From a virus, in the IMG/VR virus record IMGVR_UViG_3300046718_000268: DNA of 62,400 nt, one strand, 5' to 3'. Shown piece after piece: positions 1 through 62,400 of the stretch. The position numbers were made by a program, and so were the translations under genes. Numbering within the stretch: the stretch's first letter is position 1; the number at the start of each line of letters is the position of its first letter. Below the pieces are notes generated by a model, which did no database searches, was not told the origin of the DNA, and saw nothing but the letters and a program-made list of their open reading frames with translations.

Positions 1-127
1 AGATGAAGTGAGGATTTAATGGCCGATTTACTTTGGGTTTATGATGAGCCTCCCGAAACCGTCGTTCAGCGATGGGAATGGCCGATGGCAGTTTATCGTG
101 GCCCATTTATGAAGCATGCTGCCTACA
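1..127. repeat. 127-bp exact direct repeat with the window end (62274..62400); genome wrap-around, unit length 62,273 bp
   Basis: Bases 1-127 (agatgaagtgaggatttaatggccg...gctgcctaca) read identically at 62274-62400. Confidence 0.9.
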
Positions 128-333
128 TTATCTGTGAGGATAATTACTCGCCTATTCGTGAGAAGAATGGCAATCACAAAGAAATCAGTGTGGTTATAAG
201 AAGATACGATGGTCGAAGCAAAGATGGTAGTCGAATGCTCTGTAGTCATAAATTCAAAAAATTTGAAGAAGCGGTTCGATTTACTCAACAGTATTTAGAT
301 AGACATCCAGAATGGTGTCCTAAAATTATCTAG
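19..333 (+). CDS. hypothetical protein (104 aa)
   Basis: ORF whose ATG overlaps the stop of the previous gene (TAATG) when the genome is circularised; no recognisable motif. Confidence 0.5.
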   Translation: MADLLWVYDEPPETVVQRWEWPMAVYRGPFMKHAAYIICEDNYSPIREKNGNHKEISVVIRRYDGRSKDGSRMLCSHKFKKFEEAVRFTQQYLDRHPEWCPKII

Positions 334-362
334 TTGACAATTGTTTTTCGATACTGTATGCT
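334..362 (+). promoter_or_regulatory. sigma70-like promoter TTGACA-N17-TATGCT
   Basis: TTGACA at 334-339, 17-nt spacer, TATGCT at 357-362, upstream of the lysis cassette. Confidence 0.5.
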
Positions 363-386
363 CGTGCCGTCACAGTGGGGACTCTG

Positions 387-554
387 ATGGCATTGCACAT
401 CTGGTATTGGATCCTGATGCTGCTTCTGTTGCTTACAAGTGTCGGATACGGGATTTATTCTCGAAACTGGTACTTTGGCGGTAGTGGCTTTTTGATCTTC
501 CTTTTGTTTCTTGTTCTTGGATTAAAGAACTTCGGTTCACCGTTCAATGGTTAA
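387..554 (+). CDS. small membrane protein (55 aa, two hydrophobic segments); holin candidate
   Basis: Hand translation MALHIWYWILMLLLLLTSVGYGIYSRNWYFGGSGFLIFLLFLVLGLKNFGSPFNG; too short for the ORF track. Confidence 0.4.
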   Translation: MALHIWYWILMLLLLLTSVGYGIYSRNWYFGGSGFLIFLLFLVLGLKNFGSPFNG

Positions 555-638
555 AGAATGGTGGGCTAGGCAACATTGCCTGACTAGAGGCGCAATTCTC
601 ATGATTGCTCTTTTTCTGGTTATTGGAGGATTAAGTCT

Positions 639-797
639 ATGTCTACCATCTTGATTATTATCCTTATCATCATCCTTCTTGGTGGAGGAGGTGGATATTA
701 TGGATATAATCGATGGGGTAACTCAGGCCTCGGGGGAGTGCTTGGATTAGTTTTGATTGTTCTTTTAGTTCTTTGGCTGGCTGGTCATTTGGGGTGA
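639..797 (+). CDS. small membrane protein (52 aa), DUF3309-like GGGGGYYGY-RWG motif
   Basis: GGAGGA RBS 8 nt upstream; MSTILIIILIIILLGGGGGYYGYNRWGNSGLGGVLGLVLIVLLVLWLAGHLG. Confidence 0.5.
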   Translation: MSTILIIILIIILLGGGGGYYGYNRWGNSGLGGVLGLVLIVLLVLWLAGHLG

Positions 798-1090
798 GTC
801 AGTTAAAGATGGGTAGGATTTGGTTGGCCGAAAGACCTCCATTTGATCCGCAACGTGCAGCATTCCTCATCATTGCTGTGGTGGTTGGCGTTTATGCGAT
901 CATCGTTCTTGGCTTAGTCGGTGCTTGTATTTATCATTCGGAAATAATTATAAAAGGCGGAACAGATATTAATTGTGATCCTTATAATCGCATTATGGGT
1001 TTACTGGCGGCAGCTCTTAGCGCAGCATTAGCTCTTGTTGGAATTCGAGGTAATGGGAAAGATAAAAACGGAAAGGATGACCACAAATGA
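773..1090 (+). CDS. membrane protein (holin or spanin candidate); start may be the internal ATG at 809
   Basis: Hydrophobic segments (AAFLIIAVVVGVYAIIVLGLVGACIY; LLAAALSAALALVGI); stop overlaps the endolysin start. Confidence 0.45.
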   Translation: MAGWSFGVSQLKMGRIWLAERPPFDPQRAAFLIIAVVVGVYAIIVLGLVGACIYHSEIIIKGGTDINCDPYNRIMGLLAAALSAALALVGIRGNGKDKNGKDDHK

Positions 1091-1536
1091 CTACGATGCT
1101 CACTCCGCATTTCACTCTTGAGGAAATGATCGTAAGTCAGACTGCATCACGAGAAGGGATTAATAACTCCCCAACTGACGAGGCATTGATTAATCTTCGT
1201 CGGGTGTGTGAGATGCTTGAAGCTGTTCGTCATATTCTTGGTGGCAAGCCTGTTTTGATTTCATCTGGATATCGTTGTCCAGAATTGAATGCGGCTTGTG
1301 GTGGTTCAAGCAATAGTGAACATATGACTGGATGTGCAGCTGATTTTACTTGTCCAGGCTTCGGTTCACCACATGATGTTTGCAAGAAAATTATGTCTGA
1401 TCCGCGGATCAAATATAATCAACTTATCTGGGAATATGGCGATTGGATCCACATGTCAGTTCCTGCAATTGGTGTTCAGGCTAAGATGGAAGAATTAACG
1501 ATTAATAACTCGGGAACTTTCAATGGAATTGCCTAA
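1087..1536 (+). CDS. peptidase M15A-type endolysin (D-Ala-D-Ala / L-Ala-D-Glu peptidase fold)
   Basis: HFTLEEM...SGYRCPELNAACGGSSNSEHMTGCAADF matches the Peptidase_M15 zinc-site pattern (H..D..H family) as recalled. Confidence 0.8.
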   Translation: MTTMLTPHFTLEEMIVSQTASREGINNSPTDEALINLRRVCEMLEAVRHILGGKPVLISSGYRCPELNAACGGSSNSEHMTGCAADFTCPGFGSPHDVCKKIMSDPRIKYNQLIWEYGDWIHMSVPAIGVQAKMEELTINNSGTFNGIA

Positions 1537-1560
1537 ATGCAGGCATCGGCAATTTCTTAC

Positions 1561-1589
1561 TTGCTAAGAGGGTAGCTTTCAACTACACT
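1561..1589 (+). promoter_or_regulatory. promoter-like TTGCTA-N17-TACACT upstream of terminase genes
   Basis: TTGCTA 1561-1566, TACACT 1584-1589. Confidence 0.35.
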
Positions 1590-1600
1590 CTTGAGTCGGA

Positions 1601-2053
1601 GTGTATCAGATGGCCGCTCAGCTCGATCCTTCACTCTTCTTCGAACCTGCGCCTACGTCGCAGGAGAAGCTCCTTTATGACAAGTTCATAGAGGAGTATC
1701 AGAAGGATTACGATCCTTTTGCTGCCTGTATTCGTGTGGGCTTTTCTCCGACGTTTGCTGCCGAGTATTGTAAGATCTTCATGTCGAAGCCTTATGTTCA
1801 GCAGCAGATTGCTCTGAAAAAGCGAGAGACTTCTCGAGTAAAAACTGAGGAAGAAATTCGCGCGGAGCATAAGGCTCTCGTGCTTGCAACTTTGACTGAA
1901 TTGATTCATACTTCGCCTCCTGCGGTGCGCGCAACGGCTGCGAAGCAATTGGCTCAGATTCAGGGATTCGATCAGTCTGGTAATCGAGAGGCTGATGAGT
2001 TGGATAAGCTCGTCGAAGCCTTTAAGGATGTTGCTAAGGTTCTTCCGGAGTGA
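1601..2053 (+). CDS. terS: terminase small subunit
   Basis: GTG start; Terminase_2-like text (FAACIRVGFSPTFAAEYCKIFMSKPYVQQQI); lies immediately upstream of TerL and overlaps it. Confidence 0.7.
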   Translation: MYQMAAQLDPSLFFEPAPTSQEKLLYDKFIEEYQKDYDPFAACIRVGFSPTFAAEYCKIFMSKPYVQQQIALKKRETSRVKTEEEIRAEHKALVLATLTELIHTSPPAVRATAAKQLAQIQGFDQSGNREADELDKLVEAFKDVAKVLPE

Positions 2054-3378
2054 TATCTAATCTCTTACTGGAGAGGCAAAAATCTCGATGGTATCCACTT
2101 ATACCTCATCCAGTTCAGCTTGCACTTATCCGAGCTGTTGACGACGGGATTCGATTTCCTGTCGTTCCGGCTGGACGACGATCTGGTAAAACTGAACGAG
2201 CAAAGCGTTTTCTAGCAAAACAATCGATGTGGAATCCTGGCGAGAAGTATTTTGCCGGAGCTCCTACGTTTGCACAAGCGAAGAAGATTTGGTGGGAGGA
2301 TCTAAAAGCGTTGACGTTGTCGGCTCTTCATAAGAAACGTCCGACAGAAACCGATCTGTGTATTTATATGCCTAATGCTACCGAGCTCCATGTACTCGGA
2401 TTAGATCAGCCAGCTAGATTTGAAGGCATTCCTTGGAGTGGCGGAGTAATCGATGAGATAGCTAACTGCAAAGAAAGAGCTGTGGAAGAGAATATCCTTC
2501 CTGCTCTTAATACTGTTGATCCGAGGCGCCCGGAATACCGTGCATGGTGCTGGTTTATCGGAGTCCCTGAAGGTCTTGGTCATTATTATGATATGGCTGA
2601 GCGTGCGAAATTAGGAAATGATCCTGATTGGAAATTGTTTCATTGGAAGTCGTCTGATATTTTACCTCCAGATATTATCGAATCTGCAAAAAGAATTATG
2701 TCGCCAAAACAGTTTCGCCAAGAATACGAAGCGAGTTTTGAGACTGCTGGAGGACGTATCTATGAAGACTATGAAACAGTTCAGAACGGAACTCGAGCAA
2801 CTCAGTACACGGATGAACCTCTTCATTGGACGCATGATCAAAACTTTACTCCGCTTAGTACGGCGATCGCAGTAATTCGAAATGACATTCCAATATTTGT
2901 TGATGAAATAGTTCTTGAGAGTGCAGTTAGTCGTCAATCAGCTGAAGAGTTTGTGGTTAAATATGCTAACCACAAGAACAAGATGGTTTATATCTATGGT
3001 GATCCGGCTGGTCGCGCTGGCGAGAAACATGGTCATAAATCTGATTATGACGATATTGAGGAAGTTCTTCGCAATAATGGATGGAAATATCAGAGACGTG
3101 TAAAATATAAGCATCCGGCAATTAAAGACCGGCAAAACTCAGTTCGTGCAATGATTAAGAACGCAAGAAGCGATATTCGTTTGTTTGTAAATCAAGAACG
3201 AGCTCCATGGTGCCATAAAGGATTGGCGACCGTTCAATTGAAGGAAGGTTCGACTTTTCAAGAAGATCAAACTAATAAATATCAACACATCACAACAGCA
3301 ATTGGATATTTTGTCGATTGGCATTGGCCAGCTGGTATCTTGGCTATGAAATCTGGTATTACATCGGGGCATTTTTAG
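2050..3378 (+). CDS. terL: terminase large subunit
   Basis: Walker A-like PAGRRSGKT, Walker B-like GGVIDEIAN, C-terminal nuclease-like half; position upstream of portal. Confidence 0.85.
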   Translation: MISNLLLERQKSRWYPLIPHPVQLALIRAVDDGIRFPVVPAGRRSGKTERAKRFLAKQSMWNPGEKYFAGAPTFAQAKKIWWEDLKALTLSALHKKRPTETDLCIYMPNATELHVLGLDQPARFEGIPWSGGVIDEIANCKERAVEENILPALNTVDPRRPEYRAWCWFIGVPEGLGHYYDMAERAKLGNDPDWKLFHWKSSDILPPDIIESAKRIMSPKQFRQEYEASFETAGGRIYEDYETVQNGTRATQYTDEPLHWTHDQNFTPLSTAIAVIRNDIPIFVDEIVLESAVSRQSAEEFVVKYANHKNKMVYIYGDPAGRAGEKHGHKSDYDDIEEVLRNNGWKYQRRVKYKHPAIKDRQNSVRAMIKNARSDIRLFVNQERAPWCHKGLATVQLKEGSTFQEDQTNKYQHITTAIGYFVDWHWPAGILAMKSGITSGHF

Positions 3379-3409
3379 CTGGACATTGTGCTTTTGACCC
3401 TTTACACTG

Positions 3410-4966
3410 GTGGCAGTTATGACACTTGATCTTGTTCATCCTCAATATGCAAGAATGACGGCGAACTGGGCTATTGTTCGCGATTGCTATATGGGCGAGG
3501 CTCAAGTTAAGTCGAAACGAATAATATATCTTCCGCCGACACAAGGAATGATTCTAGATGGAATGGCGAATGCTAACCAACTAGGTTATCAGACCTATGA
3601 AGCTTACAAGATGCGAGCTGTCTGGCATGATCTCTATAAGGAAGCAATCGAGGCCTATATCGGTCTCTTGCATCAAAAACCTGCAACAATCACTCTTCCA
3701 AACCAAATGAAGGATGTCAGAAGCAATATGGGAGAGACTCCTCTTGAGCTTCTTCGACGAATTAATGAGGAACAACTTGTCAGTGGGCGTCTTGGATTGT
3801 TGGTAGATTTGCCTGTAGCTCCGGAGCCAGCAGGGCCTCTACCTTATGTTGCCATGTACCTTGCCGAGTTTGTGCGTAATTGGGACATAGGTGAGGACAC
3901 TGCACTTCAAGCATCGCTTAATTTTGTCATTCTCGATGAGAGTGGTTACACTCGCGACACAAACATCAATTTTGGTTGGATCAATCAAGTTCGTTATCGT
4001 CTTTGTCAGCTTGGCGATATTACAACGTCCGATGCTGGAAATTACATGACCGGATTGTATAAGGTCACAGGAGTTGGTTCTCCGACCTATGATCCGAAAT
4101 TGATGGCTACACCGTTGCTTCGAGGTGTACCAATGAAGAAGATTCCTTTTACTTTTGTCGATACAAAGGATCTTTTGGCATCTATCGATTTGCCTCCGCT
4201 TCTAGGTCTTGCCAACATTATGTTGACGATCTATCGAAGTGAGGCCGACTATCGACAGAATCTGTTCATGCAAGGCCAGGATACACTGGTCACTATCGGA
4301 ACAATTGGAAAGAAGGATCCTACTAATCCCGACGCTCCCTTGCGAACTGGTGCTGGATCCCGTATCGAAATGGATCAAGGAGGAGATGCCAAGTATATTG
4401 GCGTCAATTCTTCTGGTCTTCCTGAACAACGTAGTGCCATTCAGAATGATCGCTCTAGAGCTGAAGTTCGAGCTGGTCAGCTGATTAATGCTCGTGTCGG
4501 TGATAAGGAGTCAGGCGAAGCGCTTAAAACTCGACTTGCTGCACAGACTGCTACCTTGAAGCAAATTGCTCTTGCAGGCGCTGCAGGCTTGCAGGAAGCA
4601 CTTCAAAATGTAGCCATATGGATGGGACTTGATCCTGCTACTGTGAAGATTGAGCCGAATCTCGAATTTAGTTCGACTCTCATTACTGGTCAGGACATGT
4701 TCCAGCTCATGCAGGCGAAAGATTTGGGTATGCCCATCTCCTATGAGAGCATTCATGCTTATATGGTCGATCGTGGTATTACAACCATGAACTTCGACGA
4801 TGAGCTTGCGACTATCCTCAAGGAGCGTCAACAAGTTCAGCTTCTGAAGGATCCTGTTGCTCAACAGCAACAGGCAGATCAATTGAAAGCTCAACAAGAC
4901 GCGGCGGCAGCGGCAGCTAGAGCTCGTCCGCCTGCGCCGAATGGCGGCACGCCATCAGCCAGATGA
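3410..4966 (+). CDS. portal protein
   Basis: 518 aa, directly after TerL, acidic/Q-rich C-terminus; order TerL-portal-scaffold-capsid. Confidence 0.75.
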   Translation: MAVMTLDLVHPQYARMTANWAIVRDCYMGEAQVKSKRIIYLPPTQGMILDGMANANQLGYQTYEAYKMRAVWHDLYKEAIEAYIGLLHQKPATITLPNQMKDVRSNMGETPLELLRRINEEQLVSGRLGLLVDLPVAPEPAGPLPYVAMYLAEFVRNWDIGEDTALQASLNFVILDESGYTRDTNINFGWINQVRYRLCQLGDITTSDAGNYMTGLYKVTGVGSPTYDPKLMATPLLRGVPMKKIPFTFVDTKDLLASIDLPPLLGLANIMLTIYRSEADYRQNLFMQGQDTLVTIGTIGKKDPTNPDAPLRTGAGSRIEMDQGGDAKYIGVNSSGLPEQRSAIQNDRSRAEVRAGQLINARVGDKESGEALKTRLAAQTATLKQIALAGAAGLQEALQNVAIWMGLDPATVKIEPNLEFSSTLITGQDMFQLMQAKDLGMPISYESIHAYMVDRGITTMNFDDELATILKERQQVQLLKDPVAQQQQADQLKAQQDAAAAAARARPPAPNGGTPSAR

Positions 4967-4987
4967 GTGTGGTTATAAGGAGGGAAT

Positions 4988-5815
4988 ATGGCGGCTCTTA
5001 AATTAATCTATGACAAGAAGGAAGATATTCCGGCAGCATTTCTCGAACTTTATGAGGAAGGCGACGACGAGAAATGGACGTTGACTGGAATCGAAGGAAT
5101 CAAAACTCAAGCCGATATCGACAAGGTTTCGACTGCTCTTCGAAAAGAACGTGCCGAACACAAGGCTACGAAGGATAAGATCAAGGGGCTCGGTAATCGG
5201 ACTATTGAGGAAGTTATCGAGCAGCTCGATCGTATTCCTGAACTCGAAGCGACAATTGCAGCTTCGGATATGGATCCGAAGAAAATCGATGCCTTGGTGG
5301 AAGCTCGTATCAAAGGGCGCCTTGCTCCTGTAGAGCGTGAGCGTGACACATTGAAAACGAAGGTTGGTGAGCTTGAGGGAGAGGTTACGACATACAAGGG
5401 CGATCGAAAGACACGAACCATTCATGATTCGATTCGTGAGGCTGCTACGAAAGCGAAACTTCTTCCGGAAGCATTAGACGATGCTTTGATGCTTGGGGAG
5501 CGTGTGTTTGATGTCGGAGAGGATGGAAAAGTCACCATCAAAGACAATGTTGGATTCACTCCTGGTGTCGATCCAACTGTTTGGTTCACTGACATGCAGA
5601 AGAAGCGTCCCCATTGGTGGGGCCCATCTAGTGGCGGCGGTGCTGGTGGTAATCGTGGTGGCGGTAATGGTATAACTACGAATCCATGGGCGTCAGACAC
5701 TTGGAATATGACCGAACAAGGTCGGATTTACGTGGAAAATCCTGAACGTGCTACTCAATTGGCTACTCAGGCAGGTACAAAAATTGGCGGTATGAGACCA
5801 CAACCGAAAAAATAG
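4988..5815 (+). CDS. scaffolding protein
   Basis: Charged, coiled-coil-rich 275 aa with a Gly-rich tail, between portal and capsid. Confidence 0.6.
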   Translation: MAALKLIYDKKEDIPAAFLELYEEGDDEKWTLTGIEGIKTQADIDKVSTALRKERAEHKATKDKIKGLGNRTIEEVIEQLDRIPELEATIAASDMDPKKIDALVEARIKGRLAPVERERDTLKTKVGELEGEVTTYKGDRKTRTIHDSIREAATKAKLLPEALDDALMLGERVFDVGEDGKVTIKDNVGFTPGVDPTVWFTDMQKKRPHWWGPSSGGGAGGNRGGGNGITTNPWASDTWNMTEQGRIYVENPERATQLATQAGTKIGGMRPQPKK

Positions 5816-5828
5816 TTTACAGAACTCC

Positions 5829-5857
5829 TTGCAAAATAGCTTGATATCTGTTATAGG
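5829..5857 (+). promoter_or_regulatory. promoter-like TTGCAA-N17-TATAGG upstream of capsid gene
   Basis: TTGCAA 5829-5834, TATAGG 5852-5857; overlaps inverted repeat AGCTTGA..TCAAGCT. Confidence 0.35.
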
Positions 5858-5934
5858 TCAAGCTAAGGCGTGAGGCCTGCCAGCCATGGGTTGGTGCATC
5901 AGAGTAAGGTGTTCCAACTCAAAGGAGATTTCCC

Positions 5935-6972
5935 ATGGCTGCTGGCGTTGTCCGTATCGCGGACGTTGTCGTTCCTGCGATTTTCGGTCCCTACATTCAA
6001 ATTCTCACTCAGGAAAAGTCGCGTATCGTCCGCTCGGGCGCTATTTCGGCCGACGCGGCTCTTGCGGCGGTTCTCGCCGGCGGCGGTCTGACATTCAACG
6101 AGCCCTCCTGGAAGGATCTGGACAACGATCCGGAGAACGTGTCTTCAGACGATCCTGCGGTCTTCTCTTCGCCGAATAAGATCGGCACGCAGACCGAAAT
6201 CCAGGTTCGAATGAATCGCAACAATTCCTGGTCGACGATGGATCTCACCGGCGATCTCGCTGGTTCGGATCCGGCGTTTGCGATCGCGAATCGTGTTTCG
6301 GACTATTGGGTCCGGCGTATGCAGCTGGCGTTCATCGCTACCTTGACCGGCGTGTTTGCCGACAACGCTGCGGCGCCGAGCGGTACCGATACCCATACCA
6401 TCAACGATCTCACTCACGATGTCTCCGGCGGCGCTTTCCTCGATGGTACTACGAACTTCAGTGCCGAGGCTTACCTCGACACCAAGGTTCTGATGGGCGA
6501 TTCCATGGATCAACTGTCCATGGTGATGATGCATTCGATCGTCTACAATCGGGCGCTCAAAAACAACCTAATCGATTTCATTCCGGATTCGACCAATCAA
6601 TACGCTCAGGCGATTCCGACCTTCCTCGGCGCCATGGTGATTGTCGACGATGGCGTTACTAACGCTGCCGGCGTGTTTCAGACCTGGCTGTTCGGAGCCG
6701 GCGCGTTCCGTTGGGGCAATGGTACTGCCAAGGTTCCAACCGAGATTCTTCGTGTTCCGTCTGCTGGTAACGGCGGCGGTCAGGAACTGATGTGGTCTCG
6801 CGTGGAATGGTGTATCCATCCGGTGGGTCACGCCTATATCGGTACCCCTCCGGTCGGCGGTCCTGCCAATGCGGCTACTGCCAACAATCTTGCCGCGGCG
6901 ACGAGCTGGAGCCGAGTCTACAAGGAACGTAAGATGATCCGCATTGCGCGGCTCATCACCCGCGAATTCTGA
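5935..6972 (+). CDS. major capsid protein (HK97-fold, gpE-like size)
   Basis: 345 aa, AGGAG RBS, followed by a strong terminator; gene is visibly more GC-rich than its flanks. Confidence 0.8.
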   Translation: MAAGVVRIADVVVPAIFGPYIQILTQEKSRIVRSGAISADAALAAVLAGGGLTFNEPSWKDLDNDPENVSSDDPAVFSSPNKIGTQTEIQVRMNRNNSWSTMDLTGDLAGSDPAFAIANRVSDYWVRRMQLAFIATLTGVFADNAAAPSGTDTHTINDLTHDVSGGAFLDGTTNFSAEAYLDTKVLMGDSMDQLSMVMMHSIVYNRALKNNLIDFIPDSTNQYAQAIPTFLGAMVIVDDGVTNAAGVFQTWLFGAGAFRWGNGTAKVPTEILRVPSAGNGGGQELMWSRVEWCIHPVGHAYIGTPPVGGPANAATANNLAAATSWSRVYKERKMIRIARLITREF

Positions 6973-7003
6973 TCCCTGGGCGCTTCCATCCAAGGGGAAA
7001 CTT

Positions 7004-7056
7004 AGATGCGAAAGAGCTCTCCCTCCTCCCTTAAGGCCTTTCGCATCTATTTTTTC
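7004..7056 (+). terminator. rho-independent terminator after capsid gene
   Basis: 11-bp stem AGATGCGAAAG (7004-7014) / CTTTCGCATCT (7038-7048) followed by ATTTTTT. Confidence 0.8.
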
Positions 7057-7068
7057 TAGGAGATTTCA

Positions 7069-7419
7069 ATGACTCATGGTCTTCCAAGGTCGCTTCTGCG
7101 AGCTCAGCAAAAAGGTTGGATCGATCCGCCATCCGCTCCAATTTTTGAAATTCCAACTGAAGTGACAGCGCCTCATGCCACTCAAAATGGTACAGGCATT
7201 GGATCTACCGTCAATGTAACGACAGGAACTTGGAATGGCAGTCCTGTTTCTTATGCCTATCAATGGAAAAAGGATGGCACAAACGTCGGCGGTGCGCTAG
7301 CGGCAAGTTATACTCTTGTCAGCGGAGATCCGACGCATTCCTTCACCTGTACTGTGACTGCAACAAATCCGGCAGGAAGTTCGACTCCAGCTACATCGAG
7401 CGCGGTCGTTGCCGCCTAA
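7069..7419 (+). CDS. Ig-like domain protein (head decoration candidate)
   Basis: YAYQWKKDGTNVGGALAASYTLVSGDPTHSFTCTVTATNPAGS is a typical bacterial Ig-like repeat signature. Confidence 0.5.
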   Translation: MTHGLPRSLLRAQQKGWIDPPSAPIFEIPTEVTAPHATQNGTGIGSTVNVTTGTWNGSPVSYAYQWKKDGTNVGGALAASYTLVSGDPTHSFTCTVTATNPAGSSTPATSSAVVAA

Positions 7420-7428
7420 GGAGTTCAA

Positions 7429-8055
7429 ATGAGTCAGAAGATTCTTGACGCTCTGCAAAAGCTTGACGCCAACAATGATAACCATTGGACGATCGATGGT
7501 CAGGCAAAGTTGGATACTGTCAAGTTTTTCGCCAGCGAACAGTCTCTGACTCGAGAACAGCTTAACACCATTGCTCCAGGATTCAATCGTGAATCCTATC
7601 GAGCCTATCTTATCAACAAACCTACGGAGACTGTAAATGCGCCTGCGAATGGTGCCGAATCCGGAGCAGGAACTGGAACCGTTGAGCCTGCATCGGCAAC
7701 CTCGGGATCAGAGAGTGGAGAAACTGAAATCGAAGCGTTGGCCGAGAAAATCGCTGTCGAGGACGAAACAATTCTCGAGCTCCAGCGGTTTCAAGACGAG
7801 AACGGAAAAAAACTGAAGGAAGCTCAGCAACGGCGTGATACTTTGTCGGCACAGTACGATAAGCTCATTCCGCCGGAGACAAATCAGGATGTCATCCAGA
7901 AATATCTGGAACGTCAGAAGGAAATTCTTCGTCAGCGTGGCGAGATGATTGGCGCGATTCGCGCTACTGGCGTGAACTTGGAAGTTCTCGCTAAGATGAC
8001 ATCAAAGTCACCGCTCGATGTACGTATGAAGAATAGACGGCGTAGTCATGCTTGA
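7429..8055 (+). CDS. hypothetical head-module protein, coiled-coil C-terminal half
   Basis: ORF with RBS (AAGGAG); no family motif recognised. Confidence 0.5.
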   Translation: MSQKILDALQKLDANNDNHWTIDGQAKLDTVKFFASEQSLTREQLNTIAPGFNRESYRAYLINKPTETVNAPANGAESGAGTGTVEPASATSGSESGETEIEALAEKIAVEDETILELQRFQDENGKKLKEAQQRRDTLSAQYDKLIPPETNQDVIQKYLERQKEILRQRGEMIGAIRATGVNLEVLAKMTSKSPLDVRMKNRRRSHA

Positions 8056-8359
8056 TATTCCGACCGGCGTTCGTTGGGCATATGCAAGGAATAAGTGGGC
8101 TCGCGATTTCTATCATTTTAAGAATTTGATTGCAACGCCTGCTGTCGGTTCTTTTGTAATGCCGGCAAATGCTTGGGTAGGATTGAAAGGCGGATCATTA
8201 ACTCTTACGATTAATGGTACAAGACTTATAACGAGTCCTGCTGCTCCTATCGATCAGATTTACAATCTGGCTTGGGTTGAGCGCGGAAAGACTATTGTAA
8301 GCGCTTCGACTGTTTATGTCTTTGACGAATGGACAAACCCGTATCCAATCTTGAATTAG
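8048..8359 (+). CDS. hypothetical protein (103 aa)
   Basis: ORF overlapping the previous stop; no motif. Confidence 0.45.
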   Translation: MLDIPTGVRWAYARNKWARDFYHFKNLIATPAVGSFVMPANAWVGLKGGSLTLTINGTRLITSPAAPIDQIYNLAWVERGKTIVSASTVYVFDEWTNPYPILN

Positions 8360-8368
8360 GAGGAAAAC

Positions 8369-8530
8369 TTGGCTAATACTCCTAACAAAACGCAGATGTC
8401 TATGCAAAGTGGACATGTTGCTTCGATGCAGAATCATGTGCAGTCTAGCATGAGTAGTGCGGCGCCTAATTCGGCATGTTGTAATTCACCTACTTGCGAT
8501 ATGAGAACGAATCCTCCCCGGCCTAAATAG
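8369..8530 (+). CDS. small hypothetical protein (53 aa, TTG start)
   Basis: AGGAGG RBS 6 nt upstream of TTG; hand translation ends PRPK*. Confidence 0.3.
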   Translation: MANTPNKTQMSMQSGHVASMQNHVQSSMSSAAPNSACCNSPTCDMRTNPPRPK

Positions 8531-8539
8531 GAGAATTAA

Positions 8540-9079
8540 ATGGCGCTTGTGGTAGAGGACGGAACTGGTCTGCCAGATTCGAATTCTTACGGATCTGTCG
8601 TAGACGCTGACTCATATCACGTGGATAGGGGAAACGGCATTTGGGCATCACTCGATGATGCAAAGAAAACTTCCAGTCTCATTCAAGCAACCGATTATAT
8701 CGATCAGCGATACGGCGCTCGATTTATCGGTGATGTAAAAACTAATACGCAGGCTCTTCAATGGCCTCGAGTTTTTGCAGATGGAAAAGGATATGTTGAT
8801 AACTATGGAGGAACTAGCGAAATTCCGCTGGACCTTCAATACGCAACATTCGAATATGCAGTTCGAGCTTCTCAAGCTCCTTTAGTTCCCGATCCTGTTG
8901 TTTCCGAGTCTGGTGTTACGGTCATAACCACACGCCAAAAAGTTGGATCGGTTGAGCGCGCATTTGCGCCCGTTGGCGGTAGCAGATCTGGTGAGGTATT
9001 ACTTGTTCGCCCGTATCCTGGAGCGGATATGTATCTTCGTGATTTGCTCGATCCGACTGCTTTGCGAGCAATTCGATGA
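8540..9079 (+). CDS. head-tail connector (gp6-like / DnaT-like adaptor family)
   Basis: N-terminus MALVVEDGTGLPDSNSYGSVVDADSYH..RGN is characteristic of this adaptor family as recalled; position. Confidence 0.6.
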   Translation: MALVVEDGTGLPDSNSYGSVVDADSYHVDRGNGIWASLDDAKKTSSLIQATDYIDQRYGARFIGDVKTNTQALQWPRVFADGKGYVDNYGGTSEIPLDLQYATFEYAVRASQAPLVPDPVVSESGVTVITTRQKVGSVERAFAPVGGSRSGEVLLVRPYPGADMYLRDLLDPTALRAIR

Positions 9080-9465
9080 GTACGTTCTACGAAGAGATGG
9101 CAATTGCTACTCAGGAGATCGTTCATGATTTCCAGACTGGCATCGTTCAACTTAAACGTAGAACTTCTACGTTGCAAGATCCTGATGTGGCATATTTGCC
9201 TAGTGCTGCTACTTATGATGTCTACGATCTTGAGGCAGTTGTTCTCGGCGTAGAAGCAGAATATGTCGATGGTGAGCTGATCAAATTCGATGATCTCGAA
9301 GTTATCACTTCGCCATTCTTCAAACTCAACGGAACACAAATTCTTCTCGAACCACAAATGGGTGACGAGCTATCAATCGGTGACGAGATTCATCGAATCG
9401 TTAAGATCGAGCGAGTCCCTGCGACCGGCACAGCTTCGGCATTCTTCATCTTTGTAAAATCCTAA
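9076..9465 (+). CDS. head-closure / head-tail joining protein (putative)
   Basis: Size and position only. Confidence 0.4.
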   Translation: MSTFYEEMAIATQEIVHDFQTGIVQLKRRTSTLQDPDVAYLPSAATYDVYDLEAVVLGVEAEYVDGELIKFDDLEVITSPFFKLNGTQILLEPQMGDELSIGDEIHRIVKIERVPATGTASAFFIFVKS

Positions 9466-9870
9466 ATGCCCCAGTTTCGATCCGACATGATTACTTGGAT
9501 AGCAAAGGTTTCGGATCGTCTCGAAAAGCTATCACAGAATTCAGCGATTGCTGTGGCCGACGAAGTTCGGATTCCTGTGCAGGCCGGCGGGCATATGCCA
9601 TATGTAACTGGCAATCTTTCTCGTTCCTTGGAAGCAAGTTTGAACGAGCTGCCCATTGGTGACCTCAATCCTACAGCGGAAAACCTTCTACCCGAGCCCC
9701 GAGAGCTGATTAGGAGTGTGGTTAGTACGGCCAAAATCGGCGACAATATCTACCTTGGATTTCGAGCTGCCTATGCTCCAGAAATGGAACAAAAATATGG
9801 ATTTGTTCGTTTAACTGCTCAAATTTGGCCACAGATTGTGGATCTCGAACTTGCGAAGTTAGGTCCATGA
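9466..9870 (+). CDS. HK97 gp10-family tail-completion protein
   Basis: IPVQAGGHMPYVTGNLSRS resembles the gp10-family P..TG.LR.S motif. Confidence 0.55.
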   Translation: MPQFRSDMITWIAKVSDRLEKLSQNSAIAVADEVRIPVQAGGHMPYVTGNLSRSLEASLNELPIGDLNPTAENLLPEPRELIRSVVSTAKIGDNIYLGFRAAYAPEMEQKYGFVRLTAQIWPQIVDLELAKLGP

Positions 9871-10268
9871 GCGTGGAAGAAGACATCGAGATTGCTCTCT
9901 TCGAAAGAGCAAAAGAATATACGGATTTGCCGTTATTCTTTCCAAATTTTGACGAAGTTCCGCCTATTGATGGAAGTTCGTTTGTTGAAGTAAGACATTT
10001 TCGAAATGGCAGTCGAATTATAACATTCAATGACGAAGACTATTTTGTCGGAATGTTACAGATGATGGTTTGTTGTCCATTAGGACAAGGACCTGGAGAA
10101 GCGAGAAAAAGAGCTGCTGATATAGTCGAACTTTTTCCTAAAAATCTTTCATTATGGAATAATTCTACTCGTGTTAAGATTGCGAAGAGACCAGTTCTTG
10201 GTTCTGCTCTTCCAGTGAAGGTTAAATATCAACTTCCTGTAAGTATCTACTATGAGGCGTCTATCTGA
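9867..10268 (+). CDS. tail terminator (DUF4128-like, putative)
   Basis: ATGA overlap with the previous stop; position before the tail tube gene. Confidence 0.5.
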   Translation: MSVEEDIEIALFERAKEYTDLPLFFPNFDEVPPIDGSSFVEVRHFRNGSRIITFNDEDYFVGMLQMMVCCPLGQGPGEARKRAADIVELFPKNLSLWNNSTRVKIAKRPVLGSALPVKVKYQLPVSIYYEASI

Positions 10269-10280
10269 AAGGAGACGGAA

Positions 10281-10772
10281 ATGGCGAATACAAATAAAGG
10301 TCGTAAGCTCTTTGTGAGCGTGACTGTCGCTGCTGGAGCAATTCCGTTGGCTGCTCCGGCGGATCTTACCGAGGCAGAGTTTGCTGCTCTGCTTTGGACT
10401 GAAGTCAAGAATGTCGGTCATATTGGTGAGACTGGCACCAAGACTAATATCGTCAAATACGACGAATTGTCGACCGATGTGACTCAGAAACAGAAGGGCA
10501 TTTCGGACGCAGGCGATCCGGAAGTCGAATGTTCTCGCAACGGCGGCGATTCCGGTCAATCTGCTTTGCGGGCTGCTGGTCTCGACAAGAGATACTATGC
10601 ATTCAAAATCGTCGACGATGACATGCCTGCAGCTGGCACGAATGCAACGACCTATTACATGCGAGGGCTGGTCGCTGGCCCTGTGCATCCGAATGGTCGT
10701 AACGAGGACTTCATTCGCGAGACTTTCACGTTTGGTCTCGTTCAGCGCGAGGTCATTGTCGAGGCCGCTTAA
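10281..10772 (+). CDS. major tail (tube) protein
   Basis: 163 aa, GGAGA RBS, immediately upstream of the chaperone pair and tape measure. Confidence 0.7.
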   Translation: MANTNKGRKLFVSVTVAAGAIPLAAPADLTEAEFAALLWTEVKNVGHIGETGTKTNIVKYDELSTDVTQKQKGISDAGDPEVECSRNGGDSGQSALRAAGLDKRYYAFKIVDDDMPAAGTNATTYYMRGLVAGPVHPNGRNEDFIRETFTFGLVQREVIVEAA

Positions 10773-10786
10773 AGGGAGCGTATCAA

Positions 10787-11287
10787 ATGGATATCGGCAA
10801 AATTGTCGTCTACGAGCACATTTTTGAGCTCGTAGTTACGCTTCCGAACAGTGACATTCCCACCGGGCTCGTAATGGGAATTCGTTCAGCTTCTTCGGAA
10901 CAATGCAAGGCAATCATGCGTAAGCATACGAACGATCAAGCTCAAGGTAATCGAGCTAAACAGAAGCGAATTACCGCCGAACAACTTGAGAACAATGAGC
11001 TCGAGAGTGTTGCAGCATCGATTGCCTGGTGGCGTTGGGATGGCGATGCAACTTACAATGGCGAAAAACCAGAATTTTCGATGAAGATTGCAGTCGAAAT
11101 TCTTGGTGAAGTTAACTGGTTGTACGCTCAGGTTAAGGAGGCCGGTATAAATCTCGAAAATTTTATGCCGAAAAACTTGATCGGATCCGCGAATACCTTA
11201 ATCAGTACATCCGATACGACCTCATCCGAGACGAAAGAGACCGTACCAGGCGGGAACGTAATGCCGCTTTCGGCGAAGACAGGTTAA
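10787..11287 (+). CDS. tail assembly chaperone (G-like)
   Basis: Position between tube and tape measure; contains slippery heptamer. Confidence 0.65.
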   Translation: MDIGKIVVYEHIFELVVTLPNSDIPTGLVMGIRSASSEQCKAIMRKHTNDQAQGNRAKQKRITAEQLENNELESVAASIAWWRWDGDATYNGEKPEFSMKIAVEILGEVNWLYAQVKEAGINLENFMPKNLIGSANTLISTSDTTSSETKETVPGGNVMPLSAKTG

Positions 11288-11565
11288 ATCCAGATCCGAT
11301 TGATTTAGATCTGGAAGACGAACATTATCTGGCGCTGTTTGAATCAATCTCAAAATTTAGAACGACAGGAATGAATGGACCGGATCCAATCCAACCAAGT
11401 CAAATTTTAGGTTGGATGGATATAAACGGCATCCGATTAATGGTAGATGAAGTTAATCTAATAATCGATATTGATGCGTCATTTAGAAGCATTCTAGCAA
11501 GAGAGCAAGAACTAAATCGTCCCAAGGAATATCAAAACGAGGAGCCACAACGGCGTAGAAGATGA
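10787..11565 (+). CDS. tail assembly chaperone frameshift fusion (GT-like), joined by a -1 shift near 11164
   Basis: -1 frame hand-translated as FYAEKLDRIREYLNQYIRYDL...NEEPQRRRR* with no stop between 11137 and 11565. Confidence 0.5.
11158..11164 (+). promoter_or_regulatory. -1 programmed frameshift slippery heptamer A_AAT_TTT
   Basis: In-frame X_XXY_YYZ within codons GAA AAT TTT. The -1 frame is open from 11137 to 11565 and ends in an ATGA overlap with the tape measure start. Confidence 0.55.
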
Positions 11566-14405
11566 CAGACATTGCTCGCCTTGGTTTTGATATTGATACT
11601 TCGACATTGTCGAAGGCAAATGCTGAGCTTAGAAATCTTGTCAATAATGCAAATTATGCTGAGCAAGCTGTTCTGAAACTTGCTACATCGACATCTTCAG
11701 TCGGAACTCGAGTTGCTGCCAACATAAATGCCATGTCTGTGGCGATGGCACAAGTTTCGGCTGGCGCTGGAAATGCGGCTGCTGCTGTAGCTCGATCAAA
11801 TGCGGCGATGGTTGCAAATACTAATACGACTAGAGCTGCAACTACTGCGACAACTCAAGCGGCTGCTGCTCAGACTGCTAGTGCTGTGGCAGCGAATAGT
11901 CTTGCAGGAGCGCATGTTCAAGTTGCGGCAAATACAAATCGATCAACTGCGGCTGTCAACAGTCATTCGATAGCTACTAAAGCGGCTTCGAATGCTGTAT
12001 CAACACTTAATGAAGCCTTTGCATTAGCTGCAAAAGGAGCTGCATTACTAGCTGGATATTTTGGAATCTCGGCTATTGTCGAAGCAATTAATAAATATAC
12101 TCAGTTGACTAATACATTGAGAATGAATAATATTACTGGAAATGACGCTATAATTGTTCAACAGAAATTGTTTGAAATTGCCGATAAGAATGGTGTTCCT
12201 ATTGGTGAGACAATTAAACTTTATCAGAGACAGTCAATTGCTGCAAAAGCGCTCGGCGCTTCGCAATTAGATATGTTAAATGTCATCGATATTACAGCGG
12301 CGGCGTTGCGCATTCAAGGTACTACAGCGGAAGGTGCTCGAGGAGCACTTCTTCAGTTGTCTCAATCTTTTGAAAGTGGAATTGTTCACGCTCAAGAATT
12401 TAATTCGCTTCTGCAGAATGCTTATCCAGTAGTTCAAGCTGCTGCACGCGGCATGGATGGTATGAGTGGATCTGTCGGTAAATTGCAAGCTGCTGTTAGA
12501 GCTGGAACTGTTACTTCGCAGCAATTCTTTGCTGCTATTTTGAAAGGCGGAAAGGAGACAATAGCTCAAGCTCAGAATATGGAGCTTCAACTCAGTGCGG
12601 CATTTACTGTAATTACTAATTCATTTACTGAACTAGTTGGTAAAATTGACGATGCTACTGGTATCAGTAAGACTATTGTTGGCTGGGGTAAAGATATTGG
12701 TCAGTGGATGCAAGATTTGTCTAAGAATAAAGGATTCTTAGATTGGATGGCTGATGAATGGGGTAAAGTCAAGAACGCTGTCAGTGCTACAATTCAAGAG
12801 ATTAAAGATCTTATTACATTCTTTGGAAAAGCTATCGATATGGCTAGAAGTATCGGTAGAGAAATTGCGACTACTCAACTTGGAGGTCAATTAAAAGATG
12901 CAACGGCCGATGTAAAAGCTGCTCAAGATGCTTTAGCTGCTGGCGAGCGTAGGCTCCAGAGCCTTCAAGCACAATCACCAACTGGAGCAAGAGATAAAAA
13001 CATTATACTACAATCTATGGAAGTTGGAAGACTTGAACGTGCATATACCGCCGCCGCGGCAGCTCGTGATAGTCTTGCTATTAAACAAGCAAATGTTATG
13101 ATTGGTAGTCCTTCGACAGTGCCAGGTCCAGATGAACAAGATTTTTGGCAAGGTCCTCGTCCAAGTACACTTGGAACTAGAGGTAAGCCTGATGATCCAA
13201 TTACAAAGGCCGGTCATCACAAGGCAATGGACCCATATCAAAAGATTCTGTTAGACGCCAATCAATTTATTATAGGAGAAAAACTTAAAGAACAACAACT
13301 CGGAAAGACTGAAGTCGAAACTTTGAAGCTTGAGAAAGCTCAAGAATTAATAAATAAAGCTCAAGATCGAAATATTGCTCTAACTCCGACACAGATAGCC
13401 CAGTTAACAAGACTTGGCGATGCAATGGGAGAAGCCAAAGCTAAATTCGATGCTGCTAAAGATGTAGCCGACTTTGAAAAAGCTTCGAAAGCTGCTATTG
13501 CTAATGCAAATGCCGAGGTTGCTGCTCTTGGAATGGGCACTGAAGCGGCTATGGCATATAGGCTTGCACAAGAATTGATTAATAAAGAAATTGCAAAAGG
13601 AATTGTTCTTACTGATGAACAAATTGGTAGGATTAATGCTGCTGCGGCGGCTCAGGCTAAAGCTGTTGTAGCTGCTGATAGACAAAAACAATTGTGGGAA
13701 GCTGGAAGGGAAGCCTTCAAAGGATTCTTTAGTGATCTTACGACAAATTTAAGACAAGGAATGACTCTCTGGGACGCTTTTGCCGATGCTGCTCAAAAAG
13801 CTTTAAATAAGATTGCAGATAAGCTCATGGAATTTGCAATGGATCAAGTTTGGGATTTAATTAAAAAACAAATCGAAGGTGCTTTAGGAGGTGGCGGAGG
13901 TGGCGGCGGAGGTCTTGGAGGTCTTATTTCAGGTATAATTGGTGGAGGCGGACAGGCTGCTGGTGTCGGCGGAGCTGAAGGCTTCTTTGCAGCGGCAGAA
14001 TCAGGCATCGGTGCAGGAGTTATTGCGGCTAAAGGAGCTGCCTTCAATCACGGCAATGTGATTCCATTTGCTCGAGGTGGAGTTGTTAGCAGCCCTATGA
14101 TGTCTCCAATGGCACTGATGGGTGAGGCTGGACCTGAAGGAATTCTTCCTCTTCGTAGAGGATCAGATGGTCGTCTTGGTGTTATGTCATCTGGCAATGG
14201 AAGCGGCGGCAGCAATACTGTTATTCATCTTGAAGTTAGTGGCGATAACGAATGGGTTCGTGCTGTAGCTCGGGATGAAAGTGGAAAGATTGTTGCTACT
14301 GCTGCTCCTAGAATTACAGATACGGCAGTAACAAAATCCCGTCAACAAGTAGTTCCAACAACTAATCGAAATCGTGCTGATCGTGAAGGGGAGTGGCGCG
14401 TATGA
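11562..14405 (+). CDS. tape measure protein
   Basis: 947 aa, Ala-rich helical, Gly-run GGGGGGGGLGG near the C-terminus, canonical position. Confidence 0.9.
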   Translation: MTDIARLGFDIDTSTLSKANAELRNLVNNANYAEQAVLKLATSTSSVGTRVAANINAMSVAMAQVSAGAGNAAAAVARSNAAMVANTNTTRAATTATTQAAAAQTASAVAANSLAGAHVQVAANTNRSTAAVNSHSIATKAASNAVSTLNEAFALAAKGAALLAGYFGISAIVEAINKYTQLTNTLRMNNITGNDAIIVQQKLFEIADKNGVPIGETIKLYQRQSIAAKALGASQLDMLNVIDITAAALRIQGTTAEGARGALLQLSQSFESGIVHAQEFNSLLQNAYPVVQAAARGMDGMSGSVGKLQAAVRAGTVTSQQFFAAILKGGKETIAQAQNMELQLSAAFTVITNSFTELVGKIDDATGISKTIVGWGKDIGQWMQDLSKNKGFLDWMADEWGKVKNAVSATIQEIKDLITFFGKAIDMARSIGREIATTQLGGQLKDATADVKAAQDALAAGERRLQSLQAQSPTGARDKNIILQSMEVGRLERAYTAAAAARDSLAIKQANVMIGSPSTVPGPDEQDFWQGPRPSTLGTRGKPDDPITKAGHHKAMDPYQKILLDANQFIIGEKLKEQQLGKTEVETLKLEKAQELINKAQDRNIALTPTQIAQLTRLGDAMGEAKAKFDAAKDVADFEKASKAAIANANAEVAALGMGTEAAMAYRLAQELINKEIAKGIVLTDEQIGRINAAAAAQAKAVVAADRQKQLWEAGREAFKGFFSDLTTNLRQGMTLWDAFADAAQKALNKIADKLMEFAMDQVWDLIKKQIEGALGGGGGGGGGLGGLISGIIGGGGQAAGVGGAEGFFAAAESGIGAGVIAAKGAAFNHGNVIPFARGGVVSSPMMSPMALMGEAGPEGILPLRRGSDGRLGVMSSGNGSGGSNTVIHLEVSGDNEWVRAVARDESGKIVATAAPRITDTAVTKSRQQVVPTTNRNRADREGEWRV

Positions 14406-15106
14406 TAGATCCTATCATCTGGCCGATTCAACTTCGCCCCGAACAGACATCTGTCAATCCAGTTCCATTTACTCGATCTGGAGGCAAGACTATTAATGGC
14501 ATTCAACGTTCTACAAAAACAGATCGCGGATATTGGACTATTGGTTATAAGAATGTTCCTGTCTACAATGTAAATCTTCGTCGTTTATGGAATGCAATTC
14601 GAACAGAAGCTGGTGGTCGAGCTGGATTACTTGCAGTGCCTGCATGGTCTCCTGAAACTAATGATTGGCCTATAGGATCATATCTTGGATTGATAAAGAC
14701 TGTTCATAGTGATGGAACTCCTCATTCAGATACTACACCATATCTTCAGGATCCAATTCAAGTAAATATGTTGAATGCGGCGGAAATAGGTGACACTGTG
14801 GTTATCCTCCAGTTATTTGGCGGAATTGATGATTTAACTGGAATTCGATTTAGTTATCAACATGCTCTTTATGAAACTGGAATAGCGTCAATTTCAGGAA
14901 ATTTATATACAGTTCGAATATTTCCATCAATTCGAGCGCCTATACCGGCTGGTGCGCAATTGCAAGTATCACGTCCAACTTGTTTAGTACATTTAATGTC
15001 TGATAAAGAGATGGATACTATTATGTCGGCCGGTTCATTCTTCGATCAAATGGACGTTTCCTTTGTCGAGGCCGTAGACGAATGGAACGACAGGGCAACG
15101 GCATAG
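14393..15106 (+). CDS. distal tail protein (RcGTA g12-like position)
   Basis: Directly after the tape measure; 237 aa. Confidence 0.5.
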   Translation: MARMIDPIIWPIQLRPEQTSVNPVPFTRSGGKTINGIQRSTKTDRGYWTIGYKNVPVYNVNLRRLWNAIRTEAGGRAGLLAVPAWSPETNDWPIGSYLGLIKTVHSDGTPHSDTTPYLQDPIQVNMLNAAEIGDTVVILQLFGGIDDLTGIRFSYQHALYETGIASISGNLYTVRIFPSIRAPIPAGAQLQVSRPTCLVHLMSDKEMDTIMSAGSFFDQMDVSFVEAVDEWNDRATA

Positions 15107-15115
15107 GAGAATACT

Positions 15116-15550
15116 ATGAGCATCGCTGACGTATCAGAAGCTGCAATTCTCAATCTGATTTTCAAAGCTACACCTTGGGCTAACTATGCAGATAACGCTG
15201 CGTCGGCGCCTGAGACTAATATCGTTTGCGCAATGCATACTGCTGATCCTGGTGAAGCCGGCACTATGGCGACGAATGAGACGACTTATACTTCATATGC
15301 TAGAGTCAATGTAGTTAGAAGTGCTGTAGGATGGACTGTTACTTCTGGACCTGGCACTTGCGTTCCAGCGGCGGCTATTAATTTTCCAACTGGAACTGGA
15401 GGATCTGGAACTATCACCTATGGTTCAGTCGGCAAGAGCGGTGGCGGAGCTTCACCAATTTTATTTTCTGGAACTGTAACGCCGAATATTGTGGCTGGCA
15501 ATGGTGTTACGCCTCAATTTACCACAGGATCAGCCTTTAGTTTGGATTAA
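15116..15550 (+). CDS. hypothetical tail-module protein (144 aa)
   Basis: ORF with GGAGAA RBS. Confidence 0.45.
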   Translation: MSIADVSEAAILNLIFKATPWANYADNAASAPETNIVCAMHTADPGEAGTMATNETTYTSYARVNVVRSAVGWTVTSGPGTCVPAAAINFPTGTGGSGTITYGSVGKSGGGASPILFSGTVTPNIVAGNGVTPQFTTGSAFSLD

Positions 15551-15551
15551 A

Positions 15552-15989
15552 ATGACGTCTGCTGAATTTGTTATCTTACTTGATGCTGGTGATCTCGATA
15601 GTTTATGTGAGATCTGGCGCAAGTCTCCTGAGCATTTACGGCCAAAGAATCGTCGTGAAGCTGAAATTATGATGCATTATATTCGTACTTCTTCAAAGTC
15701 TGTACGAATGCGGTGTCGAGCGTGGTCGCATCGTTGGTTGATCGAACATAGTTTGCCGTCTGGACTGCCTGATATTCTCAAATCGCGTGCTGAACGTCTG
15801 TATCCTGTAGTAGCTGGTTCCGTTGTTATTGCTTCGATGCTACAGATGCCTTGGACGAAGCCATTGCGACGAGTGATGGAGGATGCGGCATTAGAAGTCT
15901 ATGCCGACTATAAAATTCCCGATCCATTAGTGGTACGAACATTAATGGCTGAACGTCGAGCAATTGAACGAAAGAAGTTGCTAGGTTAA
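15552..15989 (+). CDS. hypothetical protein (145 aa; internal ATG of ORF 15489..15989)
   Basis: ATG 1 nt after the preceding stop; basic, helical, not structural-looking. Confidence 0.45.
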   Translation: MTSAEFVILLDAGDLDSLCEIWRKSPEHLRPKNRREAEIMMHYIRTSSKSVRMRCRAWSHRWLIEHSLPSGLPDILKSRAERLYPVVAGSVVIASMLQMPWTKPLRRVMEDAALEVYADYKIPDPLVVRTLMAERRAIERKKLLG

Positions 15990-17935
15990 TGACTTACGAT
16001 CTTACTCTTGGAAGTTTGCCTGTTGGCATGACGTTAACTCGTGCCAGCACCGGCTGGTATTTCAACAGCACTCCGGCCTTCGCCAGCGTTGGGAATGACG
16101 TTGCGCGCTTCGACTATAATCCAACGACGGGTCTTATCCGTGGGCTTCTAAACGAGCCCACGATGACCGAAGGAAATCGCAACAACAATATGACGGGAGG
16201 CGTTGCTGGGACTCCTGGAACCGGGCCAACCAATTGGAATATTCAATCTAGTATCAACAACGTCACGAGGACTCTTGCATTCGGAACAGAAGATGGAATT
16301 CCGTATTGTGAAGTCCGTTATTTTGGAACACCGACGGCAGGTGGTTCACTTCTATTCTTTACAGAATCAAATACGGGGACTCCGGCAGTTAGCGGCCAGA
16401 CTTGGACTTCCACGACATATCTTAAACTTCAGGCTGGGTCTCTAACAGGTCTTGTCACACCGTCTAATCTTATTTCTTATCAGATGCAAGAGCGCAGTGC
16501 CGCCGGGGCTGGTCTGGTCACATCAGCAACAAATATGACTCCGAGTAGCGGGTCTTTACGGACATGTCGGGTTGATCTTACTCGTACTCTAAATAATGCC
16601 TCGACTGCTTTTATTCAGGGCGGATTTTCATGCGCCTATGCCAATGGCGTTGCCATTGACTTTACACTCCGTCTCGGCCTGCCGTCGTTGAAGCAAGTTG
16701 CGTCAGGTACAGTCTCAACGTCTGGAATCCAGACTTCGGCTGGAGCCGTAACGCGCGCGGCCGACGTGCTGACCATCGCCGCGACGAATGGTACTTATGA
16801 TATTAGCATTGTTCGGGAATCTGGCACAACGAATCTACCAGCGACCGTCATATCCGGTGGCGTGTACACGGTTCCGACAGATCCTTCTCCTCTTCGATCA
16901 GTAGCTATTGGAACAACTACAATATCACCTTCAGGATCTGGAACAGTTACGTTTGGAGGAACTGGAATAACTTCAGGTGCTGTCAACTCAATTGGTAGTG
17001 GTTCAGGGGTAATTGTTGCAGGAGTACCTAATCAATCTGCTATTACGGCGGCTGGCGTAGGATCGGCAGCTATAGTAGGACGTGGCATTCCAGGAACAAG
17101 TATTTCTGGAATTGGATCAGGATCGGCCTCATTTGCTGGCCGATCTATTGTAGGTGGTGCGGTAGCTAGTACAGGGTTAGGATCGGCTGCTATTGGCGGT
17201 AGATTGTTAAAGCCGGCACGTCTTAGCGCGGCTGGTGTTAGCGGTGCAGCGCTTGTAAGCAGAGCGGGAAAGGTTGCTATAGTTGTTTCAATGGGTCAAG
17301 GAAGAGCTCAATTTGGCGGAGCATATGTCTCTATTATTAGACAACGAATTCCAGTTAAAAGTATTCGTATTCTTTTTGAAATGATCTGGCCAGACGATAC
17401 TATAACTCGACTGTGGGATGGATCAGGACCTTTTGTTACTGAAGATGGAAATATTTGGATAGGCCTTGCAGTGCTTCAAGGATTAGATGCAATTGAACTT
17501 GCAATGAACGGTGAAGCCTCGACTTTGACTTTAGCTTTGACTGGAACTTCATCGACTATTGGTGATCTTGTCTGGTTAAGTAATAGTAATGATGAGATTA
17601 TTGGCGCTAAAGTACGAATGATGATTCAACAATGCGATGCTGATGATCAACCAATTGGAACTCCTGAAGTTCGATTTACTGGAACTATTGATAACATTGT
17701 ATTTGATGATCGTACTAGTAATGAAGATGGAACTGATGGTATAACTTCGACTGTAACAGTGGAGGTGACAAATCTATTTACTTTGCGTCGATTGCTATCT
17801 GGTTCCGTTCTTTCAGATATTGATCAGCAAGCTCGTTCTTTAATAACAAATCCAACTCAAACTGGTCCTGACAGATCTTGTGAACGAGTGCCATTAATGG
17901 CAGATCAGACAATTGTGTGGCCAAGATGGAATTAA
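15989..17935 (+). CDS. tail hub protein (RcGTA g13-like C-terminal half) with Gly/Ser/Ala-repeat N-terminal extension
   Basis: C-terminal IRILFEMIWPDDTITRLWDGSGPF..IWIGL resembles DUF2163/BR0599-type hub proteins as recalled. Repeats are of the type GIGSGSASFAGRSIVGG. Confidence 0.55.
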   Translation: MTYDLTLGSLPVGMTLTRASTGWYFNSTPAFASVGNDVARFDYNPTTGLIRGLLNEPTMTEGNRNNNMTGGVAGTPGTGPTNWNIQSSINNVTRTLAFGTEDGIPYCEVRYFGTPTAGGSLLFFTESNTGTPAVSGQTWTSTTYLKLQAGSLTGLVTPSNLISYQMQERSAAGAGLVTSATNMTPSSGSLRTCRVDLTRTLNNASTAFIQGGFSCAYANGVAIDFTLRLGLPSLKQVASGTVSTSGIQTSAGAVTRAADVLTIAATNGTYDISIVRESGTTNLPATVISGGVYTVPTDPSPLRSVAIGTTTISPSGSGTVTFGGTGITSGAVNSIGSGSGVIVAGVPNQSAITAAGVGSAAIVGRGIPGTSISGIGSGSASFAGRSIVGGAVASTGLGSAAIGGRLLKPARLSAAGVSGAALVSRAGKVAIVVSMGQGRAQFGGAYVSIIRQRIPVKSIRILFEMIWPDDTITRLWDGSGPFVTEDGNIWIGLAVLQGLDAIELAMNGEASTLTLALTGTSSTIGDLVWLSNSNDEIIGAKVRMMIQQCDADDQPIGTPEVRFTGTIDNIVFDDRTSNEDGTDGITSTVTVEVTNLFTLRRLLSGSVLSDIDQQARSLITNPTQTGPDRSCERVPLMADQTIVWPRWN

Positions 17936-18351
17936 AACGTCTTTCAGATTGGAAATCTCGCCTTATTAGAGTAATTAATAGTCAGGCGAGAAAACCATTC
18001 GAGGTAGGACAGACTGATTGCGTTTGCTTGATGATTAAAGCTGTTGAAGCTCTTACTGGTAAGCAACCTATCGAAAAAACTTGGCGCAATGCTGATCATG
18101 CTTTAGGTTTATTGAAGGATTATGGATACGAGAACATTTATGGCATTAATCATATATTTGGTGAGCCATTAACTAATTGGAAGCTCTTAAGATATGGGGA
18201 TATTGCTCGTTTACCTCCAGAATTAGCAGAAACTTGGAAAGCAGAGACTTATGGTATTTGTGTAGGCAATGGGAAGTTGATTGTTCCAGGTGAAAAACAT
18301 TTGAATATAGTTCCAGCAAAATTTGCCTGTAAAGTATGGAGAATTGGCTAA
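17917..18351 (+). CDS. NlpC/P60-like cell-wall peptidase (RcGTA g14-like)
   Basis: GQTDCVCLMIKAVEALTG candidate catalytic Cys; size and synteny. Confidence 0.5.
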   Translation: MAKMELKRLSDWKSRLIRVINSQARKPFEVGQTDCVCLMIKAVEALTGKQPIEKTWRNADHALGLLKDYGYENIYGINHIFGEPLTNWKLLRYGDIARLPPELAETWKAETYGICVGNGKLIVPGEKHLNIVPAKFACKVWRIG

Positions 18352-20427
18352 ATGCCTCCTGTTGTTGTCGCTGTTATAGTTCCAATTGCTATCTCGCTAG
18401 CAGTCAGTGTTGTCTTGACTGTTGCAACGATGCTTTTGTTTCCACCAAAGAAGCCTCCGCCTCCTACAGAAGCTAAGAATAATGTTCCAAAGCCTCAAGA
18501 CGGATCTTTCAATCTTAAACAGAATGTTCCTAGTATTGTTGCTATTCTTGGAACAGTAAAGAAAGGAGGAGATTATATTTTTCTTGAAGAGAGACGCGGA
18601 ACTGCATGGCATGTCATAATTTTAGCAGCACATCGAATTCAAGGCATTGTTAAATATTATCTTCATGATGAAGAAATTCTTGCTTTTAATGCTCAAGGCG
18701 GTGTAATGGTTCCTGATCATTTTACTGCAGATAAAGGCCTATCAGGTGGAAGTAATGTTAAGCTTCTAATGCGTTATGGAAATGATACTGAAGGAGCTTG
18801 GGGCGACATTGTTGAAAATTTTCCAGAACTTTGGACTGAGAATCATCGAGCTGATGGTTTAGCTTCGATGTTGATGGGTTGTAATACAGTCGATCAAGAA
18901 AAATTTCAAGATACATATCCTCAAGGCATGCCTGTTCCAACTGCTGTTATTCAAGGCGCATTACTTTATGATCCGCGTAATCCAGCACATAATCCGAACT
19001 TTCATAATAGCTGGACTTTTTCACAGAATATTGCTTTGATGCGTTTATGGCATCTTACACATCCAATTGGAGCAAAACTTAATATTAACGATCTTTATCT
19101 TCCTGATTGGATTAATGCTGCTAACTGTTGTGACGAACAAATTTTAAATGGACAAGGAGTTTATGAAGCACGTTATTGGGGCGGTATTTGGTTCAAGGCA
19201 GAGACTGATCCTGTTCAAATTGGACAGAAGCTTGACGAGGCCGGGGAGCTTGTGCTATATGAAAGGCCAGACGGCCTAATTGGAGTTCATTCAGGTAAAA
19301 TGGTGCTTCCAGATATCATTATTACTGCGGATGATATTCAAAGTATCTCAATTGATACTAATCGAAGACTTTCGACTACTGTTCTTGCAGTTCGTGGTCG
19401 CTTTACTGATCCAAACAATACTTATAATACAGTCGATGCAGCAATTTGGGGAAATCCGTACATTAGTACGGATGACTCGCAGAGAACTTCGACAGTTGAT
19501 AATGAGACTATTCAAAGTCACAATCTCTGTCAACGTATCCAAAAACTTCGTATGATTCGGGCAAATGCTGTAAAGGTAAATATTACGATTGATTATGATT
19601 TCATCAGTGTGGTTAAAGATATCGCATATCGCCGGTTTGTCAGAGTCGACTATCCAGATCGTGGACTTAATAATGCTATTGTAGAAATTATCGATAGACC
19701 GAAACTTAGTTTGGCTAATCTTAATTATACATTTGATGGAATTGTAGTTCCTGAAGATTTTTATGCGTTTGATTCATCTGAAGAAGGCACACCTCCTGCT
19801 GTTCCTGATACAATTACTGGAACTGGTCCACCAATTCCAACTGGCTTTGGAGTTAGTATTGAAAGAATATCTCTTGATGGTTATACGACAGTTCCTCGAG
19901 CTGTTGCCTCGTGGACTCATGTATCCGATAAATTAGTTTATCAATTACAATGGGTTCCTTCTAATCATAGTCAACCCGAACAAAATGTGAATTCTCAGGC
20001 AGGATCAGATCAAGTTCGTAGTAATTATCTTGTCGATGGTGTTTATTACAATTTCTATCTTCGAAGTTTGTCTAATAATTCATATTCTGATTGGGTCGGG
20101 CCAATTGTATTGCAAGCTATTGCTGATGTTAATCCTCCTGATCCGCCTGTATCGTTAAGTTCTACTAATTTTGGACTTTATGTTCGGATTGATTGGGGAA
20201 CTTCTAATTCAGTTAATTTAAGCTATACTAGTCTTTATCGCGCTTCGACTAATGACTTCTCTTTAGCTAGCGTGATTTATACTTCTTATACTGGACCAGG
20301 AGTTTCGGACGGCTATAACGATACAACAATCGTAATTGGCGGTGGTCCATATTTCTATTGGGTTCAGTCTTTCAATAGTTCTGGTATTCCATCAGATGTG
20401 GTGGGGCCAGTGGTGCAGTATCCGTAA
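18352..20427 (+). CDS. host-specificity / central tail protein (RcGTA g15-like) with C-terminal FN3-like repeats
   Basis: 691 aa, hydrophobic N-terminus, two FN3-like ends (YYNFYLRSLSNNSYSDWVGP; YFYWVQSFNSSGIPSDVVGP). Confidence 0.6.
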   Translation: MPPVVVAVIVPIAISLAVSVVLTVATMLLFPPKKPPPPTEAKNNVPKPQDGSFNLKQNVPSIVAILGTVKKGGDYIFLEERRGTAWHVIILAAHRIQGIVKYYLHDEEILAFNAQGGVMVPDHFTADKGLSGGSNVKLLMRYGNDTEGAWGDIVENFPELWTENHRADGLASMLMGCNTVDQEKFQDTYPQGMPVPTAVIQGALLYDPRNPAHNPNFHNSWTFSQNIALMRLWHLTHPIGAKLNINDLYLPDWINAANCCDEQILNGQGVYEARYWGGIWFKAETDPVQIGQKLDEAGELVLYERPDGLIGVHSGKMVLPDIIITADDIQSISIDTNRRLSTTVLAVRGRFTDPNNTYNTVDAAIWGNPYISTDDSQRTSTVDNETIQSHNLCQRIQKLRMIRANAVKVNITIDYDFISVVKDIAYRRFVRVDYPDRGLNNAIVEIIDRPKLSLANLNYTFDGIVVPEDFYAFDSSEEGTPPAVPDTITGTGPPIPTGFGVSIERISLDGYTTVPRAVASWTHVSDKLVYQLQWVPSNHSQPEQNVNSQAGSDQVRSNYLVDGVYYNFYLRSLSNNSYSDWVGPIVLQAIADVNPPDPPVSLSSTNFGLYVRIDWGTSNSVNLSYTSLYRASTNDFSLASVIYTSYTGPGVSDGYNDTTIVIGGGPYFYWVQSFNSSGIPSDVVGPVVQYP

Positions 20428-20438
20428 AGGGGATTGAA

Positions 20439-23400
20439 ATGGGTACAGTCGCAACTAAAGGCAATACTGCGTGGCGCGACTATGAAACCGATGGCGTACC
20501 GGCTACCGGAGAACATAGGCCTCTCAAGAATGAGATTCGCGATTTTGTCGCTGCTGTTGATGCAGTCGGTGTCGGTGCAGGCATGGGTCTACTGACCTTC
20601 CCGACTTTGGCGGCGATGAACGCTTATACGACTGCGCCGGCGAATACGACAGCGCAATGTCTTCAAGATAACAATATGTATCGATGGGTTAGTCCTACAT
20701 GGACGCTGATTGGGCCGTCGCCGGCCGCTGGGCTGTCGACTGCTCAGGCCGACATCGACGACCTGCAGAGCCGCGTCGGCACAATCGAGCCGATAGTCGC
20801 CACTCACACGACCGAGATCGCGGCACTCACCACTCAGGTCGATGCCAACACTGCGCTGCTGGCCAATCATGAAGAAGCGATTACTGAGATTTGGACAGAG
20901 ACTGATAATACTGCAGATTCTCTTCAGCCGATCCTCGACGCCAATCTCGATGCCCGCGTCACGGTCCTGGAGGAAGTCAACTCGGATGTTCGTCTTGATT
21001 CTTTGGAATCGATTAATGCCGGCCCCCGGCTCGATGCGCTGGAGGACGAGACCGGCGACGATCACCGGCTCGATCAGGTCGAGCATGCCGTTATCGCCCT
21101 GGGCCAGCATGTTTCGACTCTGGATACTCAGGTCCAGGCGGGCAAGGATGACGATCTATTTGATCCAGCAATTTCCGAGATTGCTGTACAATGGTCGTCT
21201 GTAGTTACAGGCGATCCACTCAATCGTCCCTCAATTGCTGCAAGCGAATTTTATGTTTCGTCACATAATGGTACAATGATTCGCATTCAAGGTGCTGCTG
21301 TCCGCGCGCCCCGGGCGGCTTACCGGCTGCTTAATGGTCACAAATATGAAATCCTCGGCGCGGTGCGGCGGGCGAACGATCCAACCGATCCACTGGGCGA
21401 TTCGGTCGCGTTGCGCATGGCATGGTTGAGCAGCGCTAAGGCCCAGATCGCCCAGCAGACCTTGATGACCGGTTCGTTGACGGTATCGATGGGACTGCAG
21501 ATTTACCGGGTGATCGTCTCGCTGGCGGCGGGCGACGAGGTCGACATCGTGGCACCTGCCTCGACCGTCTACATGACTCCGTTCATGCAGACTTGGGGCT
21601 CCGATGGCACGACCGACATCATGCCCTATCTGCGGGTCACCGATCTCACGTCGAATACGCTGATCAGCGCCGATACCGCCGGCATGAATGCCCGAATCTC
21701 GGCGCTGGAGGACATCGATGCCGAAACTCGTTTGACCGCGCTGGAAGCGGCGGTCGACAGCAACAATCTGGTCAATGTCCTGACCTATCAGGGCCTGGAA
21801 GCTGGTGGCGATTTCTCGCCCGCGCTCCAGGCGGCCATGGATTTTGCTGTGGCCAACGGTTTCGAGGGTGTCTATTTCCCGCCGCGCGAGACGCCCTATC
21901 TGCTGAATGATTGCGACGTGCCGCCCAACTGCAAGATATTCGGCCATCCACAGGCGACCCTCAGTCCATTCGGTTACGCCTACACGGTCTTCAATCTGAC
22001 GGGCGACAACATCGAATTCGCCCATCTGAATTGCGTCGGCGTCGGCAATTTCGAGCAAAGGCATCTCGATGGGACGCGCGGCGTCGGAGCCATCGTCTAT
22101 TGCCAGCTTGAAATCGTAACTCCAGGGTCGCCACCCATTCTTGGACTGCAGGCTAACGCCGATAGTACCTATGACGATTTGACGATTGCCGATTGGCAGC
22201 CCAGCACCCCCTATCTCGGGCTCGATGTGAATGGCGATCCGCAGAGCCTCGCCAAGTTGCAGCCGTCCAAGACGATCTGGTCGGCGTTGATCAGCCATAC
22301 GTCCGATCCCAATTCAATGATCAATGACATCATTGCCGGAATCTGGATTGGCACGAATTACGGACTGACCCTTTCCGGTGGCGGGTCGAATTATCGGGCA
22401 ACCGATACCGAGGACCCGGGCGATGACCCGGAAGGGGTCGGCGGACCTTATTTCGATTATCTCGTCACCGAGGCCAACAGCACGACGGGCATTCCTGGAA
22501 CAGGCGGCAAGCTGCGTTGCTATACCGATGCTGCCGAAGGAGTGTCGGGCTCGATCATTCGTGTGCGTGTGACGGCCCAAGGTTCGGGCTATCGGTCAAA
22601 CAGCTTGACCGATCCGAATCGCATTATGCGGGTGGGCAACGCCTATCCGACGACGCGGTGGATCAATGGCCAGAACGTCGATACCGTCACGTTCCCGCCG
22701 CCGATCAATCAGGACATCCGTCCATTCAAGAATTTGATATTGCGCGACAGCAGCTTCCTCTACGGCCAGCTGCCGCTCCAGGCCATCTACTGCACCCATC
22801 TCAAGGTCCTGCGCAACTACATGGGCTATCTGCAGGGCGGCGGCGTCAACCTGATTGATTGCGACGACTACACTATCCAGGACAATTTCATCGAGGAGTG
22901 TTGGGGCTCGCAGTCCAACGGCATTCATGTGGGCAGCTACTCCGGCGATCTCCGGCCGCGCGGGGTCTATCGCGGCGTGATCGCCCACAATAGGGTCCGG
23001 CGCTGCATCGGTGGCGATGGTGTCGGCATCCATGCCAATTCGGCAATGATCGCCAGCTTAGTTATCGATGGTAACATCATGGAGTTGTGCGAGACGGGCT
23101 CGACGCTAAAACATGGCTGGAATTCCAATACCTACACGCCCGGCACTTTCGATGAATTCGATGTTGGCTACCACGGCATCACCTATACGGGGAACGTGAT
23201 CCGGGTCGATACCGGTCATCGTGGCGTTTGTTTCCACAACAACATGCGCGATAACTATCAATTCGTGGTCGATGATTCGAACATTATCGAATCGATTGGT
23301 GGAAAAGTTGGACTCAACGGCGCGGTGACGACCGCCATGACGGTCATCAACTGCATGAATTCGGTTTTCCGACCGGTCATCCTCGGGCGTTTCTATGTCA

Positions 23401-26400
23401 GCATCTGGGTCGATGGGGCCTATCATTGCACCTTCGATCCGGTCACCGACGGGCGTTCTAATGTGAGCATCGATGTTTCCTACGGCCGTGCTCGCCCCTG
23501 TCATCTTTGCCGTTTCCCTGGCGAGTATCTTGCCAACAACGTCGCGCTGCAAATCTATTCAGCCACCAAGCCGATCTTCAACGGCACTCGGGCGCTGGTG
23601 CGCGGCCGGCCGATCAATTCGATCACCATCGTCAATCCTGGCAGCGGCGGTCCGCACAACGCGGTCATTCCCGTCTATCTCCATGGCGGCGGCAACGGCC
23701 TGCAGGTCCAATGCACGGTGGTCAACGGCGTGATCACCAAGGCTTCCTATGTCGCGTCTGCCCAGGAGATGATGTTCGGCGTCGACTACTTCGACGGCGG
23801 CAACGGCACGGTCTACATCAAGGTCAAGCAGAATGGCGGCAGCGGCGCTATCATCAAGGTGCCGATGAGGATGGGTCAGGGGCTCGATCCAATCTCGACC
23901 TACTTCACGGCGTCGATTTCCGGCACAAATCTGGTAGTGTCGGCAATCACGCCATATTCGGTGAGTGCTGGCGTCACGACGCAGACGGAATTGGAGATTG
24001 GACAATACATCAATGGCGATGGCGTGGCGCAAGGGCAGGTTATTCAGGAGCAGCTTTCGGGACCGCCTGGAGGGATTGGCACCTACCGTGTGAAAATCCC
24101 CCAGACTTTGGCCAGCACGCCGATGAAGGCCCTGCTGCCCTTCGCTACCCAGAATGAAGTTGTCCTCGATCTGGTCGACGCCAGCCACGCTGTCGTCGCT
24201 TCGGCCGGCTCCGGCTACCTCAATGGCGGCAACACGACTGCTGATCTTCCATTGCTAGTCGAAATGGGCCAAGACTTTGTCGGTACCGTGACGACCGATG
24301 GAATCGGGGCAGTGATCTCCACTACTATTATCGATGCTGGTGGCCACTTCCGCGACGTGCCTGACTTTACCTTTGAAAGCGGCATCACTTGGGGCTCGAT
24401 TCCTGTGTTGACAGCCGTGCTGCCTACCGGCAACGTCCAGGGGTTGCAACTCAGGAACATCTACGGCGGGCAGATCGCTAATTCCTATTTCGAAGGTGGC
24501 ATCAACGGCGCGTGGCTGTATGGCGAGACGGTCCAGGGGCTCGACATCCTTTCCAGTGAATTCAAGTCCGATATTGGGGAACCTCTGTTGATTGACGGTA
24601 CAGATCATCTCGGAGTCATGCGTGGTATTACCTTGATTTACGGCGATGGCGTGGCGCGCACGGCGGTTACAGTCCCGCAATCGGGCACGGCTGCCTTCAA
24701 GTCCTGGTCGCGCGGCGAGGACAACCTGATCCAATCGACTGCCGTCATCAAGAATATCCACGGCATGACCTCGTCTACGACCTATCGCGTCGCCGGGTCG
24801 GGCTCGTTGACATTCGACAATCGTTCCATTCCGGCAACCTCCAAGGCGCTGACGGCGTCGGTGGCGGCCCCGGCCATTCCGACACTCACTGCCGATGTGA
24901 TGGCCCCGATCAGCAGAGTTGGTACACAAGACCATGCTATCGGGGCCATCGTTCTTCATCTTAACGATGTGACGAACATTGCTATTGGGATGTGGATCGC
25001 GGGCACTATCTTTCCAGGCGTGCCCAATGGCCAACGGGTGGGAAGCATCGATGCTGGATTGAAGACCGTCACTATAACGGCATCATCCCCATATGTACCT
25101 GGACTGGTTGGCCCGATTCCATCCGGCTCGACGTTCTACTTCCACACTGCAAGAATTCCAGTGTCGAGCACAGCCGGCATCGTGGTCGGCCAGCGCGTGA
25201 CCTCGGCCATTGCTGGACTGCGAATTCCCACCAAGGTCCTCGCCGTGGGCGGGGCGCTGCCGGCCGGCGTGGTCGAGCTGGATGGGCCGCTGCTCTACAC
25301 CATGCCGTCCGGCACGACGGTCACCTTTTCAAATACTACGCTCACCGTTGCCAGCGTGACCGGCGTGTCGGCTGGGCAGCTGGCGTCCTGCGCCGGCCTG
25401 CCGACTGCAATTCCATCGACCACCACCGTTGAAAGCGTGAATATCGGAGCCAATACGATCACGCTGAACAACGGCATCGCGGCGGCAATGCCGAGCACGA
25501 CGGTCGTTGCCTTCGCGGCCATATCGAGCAACCTTTATCTGAAGGGCCAGGACACCGTAGTCCTCAATTCAACTGACGACTATGCGACGTTCCTGTGGAA
25601 CAGCACTTTGGGCCGCGCTGAGTTTGTCGGCAGCAACAACGACGCATTCACATCGTTGAATATCGATCAAGGCGTCACTACGGATTACAATCCAATCCTC
25701 TTTGCAACATCGACCTGGAATAACGCTTCGACGATCTTCTTCGGTATCGAGTTGGATATCATCGATCAGGCGAGCGATCCGACTTCGCGCTTGATGGGCT
25801 TCTACGTTGGCCCTGACGAACCGGGTTTGACCGAGGTGTTTGCCGTTCACAAGAATGGTTCCGTCAGCGTCGGTGCTGGCGGGTCCATATCTGTTGGAAT
25901 AGATGTCCGAAAGGATATAACTGGCGCTGCGTCAGCTTATGGAGTTTTCGTTCGTGGTGAGATTCAGCCTGATGTCACAAATCTGGCTTCATGTTTCACG
26001 ACGCAACCAACCGTAGCTCCTGGAGCTACGTTCACTTCGTTCACTCATTTCTACGCCTTTCAAGGGCTGATTTCCCAAGACGCCAATGTCCAGAATCAGT
26101 ACGGCGTCTTAGTTGCAGCAAATCTTATCGATGCTAGCGTTCTTAATGTCGGCCTCTCTAGTGCGCTTCCAATCGGTTCACCGGGTGCTGTCACCGTTAA
26201 CATCACCGCCATGTCCTATTCTGGCGGAACCGTCACAGCGACCACGGCCAGCCCACATGGTGTCTTGGTCGGACAGCTCTTCCGGGTAGATGGCAGCGTT
26301 GCCGCGACTATTCCGGCTGGCTACAACGGCAATCATGTCGCCACTGCCGGCACGACTGGATCGACTTTGAAATGGGCCGCTGCGGCCGATCCGGGTGCAA

Positions 26401-27188
26401 TCGTTGGCGGCGCGTATGGTCAATCCAAGGCAGTCGGCACGTATAATCTGTATTGCCCGGGAACTGCATTCAATCTTGTATTTGGTCCTTTCGGCGTCGG
26501 GTCTGCAAATCTGAGTGGCTACAGCTTCCGGTCCAATCTCGACATGACTGGCGGTGGAACAGTCTTCACTCGTGCCATCGCGGCGTCGGGTACTATCCAA
26601 TCGGATATCACTGGCACAGCAGCGTATTTTGAAGCCGCTCTGGGAACCGCTGCCGCTGCGTTCACAGTTGGATCGATCTACGCCTATCAAGCCTACATCA
26701 GAGTTGGCGGAATCGGTGCCGGTTCGTCGATTACGAACCTCTTTGGGTTCTATGCCAATAGCACGATGGCTCCGGTGAGTGGAGTCACCAACAGCTATGC
26801 CTTCTATGGCCAGTATCCCGTCCAGGCGAACACCTACAACCTCTATATGGCAGGGACCGCCTTCAACTATCTCGGCGGACCTCTTGGTCTCGGTACAACT
26901 GTTCTGACTGGTTATGCTTTTCGTAATACACTTGCTGGAGCGAATTCTTTCACAGGCGATCTAACAATCTATGCTGCGACGGTAGTACCAGCTGGCGGAT
27001 CGATTGGAGTCGGATATAAAATCAGCTCGACAACTAATCTAGGTTGGTTTGTTGGTTCTGGTCCGCCGACTTTAAGCGCTGCTAAAGGATCTGTCTATAG
27101 CAATACGACGGCAATCACAACAACGAGCCGTGTCTATGTCAATATCGATGGCGGAACGACATGGGCCAACTTTACGGCTTCGGCTTAG
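20439..27188 (+). CDS. giant tail fibre / tailspike (2249 aa) with pectate-lyase-like beta-helix segment
   Basis: Fibre-type N-terminus and LE/LD coiled repeats. FSPALQAAMDFAVANGFEGVYFPPRETPYLL resembles a Pectate_lyase_3 start. Repeated C-terminal modules (TYNLYCPGTAFNLVFGPFGVGSANLSGYSFRSNL / TYNLYMAGTAFNYLGGPLGLGTTVLTGYAFRNTL). Confidence 0.8.
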   Translation: MGTVATKGNTAWRDYETDGVPATGEHRPLKNEIRDFVAAVDAVGVGAGMGLLTFPTLAAMNAYTTAPANTTAQCLQDNNMYRWVSPTWTLIGPSPAAGLSTAQADIDDLQSRVGTIEPIVATHTTEIAALTTQVDANTALLANHEEAITEIWTETDNTADSLQPILDANLDARVTVLEEVNSDVRLDSLESINAGPRLDALEDETGDDHRLDQVEHAVIALGQHVSTLDTQVQAGKDDDLFDPAISEIAVQWSSVVTGDPLNRPSIAASEFYVSSHNGTMIRIQGAAVRAPRAAYRLLNGHKYEILGAVRRANDPTDPLGDSVALRMAWLSSAKAQIAQQTLMTGSLTVSMGLQIYRVIVSLAAGDEVDIVAPASTVYMTPFMQTWGSDGTTDIMPYLRVTDLTSNTLISADTAGMNARISALEDIDAETRLTALEAAVDSNNLVNVLTYQGLEAGGDFSPALQAAMDFAVANGFEGVYFPPRETPYLLNDCDVPPNCKIFGHPQATLSPFGYAYTVFNLTGDNIEFAHLNCVGVGNFEQRHLDGTRGVGAIVYCQLEIVTPGSPPILGLQANADSTYDDLTIADWQPSTPYLGLDVNGDPQSLAKLQPSKTIWSALISHTSDPNSMINDIIAGIWIGTNYGLTLSGGGSNYRATDTEDPGDDPEGVGGPYFDYLVTEANSTTGIPGTGGKLRCYTDAAEGVSGSIIRVRVTAQGSGYRSNSLTDPNRIMRVGNAYPTTRWINGQNVDTVTFPPPINQDIRPFKNLILRDSSFLYGQLPLQAIYCTHLKVLRNYMGYLQGGGVNLIDCDDYTIQDNFIEECWGSQSNGIHVGSYSGDLRPRGVYRGVIAHNRVRRCIGGDGVGIHANSAMIASLVIDGNIMELCETGSTLKHGWNSNTYTPGTFDEFDVGYHGITYTGNVIRVDTGHRGVCFHNNMRDNYQFVVDDSNIIESIGGKVGLNGAVTTAMTVINCMNSVFRPVILGRFYVSIWVDGAYHCTFDPVTDGRSNVSIDVSYGRARPCHLCRFPGEYLANNVALQIYSATKPIFNGTRALVRGRPINSITIVNPGSGGPHNAVIPVYLHGGGNGLQVQCTVVNGVITKASYVASAQEMMFGVDYFDGGNGTVYIKVKQNGGSGAIIKVPMRMGQGLDPISTYFTASISGTNLVVSAITPYSVSAGVTTQTELEIGQYINGDGVAQGQVIQEQLSGPPGGIGTYRVKIPQTLASTPMKALLPFATQNEVVLDLVDASHAVVASAGSGYLNGGNTTADLPLLVEMGQDFVGTVTTDGIGAVISTTIIDAGGHFRDVPDFTFESGITWGSIPVLTAVLPTGNVQGLQLRNIYGGQIANSYFEGGINGAWLYGETVQGLDILSSEFKSDIGEPLLIDGTDHLGVMRGITLIYGDGVARTAVTVPQSGTAAFKSWSRGEDNLIQSTAVIKNIHGMTSSTTYRVAGSGSLTFDNRSIPATSKALTASVAAPAIPTLTADVMAPISRVGTQDHAIGAIVLHLNDVTNIAIGMWIAGTIFPGVPNGQRVGSIDAGLKTVTITASSPYVPGLVGPIPSGSTFYFHTARIPVSSTAGIVVGQRVTSAIAGLRIPTKVLAVGGALPAGVVELDGPLLYTMPSGTTVTFSNTTLTVASVTGVSAGQLASCAGLPTAIPSTTTVESVNIGANTITLNNGIAAAMPSTTVVAFAAISSNLYLKGQDTVVLNSTDDYATFLWNSTLGRAEFVGSNNDAFTSLNIDQGVTTDYNPILFATSTWNNASTIFFGIELDIIDQASDPTSRLMGFYVGPDEPGLTEVFAVHKNGSVSVGAGGSISVGIDVRKDITGAASAYGVFVRGEIQPDVTNLASCFTTQPTVAPGATFTSFTHFYAFQGLISQDANVQNQYGVLVAANLIDASVLNVGLSSALPIGSPGAVTVNITAMSYSGGTVTATTASPHGVLVGQLFRVDGSVAATIPAGYNGNHVATAGTTGSTLKWAAAADPGAIVGGAYGQSKAVGTYNLYCPGTAFNLVFGPFGVGSANLSGYSFRSNLDMTGGGTVFTRAIAASGTIQSDITGTAAYFEAALGTAAAAFTVGSIYAYQAYIRVGGIGAGSSITNLFGFYANSTMAPVSGVTNSYAFYGQYPVQANTYNLYMAGTAFNYLGGPLGLGTTVLTGYAFRNTLAGANSFTGDLTIYAATVVPAGGSIGVGYKISSTTNLGWFVGSGPPTLSAAKGSVYSNTTAITTTSRVYVNIDGGTTWANFTASA

Positions 27189-27197
27189 GAGATTCAA

Positions 27198-27527
27198 ATG
27201 GTAAATACATATTCTTGGAAAATCGGTCAAATGGATGTTTCTTCAACACCTGTGGACGGACATGACGATTGTGTCGTAACTGTCCACTATTGGGTGCATG
27301 GAACCGACACGTTCCGAACAGCTGAAGTCCAATGGGCGGAAGGTATTACCTATAATCCTTCTGCAGAATACATTCCGTTCGCGAATCTAACGGAAGTTAT
27401 AGTCATCAAATGGGTGCAGGATCAAATTGGCGAAGAAGGCGTTGCGAATGCTTGTCTTCAAATCGACGCTCTTCTTAAGCAAATGGAAACTGAAGTAATT
27501 CCTAAAAGCAATCCATGGAGTTCATAG
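27198..27527 (+). CDS. hypothetical protein (109 aa)
   Basis: ORF with GGAGA RBS after the fibre gene. Confidence 0.45.
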   Translation: MVNTYSWKIGQMDVSSTPVDGHDDCVVTVHYWVHGTDTFRTAEVQWAEGITYNPSAEYIPFANLTEVIVIKWVQDQIGEEGVANACLQIDALLKQMETEVIPKSNPWSS

Positions 27528-27985
27528 AAATGAACATTAAAATCACTCTTGGAATGGCGATGTCTGCTGTCGTTCCGCTTAATAAACTAGCAACAATGGA
27601 AATGCCGGCAATACAGGCATTTTTCTTGACTAAACGGGCAGTGTGGTTATCAGAAGAACATGCTGTCTTTATTCAGGTACAGAATTCTCTTGTCAAACGT
27701 TATGGAATAGAAGATTCTGAACATCCGGGCAATTATAAAATCGAACCAACTATGCCTGGTTGGCAATTTTATGTTGAACAGATGAACGCAGTTCTAAGTG
27801 AGGAAATTGAATTTCCGTTCGATCCACTTCCAATTAGTGAATGGAAATTTAATCTAACGCCGCAAGATATTTTTACTCTTGGATTTATTTTCGACGGTGG
27901 TGTTGAACCTTTGTCGGATGAAACTCGTGCTCGACGTACGCGATTGCAACGACTGGCAGAGACTGGAAGTCGAACGCTACAATAG
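27515..27985 (+). CDS. hypothetical protein (start 27515 or 27530)
   Basis: Last + strand ORF of the structural arm; its 3' end overlaps the convergent polymerase gene by 9 nt. Confidence 0.45.
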   Translation: MEFIEMNIKITLGMAMSAVVPLNKLATMEMPAIQAFFLTKRAVWLSEEHAVFIQVQNSLVKRYGIEDSEHPGNYKIEPTMPGWQFYVEQMNAVLSEEIEFPFDPLPISEWKFNLTPQDIFTLGFIFDGGVEPLSDETRARRTRLQRLAETGSRTLQ

Positions 27986-29986
27986 TTCGGCACCAATCTT
28001 ACGTAGAATTTTCTTGCTTTCGGCAAGATAAACATCATAATCGATATCTTCAGGAAATGATTCAGGCAGGAGAAGTGCGGGCTTGCCTCCGGTCGATTTA
28101 CCGATCATATGTCCGTTTGAAGCGCGTATAATCTCCTTGCCTCGTTCTTCAATGCTATAGTACCAGCGCACAGATCGACCTAAATATTCGCCGTCCTTGA
28201 CAGCTCCATCTTTAACGGATTGAATTCGAATAAACTTACGAATATCTTTACATTTCCAAATAGTCTGCTCGAGCGGAATGCCTTCTTTTAGATAAGCTTC
28301 GACTGCGGCAATGCAAATTGTAGTTACAGGATTCTTATGAAGCTTTTTCTCAGTAGGCTCCTTCGGATCGTCCCATGGATTTGCATATGCTCCTTTACGC
28401 TTTACTTCGCCTTTTTCATCGATTGCGATATAGTTATTGATATCACGAGAGAATATGGAACGATAGTTTTTGCTCTCCGTTTGGAAACCTGTCTCATATT
28501 CCCACCATTTTGTAATTTGATTCAAGGTTGCCAATAAAGGTCGAGGACATTTAACCATCACACCATCTGTATTCGCACTAACCACAGTGATGCCTGACAT
28601 TTCAAGAGCCTCAATTAACATCAATAGAAATAGTTGTCCTCCAATTGTTACATGAAACATGCTTTTTGGCGAATACATAATTGACCAAAGATTAGCAAGT
28701 TTGCCGAATGTTCCGTTAACCACAATCTTAAGAGATTCGGCAACTGCCTTCAATCCGGCTGCTTTAGCTTTTAGTCGACGTTCTGTAATTGCTCCAAAGA
28801 TTTGTAGAAATATCGGTCCAAGATGATCTGGATAATAATTATTCAGTAGCATCAATCGCGGATAATAGGATGCAACATCTTTATCGACAAGTTGATAGTT
28901 AGCATCCGAATGATGCGCGGAGGATTTTTCTTTACTATGCAGACCGCCGATACCAAATCGATACGATGCATCCCCAATATTAATCTCTAATGCTTTGATT
29001 TGAGGAGATAGTTCGATATAACCATCTTCGCCTACTACGAACGGTGCCTGTTTAATTATTTCGAGCACTGAATTCATTAGCGGTGTTTGAAATTGAAGCG
29101 AATATGGCTTCTCGTAATAATAGACTGTTCCAGAATCGATTATAGGACGTCGAGCATGTCTATTAGTTAATCGTCTATATTCGGCACCTATAATTTGTTC
29201 TGCAATTTGTGCATCAGACTTGCTACGTAAATCAATATTATTCTCATTCGAAATCTGATAACGAAGTTCAATTTGTTCTTTCAAGCATTGATAAAGAAAT
29301 GCTGTCGATGTTGTGTCATTGACGCAATACCAGCGAACAATTGCCATCTGTTCTGGTGATAGCACAGTGTTCGGATGAAATGGCAAATCTTGCATTCGTG
29401 GAACATGCAAGCGACCGCCGTAGGTTTTCAAACTGGCAAATAGCGGCGCGACTTCAAACAAGTCAATGTGGTTAACAGCAAACGGCTTTATCTTATGACG
29501 TCTAAGAATATCGCTAGCTCTAAACTTGTGAATAATAATGTCGTCTGCGGCTTCTTTTAGAATGTCAACTTCGCAACCTTCAAGTGCCATAGATGTAATC
29601 GGTATGTCAAAATTAATACCGTTGAAAGTTACAATCGTAAAATTATTCAAAATCCATTCGAACTTGGCGTTATTGTAAGTGAACGATCGATCCAGATCTT
29701 CTTCAAAGACTACAACTTTTCCTGTAGCGAAAGAGCGGAAGATAGCAAGGAAATAATTTGGGAAAATTTCGATATCGTACATAAGATGATCATCTGCTGT
29801 AAGTGCGACAGCAAGGTCATGATTAGTCATAATCTCAACAGGAAACCGTTGAGCTTCTTCAAGATTTGGAAGATAACCCGGTTCTAACCACACTGGCTTC
29901 GGTGCTACTCGTTTCGGTCTAACGAGTGATTTCTTCTTGATCTTTGGAAGGTCTTTCCAGAAGAAGCCAATTGCATCCGGGCGCAT
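27977..29986 (-). CDS. family B DNA polymerase with 3'-5' exonuclease
   Basis: Exo I YDIEIF, Exo II NGINFDIPI, Exo III YCVNDTTS. Pol motif A DVASYYPRLML (DxxSLYPS-like), motif B KIVVNGTFGKL (KxxxNSxYG-like), motif C ANTDGV (DTDS-like). Confidence 0.85.
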   Translation of the reverse strand: MRPDAIGFFWKDLPKIKKKSLVRPKRVAPKPVWLEPGYLPNLEEAQRFPVEIMTNHDLAVALTADDHLMYDIEIFPNYFLAIFRSFATGKVVVFEEDLDRSFTYNNAKFEWILNNFTIVTFNGINFDIPITSMALEGCEVDILKEAADDIIIHKFRASDILRRHKIKPFAVNHIDLFEVAPLFASLKTYGGRLHVPRMQDLPFHPNTVLSPEQMAIVRWYCVNDTTSTAFLYQCLKEQIELRYQISNENNIDLRSKSDAQIAEQIIGAEYRRLTNRHARRPIIDSGTVYYYEKPYSLQFQTPLMNSVLEIIKQAPFVVGEDGYIELSPQIKALEINIGDASYRFGIGGLHSKEKSSAHHSDANYQLVDKDVASYYPRLMLLNNYYPDHLGPIFLQIFGAITERRLKAKAAGLKAVAESLKIVVNGTFGKLANLWSIMYSPKSMFHVTIGGQLFLLMLIEALEMSGITVVSANTDGVMVKCPRPLLATLNQITKWWEYETGFQTESKNYRSIFSRDINNYIAIDEKGEVKRKGAYANPWDDPKEPTEKKLHKNPVTTICIAAVEAYLKEGIPLEQTIWKCKDIRKFIRIQSVKDGAVKDGEYLGRSVRWYYSIEERGKEIIRASNGHMIGKSTGGKPALLLPESFPEDIDYDVYLAESKKILRKIGAELL

Positions 29987-29989
29987 GGT

Positions 29990-30172
29990 TTAACCCAATC
30001 GTGTGATGGCCTTCGTCTTACCGTACATCAGAGACGCGATAACGCGACGGATATTTAGAAGGAGTGTCCTATCCTTCTTTGCTCGAGCTGTTGCTTTGTC
30101 TATGACCTTAAGAGTGAGTTCAAGCTCATGCGTTGTCAGCCTCGCGTTCCTCATTTGATATCCACCTTCCAA
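29990..30172 (-). CDS. small hypothetical protein (start probably internal)
   Basis: ORF only. Confidence 0.3.
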   Translation of the reverse strand: MEGGYQMRNARLTTHELELTLKVIDKATARAKKDRTLLLNIRRVIASLMYGKTKAITRLG

Positions 30173-31121
30173 TGATTGCTCCGCGGAGATTATCTCCGAA
30201 GAACATGCAAGCTGCTGGATATAATGACAGATCGATACTGTGCATCGTACCTTTTAACAGCTCTAACATTGGCAAAGCGTAGCAGCCTTTATGTTGGAAG
30301 TCCAGTAACTCATAACTAGCGGCGCTTCCTTCATCGTCGTGGCTAGTCCATATCGCACCATTACGAAAATAAACTTCATTCTGCTTGTTGACGAATGGTT
30401 TGATGCTTTGTAAAGCATGAAAGAAATTCTCGGCAATAGGCTTAGGATTAGAGTCGGCTTCTAATATCTTCTTAAAGATCGAAACTTGTTCTTTCTCATA
30501 AAGTCCTGAACGAATCCATCTTCCATCAGCATAATGGAACGTGATTGAATTTTCTGTCAGTTGTGCATGAGTTGGTTCATCTTGAATTCGAATGATCTCG
30601 TCAACAGCATCATGTGGAAGATTAATTGTGAACGGCAATTGAGTACCTATCCAATACTCAACTAGACAGACGTTGTTTGTCGCAAAGCAACTTTTATCGG
30701 ATAGAAGAACTCCATTGGCCCATAGACGAGATGCATCATTACCGATAAATGGTTCAACTGCCATCAACGCTTGTCGAATTGGCGTGCCAGTGAAATGAAC
30801 AAATTCGCCTGCTGGATGGACATGAGGAGTTTCCTCATCAATACATTCAATTGTTGTTTTATACGGTCCATTGAGAATTCGAAGTTTACCATTCGGCAAC
30901 AATGACAAAGTCATCGGATATTCTTCACTGCAATGAGCGATAGCTTGAACAAGCTCTCTAGCCTTCGGCTTGCAGTCGATATCTAATGCGATTGGTGAAC
31001 ATAGACCAAGAGATCCATTATAAGCTCGAATTGTACCTTTTTCAATACAGAAATGCTTCATTGAAGGAACTAGATCTTTCTTTGCGACTGCACCTTGAAC
31101 GAAACGTAGTTCTCTGAGCAT
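30126..31121 (-). CDS. sliding-clamp-like protein (DnaN-like, putative)
   Basis: 331 aa, N-terminus MLRELRFVQGAVAKKDLVPSMKHF resembles phage beta-clamp-like proteins as recalled; adjacent to the polymerase. Confidence 0.45.
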   Translation of the reverse strand: MLRELRFVQGAVAKKDLVPSMKHFCIEKGTIRAYNGSLGLCSPIALDIDCKPKARELVQAIAHCSEEYPMTLSLLPNGKLRILNGPYKTTIECIDEETPHVHPAGEFVHFTGTPIRQALMAVEPFIGNDASRLWANGVLLSDKSCFATNNVCLVEYWIGTQLPFTINLPHDAVDEIIRIQDEPTHAQLTENSITFHYADGRWIRSGLYEKEQVSIFKKILEADSNPKPIAENFFHALQSIKPFVNKQNEVYFRNGAIWTSHDDEGSAASYELLDFQHKGCYALPMLELLKGTMHSIDLSLYPAACMFFGDNLRGAIIGRWISNEEREADNA

Positions 31122-31130
31122 CGATCCTCC

Positions 31131-31142
31131 GAAGCATGCTTC
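31131..31142. promoter_or_regulatory. isolated sixth copy of palindrome GAAGCATGCTTC, just upstream of the clamp-gene RBS
   Basis: Exact 12-mer. On the - strand it reads GAAGCATGCTTCGGAGGATCGATG, so it abuts the RBS and start of 30126..31121. Confidence 0.6.
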
Positions 31143-31154
31143 TAGAAAGCGAGT

Positions 31155-32084
31155 TTAGAAAAGCTCTTGAATCCGAACCTTAAACTTTTCGGATTGACTG
31201 GCATTGATCATCGAGTTAATCACGCCGAAAGACCAGAGGTTGTAGGCGGCTCTCGATTCATAGACTGTCGATAGACGATCGTATGTGAATCCTTGAAGCT
31301 CAAGTTGACGGAGAACATAATCTTGTTCAATCGGCGTCAATGTAGAGACATGCTGTCCCTTATCATGTCGAGCTGGAGACTTTTCAGAGACATTGATAGG
31401 TCCATGTAGAGGATTGACAATCGTACCGAATGCAGCGCTCTGAATCCAGGACGATGAATCACATGAATACCATGGATATCGTTCCATAAGTGGAACAGAT
31501 GTGATTCCGAAGCCATGAACCTTCAACTTAGGTCTGCCGGCACCGTCGATCAGATATTTATTCCATACCCGATCTAACCACACCATCAACTGTTGTGTCG
31601 AAGAACCTACCATGCCGCCTAATGTGATATAGGGATAGTTAGCGACGTAATATTCGAGATATCTTTCATCTTCTCCAGCATGGAAGCATGGCAACGGACG
31701 GAATCCACGATATTCCATTTCGAGCTGATTTCGATAAGTTTGAAGTGGGTCTCCGATGCCGTCAAGCACGGACGCCATGACAATTCCGTCAGAATCGTGT
31801 CTAAGGATATCTGTGTTCTTTTTGATGTACCCAACGTATTCCTCCACTGAGAGATTTACGCCAAGAGTGTATGCCGAAAAGGCACCACTATCAAGAAAGA
31901 TCTGAGCTTTGTTAGCACGCATTTCATCGACAAATTTTTGCTTGCCGACGTAATGCCACGATTCCAGAATATGTGGAAGTTCCCATAAGACCCAACGCTC
32001 TCGATCGTTAAGCTTCTCCCATCTAGCCTGGCCGTGCATGTATCCATTCGAATATACAGCCGCAGTATAGATGTTCATCTTCAT
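31155..32084 (-). CDS. dpdA: DpdA-like DNA-guanine transglycosylase (TGT superfamily)
   Basis: IFLDSGAFS motif typical of DpdA as recalled; about 310 aa; sits in the preQ0-synthesis cluster. Confidence 0.75.
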   Translation of the reverse strand: MKMNIYTAAVYSNGYMHGQARWEKLNDRERWVLWELPHILESWHYVGKQKFVDEMRANKAQIFLDSGAFSAYTLGVNLSVEEYVGYIKKNTDILRHDSDGIVMASVLDGIGDPLQTYRNQLEMEYRGFRPLPCFHAGEDERYLEYYVANYPYITLGGMVGSSTQQLMVWLDRVWNKYLIDGAGRPKLKVHGFGITSVPLMERYPWYSCDSSSWIQSAAFGTIVNPLHGPINVSEKSPARHDKGQHVSTLTPIEQDYVLRQLELQGFTYDRLSTVYESRAAYNLWSFGVINSMINASQSEKFKVRIQELF

Positions 32085-32605
32085 GGGCGATCTTTCTCAT
32101 CGACTAAACCCATGGCTAAAGCTGCTTGAGCACGAGGCGTATTCCAATCAACTGTGACATCTTTGATGATCCATTTCTTCTCATCATTGACGCTAGGAGG
32201 AACTAACAACTTCGCGCGAACACTGTCATAGTTGAGTTTCGCAATAATCTTATTCTTATTAAGTAAATAGCGAAGCTTTGGATCTTCATGAGCATCAGGA
32301 AACTTAGGGTCAATCCAGATCACCATAACCACAAGCGTATGTCTCACGCCGTCATTATCCATGGTAACAGTATCGGATTCTGGATGGATAACATAATGAG
32401 ACTGATCTGGTCGCTTAAGACCTTTTGCCTCATCCATCACTAGCCAGCCACAGTCCCAAAAACGACAGGAGATAGGACGATTTATGTAAATCGAACATCC
32501 AACTCCTTCTTCTTGAAAGCCACATTTATGCCCAGCCTTCTTTCCAATCTCTTCGACTGGAACAAGCTCACAGCACAGTTGACAATCTCCGCATTCCTTT
32601 TTCAT
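32081..32605 (-). CDS. YkgJ-type CxxCxxCC zinc/iron-chelating domain protein
   Basis: N-terminal CGDCQLCCE plus additional Cys (HKCG, GCS, SCRFWDCGW); 4-nt overlap with dpdA. Confidence 0.6.
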   Translation of the reverse strand: MKKECGDCQLCCELVPVEEIGKKAGHKCGFQEEGVGCSIYINRPISCRFWDCGWLVMDEAKGLKRPDQSHYVIHPESDTVTMDNDGVRHTLVVMVIWIDPKFPDAHEDPKLRYLLNKNKIIAKLNYDSVRAKLLVPPSVNDEKKWIIKDVTVDWNTPRAQAALAMGLVDEKDRP

Positions 32606-32629
32606 GTTACAATTATAGCACAGTCGGGG

Positions 32630-32704
32630 TTAACGTGCAAGCATTAAAAATTCATCACGAGCTTCGCGTTCATCTTTCATAACACCGCGTAGCGCTGACG
32701 TTAT
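32630..32704 (-). pseudogene. orphan duplicate of the folE 3' end (24 codons + stop) left downstream of the HNH gene
   Basis: - strand translation ITSALRGVMKDEREARDEFLMLAR*. The first 22 residues match the extant FolE C-terminus exactly, but 15 of the 22 codons differ synonymously. Confidence 0.75.
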
Positions 32705-33081
32705 CATCTTGGGCCTTTCCAATTCGGATTAGCTGGTCCAAATAGACGAGGTCTGACTCCTCTACCGCGGCGTTCTCTATCCTTCATATTTTTATCAGGA
32801 TCATCCAAATAAAAGCATTCCTTCTTAATACATGCTGGTTTATCACAATGATGCAAAACTTGGCAATGTTCTGGGTCTTCTTCAGGAGTTGGAATAGGAC
32901 CGATATAATGTTCATAACTTGCGCGATGAGCAAATCTAAACCATGGAATATTATCAACTGTTCCGCGCATTCTGCCATATCCATCTCGATCCTTCGCGCC
33001 AGTCCAAATATGACAACCGTCCTCATCAATTTGATACTTTTTGAGTTTTTCGCTCATTGGTTTTGAGGATCCTGCTCTCAT
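32704..33081 (-). mobile_element. HNH homing endonuclease gene inserted at the folE 3' end
   Basis: CHIWTGAKDRDGYGRM...FAHRASYEHYIGPIP...VLHHCDKPACIKKEC is an HNH_3-type signature; flanked by duplicated folE 3' ends. Confidence 0.8.
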
Positions 33082-33632
33082 TTTGAAAGCATCAAGAATT
33101 CGTCTCGGGCCTCTCGTTCATCCTTCATGACACCTCTTAAGGCGCTGGTAATCGTGTGATGACCTTGTTGACAGACACCTCTGCTCTCCATACATAGGTG
33201 GCGTGCGCGTACCAGAACGCCTACGCCGATCGGATTTAGTACGCTATGCATGGCATCTGCGATCTGATTAGTGAACCGCTCTTGAACTTGCAAACGTCGT
33301 GCGTACACATCTGATACAAGACGGGAGATTTTGCTGAGTCCGACGATTCGACCATTCGGTATGTAGCCGACGGTGGCGGTCCCGAAGAACGGTGCCATAT
33401 GATGCTCGCAATGACTGTAGAATGGTATGTCTTTTACGAGGATCATTTCGTCGACCGTCTCCGCGCCATCTTCGAAACATTTAAGAATATTCTCCGGACT
33501 GAGTTTATAGCCTGATGTAAAGAACTGCCACGCCTTAGCGACACGATACGGTGTTTCCTCCAATCCTTGACGTTGTGGATCTGGAGTAAGAATTGTCAAC
33601 ATATCATGAATAATAGCTTTGAGAGATTCCAT
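33078..33632 (-). CDS. folE: GTP cyclohydrolase I
   Basis: ETPYRVAKAW, FYSHCEHHMAPF, RLQVQERFTNQIADA motifs; start taken at MESLKAI (GGAG RBS, 2 nt after the queD stop). Confidence 0.9.
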   Translation of the reverse strand: MESLKAIIHDMLTILTPDPQRQGLEETPYRVAKAWQFFTSGYKLSPENILKCFEDGAETVDEMILVKDIPFYSHCEHHMAPFFGTATVGYIPNGRIVGLSKISRLVSDVYARRLQVQERFTNQIADAMHSVLNPIGVGVLVRARHLCMESRGVCQQGHHTITSALRGVMKDEREARDEFLMLSK

Positions 33633-33634
33633 TA

Positions 33635-34012
33635 TTAGAACTCCGGATTGCGTTTTGATATCGCCCAACAGTTCTTTGTCTCCCAGACTTGAACGCTTTC
33701 GCATATGACATTCTGAGATAGCGCACTAGCAATGCGCTCTCGAAACCAGTATGCGATAAATTCTGCTGTCGGATTTTCCAATCCTTCAATGTCGTTAAGC
33801 ATTCGATGATCACAGTAATCGATAAGCGGCAAGACTATGCGATCCAGATCGAAGAAATCTAGAATAAAACCTGTCTCCTGTATCGGTCCAGAAAGAACAA
33901 CTTCGATTTCATAGTTATGACCGTGAGGACGCTTGCACTTGTGGTTATCGGCGACATTTGGTAGCCAATGACCAGCGATGAGTTCATAACGATTTCCAAT
34001 TGTCGTTGTCAT
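33635..34012 (-). CDS. queD: 6-carboxy-5,6,7,8-tetrahydropterin synthase
   Basis: CKRPHGHNYEIEVV and CDHRMLND motifs; 125 aa. Confidence 0.9.
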   Translation of the reverse strand: MTTTIGNRYELIAGHWLPNVADNHKCKRPHGHNYEIEVVLSGPIQETGFILDFFDLDRIVLPLIDYCDHRMLNDIEGLENPTAEFIAYWFRERIASALSQNVICESVQVWETKNCWAISKRNPEF

Positions 34013-34965
34013 AGCGTTGTCCTCAAAACGAGGTTAAGAAGACTTAGATTCGCTTCACTTGTCAGACAATCGTCGATATCCGACAATTCAACGTATTTCG
34101 GATAATGTTCGTCAGCTGGATCAGCTCCAACTAATACAGCCGGCGGATAAACAAAGCCTCTGATAGCGCTAAATGTATTGCCACCTTCTCGAAGATAGAT
34201 GACAATCTTCTCATAACGCTTGCCGTAGGTGTCTCTCCATTCTCTATATCGGCGTTTGAGCGCTGCAATATGATATTCACGAACTTGTGGGTCGCAAAGA
34301 GTTCCATCCCAGTCGTAAGCATTAAAAGGATAGGTCATTTCGGCAAGTGCAGGAATAATACCCGCATTCGAAATATGGATATAATCCAATTCATTGAGCA
34401 CGCCAAGCTCATAGAGCTTCTTCCGAATAGTCGTATGGATGAAGCTCTTACTGTACGGTTTAGCATGCGAACAAATTGTCAAGAACGCAATCTTTCGACT
34501 TGAGTGATCTTCCCAAGCCTTCTTCCAATGCTCCTCGAACATGTCGACTTGCATGCGACCTACGCCTTGATAGAATAGCTTGGGGCTATGACTTGAGAAT
34601 CCTGTCTCTCGGATTATCGGTAAAGTATTAGTATTGTTCGAAATGAATTTGAAGATACTGTCGCTATTACCTTCCCAACGAATGGCATCGTCTCCAATAT
34701 AATAATCGAAGGAAGCTTTGCCGCTTTCGGTCGGATAAGGCGATTCGTTGATATGGTTAACAAACGATATAAGATTGTTATCGGTCAACCATTTTCTAAC
34801 CACATACTCGGGTCTTGTCGTCCAGACGCAAGTTGTGTGCCGAGCACGAAAAAGCATCTTGAGCAAACGAACTGCACGAAGGTCAGGTTCGCCTATTGCT
34901 TCTCCACTATCCCATTTAACAAATCGGGCGAGTGTTCCATCGAGGTCGAGACCGATGACTGACAT
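34009..34965 (-). CDS. fusion protein: N-terminal HAD-like phosphatase fold + C-terminal ArcS-signature (DUF5591-like) domain
   Basis: N-terminus GLDLDGTLA (HAD motif I). C-terminal ICSHAKPYSKSFIH fits the ArcS signature PC-X3-KPY-X2-S-X2-H as recalled. Confidence 0.6.
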   Translation of the reverse strand: MSVIGLDLDGTLARFVKWDSGEAIGEPDLRAVRLLKMLFRARHTTCVWTTRPEYVVRKWLTDNNLISFVNHINESPYPTESGKASFDYYIGDDAIRWEGNSDSIFKFISNNTNTLPIIRETGFSSHSPKLFYQGVGRMQVDMFEEHWKKAWEDHSSRKIAFLTICSHAKPYSKSFIHTTIRKKLYELGVLNELDYIHISNAGIIPALAEMTYPFNAYDWDGTLCDPQVREYHIAALKRRYREWRDTYGKRYEKIVIYLREGGNTFSAIRGFVYPPAVLVGADPADEHYPKYVELSDIDDCLTSEANLSLLNLVLRTTL

Positions 34966-35987
34966 GCAACATTCTCCGCGATTTGTAGAACTTGAGTGAA
35001 TCTGTCAAGCTCTTCCGATGTAGTAACGAACGACGGGCCAACCCTAATATACGGCTTATGCCACGAGATTACAAGCCTATAATGTTCGAACACTTTTCGA
35101 AATTTGTCGTAATTGCCGTCGACTAATTTAAAGCCGAATGCGCCTAGACCATAGAAGCCAAGATCTTGTAGGCGTCGTTGAATATAATTGACACGAAACC
35201 CAAGTTCAATCTCCTCCTGAATTAAGTGAGATAGAACTCGAAGGCCAATGGTTGAGGTGAGGTTGTTGCCACCGCAAGTTGTGTTTAACCCTGTGGGCGG
35301 CACCGTGCGAATCGCTTTGTAGTGGCCCCCTAGCAGCGCTAACGGTGCGCCTTGTGCTATACCCTTACCGGCAATTACCATGTCTGCACTGCGGTTCATA
35401 AATCGAACACCGCAACGCATGAAGCTAGTAATCATTTCGTCGGCTACGAGAGTTGCGCCATATATATCGCACATTTCACGAAGTCGTCTTTCGTCCGGCA
35501 TATGCCCAGACCAGCCCTGAATCGGCTCATAAAAAAGCATGTCGAAGGATGGTACATGATTGGCATTTGGGTCGATTGTAATAAGCTCGATTGGATTACC
35601 CCAAGGCACATCATATCGAGCGCAAGACATCGATATAGACTTACCATGGAACGAGTTTTGAAGAACTGCAACTTTCGGCAGTCTTTTAATTGCAGTGGCA
35701 GTGATTTGGATGGCACGTTCGACTGCTTCGGCTCCAGTGTTGACTAGCAACCATTCGAAACGTGAATCGTAATGATGAAGAAGTTCACATAGCAGTCTTG
35801 CATTTTCCGCAGGACGATCGTAAGTGTTAATGAGACCAGACATAATAACATCGTTTAGTGCGTCATCTACAACTTTCGAACCATGTCCGAGAGACACATT
35901 CAAAATACCGCTGAGCATATCCAACCATTTAAGATTGAACTTGTCGACGATAACATTTCCGTGTGCTGATTTCATCATTTTCTGCAC
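34893..35987 (-). CDS. class-III (PLP-dependent) aminotransferase
   Basis: NTGAEAVERAIQI, FHGKS, ADEMITSFMRCG, ADMVIAGKGIAQGAPL (candidate PLP-lysine) motifs; overlaps both neighbouring genes. Confidence 0.8.
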   Translation of the reverse strand: MQKMMKSAHGNVIVDKFNLKWLDMLSGILNVSLGHGSKVVDDALNDVIMSGLINTYDRPAENARLLCELLHHYDSRFEWLLVNTGAEAVERAIQITATAIKRLPKVAVLQNSFHGKSISMSCARYDVPWGNPIELITIDPNANHVPSFDMLFYEPIQGWSGHMPDERRLREMCDIYGATLVADEMITSFMRCGVRFMNRSADMVIAGKGIAQGAPLALLGGHYKAIRTVPPTGLNTTCGGNNLTSTIGLRVLSHLIQEEIELGFRVNYIQRRLQDLGFYGLGAFGFKLVDGNYDKFRKVFEHYRLVISWHKPYIRVGPSFVTTSEELDRFTQVLQIAENVACQSSVSTSMEHSPDLLNGIVEKQ

Positions 35988-36736
35988 TCATCATAATTGG
36001 TGGTTTTTGGAAGTTCCATCAATCCTTCGCTCCATGCTCTAACCACAAGTGGATCCGGCAGTCCAGCTTTTTCAAAACCGTCTGCTCGGAGCACGTTAGC
36101 GTGATTCATGTCGGTAGGCGGATATTTGCCGTCATACGACGTATGCGTATAGGCTAGAGCTTCCCAACATCCAGGAAGCCCTTTTGCCATTCGAACCGTA
36201 TCAGCTTTAGACAGGTCCATGAGCGGTGTATGAATTCGGATAGGACGAGTACCTCGATGATCATGACCCAACGCGGCATTGATATAATCTTGTGTGCGTC
36301 GGATAAATTCATAACGGCAATCGTCATAGTTGGCATTATCCATCTGACAGACGCCGATGACAATGCTACTGATTCCCCATGCCTCAGCGCGGTTCGCAGC
36401 TATGGTGAGGAACAATGCATTACGCATCGGAACAAACGTCAATTCTCTGCGATCGCCGATGGTCTTTTCCATCTGCTCTGCGTTTTCGTAACGCTCGAGA
36501 GACTGCGACGAATCAACTAATGGTGATTTACTGATTAATTCAGCAGTGTGAATTAAACTCCAAGTCTTAACTTTCGCCATTGCTGTAACTTCTTCAGCTG
36601 CACGAATTTCACGAATATGGGTCTGCCCATAATCGAAAGTAATAGCATGAACTTCTTCGAACATGAACTTAGCCCAGAAGAGGCATGTCGTCGAATCCTG
36701 TCCACCGGAGAGAATTACGAGAGCTTTACTTGACAT
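35975..36736 (-). CDS. queC: 7-cyano-7-deazaguanine synthase-like (QueC family), C-terminal Zn-Cys cluster apparently absent
   Basis: ALVILSGGQDSTTCL PP-loop. The C-terminal SYDGKYPPTDMNHANVLRADGF occupies the place of the usual C..C..C..C motif. Confidence 0.8.
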   Translation of the reverse strand: MSSKALVILSGGQDSTTCLFWAKFMFEEVHAITFDYGQTHIREIRAAEEVTAMAKVKTWSLIHTAELISKSPLVDSSQSLERYENAEQMEKTIGDRRELTFVPMRNALFLTIAANRAEAWGISSIVIGVCQMDNANYDDCRYEFIRRTQDYINAALGHDHRGTRPIRIHTPLMDLSKADTVRMAKGLPGCWEALAYTHTSYDGKYPPTDMNHANVLRADGFEKAGLPDPLVVRAWSEGLMELPKTTNYDECRK

Positions 36737-36899
36737 TGTCCCTCTCTTTAATCATTCGAAGTTTAAGGTCATACAAATATACACGGATTAGTTGGGCATC
36801 AGCAAGCGTTAATTTTTGCAGAGCAGTGATGTCATTACCTTTAACGATTTCTTCAAAGATCCGAAGCAAATCATTAATTGGTGTAAGATTGTTCGGCAT
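36726..36899 (-). CDS. small hypothetical protein (57 aa)
   Basis: Hand translation MPNNLTPINDLLRIFEEIVKGNDITALQKLTLADAQLIRVYLYDLKLRMIKERDNVK; coupled to both neighbours. Confidence 0.35.
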   Translation of the reverse strand: MPNNLTPINDLLRIFEEIVKGNDITALQKLTLADAQLIRVYLYDLKLRMIKERDNVK

Positions 36900-37234
36900 T
36901 AAAAGACTCCGTCACCTGGAACTGCACCTTCAATATCTAAAGATATTGATGTTTTATATTCTTCTATTTTTAGAAATTCACGATGTGCGTCTTTCGGTTT
37001 AACTCCATCGCGAACAATACAAGTATGAAAATCAATAAACATCATAGCAATCTTACCTTCTCTAGAGAGAGAACGTCTTGGAACGTAGCACATTCCTCCT
37101 GAGAATAAAAAGCGTTGATCCCAATAGATATTATTGCCAAGTTCGGCAACTTGAATTAATCCAGGCAAGTGTTTTTGTGAAAGTGGATTTCTTGGATTCC
37201 ACATGACGATATAATTATTAACTGTAATAGTCAT
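36899..37234 (-). CDS. hypothetical protein (111 aa) inside the deazaguanine cluster
   Basis: ORF abutting the queE stop; no motif recognised. Confidence 0.5.
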   Translation of the reverse strand: MTITVNNYIVMWNPRNPLSQKHLPGLIQVAELGNNIYWDQRFLFSGGMCYVPRRSLSREGKIAMMFIDFHTCIVRDGVKPKDAHREFLKIEEYKTSISLDIEGAVPGDGVF

Positions 37235-38002
37235 TTAGTCGACTCCAATAATCTTATGAAGTTGCAGACCAAGAATGTAGCCGTACCTTAGACAGGAGGC
37301 TTTGCATGCTTCGAGCGAAGCTTCATTGCGAGCCAAGTCATCAGGGTTATCGCCAATGCCATGGTCCATGGGCTCAAGGTAAATCGGGACACGGTCCCTT
37401 TCGTATAGTGGAGTGACATATTTTGGTCTGGCAACGACTGACTTGACATTGTGGTTAAGGACTTTGATGGGGAGCCCGTCGATTTTGCTAACGGAGTCAT
37501 AGGACATCACGTATTTGAAGCAACATGCAACTTCGTGAAAGATTGGATGTACACGTCCAGTTTTAGGACTGCAGACAATGTATATACCATCACGCTTTCC
37601 GAGATCTTGTTCATATTCAAAATCTTTCGGAGGCTGTATTGTACCGTTTGTTTCGATTTGAACCCAATAAAGCAATCGACGTAGACGTTTCAAAAGTGGT
37701 TCGAGATTTTGTCGAAAAGGTTCGCCGCCAGTTATGACGATAAGTGGGCTGATGACATTATAACCACAAGCGTCATTGACGCTCGTAGTAATATCGACAA
37801 TTGTCATATATCGACGTTGGCTAGTATAGTCCGTATCACATCCGGGGCATTGAAGATTGCAGCCGGCAAGGCGGATAAAGACTGCCGGCGTACCAGCAAA
37901 CGGACCTTCGCCTTGTATCGTGTAGAAAATAGATTGAATTTCTAGGTCGCCATTCGGATGTGCTTCTCGCTTCTCGATTGGCTGTTGGTTTAACATAGTC
38001 AC
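37235..38002 (-). CDS. queE: 7-carboxy-7-deazaguanine synthase (radical SAM)
   Basis: TIQGEGPFAGTPAVFIRLAGCNLQCPGCDT (Cx14CxxC QueE-type cluster). Confidence 0.85.
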   Translation of the reverse strand: MTMLNQQPIEKREAHPNGDLEIQSIFYTIQGEGPFAGTPAVFIRLAGCNLQCPGCDTDYTSQRRYMTIVDITTSVNDACGYNVISPLIVITGGEPFRQNLEPLLKRLRRLLYWVQIETNGTIQPPKDFEYEQDLGKRDGIYIVCSPKTGRVHPIFHEVACCFKYVMSYDSVSKIDGLPIKVLNHNVKSVVARPKYVTPLYERDRVPIYLEPMDHGIGDNPDDLARNEASLEACKASCLRYGYILGLQLHKIIGVD

Positions 38003-38159
38003 TCCCGAGTTTCCTAGCGATGCTAGGGGTTGCGGAGTAGTGGGGCGAGGACAGACCTTTGGTATCTGAAGGAAACCAACATCCGAAACCTCGCCCCGTC
38101 CCAGAATGGTTCACTCCAGGACTTGATGGCCGGGTAAGCTCTTATTAGCCGCCTGCCGA

Positions 38160-38195
38160 CGAAACAACCCGGCATCACGGAGCAAATGCCGGGTT
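38160..38195 (-). terminator. hairpin terminator candidate after gene 38214..38810
   Basis: 10-bp stem AACCCGGCAT/ATGCCGGGTT (38166-38175 / 38186-38195), then GTTTCG on the - strand (weak U tract). Confidence 0.4.
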
Positions 38196-38213
38196 GAATC
38201 GAGCAGCTAGGTC

Positions 38214-38810
38214 TTACGACTGCGGCTGCTCGGAAGCAACCGGAGCCGTGGGGGCGGCGACCGGCGCTGCGGCGACCGGAACGGGCGCGGGCTTCGGCGC
38301 CTCGATCCGACCGCTGATGCCGTGGAACTTCCGCCAGCGAGCGTACTCGGCGCGCACGTTGGCATCGTTCAGACCGCGCGAACGGCTGATTTCCATCGAC
38401 TCCTTGATGGAAGCCGGCTGTCCGTTGCGGGTCGAGACCTCGTCGAACACGTCCCAAGCCTGGGCGCAGAGGCCACCCGGCTTCGGTCGACGGACCTCGT
38501 TCTGCTCCGGCATCTTGTTCGCCTCCTTGGCGGCGAGCATCGCGGCCTTCTGGTCGGCCTTCTCCTTCTCCTTCGCCTGCTTCTCGGCAGCACGAGCGGC
38601 TTCCTTCGCCTGCTTCTCGGCGACCTTGGCCGCCTGCTTGGCGACCTTCTCCGCCTCGCGCTTGGCAGCGGCTTCGGCCTTCGCAGCTTCCTTCGCAGCA
38701 GCGGCAGCAGCCTGAGCGGCAGCGACCGCGGCAGGATCGATGACCGGCGTCGGCGTCGGGGTCGGGGTCGGATTCGGAACAGGCATCGCATTCGGGTCGG
38801 TGGTATCCAT
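38214..38810 (-). CDS. Ala/Lys/Pro-repeat protein with conserved C-terminal WRK..GISG domain (paralog of 54926..55540)
   Basis: Start at MDTTDPN (AAGGAG RBS); PTPTPTPTP and AAKEAAKAEAAAK repeats; C-terminal GGLCAQAWDVF...RAEYARWRKFHGISGR. Confidence 0.6.
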   Translation of the reverse strand: MDTTDPNAMPVPNPTPTPTPTPVIDPAAVAAAQAAAAAAKEAAKAEAAAKREAEKVAKQAAKVAEKQAKEAARAAEKQAKEKEKADQKAAMLAAKEANKMPEQNEVRRPKPGGLCAQAWDVFDEVSTRNGQPASIKESMEISRSRGLNDANVRAEYARWRKFHGISGRIEAPKPAPVPVAAAPVAAPTAPVASEQPQS

Positions 38811-38857
38811 TTTCAGTCTCCTTCTTTGAGTTAGGGAACCATGCGGTTCGTGCAGTA

Positions 38858-38886
38858 TAAATAGCATGTCAGGGCGGACCTTGCAA
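38858..38886 (-). promoter_or_regulatory. promoter-like TTGCAA-N17-TATTTA (- strand) for 38214..38810
   Basis: - strand reads CTTGCAAGGTccgccctgacatgcTATTTA; shares TTGCAAGGT with the early promoters. Confidence 0.45.
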
Positions 38887-38889
38887 GCA

Positions 38890-39480
38890 TTATTTCTTGA
38901 TAGGGCGCATTTTCTGCCAGTTACCAAGTTCGCAGGAGCAAGTCGAACGATTTACTCCCTCTTTCTCAAGGATCTTCATCCACTCCTTGCGGAGCTTAAG
39001 AACAACCTTGATATCGGTCGGGCTACCAGCGGCGGCCCAGAGCTCATCAGCACGTTGCCAAATCAGATCGCGCGTACCAGCCTGACGGGGCGCACGAGAC
39101 ATCAACTGTGCCGGAATTGATGGGTCGGTAGGTGATGTGATATATCCACCGACTAGAACGACAGTTTGCTCTCCGATTGTAGCCATCTTCTTAACCGGAT
39201 GAGCTTCGAAATCATGCTCTCCAAGGAATTCTGGGAAGTTCTCATAGATTGCAATGCTGCGAGCATTGCCGTCCTGGCTGATATTCACCTGAACTTCGAA
39301 ATTCTCGTTATCGCAGAAGATTGGCCGACGTTCCTTGCGGCGAACATCCGATACGCTCTTGATCGGCGCCCACACGCGCGGCGCATCAATCCAATCTGGA
39401 ATCGGCAAACGGATCAATTGTCCGTTCTTATCGAATTTGCGCTTATCCAGAAAGACGGGAATCTTCAGATCGTCTTGCAT
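38890..39480 (-). CDS. hypothetical protein (196 aa); C-terminus distantly like the WRK-domain family
   Basis: ORF; C-terminal ...RSTCSCELGNWQKMRPI. Confidence 0.55.
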   Translation of the reverse strand: MQDDLKIPVFLDKRKFDKNGQLIRLPIPDWIDAPRVWAPIKSVSDVRRKERRPIFCDNENFEVQVNISQDGNARSIAIYENFPEFLGEHDFEAHPVKKMATIGEQTVVLVGGYITSPTDPSIPAQLMSRAPRQAGTRDLIWQRADELWAAAGSPTDIKVVLKLRKEWMKILEKEGVNRSTCSCELGNWQKMRPIKK

Positions 39481-39542
39481 TTGTTCCTCTTTGCTACTGT
39501 TAATAGTATAGCAAAAAGTTCATGATAGAGCAAGCGAATTCT

Positions 39543-41237
39543 TTAGAAGGGGATATCTTCTTCAAGAAGTTGAATCTTATGTACTGGCTGAGTTTTCTTA
39601 TCGACTTGAACTTCAGGCAAATCTTCTGTTGGAGATGATTTATTGAATGCAGATCCATCAAAGCAATACGCGAGAATCTCTGGGTATTTCTTGTTGATCC
39701 AGACCCGAATATGAGTAGCGGCTGGTAGTTCTCCGATATGTTCCAAAGCTTCGCTAGTTGTACTCGGCATTGGATGTTCTGTCCGAAGCTTCCACCAATC
39801 TCTTGCTTTCTTTTGAGCGAATCCATCATGTTCAATACAGATATATTCTTCATATACTTTCAGACCGCAATAATAGCTAACTTTCATCATAGGTGGCCTG
39901 CCCAGTTTGATATATTCTCGGCAGGTAATATGATCAACCTTAATTTCGACTGTCTTTGGCATCTCGCCTTTAATCAACTCAAGCGAGCTAGCTTCTGCTT
40001 TGATTTTAACAGCGATCGGAAAGTCGAAACCGCAGAAAGTGCATTTCCTGACGGAAATATGGTTCCATGTATCGCACGTTGGGCAACATTTGACAGGAGC
40101 TTCGCCTCCACCTTCACCCTTCATGTTTGGAATCAAAGGATCGTTAATCGGACCAAGTCGGCGCGTATTACCGGCAAAATCGAGAGCAAGGCAATTCTTC
40201 TTTCCTGGATACGGTCGCGTACCACGACCAAGCATCTGAACCCATAGTCCGGATGATGCAGTCGGTCGCAAGCATACAATGCAGTCGATCCAGGGCGAAT
40301 CAAACCCTGTGGTTAGGATGTTATTATTCACAATCATTCGAATATTGCCATTTCGGAATGCTGTAATATTTTCGTCACGATTCTTAGGTGGCATTCTCGA
40401 ATGTACAATACCACAAGTTTGACCGAAGCTTTCCATCATCTCTTTAATATGTTCGGCATGTGATATACCGGAAGAGAAGATAAGCCAATGCTGTCGATCA
40501 TGCGCCTGTTCGAGCGCTTCCTTTAGCGCTGCATAGGTGACTTCATTTTTATCGACTGCAATTTGTAGTTCGGTAGAGTTGAACTCACCACCGATCTTAT
40601 GAACGCCTTCTATCGAAAGTTGCGTTTTTGTATTTCTCGGGACAAGCGGAGAAAGATAACCTTCCGCAATCAACCGATTAAAACTTTCAAAGGTTGTAAT
40701 ATCGAAGCAGACATCACTAAATAAGCTCTTACCGTCGGCAATATGCCCATGACCAAGACGAAATGGTGTGGCTGTAAGACCGATGACTTTTAGTTCAGAA
40801 TTAATAGAACGAAGTCCCGTAAGGAACTTCTGATACATGGTGTTATCGTTAGGACCGAGTAAATGTGCCTCATCGATCATAACGAGATCTACACGACCGA
40901 ATTCTGCCCAACGCTTTGCTACGCTAGCGATGCCTGCAAAGATGATCGGAGATCTTGTATCACGTTTATTCAATCCGGCGCTATAAATGCCGGCTGGTGC
41001 GAAGTCCCAACATTGCAGGAGATTTTCATAATTCTGCCGAATGAGTTCTTTTACATGCGTGAGGATTAAAATCTTTTGATTCGGCCATTGCTTAAAGATC
41101 GACTGCAAAAAGCCGGAAATAACCACACTCTTGCCGGTTCCTGTCGGCATGGCGATGACTGGATTACCTTTGGTTTTCGCAAAGTATCCGTAGATCGAGT
41201 TAACAGCCTCGATTTGGTAGTCGCGAAGTGTAATCAT
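39543..41237 (-). CDS. superfamily-2 DEAH-box helicase with Zn-ribbon and SSB-tip-like C-terminus
   Basis: AMPTGTGKS (motif I), MIDEAH (motif II), CPTCDTW...CTFCG; last residues LLEEDIPF. Confidence 0.85.
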   Translation of the reverse strand: MITLRDYQIEAVNSIYGYFAKTKGNPVIAMPTGTGKSVVISGFLQSIFKQWPNQKILILTHVKELIRQNYENLLQCWDFAPAGIYSAGLNKRDTRSPIIFAGIASVAKRWAEFGRVDLVMIDEAHLLGPNDNTMYQKFLTGLRSINSELKVIGLTATPFRLGHGHIADGKSLFSDVCFDITTFESFNRLIAEGYLSPLVPRNTKTQLSIEGVHKIGGEFNSTELQIAVDKNEVTYAALKEALEQAHDRQHWLIFSSGISHAEHIKEMMESFGQTCGIVHSRMPPKNRDENITAFRNGNIRMIVNNNILTTGFDSPWIDCIVCLRPTASSGLWVQMLGRGTRPYPGKKNCLALDFAGNTRRLGPINDPLIPNMKGEGGGEAPVKCCPTCDTWNHISVRKCTFCGFDFPIAVKIKAEASSLELIKGEMPKTVEIKVDHITCREYIKLGRPPMMKVSYYCGLKVYEEYICIEHDGFAQKKARDWWKLRTEHPMPSTTSEALEHIGELPAATHIRVWINKKYPEILAYCFDGSAFNKSSPTEDLPEVQVDKKTQPVHKIQLLEEDIPF

Positions 41238-42142
41238 TCTCTGCTCTTGTAAGTGATGCAGCCTCGAAGCTGCTCCTCCTTCGTTAGGAATTTATTATGC
41301 ATTGTACACTGCCATTGGCCGGAAGGCAAGGGCACACTTGCGACGCAAGTTCTACAATTTCTTTCGACAACTGCGCCTTGAAGTCCAAAACAGACGAGCT
41401 TATGGTCGCACCATCGGCACTTCCAAAATCCAGGCGATTCACTAATACGCTTTGGTGGATTGAGTGCAAAGACGACCTTTTCGCCACGTTCGAAAAGTTG
41501 ATCACAAAGTTCAGGATTAAGAATGATAAGTTCAAGATGCAAATCATCTGTGTTCTTATTGACTGCACAATACAGACCGACTGCAAGGCCCATCTTACGC
41601 ATATACATCTGCATTTGAATATAATGTTCGAGTTTCGACTCACGAACGCCTTTATCGACTAAATCGTTAAACGATTTATCGCCATGCGTTTTGCATTCAA
41701 GGAGAGCAGGCTGTCCCGGTTCAAGATCGGGAATATCGATACCTACGCCGTCGCCAGAACCTCCAATATGTCCGCCTGCGTGAGAGATTGTATATTGTTT
41801 TCCATCAGGTGTTTGCTGATAGACTTGTACTTTGATCATTAAGAGAAGCGCTATAATACGAGCTTCTTCTAAATGGCCGCGATTAAAAAGGCGAAGTGTT
41901 TTTCCATCAAATCGGCGATAAGTAAACCATCGCCAACCATACCACATCTGACGAAGACATTCGCCACCGAGCACAGATGCTCCTAGGTGACTGCGGAATT
42001 TGTCCTCATCTTGTCTGTAGGCGTCTTTGATGTGTGGTAAAACTTGTTGAAGATAATGTCGATAAAGATTTCCTTGGTCCACTTCGAGTGCTGCATTTAT
42101 CGCAGCGAGCGTTTTAGTCGCCATACGGACATTCGGATTCAT
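41234..42142 (-). CDS. PD-(D/E)XK (Cas4/RecB-like) exonuclease with C-terminal Cys cluster
   Basis: ALLECKTHGDKSF core; CRWCDHKLVC...CRTC; start taken at ATG 42142 rather than TTG 42187. Confidence 0.6.
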   Translation of the reverse strand: MNPNVRMATKTLAAINAALEVDQGNLYRHYLQQVLPHIKDAYRQDEDKFRSHLGASVLGGECLRQMWYGWRWFTYRRFDGKTLRLFNRGHLEEARIIALLLMIKVQVYQQTPDGKQYTISHAGGHIGGSGDGVGIDIPDLEPGQPALLECKTHGDKSFNDLVDKGVRESKLEHYIQMQMYMRKMGLAVGLYCAVNKNTDDLHLELIILNPELCDQLFERGEKVVFALNPPKRISESPGFWKCRWCDHKLVCFGLQGAVVERNCRTCVASVPLPSGQWQCTMHNKFLTKEEQLRGCITYKSRE

Positions 42143-42300
42143 GATGTTCTTTCCATAGAGAAATCGATGGAGCGCGCTCGGGATCAAACCGGGACACCTC
42201 TGCTATCGGCCAACTAGATCCTACCCGCCCTTGTCGGGTCAACGGACCAAGAGTTCAAGATACCTCTCCTAGCCTAGTGGCTCCATCGACTCACCTCAGA

Positions 42301-43011
42301 CTAACGCTGCCAGGGAGGCGGCGCAGTCTGCGGATTGGGTTGCGTCGGCTGTGTCGGTTGCGCCGGCTGTGCAGGCTGTGCAGCCGGTTGCGGGTTCTGC
42401 CACGGCTGTGCTGCCGGGGGCTGCCAGGTCTGTGCAGGCGCCTGCGTTGCGGGCGGCTGTGTACCGTTAGGTGCAGGCGGGGTCCATGCAGGCGTAGCGG
42501 TCGGTTGTGGCTGTACGGGCGCAGGGGCCGGCGCAGCAGCGATCGGCGGTGGTGCCCACCCTTGCTGCGGCGGCGCAACGGGACTCGGAGCGGCAGCGGC
42601 ACCTCCAACGGCAGCATTGATGTTCTGCCAGTCGGTAATGTCGTTCTGGTCGTCGTACTGCTGCGTCGGATCCTTGCGAATCTTTACGCGCACCTTCATC
42701 GGCAAACCGTGAAGCTGCTCGCTGTTCGCAATCTGCAGAACGCCGACCGCATGGCCGATAGCCGAAAGCTGCCGGTAAGCAATCTCCTTCGCCGTGACCG
42801 ACTGGTTATGCAAGTTCAATCGCGCGAACAGCTTGCGATTGATGTACTGGCCGTCGAGAATATTGAACCGAAGCTGCAGATAAGCTCCGAGACCGTCCTT
42901 CGTCGGCTTCATCTCCGAGTCGTCGATCGCGACGTTATACCATCCCGCAGGAATGGCTTCCATTCCCGTGGAGGGTTCCACGGTTCGTGCATCGAAATTA
43001 AGCTGAACCAT
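42301..43011 (-). CDS. DUF669-type single-strand DNA-binding protein with about 110-aa Pro/Gln/Ala-rich tail
   Basis: N-terminal LNFDARTVEP...GWYNVAI...LQLRFNILDGQYINRKLFARLNLHN..AKEIAYRQLSAIGHA is the DUF669 pattern as recalled. Confidence 0.6.
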   Translation of the reverse strand: MVQLNFDARTVEPSTGMEAIPAGWYNVAIDDSEMKPTKDGLGAYLQLRFNILDGQYINRKLFARLNLHNQSVTAKEIAYRQLSAIGHAVGVLQIANSEQLHGLPMKVRVKIRKDPTQQYDDQNDITDWQNINAAVGGAAAAPSPVAPPQQGWAPPPIAAAPAPAPVQPQPTATPAWTPPAPNGTQPPATQAPAQTWQPPAAQPWQNPQPAAQPAQPAQPTQPTQPNPQTAPPPWQR

Positions 43012-43021
43012 CAGGTTCTCC

Positions 43022-43738
43022 TTATGATAGGGCTTTAGTTATTACACTTCCAAGATGGGGATACTCAATCGCTTCCAACTTGCCACTGCGGTCTTTTGCT
43101 TCATGTTGAATGTCTGCAGAGGTTTGAAGATAGCGATACTCCTTACCCTGCCCGTCCTTATTGAGCCCGAGTCGAAACACGAAGTCAAAGAAGTAAGGCA
43201 GTTTAGGTCCAAGTTTCGCACCTGGCATCGACGGACCATACTTTACGACACCAGACATTTCGTCTTTCATTGGTTCCATCTTCGCGGCCATATAGACATG
43301 CTTTCCTGGCATATCTCGATAGACACGAATAACGGATTCCATTTTCTCGATAAGCTCTCCGTACGCTTGACGCGGATCCTTCACCTGTCGTTTTGCATTG
43401 TTTAGAACAGTTTCGGCAATCTCAGAAAGACTGTCAATCGCTACCGATTGAAACATGCGCGCTTCCGCGCTACGAGTTAAGAACTGATATGCATCGTTAA
43501 GATCTTCAACCGTCCGAATCAAAATCATCGGTAGAGGGTAGGTGAACGGCTGACTTCCATAGATGCGACGAAGGTTTGCCTCCGATAGAGACAACGCGCC
43601 TGATTCTGCGCTCAACATAACCACATTGGGCATGGTTGAACAGAGAACGGTCTTGCCCATTCCTGATCCACCGTACACTAGGATTTTAACCCCATTGTTG
43701 GCGTTTTCGTGAGCTGATGTTGTAAATTGGAGTGCCAT
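43022..43738 (-). CDS. Sak4-like RecA-family ATPase (AAA_24)
   Basis: KILVYGGSGMGKT Walker A; size and pairing with the DUF669 gene. Confidence 0.7.
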   Translation of the reverse strand: MALQFTTSAHENANNGVKILVYGGSGMGKTVLCSTMPNVVMLSAESGALSLSEANLRRIYGSQPFTYPLPMILIRTVEDLNDAYQFLTRSAEARMFQSVAIDSLSEIAETVLNNAKRQVKDPRQAYGELIEKMESVIRVYRDMPGKHVYMAAKMEPMKDEMSGVVKYGPSMPGAKLGPKLPYFFDFVFRLGLNKDGQGKEYRYLQTSADIQHEAKDRSGKLEAIEYPHLGSVITKALS

Positions 43739-43765
43739 GTGTACCTTCAGTTATAGCAAGGAATG

Positions 43766-44062
43766 CTAGACTTTGCAAGCTAATTCCAGCGTCACCTCAG
43801 ATCCACAGTGTGGACACTTTCCTATCTTAGGCCGATCTGCTTCAGCTTCATCGAGCTGATCTTTGAGTTTCGAAATTTCAGCTTCATTGGTTTCGATTTG
43901 GCCTTCTAGATTCTTGATTTGTTCGTTATCATCAAGTCTATCTTCCAATCGTTCTCGAAGAAGATTCAGCAGAGGACCAAGGTTCGGATAGTAGTGTCGC
44001 ACATAGTCGACTATTTCTTCATTGGTAGCAGTCGAAGGAAGTCGCGGCAGTGTGGTTAGCAT
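43766..44062 (-). CDS. hypothetical coiled-coil protein with C-terminal CPHCG
   Basis: ORF only. Confidence 0.45.
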   Translation of the reverse strand: MLTTLPRLPSTATNEEIVDYVRHYYPNLGPLLNLLRERLEDRLDDNEQIKNLEGQIETNEAEISKLKDQLDEAEADRPKIGKCPHCGSEVTLELACKV

Positions 44063-44961
44063 TACATATCCTCCGGATGTCTAAAGCCAAGAAATACGGG
44101 GAATCGAGGTGCATCTTTCACGCCTGCTTGTTCGAAGTGTTTGTATTTCACAATTTTACCTTGGAATTCTTTTCGGCGCGCCCAGAAGTCTCTTCGCTGC
44201 TCCATGGTGTATCCAGTACCGATATCAACAGGCTGACCAGTAGCAAGATCTTCGCAAATAAACGAACCAAGTAAATCCATCGGCACTTTGCCGGCCTGGT
44301 GGCTACTACGTTTGGCATAGCCGAAGTTATCCTGTTCGAGTTCATTTGAATTATGCATGAATTGCTTAAGGTCGATAATTCGCGCTTCGCCGTCGGTCCA
44401 GCGCTTCACTTTGAGGAGCGCTCCTTCACGGGCGGTGCTGCGACCGAACTTGTATTTGGCATGAGGACTACGAACCATAATACCTTCGTAGCCTTCGGCA
44501 AGACATTTTTCTTCGAAGGCGTTAAGAACTTCTTCGTTCATGATTAGCATTTGTTTTAAGAATTGAATTTGATTGTTTTTGTGTAGTTCATGAAGATAGG
44601 AATAATTTGCTAGAATGTTGCTATTCAAATATTGAAGACGTTCTTCGAACGGATGTTCGGACATTCCCCAGACATCGAAAATCCAATAGGTAAATTCTGG
44701 CTGACCATCAAACGACATGCATCCACTTGTAGTGCGTTGCATCAAATTCGGATGGTTGGATGGACCGACGCAAAGTTCGCCATCGACACCGTTGAGGACA
44801 TGCTTGCCGAGTGTGTCCTGAACATAACGGTTCGGAATCAATTTGGCACTGCGGGATAAGAGCGCGCCATTTTGAACGTATGCACGAATGCCATCAATCT
44901 TAGGACTAGCATAGACTGGGAATGTGATGTCCTTTGCAGGACTGGCGAGCATTGGTTTCAT
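44062..44961 (-). CDS. ATP-dependent DNA ligase
   Basis: MKPMLA start, motif I SPKIDGIRA, EGIMV and LLKVK motifs. Confidence 0.8.
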   Translation of the reverse strand: MKPMLASPAKDITFPVYASPKIDGIRAYVQNGALLSRSAKLIPNRYVQDTLGKHVLNGVDGELCVGPSNHPNLMQRTTSGCMSFDGQPEFTYWIFDVWGMSEHPFEERLQYLNSNILANYSYLHELHKNNQIQFLKQMLIMNEEVLNAFEEKCLAEGYEGIMVRSPHAKYKFGRSTAREGALLKVKRWTDGEARIIDLKQFMHNSNELEQDNFGYAKRSSHQAGKVPMDLLGSFICEDLATGQPVDIGTGYTMEQRRDFWARRKEFQGKIVKYKHFEQAGVKDAPRFPVFLGFRHPEDM

Positions 44962-45170
44962 AATTCTCTCATCTTGTGTGTAAATCCGACATGAAATGCG
45001 CGCCAACAATCGGCACGGCGATTATCACCTATATCGGCTTTTATCCACCATGCACAAAATTCAATCCATACTTTACCAGATTTTTCTGGCATTGATTTTT
45101 GATTGGGATTCCAGCCGTTAAGATTAGGCTTTCCTCGAGGCTTTCCTCGTGGAGTTAGTTTCGATTTCAT
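44958..45170 (-). CDS. small basic protein (70 aa), tentative
   Basis: Internal ATG of ORF 44958..45335; ATGA overlap with the ligase start. Confidence 0.3.
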   Translation of the reverse strand: MKSKLTPRGKPRGKPNLNGWNPNQKSMPEKSGKVWIEFCAWWIKADIGDNRRADCWRAFHVGFTHKMREL

Positions 45171-45618
45171 GAAGTTCCTTTCGTGCTTGTGCCATCGCAC
45201 GTTTTGCCTGTCTATCGCAATGTTTATTTGACAGATAGCGTGGTTCGCCACGACTAGTATGTCCTTTGATGTGACGAAAGTTAACTTCAATCCCTCGTGA
45301 GAGGTTTTGATAGACTTTGACTGCATGCTTTTCACAGTCTATCGAAACTTCTCGCTTCTTCATAAACGCCTGAATTGCTGCCTCGCTGTCAGTCTGAATT
45401 AATACTCGCTCGGTAGGTAGAAGATAGCCGATTTGCTGTACAATGAATAGAGCGCTACAGACAGCCTGCATCTCGGCAATGTTACTGCTCGATAGCTTGC
45501 CTTTCATAGGATGGCCGCCACCGATCTTTCCTCGATCCGATGCAATCCAATAGCCGTAACCGGCAGCGCCGGTGTCTGGACACCAAGAAGCATCGACTAG
45601 AACGGTGGCGGCGTACAT
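45124..45618 (-). CDS. RNase H (RNase HI-like)
   Basis: LVDASWCPDTGAAGYGYWI, NIAEMQAV, IQTDSEAAI, HIKGHT motifs (DEDD-type). Confidence 0.7.
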   Translation of the reverse strand: MYAATVLVDASWCPDTGAAGYGYWIASDRGKIGGGHPMKGKLSSSNIAEMQAVCSALFIVQQIGYLLPTERVLIQTDSEAAIQAFMKKREVSIDCEKHAVKVYQNLSRGIEVNFRHIKGHTSRGEPRYLSNKHCDRQAKRAMAQARKELHEIETNSTRKASRKA

Positions 45619-45620
45619 TC

Positions 45621-45851
45621 CTACTCCATTGCCGACGATAGAGTGTCGACAAGATTTTCGATATCGTTTGCTAGCTCCGAAAGGGCGCCAGCTGTCTCTT
45701 CCATCTTCTGCCCGTTCTCGGCAGCTTGGAGGCCTTCGGACAAGTTATCGAACTTATCCTGTTCCTCCTGCCCGATGTCGGTGATGATCTGCTTTGCCTC
45801 TTCGAGCTTGGTCTTGGCTTCCTCCAACTTCTTTCTTCCATCAGCGTTCAT
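45621..45851 (-). CDS. hypothetical coiled-coil protein (76 aa)
   Basis: Start at MNADGRKK with GAGGAA RBS. Confidence 0.45.
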   Translation of the reverse strand: MNADGRKKLEEAKTKLEEAKQIITDIGQEEQDKFDNLSEGLQAAENGQKMEETAGALSELANDIENLVDTLSSAME

Positions 45852-45852
45852 T

Positions 45853-46314
45853 TTATTTCCTCGCTTTGGATGTGGATGGCGGTTTGATATCCAGACCCGG
45901 CATGCCATCCTTTATGATTAGGGCCTGGTCGATGAGCAAAAGCTCTTCCGCAGTAAACTTACGGTATTCAGCGACGATTAGTTCGGGTTTACGTTTGATG
46001 AACTTATCCGAGCTAATGTTCTTAGCGCGGAACTGCTCTTGAAGAGATTCCAAAGCGCCAGGATCGACTTCGCGGCTGATAACGCGAACGCCTTTCATCT
46101 GATAGCCATCCGGCATGATGAAAGTATTCGTGCCTTCTTCCGCTGCTGGAAAGAAGTGTCTGAAGATAACAGGCCTTAGAAGGGCTTCGCGAGCCTTCCA
46201 TTTGGCGAGTTCTGCTTTCGCCTTGTACCATACGGCGACATCGTCCATGGTAACGGTATGTTCGGGAATTGACACCATTTCTCCTCTCGTTGGGTTAACG
46301 CTTGCATGGTACAA
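45853..46314 (-). CDS. hypothetical protein (153 aa)
   Basis: ORF only. Confidence 0.5.
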   Translation of the reverse strand: MYHASVNPTRGEMVSIPEHTVTMDDVAVWYKAKAELAKWKAREALLRPVIFRHFFPAAEEGTNTFIMPDGYQMKGVRVISREVDPGALESLQEQFRAKNISSDKFIKRKPELIVAEYRKFTAEELLLIDQALIIKDGMPGLDIKPPSTSKARK

Positions 46315-46348
46315 TAAAATCAGGAACCATGCAAGCGTTAATTCCAGA

Positions 46349-46741
46349 TTAGCTCAGTGTCTTATATTCTTTTGGAACTTCTTTCTTGTCGGCTCGGACT
46401 TGTGCTGATTGGTCGCTGTATTTATCGCCGTAGCGTTTGGCGAGCTTGGTGGCATTGTGGTCAAGCGTCTCCTGCCGCGTAATATCGAAAGCCTGACGCA
46501 AACCTTCCATATAGAATTCGAGATCGCCAAGTTCCTCGATAACGCTGTATTTCATTTCATCGGTGAGTTCTGCGTTATAGATAATATGCTTTTTCACAGC
46601 ATCGAAAAGCTCGCCGGCTTCTCCTTGAATGCAGCTTGCGTGATGCCACATTTCGCACTTGAGTCCGTTTAACGATTTAAGAATTGCATTACCTGATTTA
46701 GCAAGCGAACGAACCATTTCGCTATAGATGATTGTAGTCAT
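46349..46741 (-). CDS. MazG-like nucleotide pyrophosphohydrolase
   Basis: EAGELFDAVKKHI...EELGDLEFY EExxE/D-type motifs. Confidence 0.75.
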   Translation of the reverse strand: MTTIIYSEMVRSLAKSGNAILKSLNGLKCEMWHHASCIQGEAGELFDAVKKHIIYNAELTDEMKYSVIEELGDLEFYMEGLRQAFDITRQETLDHNATKLAKRYGDKYSDQSAQVRADKKEVPKEYKTLS

Positions 46742-49140
46742 TGAAAGCTCCTTGGCGCTTCGAGAACTTGAAACAATCTTCCATTAAACTGAAATCGTTT
46801 TCCAACTTCAGCTTTTGGAAGTTCTAGAATATTGCCACTATCGATGAGTGATTTTAACGCTGCATTGAGGGCATGTTGCGTTCCCATCTTAGCAGATTTG
46901 AATGCTGTGCTTGATCCAACATGCTGTTGAATGTATTTGTATGCAATCATGCCGGCAACTTTGAATTTTTGTTGATTTGCATAAGTCGGCGACAGAGCAT
47001 TAGCAAAATAATAATCAATGATATTAAGAATTTTCTTCTCTCTAGATGTATCAGAAACTCCGACATCTCCTTCAGTTATATGCCGACCCATAATATCAAT
47101 ATCACGTCTAATAACTTCCATGCCCCATGTTACTTGTTCAGGAATAATACATGGGAACATAAAATTTTCAAGAACTGCAAGTAATGCTGCGATACGTTGT
47201 GCTTTCAATGATGCACGATTCCACATATGTCTTTGAGAGTTATCTCTTGTCGCATTAATCTTAATTCTACATTCATTATCGAAATCATTAATCATCCTTG
47301 CAGCTTCTGCAGTTCTCTGAACAGAAATTACTGATTGTAGAGATTTAGATGTCCGATCGGCATGAGTTCCAATCTTTGCAAGTAATTCAATCAGACCATC
47401 GTTTGGTTTTTGTATGATGTTTGGATTTGCCATCGGCCGGTCGCCGTTATATTCGATACAAACAAATCGAGATAGGAATCCATCTTCCATCATATCTTCA
47501 GTCAAAGATTGATAAAATGTTTCTGGAGTTGACTCGCCGACCATACTATAGGATACTCCACTGATCGACTGTATATTCTTATCTGCCTGAGAATAACGAA
47601 TGCCACCGACAATTGCGGATGGTCCAGATTTTTGATAGAGATTGATCATTGCAGTTCGCAATGTATCCATCGGGCCACTTGTCTCAATTGCCATACGACG
47701 GAGTTTCTTACCCCATTCACCGACTACATTTAAGAAACATGGATTTTCAGAACATGCCTTTGTCAATGCTGGTCCCGACGCCATATCTCGGAAGTCAACA
47801 AAATTAGAAAATATCGGCAGTTTTTCAGTCACAGCTTTGACTAGAAAGCTAATGCCTTGATGCATACCTTCTTTACCGATGCCACTCTTTGCTATGAGAA
47901 TGACATATGTATTCAAGCCTGAAAGAGGTATCGTCCATCCCTTACCACAAACTCCGGCCAAGAATCCGAGTGTTGCAGCGATACTAACCTCTTTCACGGA
48001 TAGGTAACTAGACTCATAAATGAATCGGGCTATGTGCCCGGCTACGCCAGGAGGCCATGGAATGCCTTCATTACCGGCTGCATATGCTTCAGCCGTTATC
48101 GGAGCTCCTGCCATAAATTGGGCTTCAGGAACTTGTAACGGTATGACGGGATCAGGTTGATTAGGTATATGCAAAGGATGAATTTCAACAGGATTATGAC
48201 TTCCTTCCATTTCTTGAATTTGCTTTTGAAGTCTCTGTTGATCCAACCATTGCGAAGTAAGTGCATCGCCATTCGCCATAAGAAGTTGAATTTGTTCCTC
48301 TTCATCCTTTTGACGAGCACGAATGGTCTTTAATGTTCGATTTATATAATCGTCATTCTTTGTTGCTTTTTCACGTTGACCGAGTATACTCATTCGAAAC
48401 GTATCGCGAACTAGAGAATTACTTTTGCTATAGAACGTCAATATCGACATAAGTGCAAGATCGGCTTCTGATTGAGATGGATATCCCAATCCTTTCCAAT
48501 CCCCTTGCCAAAGCTGCTCGAACTTTGTTCCGTTTTCGGCAGTGAGTGAAGTTTGAATTAATTGCCAGCTCGGCATCTCCGCAGGAAGATTATCTAGCTC
48601 AATATCTTCAGATCTATTAGGACGAAGATAATTAACAAGGTCAAATAGAGCGAGATCCCTATTGCCGATTGGCTTTTGCCAAGCCACGTTTCCCGTGCAA
48701 ATGATGAAACGATCTTGCGAATAGACTTCGATTCCATTCTGTCGCACTCCGCGACCGATATTACCGCGAATCCAAGTGTGGTAGCCTTTTCCGGATTGAG
48801 ATCGCTCTGTGTACGAATCAAATTCTTCCATCAATCGATAGTAAAGATTCATGGATTCTTGAGAGGTCCATTTGTCTGGTTGATTCGGAGCGTTCTGTGC
48901 ATCTTTAACATCGAAATCTACGCATGTAAACGGATCGTCTGCACTCAGAACATAACCGACGTCTAGCTGTCGATTCCATGCGTACTCTGCCGCTTTATCG
49001 AACGGCATCCATGTCTGAGGTTCATTTACCTTGGCATTAATAAGACCTGATCCATTAATTGTGAGTGGTTCCTTTCCGGAACCGGCGATGCACCATTGAG
49101 CTCGAGAGCGCAGCTCCCAAGGGATATCGGTCCATGCCAC
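46738..49140 (-). CDS. primase-polymerase (prim-pol) / PriCT-2 / helicase-like replication protein
   Basis: CVDFDVKD prim-pol acidic motif; PSQSEADLALMSILTFYS PriCT-2-like; large C-terminal DUF3987-like half. Confidence 0.75.
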   Translation of the reverse strand: MAWTDIPWELRSRAQWCIAGSGKEPLTINGSGLINAKVNEPQTWMPFDKAAEYAWNRQLDVGYVLSADDPFTCVDFDVKDAQNAPNQPDKWTSQESMNLYYRLMEEFDSYTERSQSGKGYHTWIRGNIGRGVRQNGIEVYSQDRFIICTGNVAWQKPIGNRDLALFDLVNYLRPNRSEDIELDNLPAEMPSWQLIQTSLTAENGTKFEQLWQGDWKGLGYPSQSEADLALMSILTFYSKSNSLVRDTFRMSILGQREKATKNDDYINRTLKTIRARQKDEEEQIQLLMANGDALTSQWLDQQRLQKQIQEMEGSHNPVEIHPLHIPNQPDPVIPLQVPEAQFMAGAPITAEAYAAGNEGIPWPPGVAGHIARFIYESSYLSVKEVSIAATLGFLAGVCGKGWTIPLSGLNTYVILIAKSGIGKEGMHQGISFLVKAVTEKLPIFSNFVDFRDMASGPALTKACSENPCFLNVVGEWGKKLRRMAIETSGPMDTLRTAMINLYQKSGPSAIVGGIRYSQADKNIQSISGVSYSMVGESTPETFYQSLTEDMMEDGFLSRFVCIEYNGDRPMANPNIIQKPNDGLIELLAKIGTHADRTSKSLQSVISVQRTAEAARMINDFDNECRIKINATRDNSQRHMWNRASLKAQRIAALLAVLENFMFPCIIPEQVTWGMEVIRRDIDIMGRHITEGDVGVSDTSREKKILNIIDYYFANALSPTYANQQKFKVAGMIAYKYIQQHVGSSTAFKSAKMGTQHALNAALKSLIDSGNILELPKAEVGKRFQFNGRLFQVLEAPRSFQ

Positions 49141-49141
49141 G

Positions 49142-49366
49142 TTAAGCTACTCCGATTCGTTCTTCCCTTCGTCTTTTCCAAGCCAGAACATAAGGTTCTA
49201 TGAATGCGCGCTTCCAGATGGTCAACTGACCTTCAACGGAGATAGGGTTTGGGAGATAACCCTTTATGCGCGCATGAATCATGGCTGAGCGAGACACGCC
49301 CATAAATTGACGTACCTCGCTAGACGTAATATACGTCTTATTGAATTCTTCTTGTGGATTCATCAC
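49142..49366 (-). CDS. helix-turn-helix DNA-binding protein (AlpA/excisionase-like fold)
   Basis: ITSSEVRQFMGVSRSAMIHARIKGYLP. Confidence 0.55.
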   Translation of the reverse strand: MMNPQEEFNKTYITSSEVRQFMGVSRSAMIHARIKGYLPNPISVEGQLTIWKRAFIEPYVLAWKRRREERIGVA

Positions 49367-49428
49367 TTTACCAGCCCCGTAACGCTACTGTAAACGCTCG
49401 TTAAGTTGATTGCAATGAGTTCGTGTTG

Positions 49429-49770
49429 CTATTTTTCCACAGTTCTAGTCATGCCGCATTTCGGGCAGACTTGGTTTTCGTTATTTGTAAGAGGAACAAT
49501 GCTGGCAAGATACCATTCATGTTCACATTCTTTTTTATAAGGAAAGTTCTCTAATCCAAGAATGAATGAAGATTCTGGATCGTTTGATGGTACTAATACA
49601 TCAAAACCTTCGTGTTTCATTCGAAGACGTTCTGTATGAGCAGCAACCATCAATCTATCGATAAATGTTAATTCATATTTTGCTTTCTCCAGAATCTCAA
49701 AGACTGGTACGCCACGATCCTGCGCAAATACGATCGCTCTAAGAAGATCCTTGACTTTAGTAGCGACCAT
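49429..49770 (-). CDS. hypothetical protein with C-terminal CPKCG
   Basis: Internal ATG (MVATKV) of ORF 49429..49884. Confidence 0.4.
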   Translation of the reverse strand: MVATKVKDLLRAIVFAQDRGVPVFEILEKAKYELTFIDRLMVAAHTERLRMKHEGFDVLVPSNDPESSFILGLENFPYKKECEHEWYLASIVPLTNNENQVCPKCGMTRTVEK

Positions 49771-50074
49771 AGTGTCCTCGATAATAAGTTGGAATGTAAA
49801 CGCTATTAATTCGGCTGATAGCAGCTTGAATATCGGCATTGAGAAGCATTTGCCTACATTCGATAGAACATTCAACAGGTTCAATTTTCTTTACGATAAC
49901 TTCATTATTTGAAGCCATACAGACATCGGCAGTAACTCGCTGGCCATTGCTGCAATCTATGATGGTTACTCGATTAAAGATATTACCTTTTCCATCATAG
50001 ATGAGCGGACTTTTGAAATCGTCAGGATTGTAGCAGCCACCGAGAAACAGTGCAAGTAGAATAATCTTTTTCAT
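49757..50074 (-). CDS. predicted lipoprotein
   Basis: MKKIILLALFLGGC signal peptide with lipobox. Confidence 0.55.
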   Translation of the reverse strand: MKKIILLALFLGGCYNPDDFKSPLIYDGKGNIFNRVTIIDCSNGQRVTADVCMASNNEVIVKKIEPVECSIECRQMLLNADIQAAISRINSVYIPTYYRGHYGRY

Positions 50075-50265
50075 TTCGATTCCTTATATTTGAGGGTAGC
50101 ATTTTCATCAAGTATGAGAATGCAGGATGGATTATTCTTAATCTTAGCATACACGCGCTCGCCACATTCGATGCAATAGTTCGGCAGTCTAGGATTAACT
50201 GCACAGTAGAGCATATTGCAGCAAGGCATCTGAATTAGTCTAAATGGAACACGTTCAATCGACAT
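50071..50265 (-). CDS. small Zn-ribbon protein
   Basis: Start at MSIERV with AGGAG RBS; PCCN...CIECG. Confidence 0.4.
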   Translation of the reverse strand: MSIERVPFRLIQMPCCNMLYCAVNPRLPNYCIECGERVYAKIKNNPSCILILDENATLKYKESK

Positions 50266-50384
50266 AATGACTCCTAGCTGAATGGATCCGGCTAACCGCA
50301 TCGCCATAGCTGGTGACTTAGCGGGCTACTCGCCGGATCCACCCACATGACGAAGCCTTCTTGGTCAAGAAGTCCATCGCTCCG

Positions 50385-50489
50385 TCACATTTGCTTTTTA
50401 ATTGCTTCGACAATTGCTCGAAGTACAAATGGATTGATATCCTTTCCTGTTAGTTCCTTTGCAAGTGCGAGTAACTCAGTCATGGTCAT
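50385..50489 (-). CDS. very small ORF (34 aa), tentative
   Basis: Hand translation MTMTELLALAKELTGKDINPFVLRAIVEAIKKQM. Confidence 0.25.
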   Translation of the reverse strand: MTMTELLALAKELTGKDINPFVLRAIVEAIKKQM

Positions 50490-50554
50490 AGTATATACTC
50501 CAAACGGACGGGAAGGCGGATCCTTCCCGTTGTTACTTTGACCATTAGTTATTA

Positions 50555-52081
50555 TCATTCAATTACCTCTGCGAGGAACATGAGATAGTTAGTTGCGCGA
50601 GTGCGCGCCACATATTCGAGGTTCTGTTCCTGCTCGCGTGCCCAAGCTTTCTTAGCCCACGGGCTCGGCATCAGATCTCTGCGATAGATAACCACATTCT
50701 CCCACTCCCGTCCCTTCGCCTTATGGATGCTCGAAAGACAGAGCGTGTTCTCCTCGTCCTGGAACAGCGCCTCAATGCGTGCTATAAGCCCCTGGATGGT
50801 ATTTGCCTTCTCAGGCAGCGAATCGATCATTACCAGAACGCATTCGACGCGGTCCATCACAGCGGCAGCTTTCTCTTCCTTCTTCTCTTGGATAAGCCTA
50901 TCCGACTCACGCTCGGCCCACCCTATAAGCGCGCCCCGCAGTTCCGGGATGTCATGGGCTTGCATCTTATTTACCAGCGATACCAGCCCCTTGCCAATTT
51001 CGCTGCCCAGGACGTGGCATGCACGGCCCTTAGCGATGATCTTAAATGCGAGGCGTACAATTGGGGCGACGTTGCGGCATAGAATCGCGTCCTTTGCCGT
51101 AACGCATTCGAGCATCTCCTTGAAGTTAACGTCAAACTCGTCTCCTTCAATGTTCTGCTCGTGAACCTCGAAGTAAGGAACGATCTTCTTAACGCTGTCT
51201 ACGATAGCCTTCGGGCATCGATAAGATACATTAAGATACATCGTGCAAGCATTGAACTCGCGAGCCGCAATATCCATTGCATCGTTGCTAGCGCCAGTAA
51301 AGCCGTAGATAGCCTGCTTCGGATCGCCCACACCGTAGACCCTGGAATTGTGGTTATTGAGGCTCCGCTTGACGATCTCGCGTCGAACAGGATTCGTATC
51401 CTGGTATTCGTCAACGAAGATGTGGTCCTGCTTGAAGAACGACAGGTTCAATGCCAGCGGTGCAAACAGCATGTCGTCGAAGTCGATTTGCCCAACCTTC
51501 ACGGCCTCGAAACTTGCCTTCATCACCTGCCGCGCATAAACGATAGCCTGCTCGACAGTAGCATGCTCGCTTTCGAGTTCCATGTCGTGGTGCTCAATGA
51601 GAGCATAGTAGGCCTCTTCGATTCCTTCCTTAACCACAACTCCAATGCCAGCGCCCTTCGCCAGCCCAACGAGTTTCATCACAAACTGGTTATAAAGGAT
51701 GTACTGCTCTTCCGATACCATTGCCTTGAACAAGTTTCGGCACTTGTGGTCATCCGGTCCCTTGCAAACAATTCCGCGCGACTTGAAGTAATATCGCAGC
51801 GCCGAGAAACCGTAGGCGTGGAATGTCGAAACATAAACGTTGCGGAAGGAGCGATTCAGCTCGACTTCCAAGCCCTTGAGCTTTACGTTCATCTCTTTGG
51901 CGTTCCGCGTATTGAACACCAGATACAGAACCTTCGCATTCGGATGAATGTATGCGAAGCTCTGAAGAATGCTGGTCGACTTGCCGCTGCCTGCAACCGA
52001 GATAAGGTTGCAGCTTCCTTTCCCGTAGGCTACGAAGTTAAAGAACTCCGCCTGCCTTTCTGAAGGGATAAACTGTGCCAT
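50555..52081 (-). CDS. UvrD/Rep-family superfamily-1 helicase
   Basis: VAGSGKST Walker A, FVDEYQDTN motif II, VHKAKGREW-like SIHKAKGREWENV. Confidence 0.85.
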   Translation of the reverse strand: MAQFIPSERQAEFFNFVAYGKGSCNLISVAGSGKSTSILQSFAYIHPNAKVLYLVFNTRNAKEMNVKLKGLEVELNRSFRNVYVSTFHAYGFSALRYYFKSRGIVCKGPDDHKCRNLFKAMVSEEQYILYNQFVMKLVGLAKGAGIGVVVKEGIEEAYYALIEHHDMELESEHATVEQAIVYARQVMKASFEAVKVGQIDFDDMLFAPLALNLSFFKQDHIFVDEYQDTNPVRREIVKRSLNNHNSRVYGVGDPKQAIYGFTGASNDAMDIAAREFNACTMYLNVSYRCPKAIVDSVKKIVPYFEVHEQNIEGDEFDVNFKEMLECVTAKDAILCRNVAPIVRLAFKIIAKGRACHVLGSEIGKGLVSLVNKMQAHDIPELRGALIGWAERESDRLIQEKKEEKAAAVMDRVECVLVMIDSLPEKANTIQGLIARIEALFQDEENTLCLSSIHKAKGREWENVVIYRRDLMPSPWAKKAWAREQEQNLEYVARTRATNYLMFLAEVIE

Positions 52082-52281
52082 CTAATAGTCCTTTCCGAGC
52101 GACTGATTGCGGCGCTCTGTTAACGTCTGCACAGTATGCACGAATCGAGCGGATTATGCAAGCCCTATTTTACGGAATATCCACCTTCTGGCCTTTGAAA
52201 TGCTTTGTCGCCTTACGCATAGCTTCATGAGAGATAACACTATCTGAGCTCATCATCTCTCGCAGGCATGTTCTGAATTCT

Positions 52282-52536
52282 TCACTCATGTTTCGGTATC
52301 CTCAGTGTCGGGACGGGTTTGCCTTCGAAGTTTCGGTTCGGTACGGGCGCAAGTACAGTAGGAGGTGGTAGTAAGATTAAATCTGTAGATTTCATTCCTT
52401 CCGGCTGCGGAATGAACTGCTGATCTGGTGGAAGTGTGGTTAACGGCGCACAACCACGAATCGGAATATCACTCCCAGGCGGTGTGTAGATGAAACATTG
52501 TGCCTGACAGATGCCAATGAGGATGAGCTGCATCAT
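52282..52536 (-). CDS. hypothetical protein (84 aa)
   Basis: ORF only. Confidence 0.4.
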   Translation of the reverse strand: MMQLILIGICQAQCFIYTPPGSDIPIRGCAPLTTLPPDQQFIPQPEGMKSTDLILLPPPTVLAPVPNRNFEGKPVPTLRIPKHE

Positions 52537-52760
52537 GACACGGTCTTCTCTATTACCACACTGATGAAGTACATTCCGGCGTGGCAGAAATCACCTCTCC
52601 ATAAGATACCATGAAGGTCCAGCGATACAGCAGGATGCGTGTTCCACACATACTGGACTGTTTCATGCAGCATCTTTGACAGGCGCAAATCTGCTGCCCG
52701 TTGTGCTGACATCTTCTCATAGAAGATATTGCCATCGTATTCGAATACGGTCTTTGTCAT
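52533..52760 (-). CDS. hypothetical protein (75 aa)
   Basis: ORF, coupled overlaps. Confidence 0.45.
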   Translation of the reverse strand: MTKTVFEYDGNIFYEKMSAQRAADLRLSKMLHETVQYVWNTHPAVSLDLHGILWRGDFCHAGMYFISVVIEKTVS

Positions 52761-52978
52761 GATTGAATATCTTCTAGAAACGCCGGCCGGTGAGCGATCA
52801 ATGGTGCGTCAAAGTGATCTTCGTAGAATTGATAGAGGTCTTGGATTGCTTTCAACTTAGAGGGGCCAGACCCATACAAGCCATCTTCCTCGTAACCGTC
52901 CAAATAAGCACGCCAGTCGAAGTTTCTAACCGGAATGGGCGGATGATCGTAAGTGAAACGGACTAGATGTGTGGTCAT
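52757..52978 (-). CDS. hypothetical protein (73 aa)
   Basis: ORF, coupled overlaps. Confidence 0.45.
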   Translation of the reverse strand: MTTHLVRFTYDHPPIPVRNFDWRAYLDGYEEDGLYGSGPSKLKAIQDLYQFYEDHFDAPLIAHRPAFLEDIQS

Positions 52979-53484
52979 TTGAGAAGATCTCCAAAGACGC
53001 TCTTGTATGCAGGAACGCTAGCAGACTCAGGATTCGATTGCAAGCGACTTTCATACAATTCAATTTGAGCATAGTATTCGATAATATTAGCGTCACGCTG
53101 TTGAATTTGATCGTTATTCCATTGTTCGAATGAAGTTACACCTTCCTGGTGAAGTTTATCCTGTGAAAGGATTGATTCGTAGAGCTGTAGGAGAAATGGA
53201 TCATTTGGAGGTGGAAAGGGCAACGGTCCAAGATTTCTAACCACAATGCTACGAGTAGTTGGATCAGTTGGTTCAGGTTTAAGAGGAGCAAGTGCTTTTT
53301 TGATTTGGAAATCACGTGCTCGAGCAATCTTAGTATATTCGGCAGCAGGTAAATCTGCGATATCTGAATATTTTCGAGGACGGCCGTTAGGTTTGATTGA
53401 AAAAGTAGTTGGGGTTAGGCGAGGAGGATTAGATGGAGGGTTTGTTGGATTGGTAGGATCGGATGGAGGGTTGGATGGTGACAT
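52975..53484 (-). CDS. first gene of leftward operon; Pro/Asn-repeat N-terminus with GRPRKY (AT-hook-like)
   Basis: ORF; its ATG lies 6 nt downstream of a TATACT -10 element. Confidence 0.5.
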   Translation of the reverse strand: MSPSNPPSDPTNPTNPPSNPPRLTPTTFSIKPNGRPRKYSDIADLPAAEYTKIARARDFQIKKALAPLKPEPTDPTTRSIVVRNLGPLPFPPPNDPFLLQLYESILSQDKLHQEGVTSFEQWNNDQIQQRDANIIEYYAQIELYESRLQSNPESASVPAYKSVFGDLLK

Positions 53485-53490
53485 GGTGAA

Positions 53491-53519
53491 AGTATAGCAG
53501 GGAAAGGACGATAGGGCAA
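53491..53519 (-). promoter_or_regulatory. leftward promoter TTGCCC-N17-TATACT giving an apparently leaderless mRNA
   Basis: - strand CTTGCCCtatcgtcctttccctgcTATACTttcaccATG; only 6 nt between the -10 and the ATG at 53484. Confidence 0.5.
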
Positions 53520-53861
53520 GCAGATAAGTGTGAGGAGTTAGTTTTGGCTTTCTTTTGACAATTGCATTATTTTGAGTGCAATAGCTGGCTGGTAAATATT
53601 GGCTCGTAAAGAAAGGGAAAGTATGTTCTAATCTAGTTGGTCTGGCGATGCCGGCCGACCTTCACTATCTCTTAGTTTCGACTTTTGGCAACTATTTCAA
53701 AATAATACTATAATATATAATATATCTAATTAAGTAGTTGTTTTCTAAAGGTATTCTTAAATTCGACTATTTTTTTTCGAACTCCAAGACGTACTAAATA
53801 TTAGTTCATCGATGTTACGGCCATTAACATCGACCTAAATGCTATTTGCCAAAACTATTAA

Positions 53862-53968
53862 GAAGCATGCTTCGGGAAATCCATTCCTTCAAGAAGCATG
53901 CTTCGCGAATTTCGATTTTAAAGAAGCATGCTTCGGGAAAGAAGCATGCTTCTGGAGAAGCATGCTTC
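53862..53968. repeat. array of five exact 12-bp palindromes GAAGCATGCTTC (operator/iteron-like)
   Basis: Copies at 53862, 53893, 53923, 53941, 53957 (start-to-start spacing 31, 30, 18, 16 bp). Confidence 0.85.
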
Positions 53969-53994
53969 GGGAATGACGGTTTCGTCCCAGTTCG

Positions 53995-54027
53995 TACCGG
54001 TCGTCCCTCGATTTACCGGTCGTCCCT
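53995..54027. repeat. direct repeat TACCGGTCGTCCCT x2
   Basis: 53995-54008 and 54014-54027, followed by hairpin CTGCATCGGGGATGCAG. Confidence 0.6.
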
Positions 54028-54146
54028 GCATCGGGGATGCAGTGCAACTTTACACGAACAAGATGCGCGGCTCGTGCAGGTTGCAATCGAAAACCATATC
54101 GATGCCATGGTTACTTCGAGTAACTGCGATGTCGACATGGTTTTTC

Positions 54147-54172
54147 GATGCAACTCACGATTGAGTTGCATC
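54147..54172. promoter_or_regulatory. 11-bp inverted repeat GATGCAACTCA-cgat-TGAGTTGCATC
   Basis: Perfect arms at 54147-54157 and 54162-54172. A related imperfect palindrome GATGCAACTAATTATTAATTGCATC lies near 55740. Confidence 0.5.
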
Positions 54173-54280
54173 AGAATATCCACTTCGAAAGTAGGGGCAA
54201 AAATCTGCATCGCGACTGTATTATGGTAGCACAAAAGTTCGAGCGGCGCAAGCTGAAAGTCTGTGGAAAACTTTTTTGAG

Positions 54281-54289
54281 TTATCCACC
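54281..54289 (+). promoter_or_regulatory. DnaA-box-like element, variant TTATCCACC (copy 1 of 8)
   Basis: gagTTATCCACCgatttttgact. Confidence 0.5.
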
Positions 54290-54371
54290 GATTTTTGACT
54301 TGTGCTCGCCTGTCGATTTTGGTAGGGCCGAAATCGAGCTAGCACATCAAGCCGGCGAGCGCAACGATATA

Positions 54372-54389
54372 TTTTCTAGGCCTAGAAAA
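54372..54389. promoter_or_regulatory. 18-bp perfect palindrome TTTTCTAGGCCTAGAAAA
   Basis: Read directly. Confidence 0.5.
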
Positions 54390-54491
54390 ATTCGATGGGA
54401 GGCCGAAGCTACCGGCGATCGCCCCGCGCTTGATTAGCGCCTTGCATTGTGGTTAGCAGGGTAGTTCGGTAGGCGCAAGGCGAAACGTAAG

Positions 54492-54500
54492 TTATCCACA
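54492..54500 (+). promoter_or_regulatory. DnaA-box-like TTATCCACA (copy 2)
   Basis: aagTTATCCACAGaaaa; TTGCAC 18 bp downstream of the box start. Confidence 0.6.
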
Positions 54501-54675
54501 GAAAACAAATTGCACGAGCCGACCGAGTATGGGTTCGAGGTTCGCAAAAATTCGCGAGCTAGCACGGTAAAAGAGGCGCTACAGTCGTTTGGTTCGCCTC
54601 CCCCGGCACGGGGCGTGCCAGGGCAAGGGCGAAAGCGGCGCAGTGCCGAAATTCGGCCGGCTACGCGGCGAACCC

Positions 54676-54758
54676 CATAAGAGGCGTTACAGCCGCTTTT
54701 CGGTTGCTGCCGCCCCAAGGGTACCAGCTTTGCGCAAGCGGCTGTAGCGCCTCTTATG
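54676..54758. repeat. long hairpin / inverted repeat with 23-bp arms (1 mismatch), 37-nt loop
   Basis: CATAAGAGGCGTTACAGCCGCTT (54676-54698) vs AAGCGGCTGTAGCGCCTCTTATG (54736-54758). Confidence 0.7.
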
Positions 54759-54815
54759 CCGCTTTAGCGGCATTGCGCCGACCTTATAGTGTGCGCTGCA
54801 CAGCAGGCGCGAAAG

Positions 54816-54824
54816 TTATCCACA
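54816..54824 (+). promoter_or_regulatory. DnaA-box-like TTATCCACA (copy 3)
   Basis: aagTTATCCACAGaaaa; TTGCAC 37 bp downstream. Confidence 0.6.
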
Positions 54825-54852
54825 GAAAATGCGGCTATGGCGTGCTTTACGC

Positions 54853-54880
54853 TTGCACAGTACGCTCTTTCTGCTATGTT
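54853..54880 (+). promoter_or_regulatory. promoter-like TTGCAC-N16-TATGTT for 54926..55540
   Basis: Read directly. Confidence 0.4.
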
Positions 54881-54925
54881 GTGTGCAGCAACGCATTCCG
54901 CGTTGCAAACGCAAAGGTAGTTCAA

Positions 54926-55540
54926 ATGCTTAATATTTCAACAGCTAACAAGGGCCAGCTGCGCCAGGGTATGCGCGATGCTGGTTTGCCGTATGCGGTC
55001 GATGGGCATACGCTTACGAATGAGGAAATGCGCGTTGCACTGCTCGCGCACTTCGGTACGCCGGCGGACGATGTTGCGCCGGTCGTGCAGGAAGAGGAAG
55101 TTGCACCTCCGGTGCAGGCTTTCGATGCCGCGCTGAACGGCGTGGTTGATGCGTGCGCCGCGCAAGTTGCGGTGGACGAGGTTGCTGCACAGGAAGTGCA
55201 GCTTGTTGCCGACCCGACGGAAGTTGCGCCGCTTGTGCAGATTCCGGAAGTTGCGCCCGTCGTGCAGATTCCGACCCCGATGGTTGCGCCGCGCGGTACC
55301 AGCAAGGGGCTCAAAATCCAAAAGGACCGCCCCAGCCAAAACGGTGTACGCATGCCCAGCGAGGGCGGCTTGTGCCGTGCGGTATGGGACTATTTGCAGA
55401 ACGAGTGCGATCACGGCCGCATGCCGACCGCAAAGGACGTCAAGGCGTACGCTGCGACCGTCGGTTGGAACACGAACAATGCAAGTATCGAGTTCTACAA
55501 CTGGCGCAAGTACAATGGGATCTCGGGTCGGCAGAGCTAG
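54926..55540 (+). CDS. early protein with (E/D)VAP.VQ repeats and C-terminal WRK..GISG domain (paralog of 38214..38810)
   Basis: Start at MLNISTANKG. 27-bp tandem repeat at 55220-55246 / 55247-55273. C-terminal GGLCRAVWDYL...SIEFYNWRKYNGISGR. Confidence 0.6.
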   Translation: MLNISTANKGQLRQGMRDAGLPYAVDGHTLTNEEMRVALLAHFGTPADDVAPVVQEEEVAPPVQAFDAALNGVVDACAAQVAVDEVAAQEVQLVADPTEVAPLVQIPEVAPVVQIPTPMVAPRGTSKGLKIQKDRPSQNGVRMPSEGGLCRAVWDYLQNECDHGRMPTAKDVKAYAATVGWNTNNASIEFYNWRKYNGISGRQS

Positions 55541-55561
55541 CACGTACCACGCAACAAGGAG

Positions 55562-55589
55562 AAAGGCGCACGCTATGTGCGCCTTTTTT
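55562..55589 (+). terminator. rho-independent terminator
   Basis: AAAGGCGCAC-gctat-GTGCGCCTTT followed by TTT. Confidence 0.8.
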
Positions 55590-56043
55590 CGTCAGCGCAC
55601 ACGGCGTGCGCAAATGAAGATGCAGGAGGGACGCATGTTTCGAGCTTCGCTATAGCGCACTATCGAGTCCATTGGACGCCGCGATAACGTGAAATCGCTT
55701 CAAAGCGGCCCTTCGGGTCGCTTTTGTTCGATTGGTAGATGCAACTAATTATTAATTGCATCGACGGAACGGGCTGTCGCGGCCGAAAAACTTGCCTGCT
55801 AGGTACCAGAATTTCGGCGCTACGGTACCTTGGGGCCTCCCCCGAGGCACGGGGCGTGGCGGCGATCTGACATAGGCGGCGTTCAGCCTTAAAACCGACC
55901 TAGCAGGCGCCGAAAATCTAATTGCAGTGCAAATATCCGATTTGCAAACCCGATTTGCCGCTATAGCCGTTTGGTGCTCAATTCGCCCCAAGGGTGGCGG
56001 CGAAGTTAGTGCTGCTGTAGCGGCGATTACGAGGCGAACCAAG

Positions 56044-56052
56044 TTATCCACA
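56044..56052 (+). promoter_or_regulatory. DnaA-box-like TTATCCACA (copy 4)
   Basis: aagTTATCCACAGatttt; TTGCAC 37 bp downstream. Confidence 0.6.
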
Positions 56053-56080
56053 GATTTTCGCTTCCGTCGACCTTTTTGGC

Positions 56081-56109
56081 TTGCACGAAAATCTAGCATG
56101 GGGTACCTT
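56081..56109 (+). promoter_or_regulatory. early promoter TTGCAC-N17-TACCTT
   Basis: Same -35/-10 pair as at 56456 and 57497; followed by gtgcataccgc. Confidence 0.5.
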
Positions 56110-56151
56110 GTGCATACCGCACTTCCGCGGTACCGCAAAAGGTCCTAAAAA

Positions 56152-56442
56152 ATGTTTGTTGCACACCACATCGCAGTCGCCGCTTTCCACGCTACAAAAG
56201 CGCGCCTCCCCGTCCAGCTCTCGGTCGCAGCTCGCCGCTACAATGCCAATCACCCTCGTCCGCAGCCTACCGCCGCCGGTTTAGCCGAAGTGCAAGCGGA
56301 AAGGGATTTCAAGCCTATGCCTGCTTTCCTTCTCGCGCAATGGGGTACCAGCAACGAAGAGTTGTTGCGTGCCGCGCGCGTCTTCGCCCGCAAGGTCCAG
56401 CTTGCAAAGGAACTTGCAGCTCGCATGCGTAATTCCAACTAG
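56152..56442 (+). CDS. early hypothetical protein (96 aa)
   Basis: ORF about 40 nt downstream of the promoter, AAAAGG RBS. Confidence 0.45.
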   Translation: MFVAHHIAVAAFHATKARLPVQLSVAARRYNANHPRPQPTAAGLAEVQAERDFKPMPAFLLAQWGTSNEELLRAARVFARKVQLAKELAARMRNSN

Positions 56443-56455
56443 GTCAAAAAAGAGC

Positions 56456-56488
56456 TTGCAAGGTACGCGCTTCTCGTGTACCTTGCAA
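56456..56488 (+). promoter_or_regulatory. early promoter TTGCAA-N17-TACCTT embedded in 11-bp inverted repeat TTGCAAGGTAC-N11-GTACCTTGCAA
   Basis: Arms at 56456-56466 and 56478-56488. Confidence 0.5.
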
Positions 56489-56524
56489 ACACTGCATACC
56501 GCAGCAACCGAAAAGGATTTTCAA

Positions 56525-56701
56525 ATGTTCACCATGTTTTTCGATTGGTACGCCGCTCGCACGCCGGCCCGTACAAAGCGCCGGGAAGAGATGATTGCAC
56601 GTCGCGTGCGGATCGTCCAGGCTCGCAAGGAGCTCAAGCAGGCACGGCGTGATGCGCGTCGCATCCCCTGGCCGCCGGTCAAGCTGACGGTCGCCGCCTA
56701 G
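56525..56701 (+). CDS. early small basic protein (58 aa)
   Basis: AAAAGGA RBS; MFTMFFDWYAARTPARTKRREEMIARR... Confidence 0.45.
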   Translation: MFTMFFDWYAARTPARTKRREEMIARRVRIVQARKELKQARRDARRIPWPPVKLTVAA

Positions 56702-56772
56702 GGGAGTTCAGCGGATGAGAGCGGCGCAAGCCGCTCGATTCCCCTGCACTTCCGCAGGACAAGGAGGAGTCG

Positions 56773-56937
56773 ATGCTCAAGGTCACATTCAAGTTCGAGA
56801 AGGAGACGAAGAACGCTTGGCGCTACCGGGCGGCGGACGGGCAGGCCATTCCTGGCTACAATACGCTCTATCTCTCGAAGGTCGAAGGACAGTCGGCGCC
56901 GAAGCCGACCATCGAGGTGCAGATCAGCTGGAGCTGA
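56773..56937 (+). CDS. early small protein (54 aa)
   Basis: Strong AAGGAGGAG RBS; hand translation MLKVTFKFEKETKNAWRYRAADGQAIPGYNTLYLSKVEGQSAPKPTIEVQISWS. Confidence 0.55.
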   Translation: MLKVTFKFEKETKNAWRYRAADGQAIPGYNTLYLSKVEGQSAPKPTIEVQISWS

Positions 56938-56938
56938 T

Positions 56939-56947
56939 TTATCCACA
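56939..56947 (+). promoter_or_regulatory. DnaA-box-like TTATCCACA (copy 5)
   Basis: gatTTATCCACAGag, abutting the hairpin at 56948-56975. Confidence 0.55.
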
Positions 56948-56975
56948 GAGATGTCCAGAATTCGCTGGACATCTC
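56948..56975 (+). promoter_or_regulatory. 11-bp-stem hairpin/palindrome GAGATGTCCAG-aattcg-CTGGACATCTC
   Basis: Read directly; no U tract, so it is either an operator or a weak terminator. Confidence 0.45.
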
Positions 56976-57019
56976 CTTCGCCAAGGTGCATTATGTGGAC
57001 CTTAGCAAAGGAGATGGAA

Positions 57020-57220
57020 ATGGTTTTCACAGTCACTCAGTTCACCATGCCCGCCGAGATCGTCAACCTCGAGCTCGCAGTCGCTCACGTCCGCAAGTGG
57101 CAGCGGATGTGGAGCTCGCTGCCCAGCTCAGCGCCTGCCAAGGTTCGCAAGGCCTATCTCAGCCGCCTCGCTCTCGCGAAGAGCCTGGTTAACATCCACT
57201 TCTTCATCGTGGGGGCGTAA
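57020..57220 (+). CDS. early small protein (66 aa)
   Basis: Leader AAAGGAGATGGAAATG identical to that of 57551. Confidence 0.5.
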   Translation: MVFTVTQFTMPAEIVNLELAVAHVRKWQRMWSSLPSSAPAKVRKAYLSRLALAKSLVNIHFFIVGA

Positions 57221-57221
57221 A

Positions 57222-57314
57222 GTGTTCGCTACCTACGGTCTCGCGATAGTCGCCGCGCTCTATCCCATCTCTCTCATCGCAATGGCGATAATGGCCGAGA
57301 GGAGAAAGAAGTGA
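57222..57314 (+). CDS. tiny hydrophobic peptide (30 aa, GTG start), tentative
   Basis: VFATYGLAIVAALYPISLIAMAIMAERRKK. Confidence 0.2.
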   Translation: MFATYGLAIVAALYPISLIAMAIMAERRKK

Positions 57315-57484
57315 AAATTTACATCTGCGTTGTCACGCATCCCGAGGTCAACATCGTGTCAGTTGGTGTTGCCCGCACGCAGGCCGAGGCGAAATTGAAG
57401 GCCTGGAGAAATCTCACTCACGAAACGGCGCCCATTGACGAGATGAGCGAGGAGTGGTTTGAGGATCAGTTATCCACAGAATAG
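57311..57484 (+). CDS. early small protein (57 aa, GTG start)
   Basis: GAGAGGAGAAAG RBS; the 3' end contains TTATCCACA copy 6. Confidence 0.4.
   Translation: MKIYICVVTHPEVNIVSVGVARTQAEAKLKAWRNLTHETAPIDEMSEEWFEDQLSTE
57470..57478 (+). promoter_or_regulatory. DnaA-box-like TTATCCACA (copy 6)
   Basis: cagTTATCCACAGaat; TTGCAC 27 bp downstream. Confidence 0.6.
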
Positions 57485-57496
57485 TGGATTTTGGGC

Positions 57497-57529
57497 TTGC
57501 ACAAGGTCGGCAAATCGCCTACCTTGTGC
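57497..57529 (+). promoter_or_regulatory. early promoter TTGCAC-N17-TACCTT within inverted repeat GCACAAGGT-N13-ACCTTGTGC
   Basis: Arms at 57499-57507 and 57521-57529. Confidence 0.5.
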
Positions 57530-57550
57530 ATACCAACAAAGGAGATGGAA

Positions 57551-57952
57551 ATGTTCGCTAACCCGAAAACCTACGCCGCTCAGCTTCGCGCCGCTTTTCC
57601 CGCCGGCACTCTGCCGAGCGATATGGTGTTCCAGGCGGCCGATGCCTACCCTCAAGCGCCGAGCACGTTTTGGGACGCCGTACTTGACGAGCTCCGCAAG
57701 CCGGCAGTTCCCACGCCGGCCCAGATGGCGATTGCCGTGTACGAGCACGCATCGCGTCACTACGAGAAGGGCGGCTGGGATTTCATTGTCGAGTGCTGGA
57801 CCGAGGCTGAGATCGCTGTTGAAGTTCGCTCTTGTCGTACGTACGAGGGAGCGATTGCTAAGATGGGTCGCATTGCCAAGGCACAGGACGAGCGCAGGCA
57901 GGAGGTACGCGCAGAGATGGATTGCCCTGAGGGTTATCCACCTGAGGGCTAA
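57551..57952 (+). CDS. early hypothetical protein (133 aa)
   Basis: AAAGGAGATGGAAATG leader; ORF 57491..57952 trimmed to MFANPKTY. Confidence 0.55.
   Translation: MFANPKTYAAQLRAAFPAGTLPSDMVFQAADAYPQAPSTFWDAVLDELRKPAVPTPAQMAIAVYEHASRHYEKGGWDFIVECWTEAEIAVEVRSCRTYEGAIAKMGRIAKAQDERRQEVRAEMDCPEGYPPEG
57934..57942 (+). promoter_or_regulatory. DnaA-box-like variant TTATCCACC (copy 7)
   Basis: gggTTATCCACCtgag inside the 3' end of 57551..57952. Confidence 0.4.
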
Positions 57953-58026
57953 GGGTAGAGCTGCCCACTGCCCTGTCCCACGTGGCAGGGTAGAGGCCAG
58001 CACTTCCGCTGGAACGGAGAAGACAC

Positions 58027-58152
58027 ATGATGGACATCGTTCAGTCTTGCCTTGGTGATGTGATTATCATCACCACGATTGCGGGATATGCCTATGTCGG
58101 CATCTTGCTGATTGGCATCGTACTCAAGCGGCATCGCAGGGGCGTGTCATGA
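58027..58152 (+). CDS. small membrane protein (41 aa)
   Basis: GGAGAAG RBS; MMDIVQSCLGDVIIITTIAGYAYVGILLIGIVLKRHRRGVS. Confidence 0.4.
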   Translation: MMDIVQSCLGDVIIITTIAGYAYVGILLIGIVLKRHRRGVS

Positions 58153-58319
58153 CGGAGGATCAGGCAGAGAGGCTGGCCGAGCACGAGATGGACCGGCTGG
58201 ACAGGCGCTTCATGCAGGGACACATCAACCAGGACACATACGATAAGGAGGTGCGATCCATCGACATGAGGGCAAGGCGTAGGGCAGGCGATTGGCGTCG
58301 CATGCGTAGCGACAGCTGA
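58149..58319 (+). CDS. small charged protein (56 aa)
   Basis: ATGA-coupled; MTEDQAERLAEHEMDRLDRRF... Confidence 0.4.
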   Translation: MTEDQAERLAEHEMDRLDRRFMQGHINQDTYDKEVRSIDMRARRRAGDWRRMRSDS

Positions 58320-58327
58320 TAGGGCTC

Positions 58328-58354
58328 GGGGCCGCCACGAGATGTGGTGGCCCC
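58328..58354 (+). terminator. GC-rich hairpin (terminator candidate, no U tract)
   Basis: GGGGCCGCCAC-gagat-GTGGTGGCCCC. Confidence 0.35.
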
Positions 58355-58483
58355 TCCCCAGGCCGCCGCCCCAGTAGGACGGCAATTCGGACCGACGCGA
58401 TCGGCCGGCCTTGCTGAATTCGGCCACCGATTTTTCGAAATAGTTCATAACGGCCAGCGCCTAATAGTATCTATTCTTTTTAC

Positions 58484-58492
58484 TTATCCACA
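58484..58492 (+). promoter_or_regulatory. DnaA-box-like TTATCCACA (copy 8)
   Basis: tacTTATCCACAccg; TTGCTC 27 bp downstream. Confidence 0.55.
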
Positions 58493-58510
58493 CCGATACG
58501 AAAATAATAC

Positions 58511-58539
58511 TTGCTCTATCGATCCTTTTCGTTTACACT
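58511..58539 (+). promoter_or_regulatory. promoter-like TTGCTC-N17-TACACT for 58575..59408
   Basis: Read directly. Confidence 0.4.
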
Positions 58540-58574
58540 AAAACCATAGCAATTCTATACATGGAGATTAAGAA

Positions 58575-59408
58575 ATGAACCACCCTACCGTCACCATTCT
58601 AGACAAGGAATATGACCCAGAACTTGTCTCTCGAAATAATCCGGATCCATCAATTGCAGCCCTCTTCGACTATGCTTATCTAAAGTTGGTCTCCCACGCC
58701 TACGGCGAGCGAAACGACTGTGTGGTTATAGCCCTCTGCGTCCTCTCCGGCGAGAGCTATCCAAAGGTTCACCAAATCCTAAAGAATCGTGGCCGTCGCA
58801 ATCGTTGCGGAACTCAGTGGCACACAACGACCGCAGCCCTCCATGACTTGAACTTGAAACTCCATCCCGTGACCATCACGTATGATGGAAGAACTATTCG
58901 TTCTTTGGTCCCTCAACTGCCCCATCACTTGAATGATCCTATTTCTAATATGATGCTTCCAGCCCGCTTCCTCATCAAGGCGGCGCGCCACGTCGCTGGT
59001 GTGGTTATGGGCTCCTGCGAGGATTGGAGCGATGAGCGTGGTCTCTACGTTCAGCAAGTGTATCAAGTTCTGGATTCAACCGATAATACTCCTCCAATCT
59101 CTTACAACGTGAGAACAAACACTCCAGAATATCGTGCGAGATGGTCCCATCCGACTATCAGTGCGGCAGAAGCGATTCGTGCCTTTGGAATTGCTGAAAT
59201 TCAGAAGTGGCATGAGGAGAACTATCCTGGTTCCCTTAATCTTCCGATCAACTTCCGTGGTCTACCGAAGACTCGTAAGTTCTGGTTAAGCCTGCGTGCC
59301 CGTGCAATGGCACGATGCGAAGATGCAGGCTTGAAGCGTACTACTGCTTCAATTGAACTCGGTAAGTGGCAGTCCGAGCTCGGCTATCATATGACCTACC
59401 TCCAATAA
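58575..59408 (+). CDS. early protein: possible papain-like Cys/His domain + C-terminal WRK-family-like domain
   Basis: ERNDCVVIALCVL (Cys) and ARHVAGVVMG (His) candidates; C-terminal RTTASIELGKWQSELGY. Confidence 0.5.
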   Translation: MNHPTVTILDKEYDPELVSRNNPDPSIAALFDYAYLKLVSHAYGERNDCVVIALCVLSGESYPKVHQILKNRGRRNRCGTQWHTTTAALHDLNLKLHPVTITYDGRTIRSLVPQLPHHLNDPISNMMLPARFLIKAARHVAGVVMGSCEDWSDERGLYVQQVYQVLDSTDNTPPISYNVRTNTPEYRARWSHPTISAAEAIRAFGIAEIQKWHEENYPGSLNLPINFRGLPKTRKFWLSLRARAMARCEDAGLKRTTASIELGKWQSELGYHMTYLQ

Positions 59409-59444
59409 TCGAGCCCTCTATCCCTCCTTCCAAATAGACCTTCC

Positions 59445-59723
59445 ATGAACTCCTTACAATCTTCCCTCGCGCCTCCGAATTCCTACCTCACACCGGGCCT
59501 GGACATGTGGTTAGACTTACCCAACGGGCAGCGTTATCTGATCACCGCTGCCTATTTAGCTGGTGTTACCGCGGCTCAACAGAATCGGCCCCCTATAGCC
59601 CCTGCGCCAAGGCGCGGGGCTATCTACGCGCAATGGTGGTATGGCTACCGTAACGAGAAAGCAGGCCTGCACGACTCTCTCCCATCTTCATTTGATGAAC
59701 TGATCTTGAAATTCTTTGAATAA
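59445..59723 (+). CDS. hypothetical protein (92 aa)
   Basis: ORF only. Confidence 0.45.
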   Translation: MNSLQSSLAPPNSYLTPGLDMWLDLPNGQRYLITAAYLAGVTAAQQNRPPIAPAPRRGAIYAQWWYGYRNEKAGLHDSLPSSFDELILKFFE

Positions 59724-59820
59724 GAAATTGTTATGAGTGACTTCACAAAGTTAGTTCTCATAATAATAGTTGGTTGCTTTATCTGGCTTTGTCTGCTATT
59801 GTTTATGTTAGGAGTGATGC

Positions 59821-60033
59821 ATGCAGTTCTTTAAGCCTGTCAGATGCGAACACTGTCGAGATAGAGGGAAGAAGCGATCGCTTTGTCTTTCATGCGGCTC
59901 GACGGGCTTGAAGTTCGCATCACTGCCGTCGTATTATGCGTGCCCGGATTGTAGCAACCATCGATGTCTGAAGTGCGGTGGAGAACCGGAATCTTTACAT
60001 CCATCATTTACGAATGAGAATACTTCCGCATGA
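59821..60033 (+). CDS. Zn-ribbon protein (four CxxC pairs)
   Basis: CEHC...CLSC...CPDC...CLKC. Confidence 0.5.
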   Translation: MQFFKPVRCEHCRDRGKKRSLCLSCGSTGLKFASLPSYYACPDCSNHRCLKCGGEPESLHPSFTNENTSA

Positions 60034-60254
60034 CCGTTCGAAGATTTCCTGGTCATCGATATATGATCAGCGGCGATCTAGGCATTCCGAGTCCGCCACC
60101 ATCAGAAGCATGGATTGAAGACAGCCTTCGCTGGCGAGGTAAAGTTCTGACGGGCGAATACGGTCACTGGTGCGAAGATTGGGACTATTTGCCCATCGAT
60201 GAGACGTGCCCGGAATGGCCCTGTCCTTGTTCAATGTCGAATGGAATAGAATAA
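60030..60254 (+). CDS. hypothetical protein (74 aa)
   Basis: ATGA-coupled ORF. Confidence 0.45.
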   Translation: MTVRRFPGHRYMISGDLGIPSPPPSEAWIEDSLRWRGKVLTGEYGHWCEDWDYLPIDETCPEWPCPCSMSNGIE

Positions 60255-60517
60255 TGCCCTCACTTCCAATGCGTCTCGCAATGCGTACGACAGATGACGG
60301 CTGGTGGATTGCTCTGATTGCTCCTATCGAGAGTTACGATGGAGCAATTGAGATTGGTAGGATTCGAAGATCTGTAGTTGAGGATTCGAAAATTCGTCAC
60401 CAATTCATAGAGGTGATGAAAGAGGCATTGACTTTTATGGTTAAGGAGTTGAAAGGTCAAACAATATCAGAATGGCAGGAACAGAAGCCTATGCCTCCAT
60501 CGAAAGGAACGGCATGA
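60254..60517 (+). CDS. hypothetical protein (87 aa)
   Basis: TAATG-coupled internal start MPSLPMRL. Confidence 0.45.
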   Translation: MPSLPMRLAMRTTDDGWWIALIAPIESYDGAIEIGRIRRSVVEDSKIRHQFIEVMKEALTFMVKELKGQTISEWQEQKPMPPSKGTA

Positions 60518-60780
60518 CCTTTTCAATCTACCGGCATCTAGACCGTCACTGTCCGGTCTGCAATCATAAACTGAATGCAATGATGAATACAGGCGATGAG
60601 ATTGGAGCTCCAGAGCCTGGTGACATTTCAGTTTGCGATGGATGTGGCGGCTATTTGATTTTCAATAGCGAATTCAATCTTACTAGTCCATCAGATGAAG
60701 TTGAGTTTCTTCTTTCACTCGATGACGCTACGAGGAATCATATCATCAAGATTCAAGCATTTGTACGCCGACGCAAATAA
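60514..60780 (+). CDS. Zn-ribbon-like protein (88 aa)
   Basis: ATGA-coupled; CPVCNH...CDGCGG. Confidence 0.45.
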   Translation: MTFSIYRHLDRHCPVCNHKLNAMMNTGDEIGAPEPGDISVCDGCGGYLIFNSEFNLTSPSDEVEFLLSLDDATRNHIIKIQAFVRRRK

Positions 60781-61143
60781 TTTCGCTTGTGCTCTCCGAC
60801 TCTTTACGCTAGTATAGTTTAACGATGCAGCTCATGGGTGCCCGCCATCTCTCTTCGGATGAGAGCGCGGGTCTATGAGACATCCCGCAGGCGGGTAGAT
60901 GACCATCATAATAGCCTGAGCTAGAGGATGCTACCAAGCATCTGACTAGACATCCCAGACGGAGGGGTAGATGACCACAGCATACTCCGTCCATCGCCTC
61001 GGGAGGAAGCTTTCGAATCCGGGACCGAGCTCCTTCAAGAGCTGGTACCAAACTCCGGAGTGACATGCACCCTCCCGGGGCACCCGTTCACTGGCCGGTG
61101 GAGCTCTTCTGCTCTGGCATGGCCCAGGGCAGAAGGGTCCGAC

Positions 61144-61407
61144 ATGGGAACTAAGAACAATCCGGCTCCATTCGATTGCTATGCAAATGCCGAGCCAGAC
61201 GAACCATATTTCGTCTTGCTAGGACGAGATGTTTCGGCACCAGCATTAGTTCGAGCATGGGCGCATGAACGTAATCGTCTTATCAAAACAGGCGAGAAGC
61301 CTATCTCGGATCTGCCTATGGTAGACGAAGCGATGGATTGTGCCAAGCACATGGAAGAATTTCGATATCGGCGCGATCAGGAACGGAATAAGACACACGA
61401 TGCCTAA
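61144..61407 (+). CDS. hypothetical protein (87 aa)
   Basis: Start at MGTKNNPAPFDCYANAEPDEPYFVLLGRD; the upstream part of ORF 61060..61407 is treated as untranslated leader. Confidence 0.5.
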   Translation: MGTKNNPAPFDCYANAEPDEPYFVLLGRDVSAPALVRAWAHERNRLIKTGEKPISDLPMVDEAMDCAKHMEEFRYRRDQERNKTHDA

Positions 61408-61837
61408 GATTTATCTTGCCGGGCCGATTTCAGGTCTGTCGCTCGAAGAAGCGAATCAATGGCGTAGACTTGCAACAATGAGTCTTCGTCCGGCAGAATG
61501 TATCAATCCGCTTCGTGGTGCTGAAAATCAGCCGGATCGGTACTTTAATCCGAATGGAGAACGCTGGACGAGTATGCCTCAGATTTTCCAGCGTGATCAT
61601 CATGATGTGATGACATGCGATGCGGTGCTAGCCAATTTCATTGGAGCGAAGATAGTTTCGCGCGGAACTCTGATGGAACTCGCTTGGGCATACGCCTATC
61701 GGAAGCCAATTGTAATGGCTATCGAGGAAGATAATCCGAATTACGATGTCTTCATGTGGCAGACTACTCCATTTGTCTGTGCCTCATTGGATGACGCAAT
61801 AGAGATGATGGTATTGCTTCTTAATCTCAGATGCTAA
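61400..61837 (+). CDS. nucleoside 2-deoxyribosyltransferase-like (Rossmann-like, DUF4406-type) protein
   Basis: N-terminus MPKIYLAGPISG typical of this fold family as recalled; ...GTLMELAWAYAYRKPIV. Confidence 0.5.
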   Translation: MPKIYLAGPISGLSLEEANQWRRLATMSLRPAECINPLRGAENQPDRYFNPNGERWTSMPQIFQRDHHDVMTCDAVLANFIGAKIVSRGTLMELAWAYAYRKPIVMAIEEDNPNYDVFMWQTTPFVCASLDDAIEMMVLLLNLRC

Positions 61838-62292
61838 ATATCCGAGCAAAAGGTCAAGGAGGCGAACGTGAGATTGCTACTATTCTCAACGGCATTGTCA
61901 TTCTTGCTATGCGCGAGCTTGGATTCCCAGAATCTTCGGTTCTCCTTGCTTCTTCCACCATTCAACGTAATCAACAACAGTCTGCAGTGGGTGGATCAGA
62001 TCTTCTTCACACATTTGGTTTATCGATTGAAGTGAAGCGACAGGAGCAATTATCTATTGAAACTTGGTGGCTTCAATGTACGACAGCCGCTAAACGTAAC
62101 AATGAATGGCCTGTTCTACTTTATCGCCAGAACCATAAGCCGTGGCGCTGTGTGACTTATATGTCACTTCCAATGCCTTTCAATGAACCATTTGGTCATG
62201 TCATGGCTGAGATGAGTTATCCAAATTTTCAGATGTGGTTTAAGGCTTGGGTTCTTATCAAACTTCGTCAAGGAGATGAAGTGAGGATTTAA
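61831..62292 (+). CDS. PD-(D/E)XK nuclease, Holliday-junction-resolvase-like
   Basis: GGEREIA ... GGSDL ... SIEVKR pattern (E / D / ExK). Confidence 0.5.
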   Translation: MLNIRAKGQGGEREIATILNGIVILAMRELGFPESSVLLASSTIQRNQQQSAVGGSDLLHTFGLSIEVKRQEQLSIETWWLQCTTAAKRNNEWPVLLYRQNHKPWRCVTYMSLPMPFNEPFGHVMAEMSYPNFQMWFKAWVLIKLRQGDEVRI

Positions 62293-62400
62293 TGGCCGAT
62301 TTACTTTGGGTTTATGATGAGCCTCCCGAAACCGTCGTTCAGCGATGGGAATGGCCGATGGCAGTTTATCGTGGCCCATTTATGAAGCATGCTGCCTACA
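62274..62400. repeat. Second copy of the 127-bp wrap-around repeat; restarts the gene at 19..333
   Basis: Identical to bases 1-127. Confidence 0.9.

Follow-up and report, generated by a model that had tools for sequence, protein, structure and literature searches.

The early promoters of this phage are accompanied by copies of a 9-mer, TTATCCACA, which lie upstream of the -35 hexamer on a single helix face. On balance, we lean towards regarding these as high-affinity DnaA boxes serving as upstream regulatory sites of sigma70-type early promoters, both here and across the clade. The window (the whole stretch of 62,400 nucleotides that was analysed) represents a Queuovirinae-like virulent phage of ~62 kb, derived from a metagenome and with no lysogeny genes seen; the boxes lie in its early region, where small orphan genes run rightwards.

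Boxes and predicted promoters of the early region

Six perfect TTATCCACA sites, at 54492, 54816, 56044, 56939, 57470 and 58484, all lie on the + strand as an earlier note on this DNA had reported, and a scan of both strands of the whole window found none elsewhere. The expectation for the whole window, both strands included, is 0.47, and none of 100 shuffled windows held six. All six match the high-affinity DnaA box (R1/R4 type) exactly, as do 30 sites in the clade loci described below. Neighbouring boxes are separated by 211-1228 bp, with a total spread of 4.2 kb; they are single except for one inverted pair, and none lies in a long inverted repeat. The two TTATCCACC variants that the note placed at 54281 and 57934 are also present, with a third outside the region at 45041; because chance alone yields many one-mismatch variants (29 seen, 13.5 expected) and position-9 variants are never promoter-linked in the clade, we rate both as weaker members of the set. 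The core common to the sequences around the boxes is (A)GTTATCCACAG. The note overstated what surrounds it: the longer form AAGTTATCCACAGAAAA, ascribed to most boxes, is exact only twice (54492 and 54816), and a preceding GGCG(A/C)AA is found at three boxes only.

Reading rightwards, the first promoter is associated with the inverted pair: a relaxed box, TTTTCCACA, on the - strand at 54262-54270, and the TTATCCACC variant on the + strand at 54281-54289, their centres 19 bp apart. The weak candidate promoter at +19 (TTGTGC 54300-54305, N17, TAGGGC 54323-54328) fails the strict rule given below, and was assigned by homology to two relatives, L155 and L229 (TTGTGC/TTGCGC-N17-TATAAT). The perfect box at 54492-54500 is followed by TTGCAC at 54510; here the +18 spacing given by the note stands, with no convincing -10 hexamer to accompany it. 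At the orthologous position L155 and L229 read TTATCCGAA, and the DNA downstream of the box, 54540-54790, has a very stable RNA fold. The next two boxes, 54816-54824 and 56044-56052, both have a predicted promoter at +37: TTGCAC 54853-54858, N16, TATGTT 54875-54880, driving a 204-aa gene (54926-55540), and TTGCAC 56081-56086, N17, TACCTT 56104-56109, driving a 96-aa gene (56152-56442). A further predicted + strand promoter (TTGCAA 56456-56461, N17, TACCTT 56479-56484), upstream of a 58-aa gene (56525-56701), has no box, being preceded by a remnant at 56430-56438 that matches at 5/9 positions (TAATTCCAA); in L240, the orthologue is preceded by a perfect box at +27 (L240:903).

The three remaining perfect boxes all have their predicted promoter at +27. 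Box 56939-56947, starting 2 nt past the stop codon of a 54-aa gene, precedes TGGACA 56966-56971, N17, CATTAT 56989-56994, the predicted promoter of a 66-aa gene (57020-57220). Box 57470-57478 falls within the final codons of a 57-aa gene and precedes TTGCAC 57497-57502, N17, TACCTT 57520-57525, for a 133-aa gene (57551-57952); box 58484-58492, just beyond the edge of a GC-rich island, precedes TTGCTC 58511-58516, N17, TACACT 58534-58539, for a 277-aa gene (58575-59408). The distances to TTGCAC/TTGCTC listed in the note (18, 37, 37, 27 and 27) are correct, and the box for which it listed none, 56939, sits at +27 as well. The second TTATCCACC variant (57934-57942, + strand) falls within the last part of the 133-aa gene with no credible promoter downstream, and is possibly a chance match. 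For five boxes the distance to the start codon is 81-110 nt, with a sigma70-type promoter between.

Helical phasing and conservation among relatives

Promoters were predicted by a strict rule set beforehand (TTGNNN-N16-18-TANNNT), and box-promoter distances run from box start to -35 start. By this rule, a promoter stands at a phased distance from 57% of the perfect boxes, compared with 1.4% of random positions (30 boxes, 43.7 kb), and the distances are confined to 17-19, 27-29, 37 and 47 bp. In the first set of loci the spacings are 17, 17, 19, 19, 27, 27, 28, 28, 37 (five times) and 47 (R = 0.92; p = 6e-5 with orthologues collapsed); in held-out loci, fetched afterwards, they are 37, 27, 29, 17, 37, 17 and 27 (R = 0.90, p = 7e-4), with a phase identical to that of the first set. 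The boxes thus share one helix face upstream of the -35 element, as the note had proposed from the window, and the relatives strengthen the case. The spacing period is ~9.75 bp (9.5-10), slightly under 10.5 bp, and places the box centres near -49, -59, -69 and -79. That said, the strict rule gives no promoter for 11 of 25 boxes (for several of these one was assigned by eye), and an inverted relaxed box at +23 (L242:3342) is out of phase. Box orientation is nearly always that of transcription; inverted boxes are present at +37/38 in the window, L159, L229 and L234, so at that position a fixed orientation is not strictly needed, which would be odd for a specific protein-protein contact.

The arrangement resembles that of class I activator sites, where CRP (at -61.5, -71.5 and -82.5) works only at whole-turn steps upstream of -35; the series seen here likewise recurs at integral turns. 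It differs in that the putative binder is a monomeric initiator on an asymmetric 9-mer, and in a phase offset of ~3 bp. We know of no demonstrated contact between DnaA and the C-terminal domain of the RNA polymerase alpha subunit.

Twelve divergent relatives were recovered, and their 43.7 kb holds 30 copies of TTATCCACA on the gene strand; over the first ten clade regions (33.2 kb) no other 9-mer is shared as widely. Across 73 metagenome loci, the gene strand has 18 boxes and the opposite strand 4, with 1.4 expected per strand. Perfect boxes are present in loci with homologues (35-72% identical) of the 204-aa, 133-aa and 96-aa genes. Flanking DNA diverges among the relatives and the boxes are kept: the block AGTTATCCACAG, containing box 54816, is invariant in the window, L155 and L229, and of the 28 columns from there to the -35, only few are invariant. 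Spacing at orthologous promoters changes by 9, 10 or 20 bp, such that phase survives the indels. For the 133-aa gene it is +27 in the window and in L230 and +47 in L154, a 20-bp shift; for the 96-aa gene, +37 in the window, L230 and L240 (the last with TTTTCCACA) and +28 in L156 (also TTTTCCACA); and for the 204-aa gene, +37 (four times), +27 and +18 (-35 assigned by hand). The inverted pair, with centres 19-20 bp apart, recurs at the first rightward promoter of the window, L155, L159, L229 and L231. The Nipunavirus PaMx25 has no box in the 22 kb of its early/replication part; together with the box-less promoter at 56456, this indicates that boxes are dispensable for this kind of phage.

Among 14 one-mismatch variants, a small sample, the promoter-linked ones are changed only at box positions 1, 2, 3 and 5, and none of the 14 is changed at position 7 or 8; in the clade loci, variants at positions 4, 6 and 9 are promoter-linked in 0/6 cases (0/3 for position 9 alone). 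The published consensus, quoted as TT(A/T)TNCACA (10.1101/866236), is degenerate at positions 3 and 5, and the substitution pattern fits DnaA specificity, with 3 and 5 free and CACA fixed.

Other readings of the boxes

Binding by a different protein, whether a phage regulator such as the 204-aa protein or another host factor, with identity to the DnaA box reflecting coincidence or mimicry, is a reading we consider doubtful. It would account for the palindromic GGATAACT-N5-9-AGTTATCC at the first promoter, typical of dimeric regulators, and for the first two sites of L155 and L229, upstream, which retain AGTTATCC without CACA; yet at least 20 sites fit the universal DnaA box at 9/9 positions, variants are tolerated only at the four positions given above, the majority of sites are single, asymmetric, non-palindromic 9-mers, and TTATCC without the following ACA occurs at about its chance count (~8 expected per 33 kb strand). 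The conserved 204-aa protein itself looks like a DNA binder: an N-terminal helix-extended-helix domain and a C-terminal domain of three helices are modelled with confidence, and a homologue is annotated as a 'transcriptional activator'. Its best fold matches, to winged-helix DNA binders, are weak and not significant (best E = 2.5), and homologues are also encoded by the box-less phages and long contigs PaMx25, L161, L163, L168, L206 and L212. The boxes might also have been selected mainly as a DnaA sink, titrating the protein from oriC so that multiplying phage genomes halt new rounds of host replication, with the promoter link incidental; this we think quite unlikely. There is precedent for such a sink in datA and the DnaA-box clusters of Bacillus, several high-affinity boxes outside the origin that are negative regulators acting by DnaA binding (PMC13438810), and as each genome brings six to eight consensus boxes, many phage copies would offer many strong sites. 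However, titration requires neither helical phase nor strand bias, both of which are strong here, nor the retention of phase by orthologues across 9-20 bp indels. Those clusters are also tight, and an IHF site is essential at datA, whereas here there is one box per promoter dispersed over 4.2 kb and no match to the IHF consensus WATCAANNNNTTR in 53000-59500. We therefore reject the datA-like locus that the note had suggested, on grounds of layout, and keep titration as a likely side effect of the boxes.

Improbable to a similar degree is that DnaA bound at the ends of small genes acts as a roadblock or insulator, stopping RNA polymerase arriving from upstream and leaving each unit on its own promoter, in which case the co-orientation of the boxes would reflect orientation-dependent blocking. 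Boxes 56939, 57470 and 57934 of the window do start in, or right at, the region of the preceding gene's stop codon, as do those at L231:6314 and 6626, L234:2756, L230:1843, and L159:1376 and 1687; most boxes have no preceding intrinsic terminator, the only one found being at 55562-55590; and orientation-dependent termination by DnaA has been proposed (Schaefer and Messer 1989, cited in PMC13438810). A roadblock would not need a fixed phase to the next -35, and boxes 54816, 56044 and 58484 are far from any upstream gene end; it could act alongside regulation of the promoters by DnaA instead of replacing it. An origin role for the boxes, the note's third option, is unlikely, and we regard as highly improbable a DnaA-assisted, plasmid/P1-like origin made of the boxes, the AT-rich stretch 53540-53840 and five iteron-like GAAGCATGCTTC repeats (53860-53975). 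These elements share one 1.4 kb non-coding region with DnaA boxes, a similar array precedes the boxes in L241, and more distant loci show origin-like clusters (L226:2610-2860, with many degenerate boxes in both orientations). Against this, the nearest box is ~290 bp from the repeats and >400 bp from the AT-rich stretch, and five of the eight boxes stand between genes, at distances of up to 4.5 kb and in DNA of 57% GC, a layout on which we rejected an oriC or plasmid-type origin; the boxes are single, distant and co-oriented, unlike origin clusters; the phage encodes a primase-helicase, a polymerase, a clamp-like factor and helicases of its own; and promoter phasing would be left unexplained. 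A T5-type array was likewise rejected. The iss region of T5-like phages has eight conserved DnaA or DnaA-like boxes in non-coding, first-entering DNA, for which a non-replication role was proposed (10.1101/866236), namely stopping injection at the membrane; half are non-consensus, none is tied to a promoter, and they form pairs 3 bp apart in long inverted repeats of the terminal repeat, whereas the boxes here are single bar one inverted pair and lie in no such repeats.

A proposed role for DnaA at the early promoters

Our preferred reading remains that the boxes are regulatory sites for DnaA at the early promoters. The earlier note had proposed host DnaA or a phage mimic for this role; promoter linkage, phase, orientation bias and conservation favour this option, and no mimic was found, with no Bac_DnaA_C or other Pfam match among the early genes, the replication module and the precomputed gene calls. 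To our knowledge, DnaA is the only protein with this specificity, and it is present in virtually every bacterium. Host DnaA would bind each box as a monomer and, placed on the shared helix face, would touch or position RNA polymerase, most likely stimulating promoters with weak hexamers (TTGCAC / TACCTT). Host DnaA thus probably modulates the early promoters, with stimulation the likelier direction, as judged from two features, the position of the boxes upstream of -35 and the weakness of the hexamers. The inverted pair of imperfect boxes at the first promoter, two turns apart, may need cooperative binding. Since several boxes begin right at a stop codon, bound DnaA might also hamper read-through from the upstream gene, and the soaking up of DnaA by many phage copies would be a by-product. 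The phage also encodes a DpdA/7-deazaguanine pathway, and DnaA contacts could change if the guanines opposite CCAC carry this modification.

In lambda, a temperate phage, weak boxes located downstream of pR serve transcriptional activation of the origin; in the present phage, where no lysogeny genes were seen, the boxes are strong consensus sites that precede many early promoters. What the two would share is a phage promoter stimulated by host DnaA, which for pR/ori-lambda acts through contact with the RNA polymerase beta subunit (PMC8203912). Among cellular genes, DnaA is an established activator and repressor and a proposed terminator, its ATP/ADP state tuning the effect, and a P. aeruginosa promoter is activated through upstream boxes (PMC13438810). 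As at E. coli nrdAB and dnaA, P. aeruginosa gidA p1, and the Caulobacter and Bacillus regulons, a consensus box accompanies a sigma70-type promoter; here, by contrast, a whole set of phage early promoters has a single box each at whole-turn positions (-49/-59/-69/-79), and the boxes are viral, not host-chromosomal, and conserved over a phage clade. In the literature searched we found no report of whole-turn phasing of DnaA boxes to promoters. On this mechanism, early phage expression would be both dependent on host DnaA status and a read-out of it, which suggests that this phage and its relatives tie their first genes to a universal host protein.

Genome layout and features flanking the early genes

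The window is essentially one complete phage genome of 62.4 kb; the same sequence is present as 62.3–62.5 kb contigs in several metagenomes (JGI 3300046454, SRR26076636), and the portal proteins of Pseudomonas phages PaMx25/NP1 and Xanthomonas phage DoCa3 (Queuovirinae) share ~54% identity with its own. Working from left to right, we see rightward structural genes (1–28 kb), leftward replication genes (28–53.5 kb; DNA polymerase, processivity factor, primase-helicase, helicases, ligase and RNase H are all phage-encoded), a 1.44 kb non-coding region (53485–54925) and, from 54926 on, small rightward orphan genes. Within the leftward block, and likewise on the - strand, lies a complete 7-deazaguanine DNA modification module (31155–38002): a DpdA-like transglycosylase (31155–32084), FolE (33078–33704), QueD (33635–34012), a DUF5591 protein (34009–34965), an aminotransferase (34893–35987), QueC (35975–36736) and a radical-SAM enzyme (37235–38002). 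Base composition is mosaic, with islands of 55–62% GC (20439–27188, 38000–39000, 42000–43000 and 54000–58400) set within a genome of 40–48% GC; these take in the early-gene block (57% GC over 54000–58400 vs 48% genome-wide) and most of a 2249-aa ORF, which suggests that they are modules acquired from phages of GC-richer hosts. A scan of genome collections returned only three phage contigs, binned into MAGs, from which no host was identified.

The small early genes have no Pfam match, and match PHROGs families of unknown function only. The 204-aa early protein (54926–55540) has a paralogue at 38214–38927 (- strand; both belong to PHROGs 18634, 11298 and 21588), and the 277-aa early protein (58575–59408) has phrog_7864 in common with a 196-aa protein at 38890–39480 (- strand); a helicase-adjacent gene pair (38214–39480) is thus echoed in the early region.

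The non-coding region itself opens with an AT-rich segment (53485–53999, 38% GC) carrying near-consensus promoters in both directions, e.g. TTGGCA-N18-TATAAT at 53685–53714. Downstream of the AT-rich stretch 53540–53840, at 53860–53975, are five copies of a palindrome-centred repeat, AAGAAGCATGCTTC (spacing 31, 30, 18, 16), which could be an operator array or an origin; a comparable ACATGCTTTCGAAA array lies upstream of the boxes in a related locus (L241, about 400–480). Similar palindromes at 54146–54172 (GATGCAACT...AGTTGCATC) and 55737–55763 (GATGCAACTAATTATTAATTGCATC), in two long non-coding stretches, may be operators of a dimeric regulator. The segment between the boxes at 54492 and 54816 (54540–54790) is predicted to fold very stably (-131.8 kcal/mol, z = -6.06 vs shuffles) and contains a 23-nt inverted repeat of 96% complementarity (54676–54698 / 54736–54758); it may represent a structured RNA transcribed from the promoter that follows box 54492, and is without an Rfam match, as a search of 53300–58700 gave no credible match.

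DnaA boxes and their helical phasing

All six perfect copies of the DnaA box TTATCCACA listed in the earlier note are present on the + strand (54492, 54816, 56044, 56939, 57470 and 58484), with no others in the window (0.47 expected; six copies were reached in none of 100 shuffles). The accompanying claims need trimming: the two TTATCCACC variants exist, as weaker candidates for sites, and of the proposed extended motif the longer 17-mer is exact at only two boxes, the common extended core being (A)GTTATCCACAG. A relaxed, inverted box, TTTTCCACA, lies at 54262, its centre 19 bp from that of the 54281 box.

Five of the perfect boxes sit 81–110 nt upstream of start codons (54926, 56152, 57020, 57551 and 58575), with a predicted sigma70-like promoter between each box and its gene: a -35 hexamer of TTGCAC, TGGACA or TTGCTC, a spacer of 16–17 bp, and a -10 hexamer of TATGTT, TACCTT, CATTAT or TACACT. 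From box start to -35 start the distances are, in gene order, 37, 37, 27, 27 and 27 bp, in agreement with the spacing originally proposed; the remaining box, 54492, does have its TTGCAC at +18, although this hexamer lacks a good -10. Some promoters have no box at all; at one of these, 56456, a 5-of-9 box remnant occupies the site where a relative (L240) has a perfect box.

Two further kinds of element lie close to the early start codons. One is a short hairpin, (C)CNGCACTTCCGCNGG(A), found ~15–20 nt upstream of three of them (56116–56132, 56743–56759 and 57997–58013) and kept in relatives (e.g. L154:88–104; a variant form in L156, ~1785–1801); it probably acts as an element of the 5′ leader. 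At 56970–57016 there is an inverted repeat in which CATCTCCTT pairs with the 66-aa gene's RBS and start codon (AAGGAGATG), and an identical 17-mer, CAAAGGAGATGGAAATG, precedes two different genes (57006–57022 / 57537–57553), together suggesting translational control through masking of the RBS.

A generic best-score promoter finder gave noisier box-to-promoter distances that were still significant (p about 0.001–0.04), and was replaced by a strict pattern, fixed so as to avoid choosing promoters by eye and validated on loci fetched afterwards: TTGNNN, a 16–18 spacer and TANNNT, starting 9–65 bp after the box start (background density 0.0014 per nt). Exactly one match was obtained for 14/25 boxes, at distances of 17, 17, 19, 19, 27, 27, 28, 28, 37 (five times) and 47, bearing out the phasing. 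The Rayleigh statistic for these 14 distances peaks at a period of 9.5–9.75 bp with R = 0.92 (R = 0.90 when orthologous promoters of equal spacing are collapsed, n = 11), and for the collapsed set a Monte Carlo test that includes the period scan returns p = 6e-5. Loci fetched after the rule had been fixed gave 37, 27, 29, 17, 37, 17 and 27, in the same phase (R = 0.90, p = 7e-4). Across all 13 regions of the clade (the window and twelve divergent relatives), a strict promoter stands at a phased distance from 17 of the 30 perfect boxes, vs 1.4% of random positions.

The strongest single argument for phasing comes from orthologous promoters, between which the spacing shifts by roughly whole turns: +27, +27 and +47 for the 133-aa gene; +37, +37, +37 and +28 for the 96-aa gene; and, for the 204-aa gene, +37 in four phages, with +27 and +18 in others through -35 hexamers assigned by hand. 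Perfect boxes are co-oriented with transcription in about 20/22 cases; inverted boxes do exist, all but one of them at +37/38.

Conservation among relatives

Near-identical metagenome copies (L124–L132) match the window at 99.7–100% over 53400–59000, and at 100% in all but one short contig; they carry no polymorphism signal, and relatives were therefore sought with the early proteins. Other routes proved unsuitable: a viral-contig scan for the 17-mer AAGTTATCCACAGAAAA gave more than 120 unrelated loci, many with box clusters of their own, and loci recovered through the UvrD-type helicase (L134–L153) either did not cover the early region or had a different layout.

The 133-aa protein has one homologue, 65% identical, on a 1.1 kb contig (L154), where a perfect TTATCCACA stands upstream of the gene amid diverged DNA, followed by TTGCAG-N17-TACATT at +47. 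Homologues of the 204-aa protein are numerous (35–63% identity), their loci being recovered through a metagenome scan and contig look-ups; across the 73 metagenome-scan loci, perfect boxes number 18 on the gene strand vs four on the opposite one, with ~1.4 expected per strand. In the closer, GC-rich clade (L154–L156, L159, L228–L231, L234 and L240–L242) nearly every locus has boxes upstream of small early genes. In a blind k-mer count of the first ten regions TTATCCACA comes out as the top 9-mer (20 copies, 9/10 loci), and an alignment of orthologous 204-aa-gene promoters shows AGTTATCCACAG as an unbroken invariant block, with few invariant columns among the 28 that separate it from the -35. 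In L155/L229 the first two sites retain only AGTTATCC.

In cultured relative NP1 the homologue of the 204-aa gene sits within the replication module, and PaMx25 has no perfect box in 36000–57899; Nipunavirus as a whole therefore does not share the trait. Further afield, an unrelated AT-rich viral contig (L013:4753–6334; IMGVR_UViG_3300032116_002253) carries six co-oriented (G)TTATCCACAG sites, several directly upstream of TATAAT boxes and gene starts and one forming a tandem pair 3 bp apart, so that promoter-linked DnaA boxes may be more widespread in phages. Other arrangements are seen in more distant phages that encode a homologue of the C-terminal domain of the 204-aa protein: head-to-tail box pairs 2–3 bp apart, adjoining a repeated GGTATGCTTCTTGCTAT motif (L171:1426–1446, L172:4938–5129, L190:2681–2860), and a dense, origin-like cluster in two orientations with many degenerate boxes (L226:2610–2860).

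The reader of the boxes and their proposed role

The motif is the canonical DnaA box. When every one-mismatch variant in the clade is listed without preselection (n = 14), a phased promoter follows in six cases, where the mismatches are at positions 3 (three times), 5, 1 and 2; the six occurrences with a mismatch at position 4, 6 or 9 are never promoter-linked, and no variant occurs at position 7 or 8. DnaA boxes of different species differ mainly in positions 1–3, with CACA kept. The published consensus, TT(A/T)TNCACA, is degenerate at positions 3 and 5 (quoted in 10.1101/866236). The phage DNA may contain modified guanines, which could alter how a protein reads the boxes.

Could a phage protein be the reader instead? 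No DnaA-like domain is detectable among the phage's proteins. The 204-aa early protein has the look of a DNA-binding protein, its model combining a confident N-terminal helix-extended-helix with a C-terminal three-helix domain across a disordered linker; a profile search of solved structures and Foldseek with the AlphaFold model gave no significant match. Homologues of this protein are also encoded by phages and long contigs that have no box, making it a poor candidate for the box binder.

The earlier note had also raised a phage origin and a datA-like sink. In an origin, boxes cluster beside an AT-rich element, and a datA-type sink combines a tight cluster with an IHF site; the phage boxes are arranged in neither way, and no IHF site was found near them. 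They are instead single, upstream of the -35 and on one helical face, with centres near -49, -59, -69 or -79, and the hexamers of the promoters they accompany are far from consensus. As judged from sequence, single, phased and co-oriented boxes of this kind are built like an upstream activator site. DnaA itself is well established as an activator and a repressor, and has been proposed as a terminator; in P. aeruginosa it activates the gidA promoter via upstream boxes (PMC13438810), and in lambda it stimulates transcription by way of the beta subunit (PMC8203912). From box anatomy and this regulatory record, our proposal is that host DnaA has a modulating, and most likely stimulatory, effect on the phage early promoters, the sign of the effect being inferred. 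Titration of DnaA would then be an unavoidable side effect as phage genomes multiply, and bound DnaA may also serve as a roadblock, since the upstream gene's stop codon is where several boxes begin.

The nearest known parallels are found in host promoters under DnaA control, in lambda pR and in the array of DnaA boxes in T5's injection-stop region; the T5 array differs from the boxes described here in both layout and proposed role. Full-text literature searches, whose coverage is incomplete and which are no proof of absence, turned up no account of DnaA boxes phased to the early promoters of a phage. The protein–site pair and the type of regulation are already known; the setting is new and the architecture unusually regular. 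As a transcription factor DnaA is known to act on only a restricted group of host genes, and its links to phages are with lambda and perhaps T5; no phage is known to us that has organised its early transcription around this protein. Rather tentatively, we suggest that this virulent, 7-deazaguanine-type clade might have made DnaA a dedicated activator of early promoters, acting from class I-like, whole-turn positions, as a portable switch that drains DnaA from the host origin. As DnaA and its box hardly vary from one bacterium to another, such a switch would be portable and host-independent and, if real, would sense whether the cell is replication-competent while drawing DnaA away. If DnaA does drive or gate these promoters, they would offer a natural spacing series (+18, +27, +37, +47) for dissecting communication between DnaA and RNA polymerase. 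In that case they would also supply synthetic biology with a compact promoter module that does not depend on the host, and would reveal a new way for a phage to read host replication and possibly shut it down.
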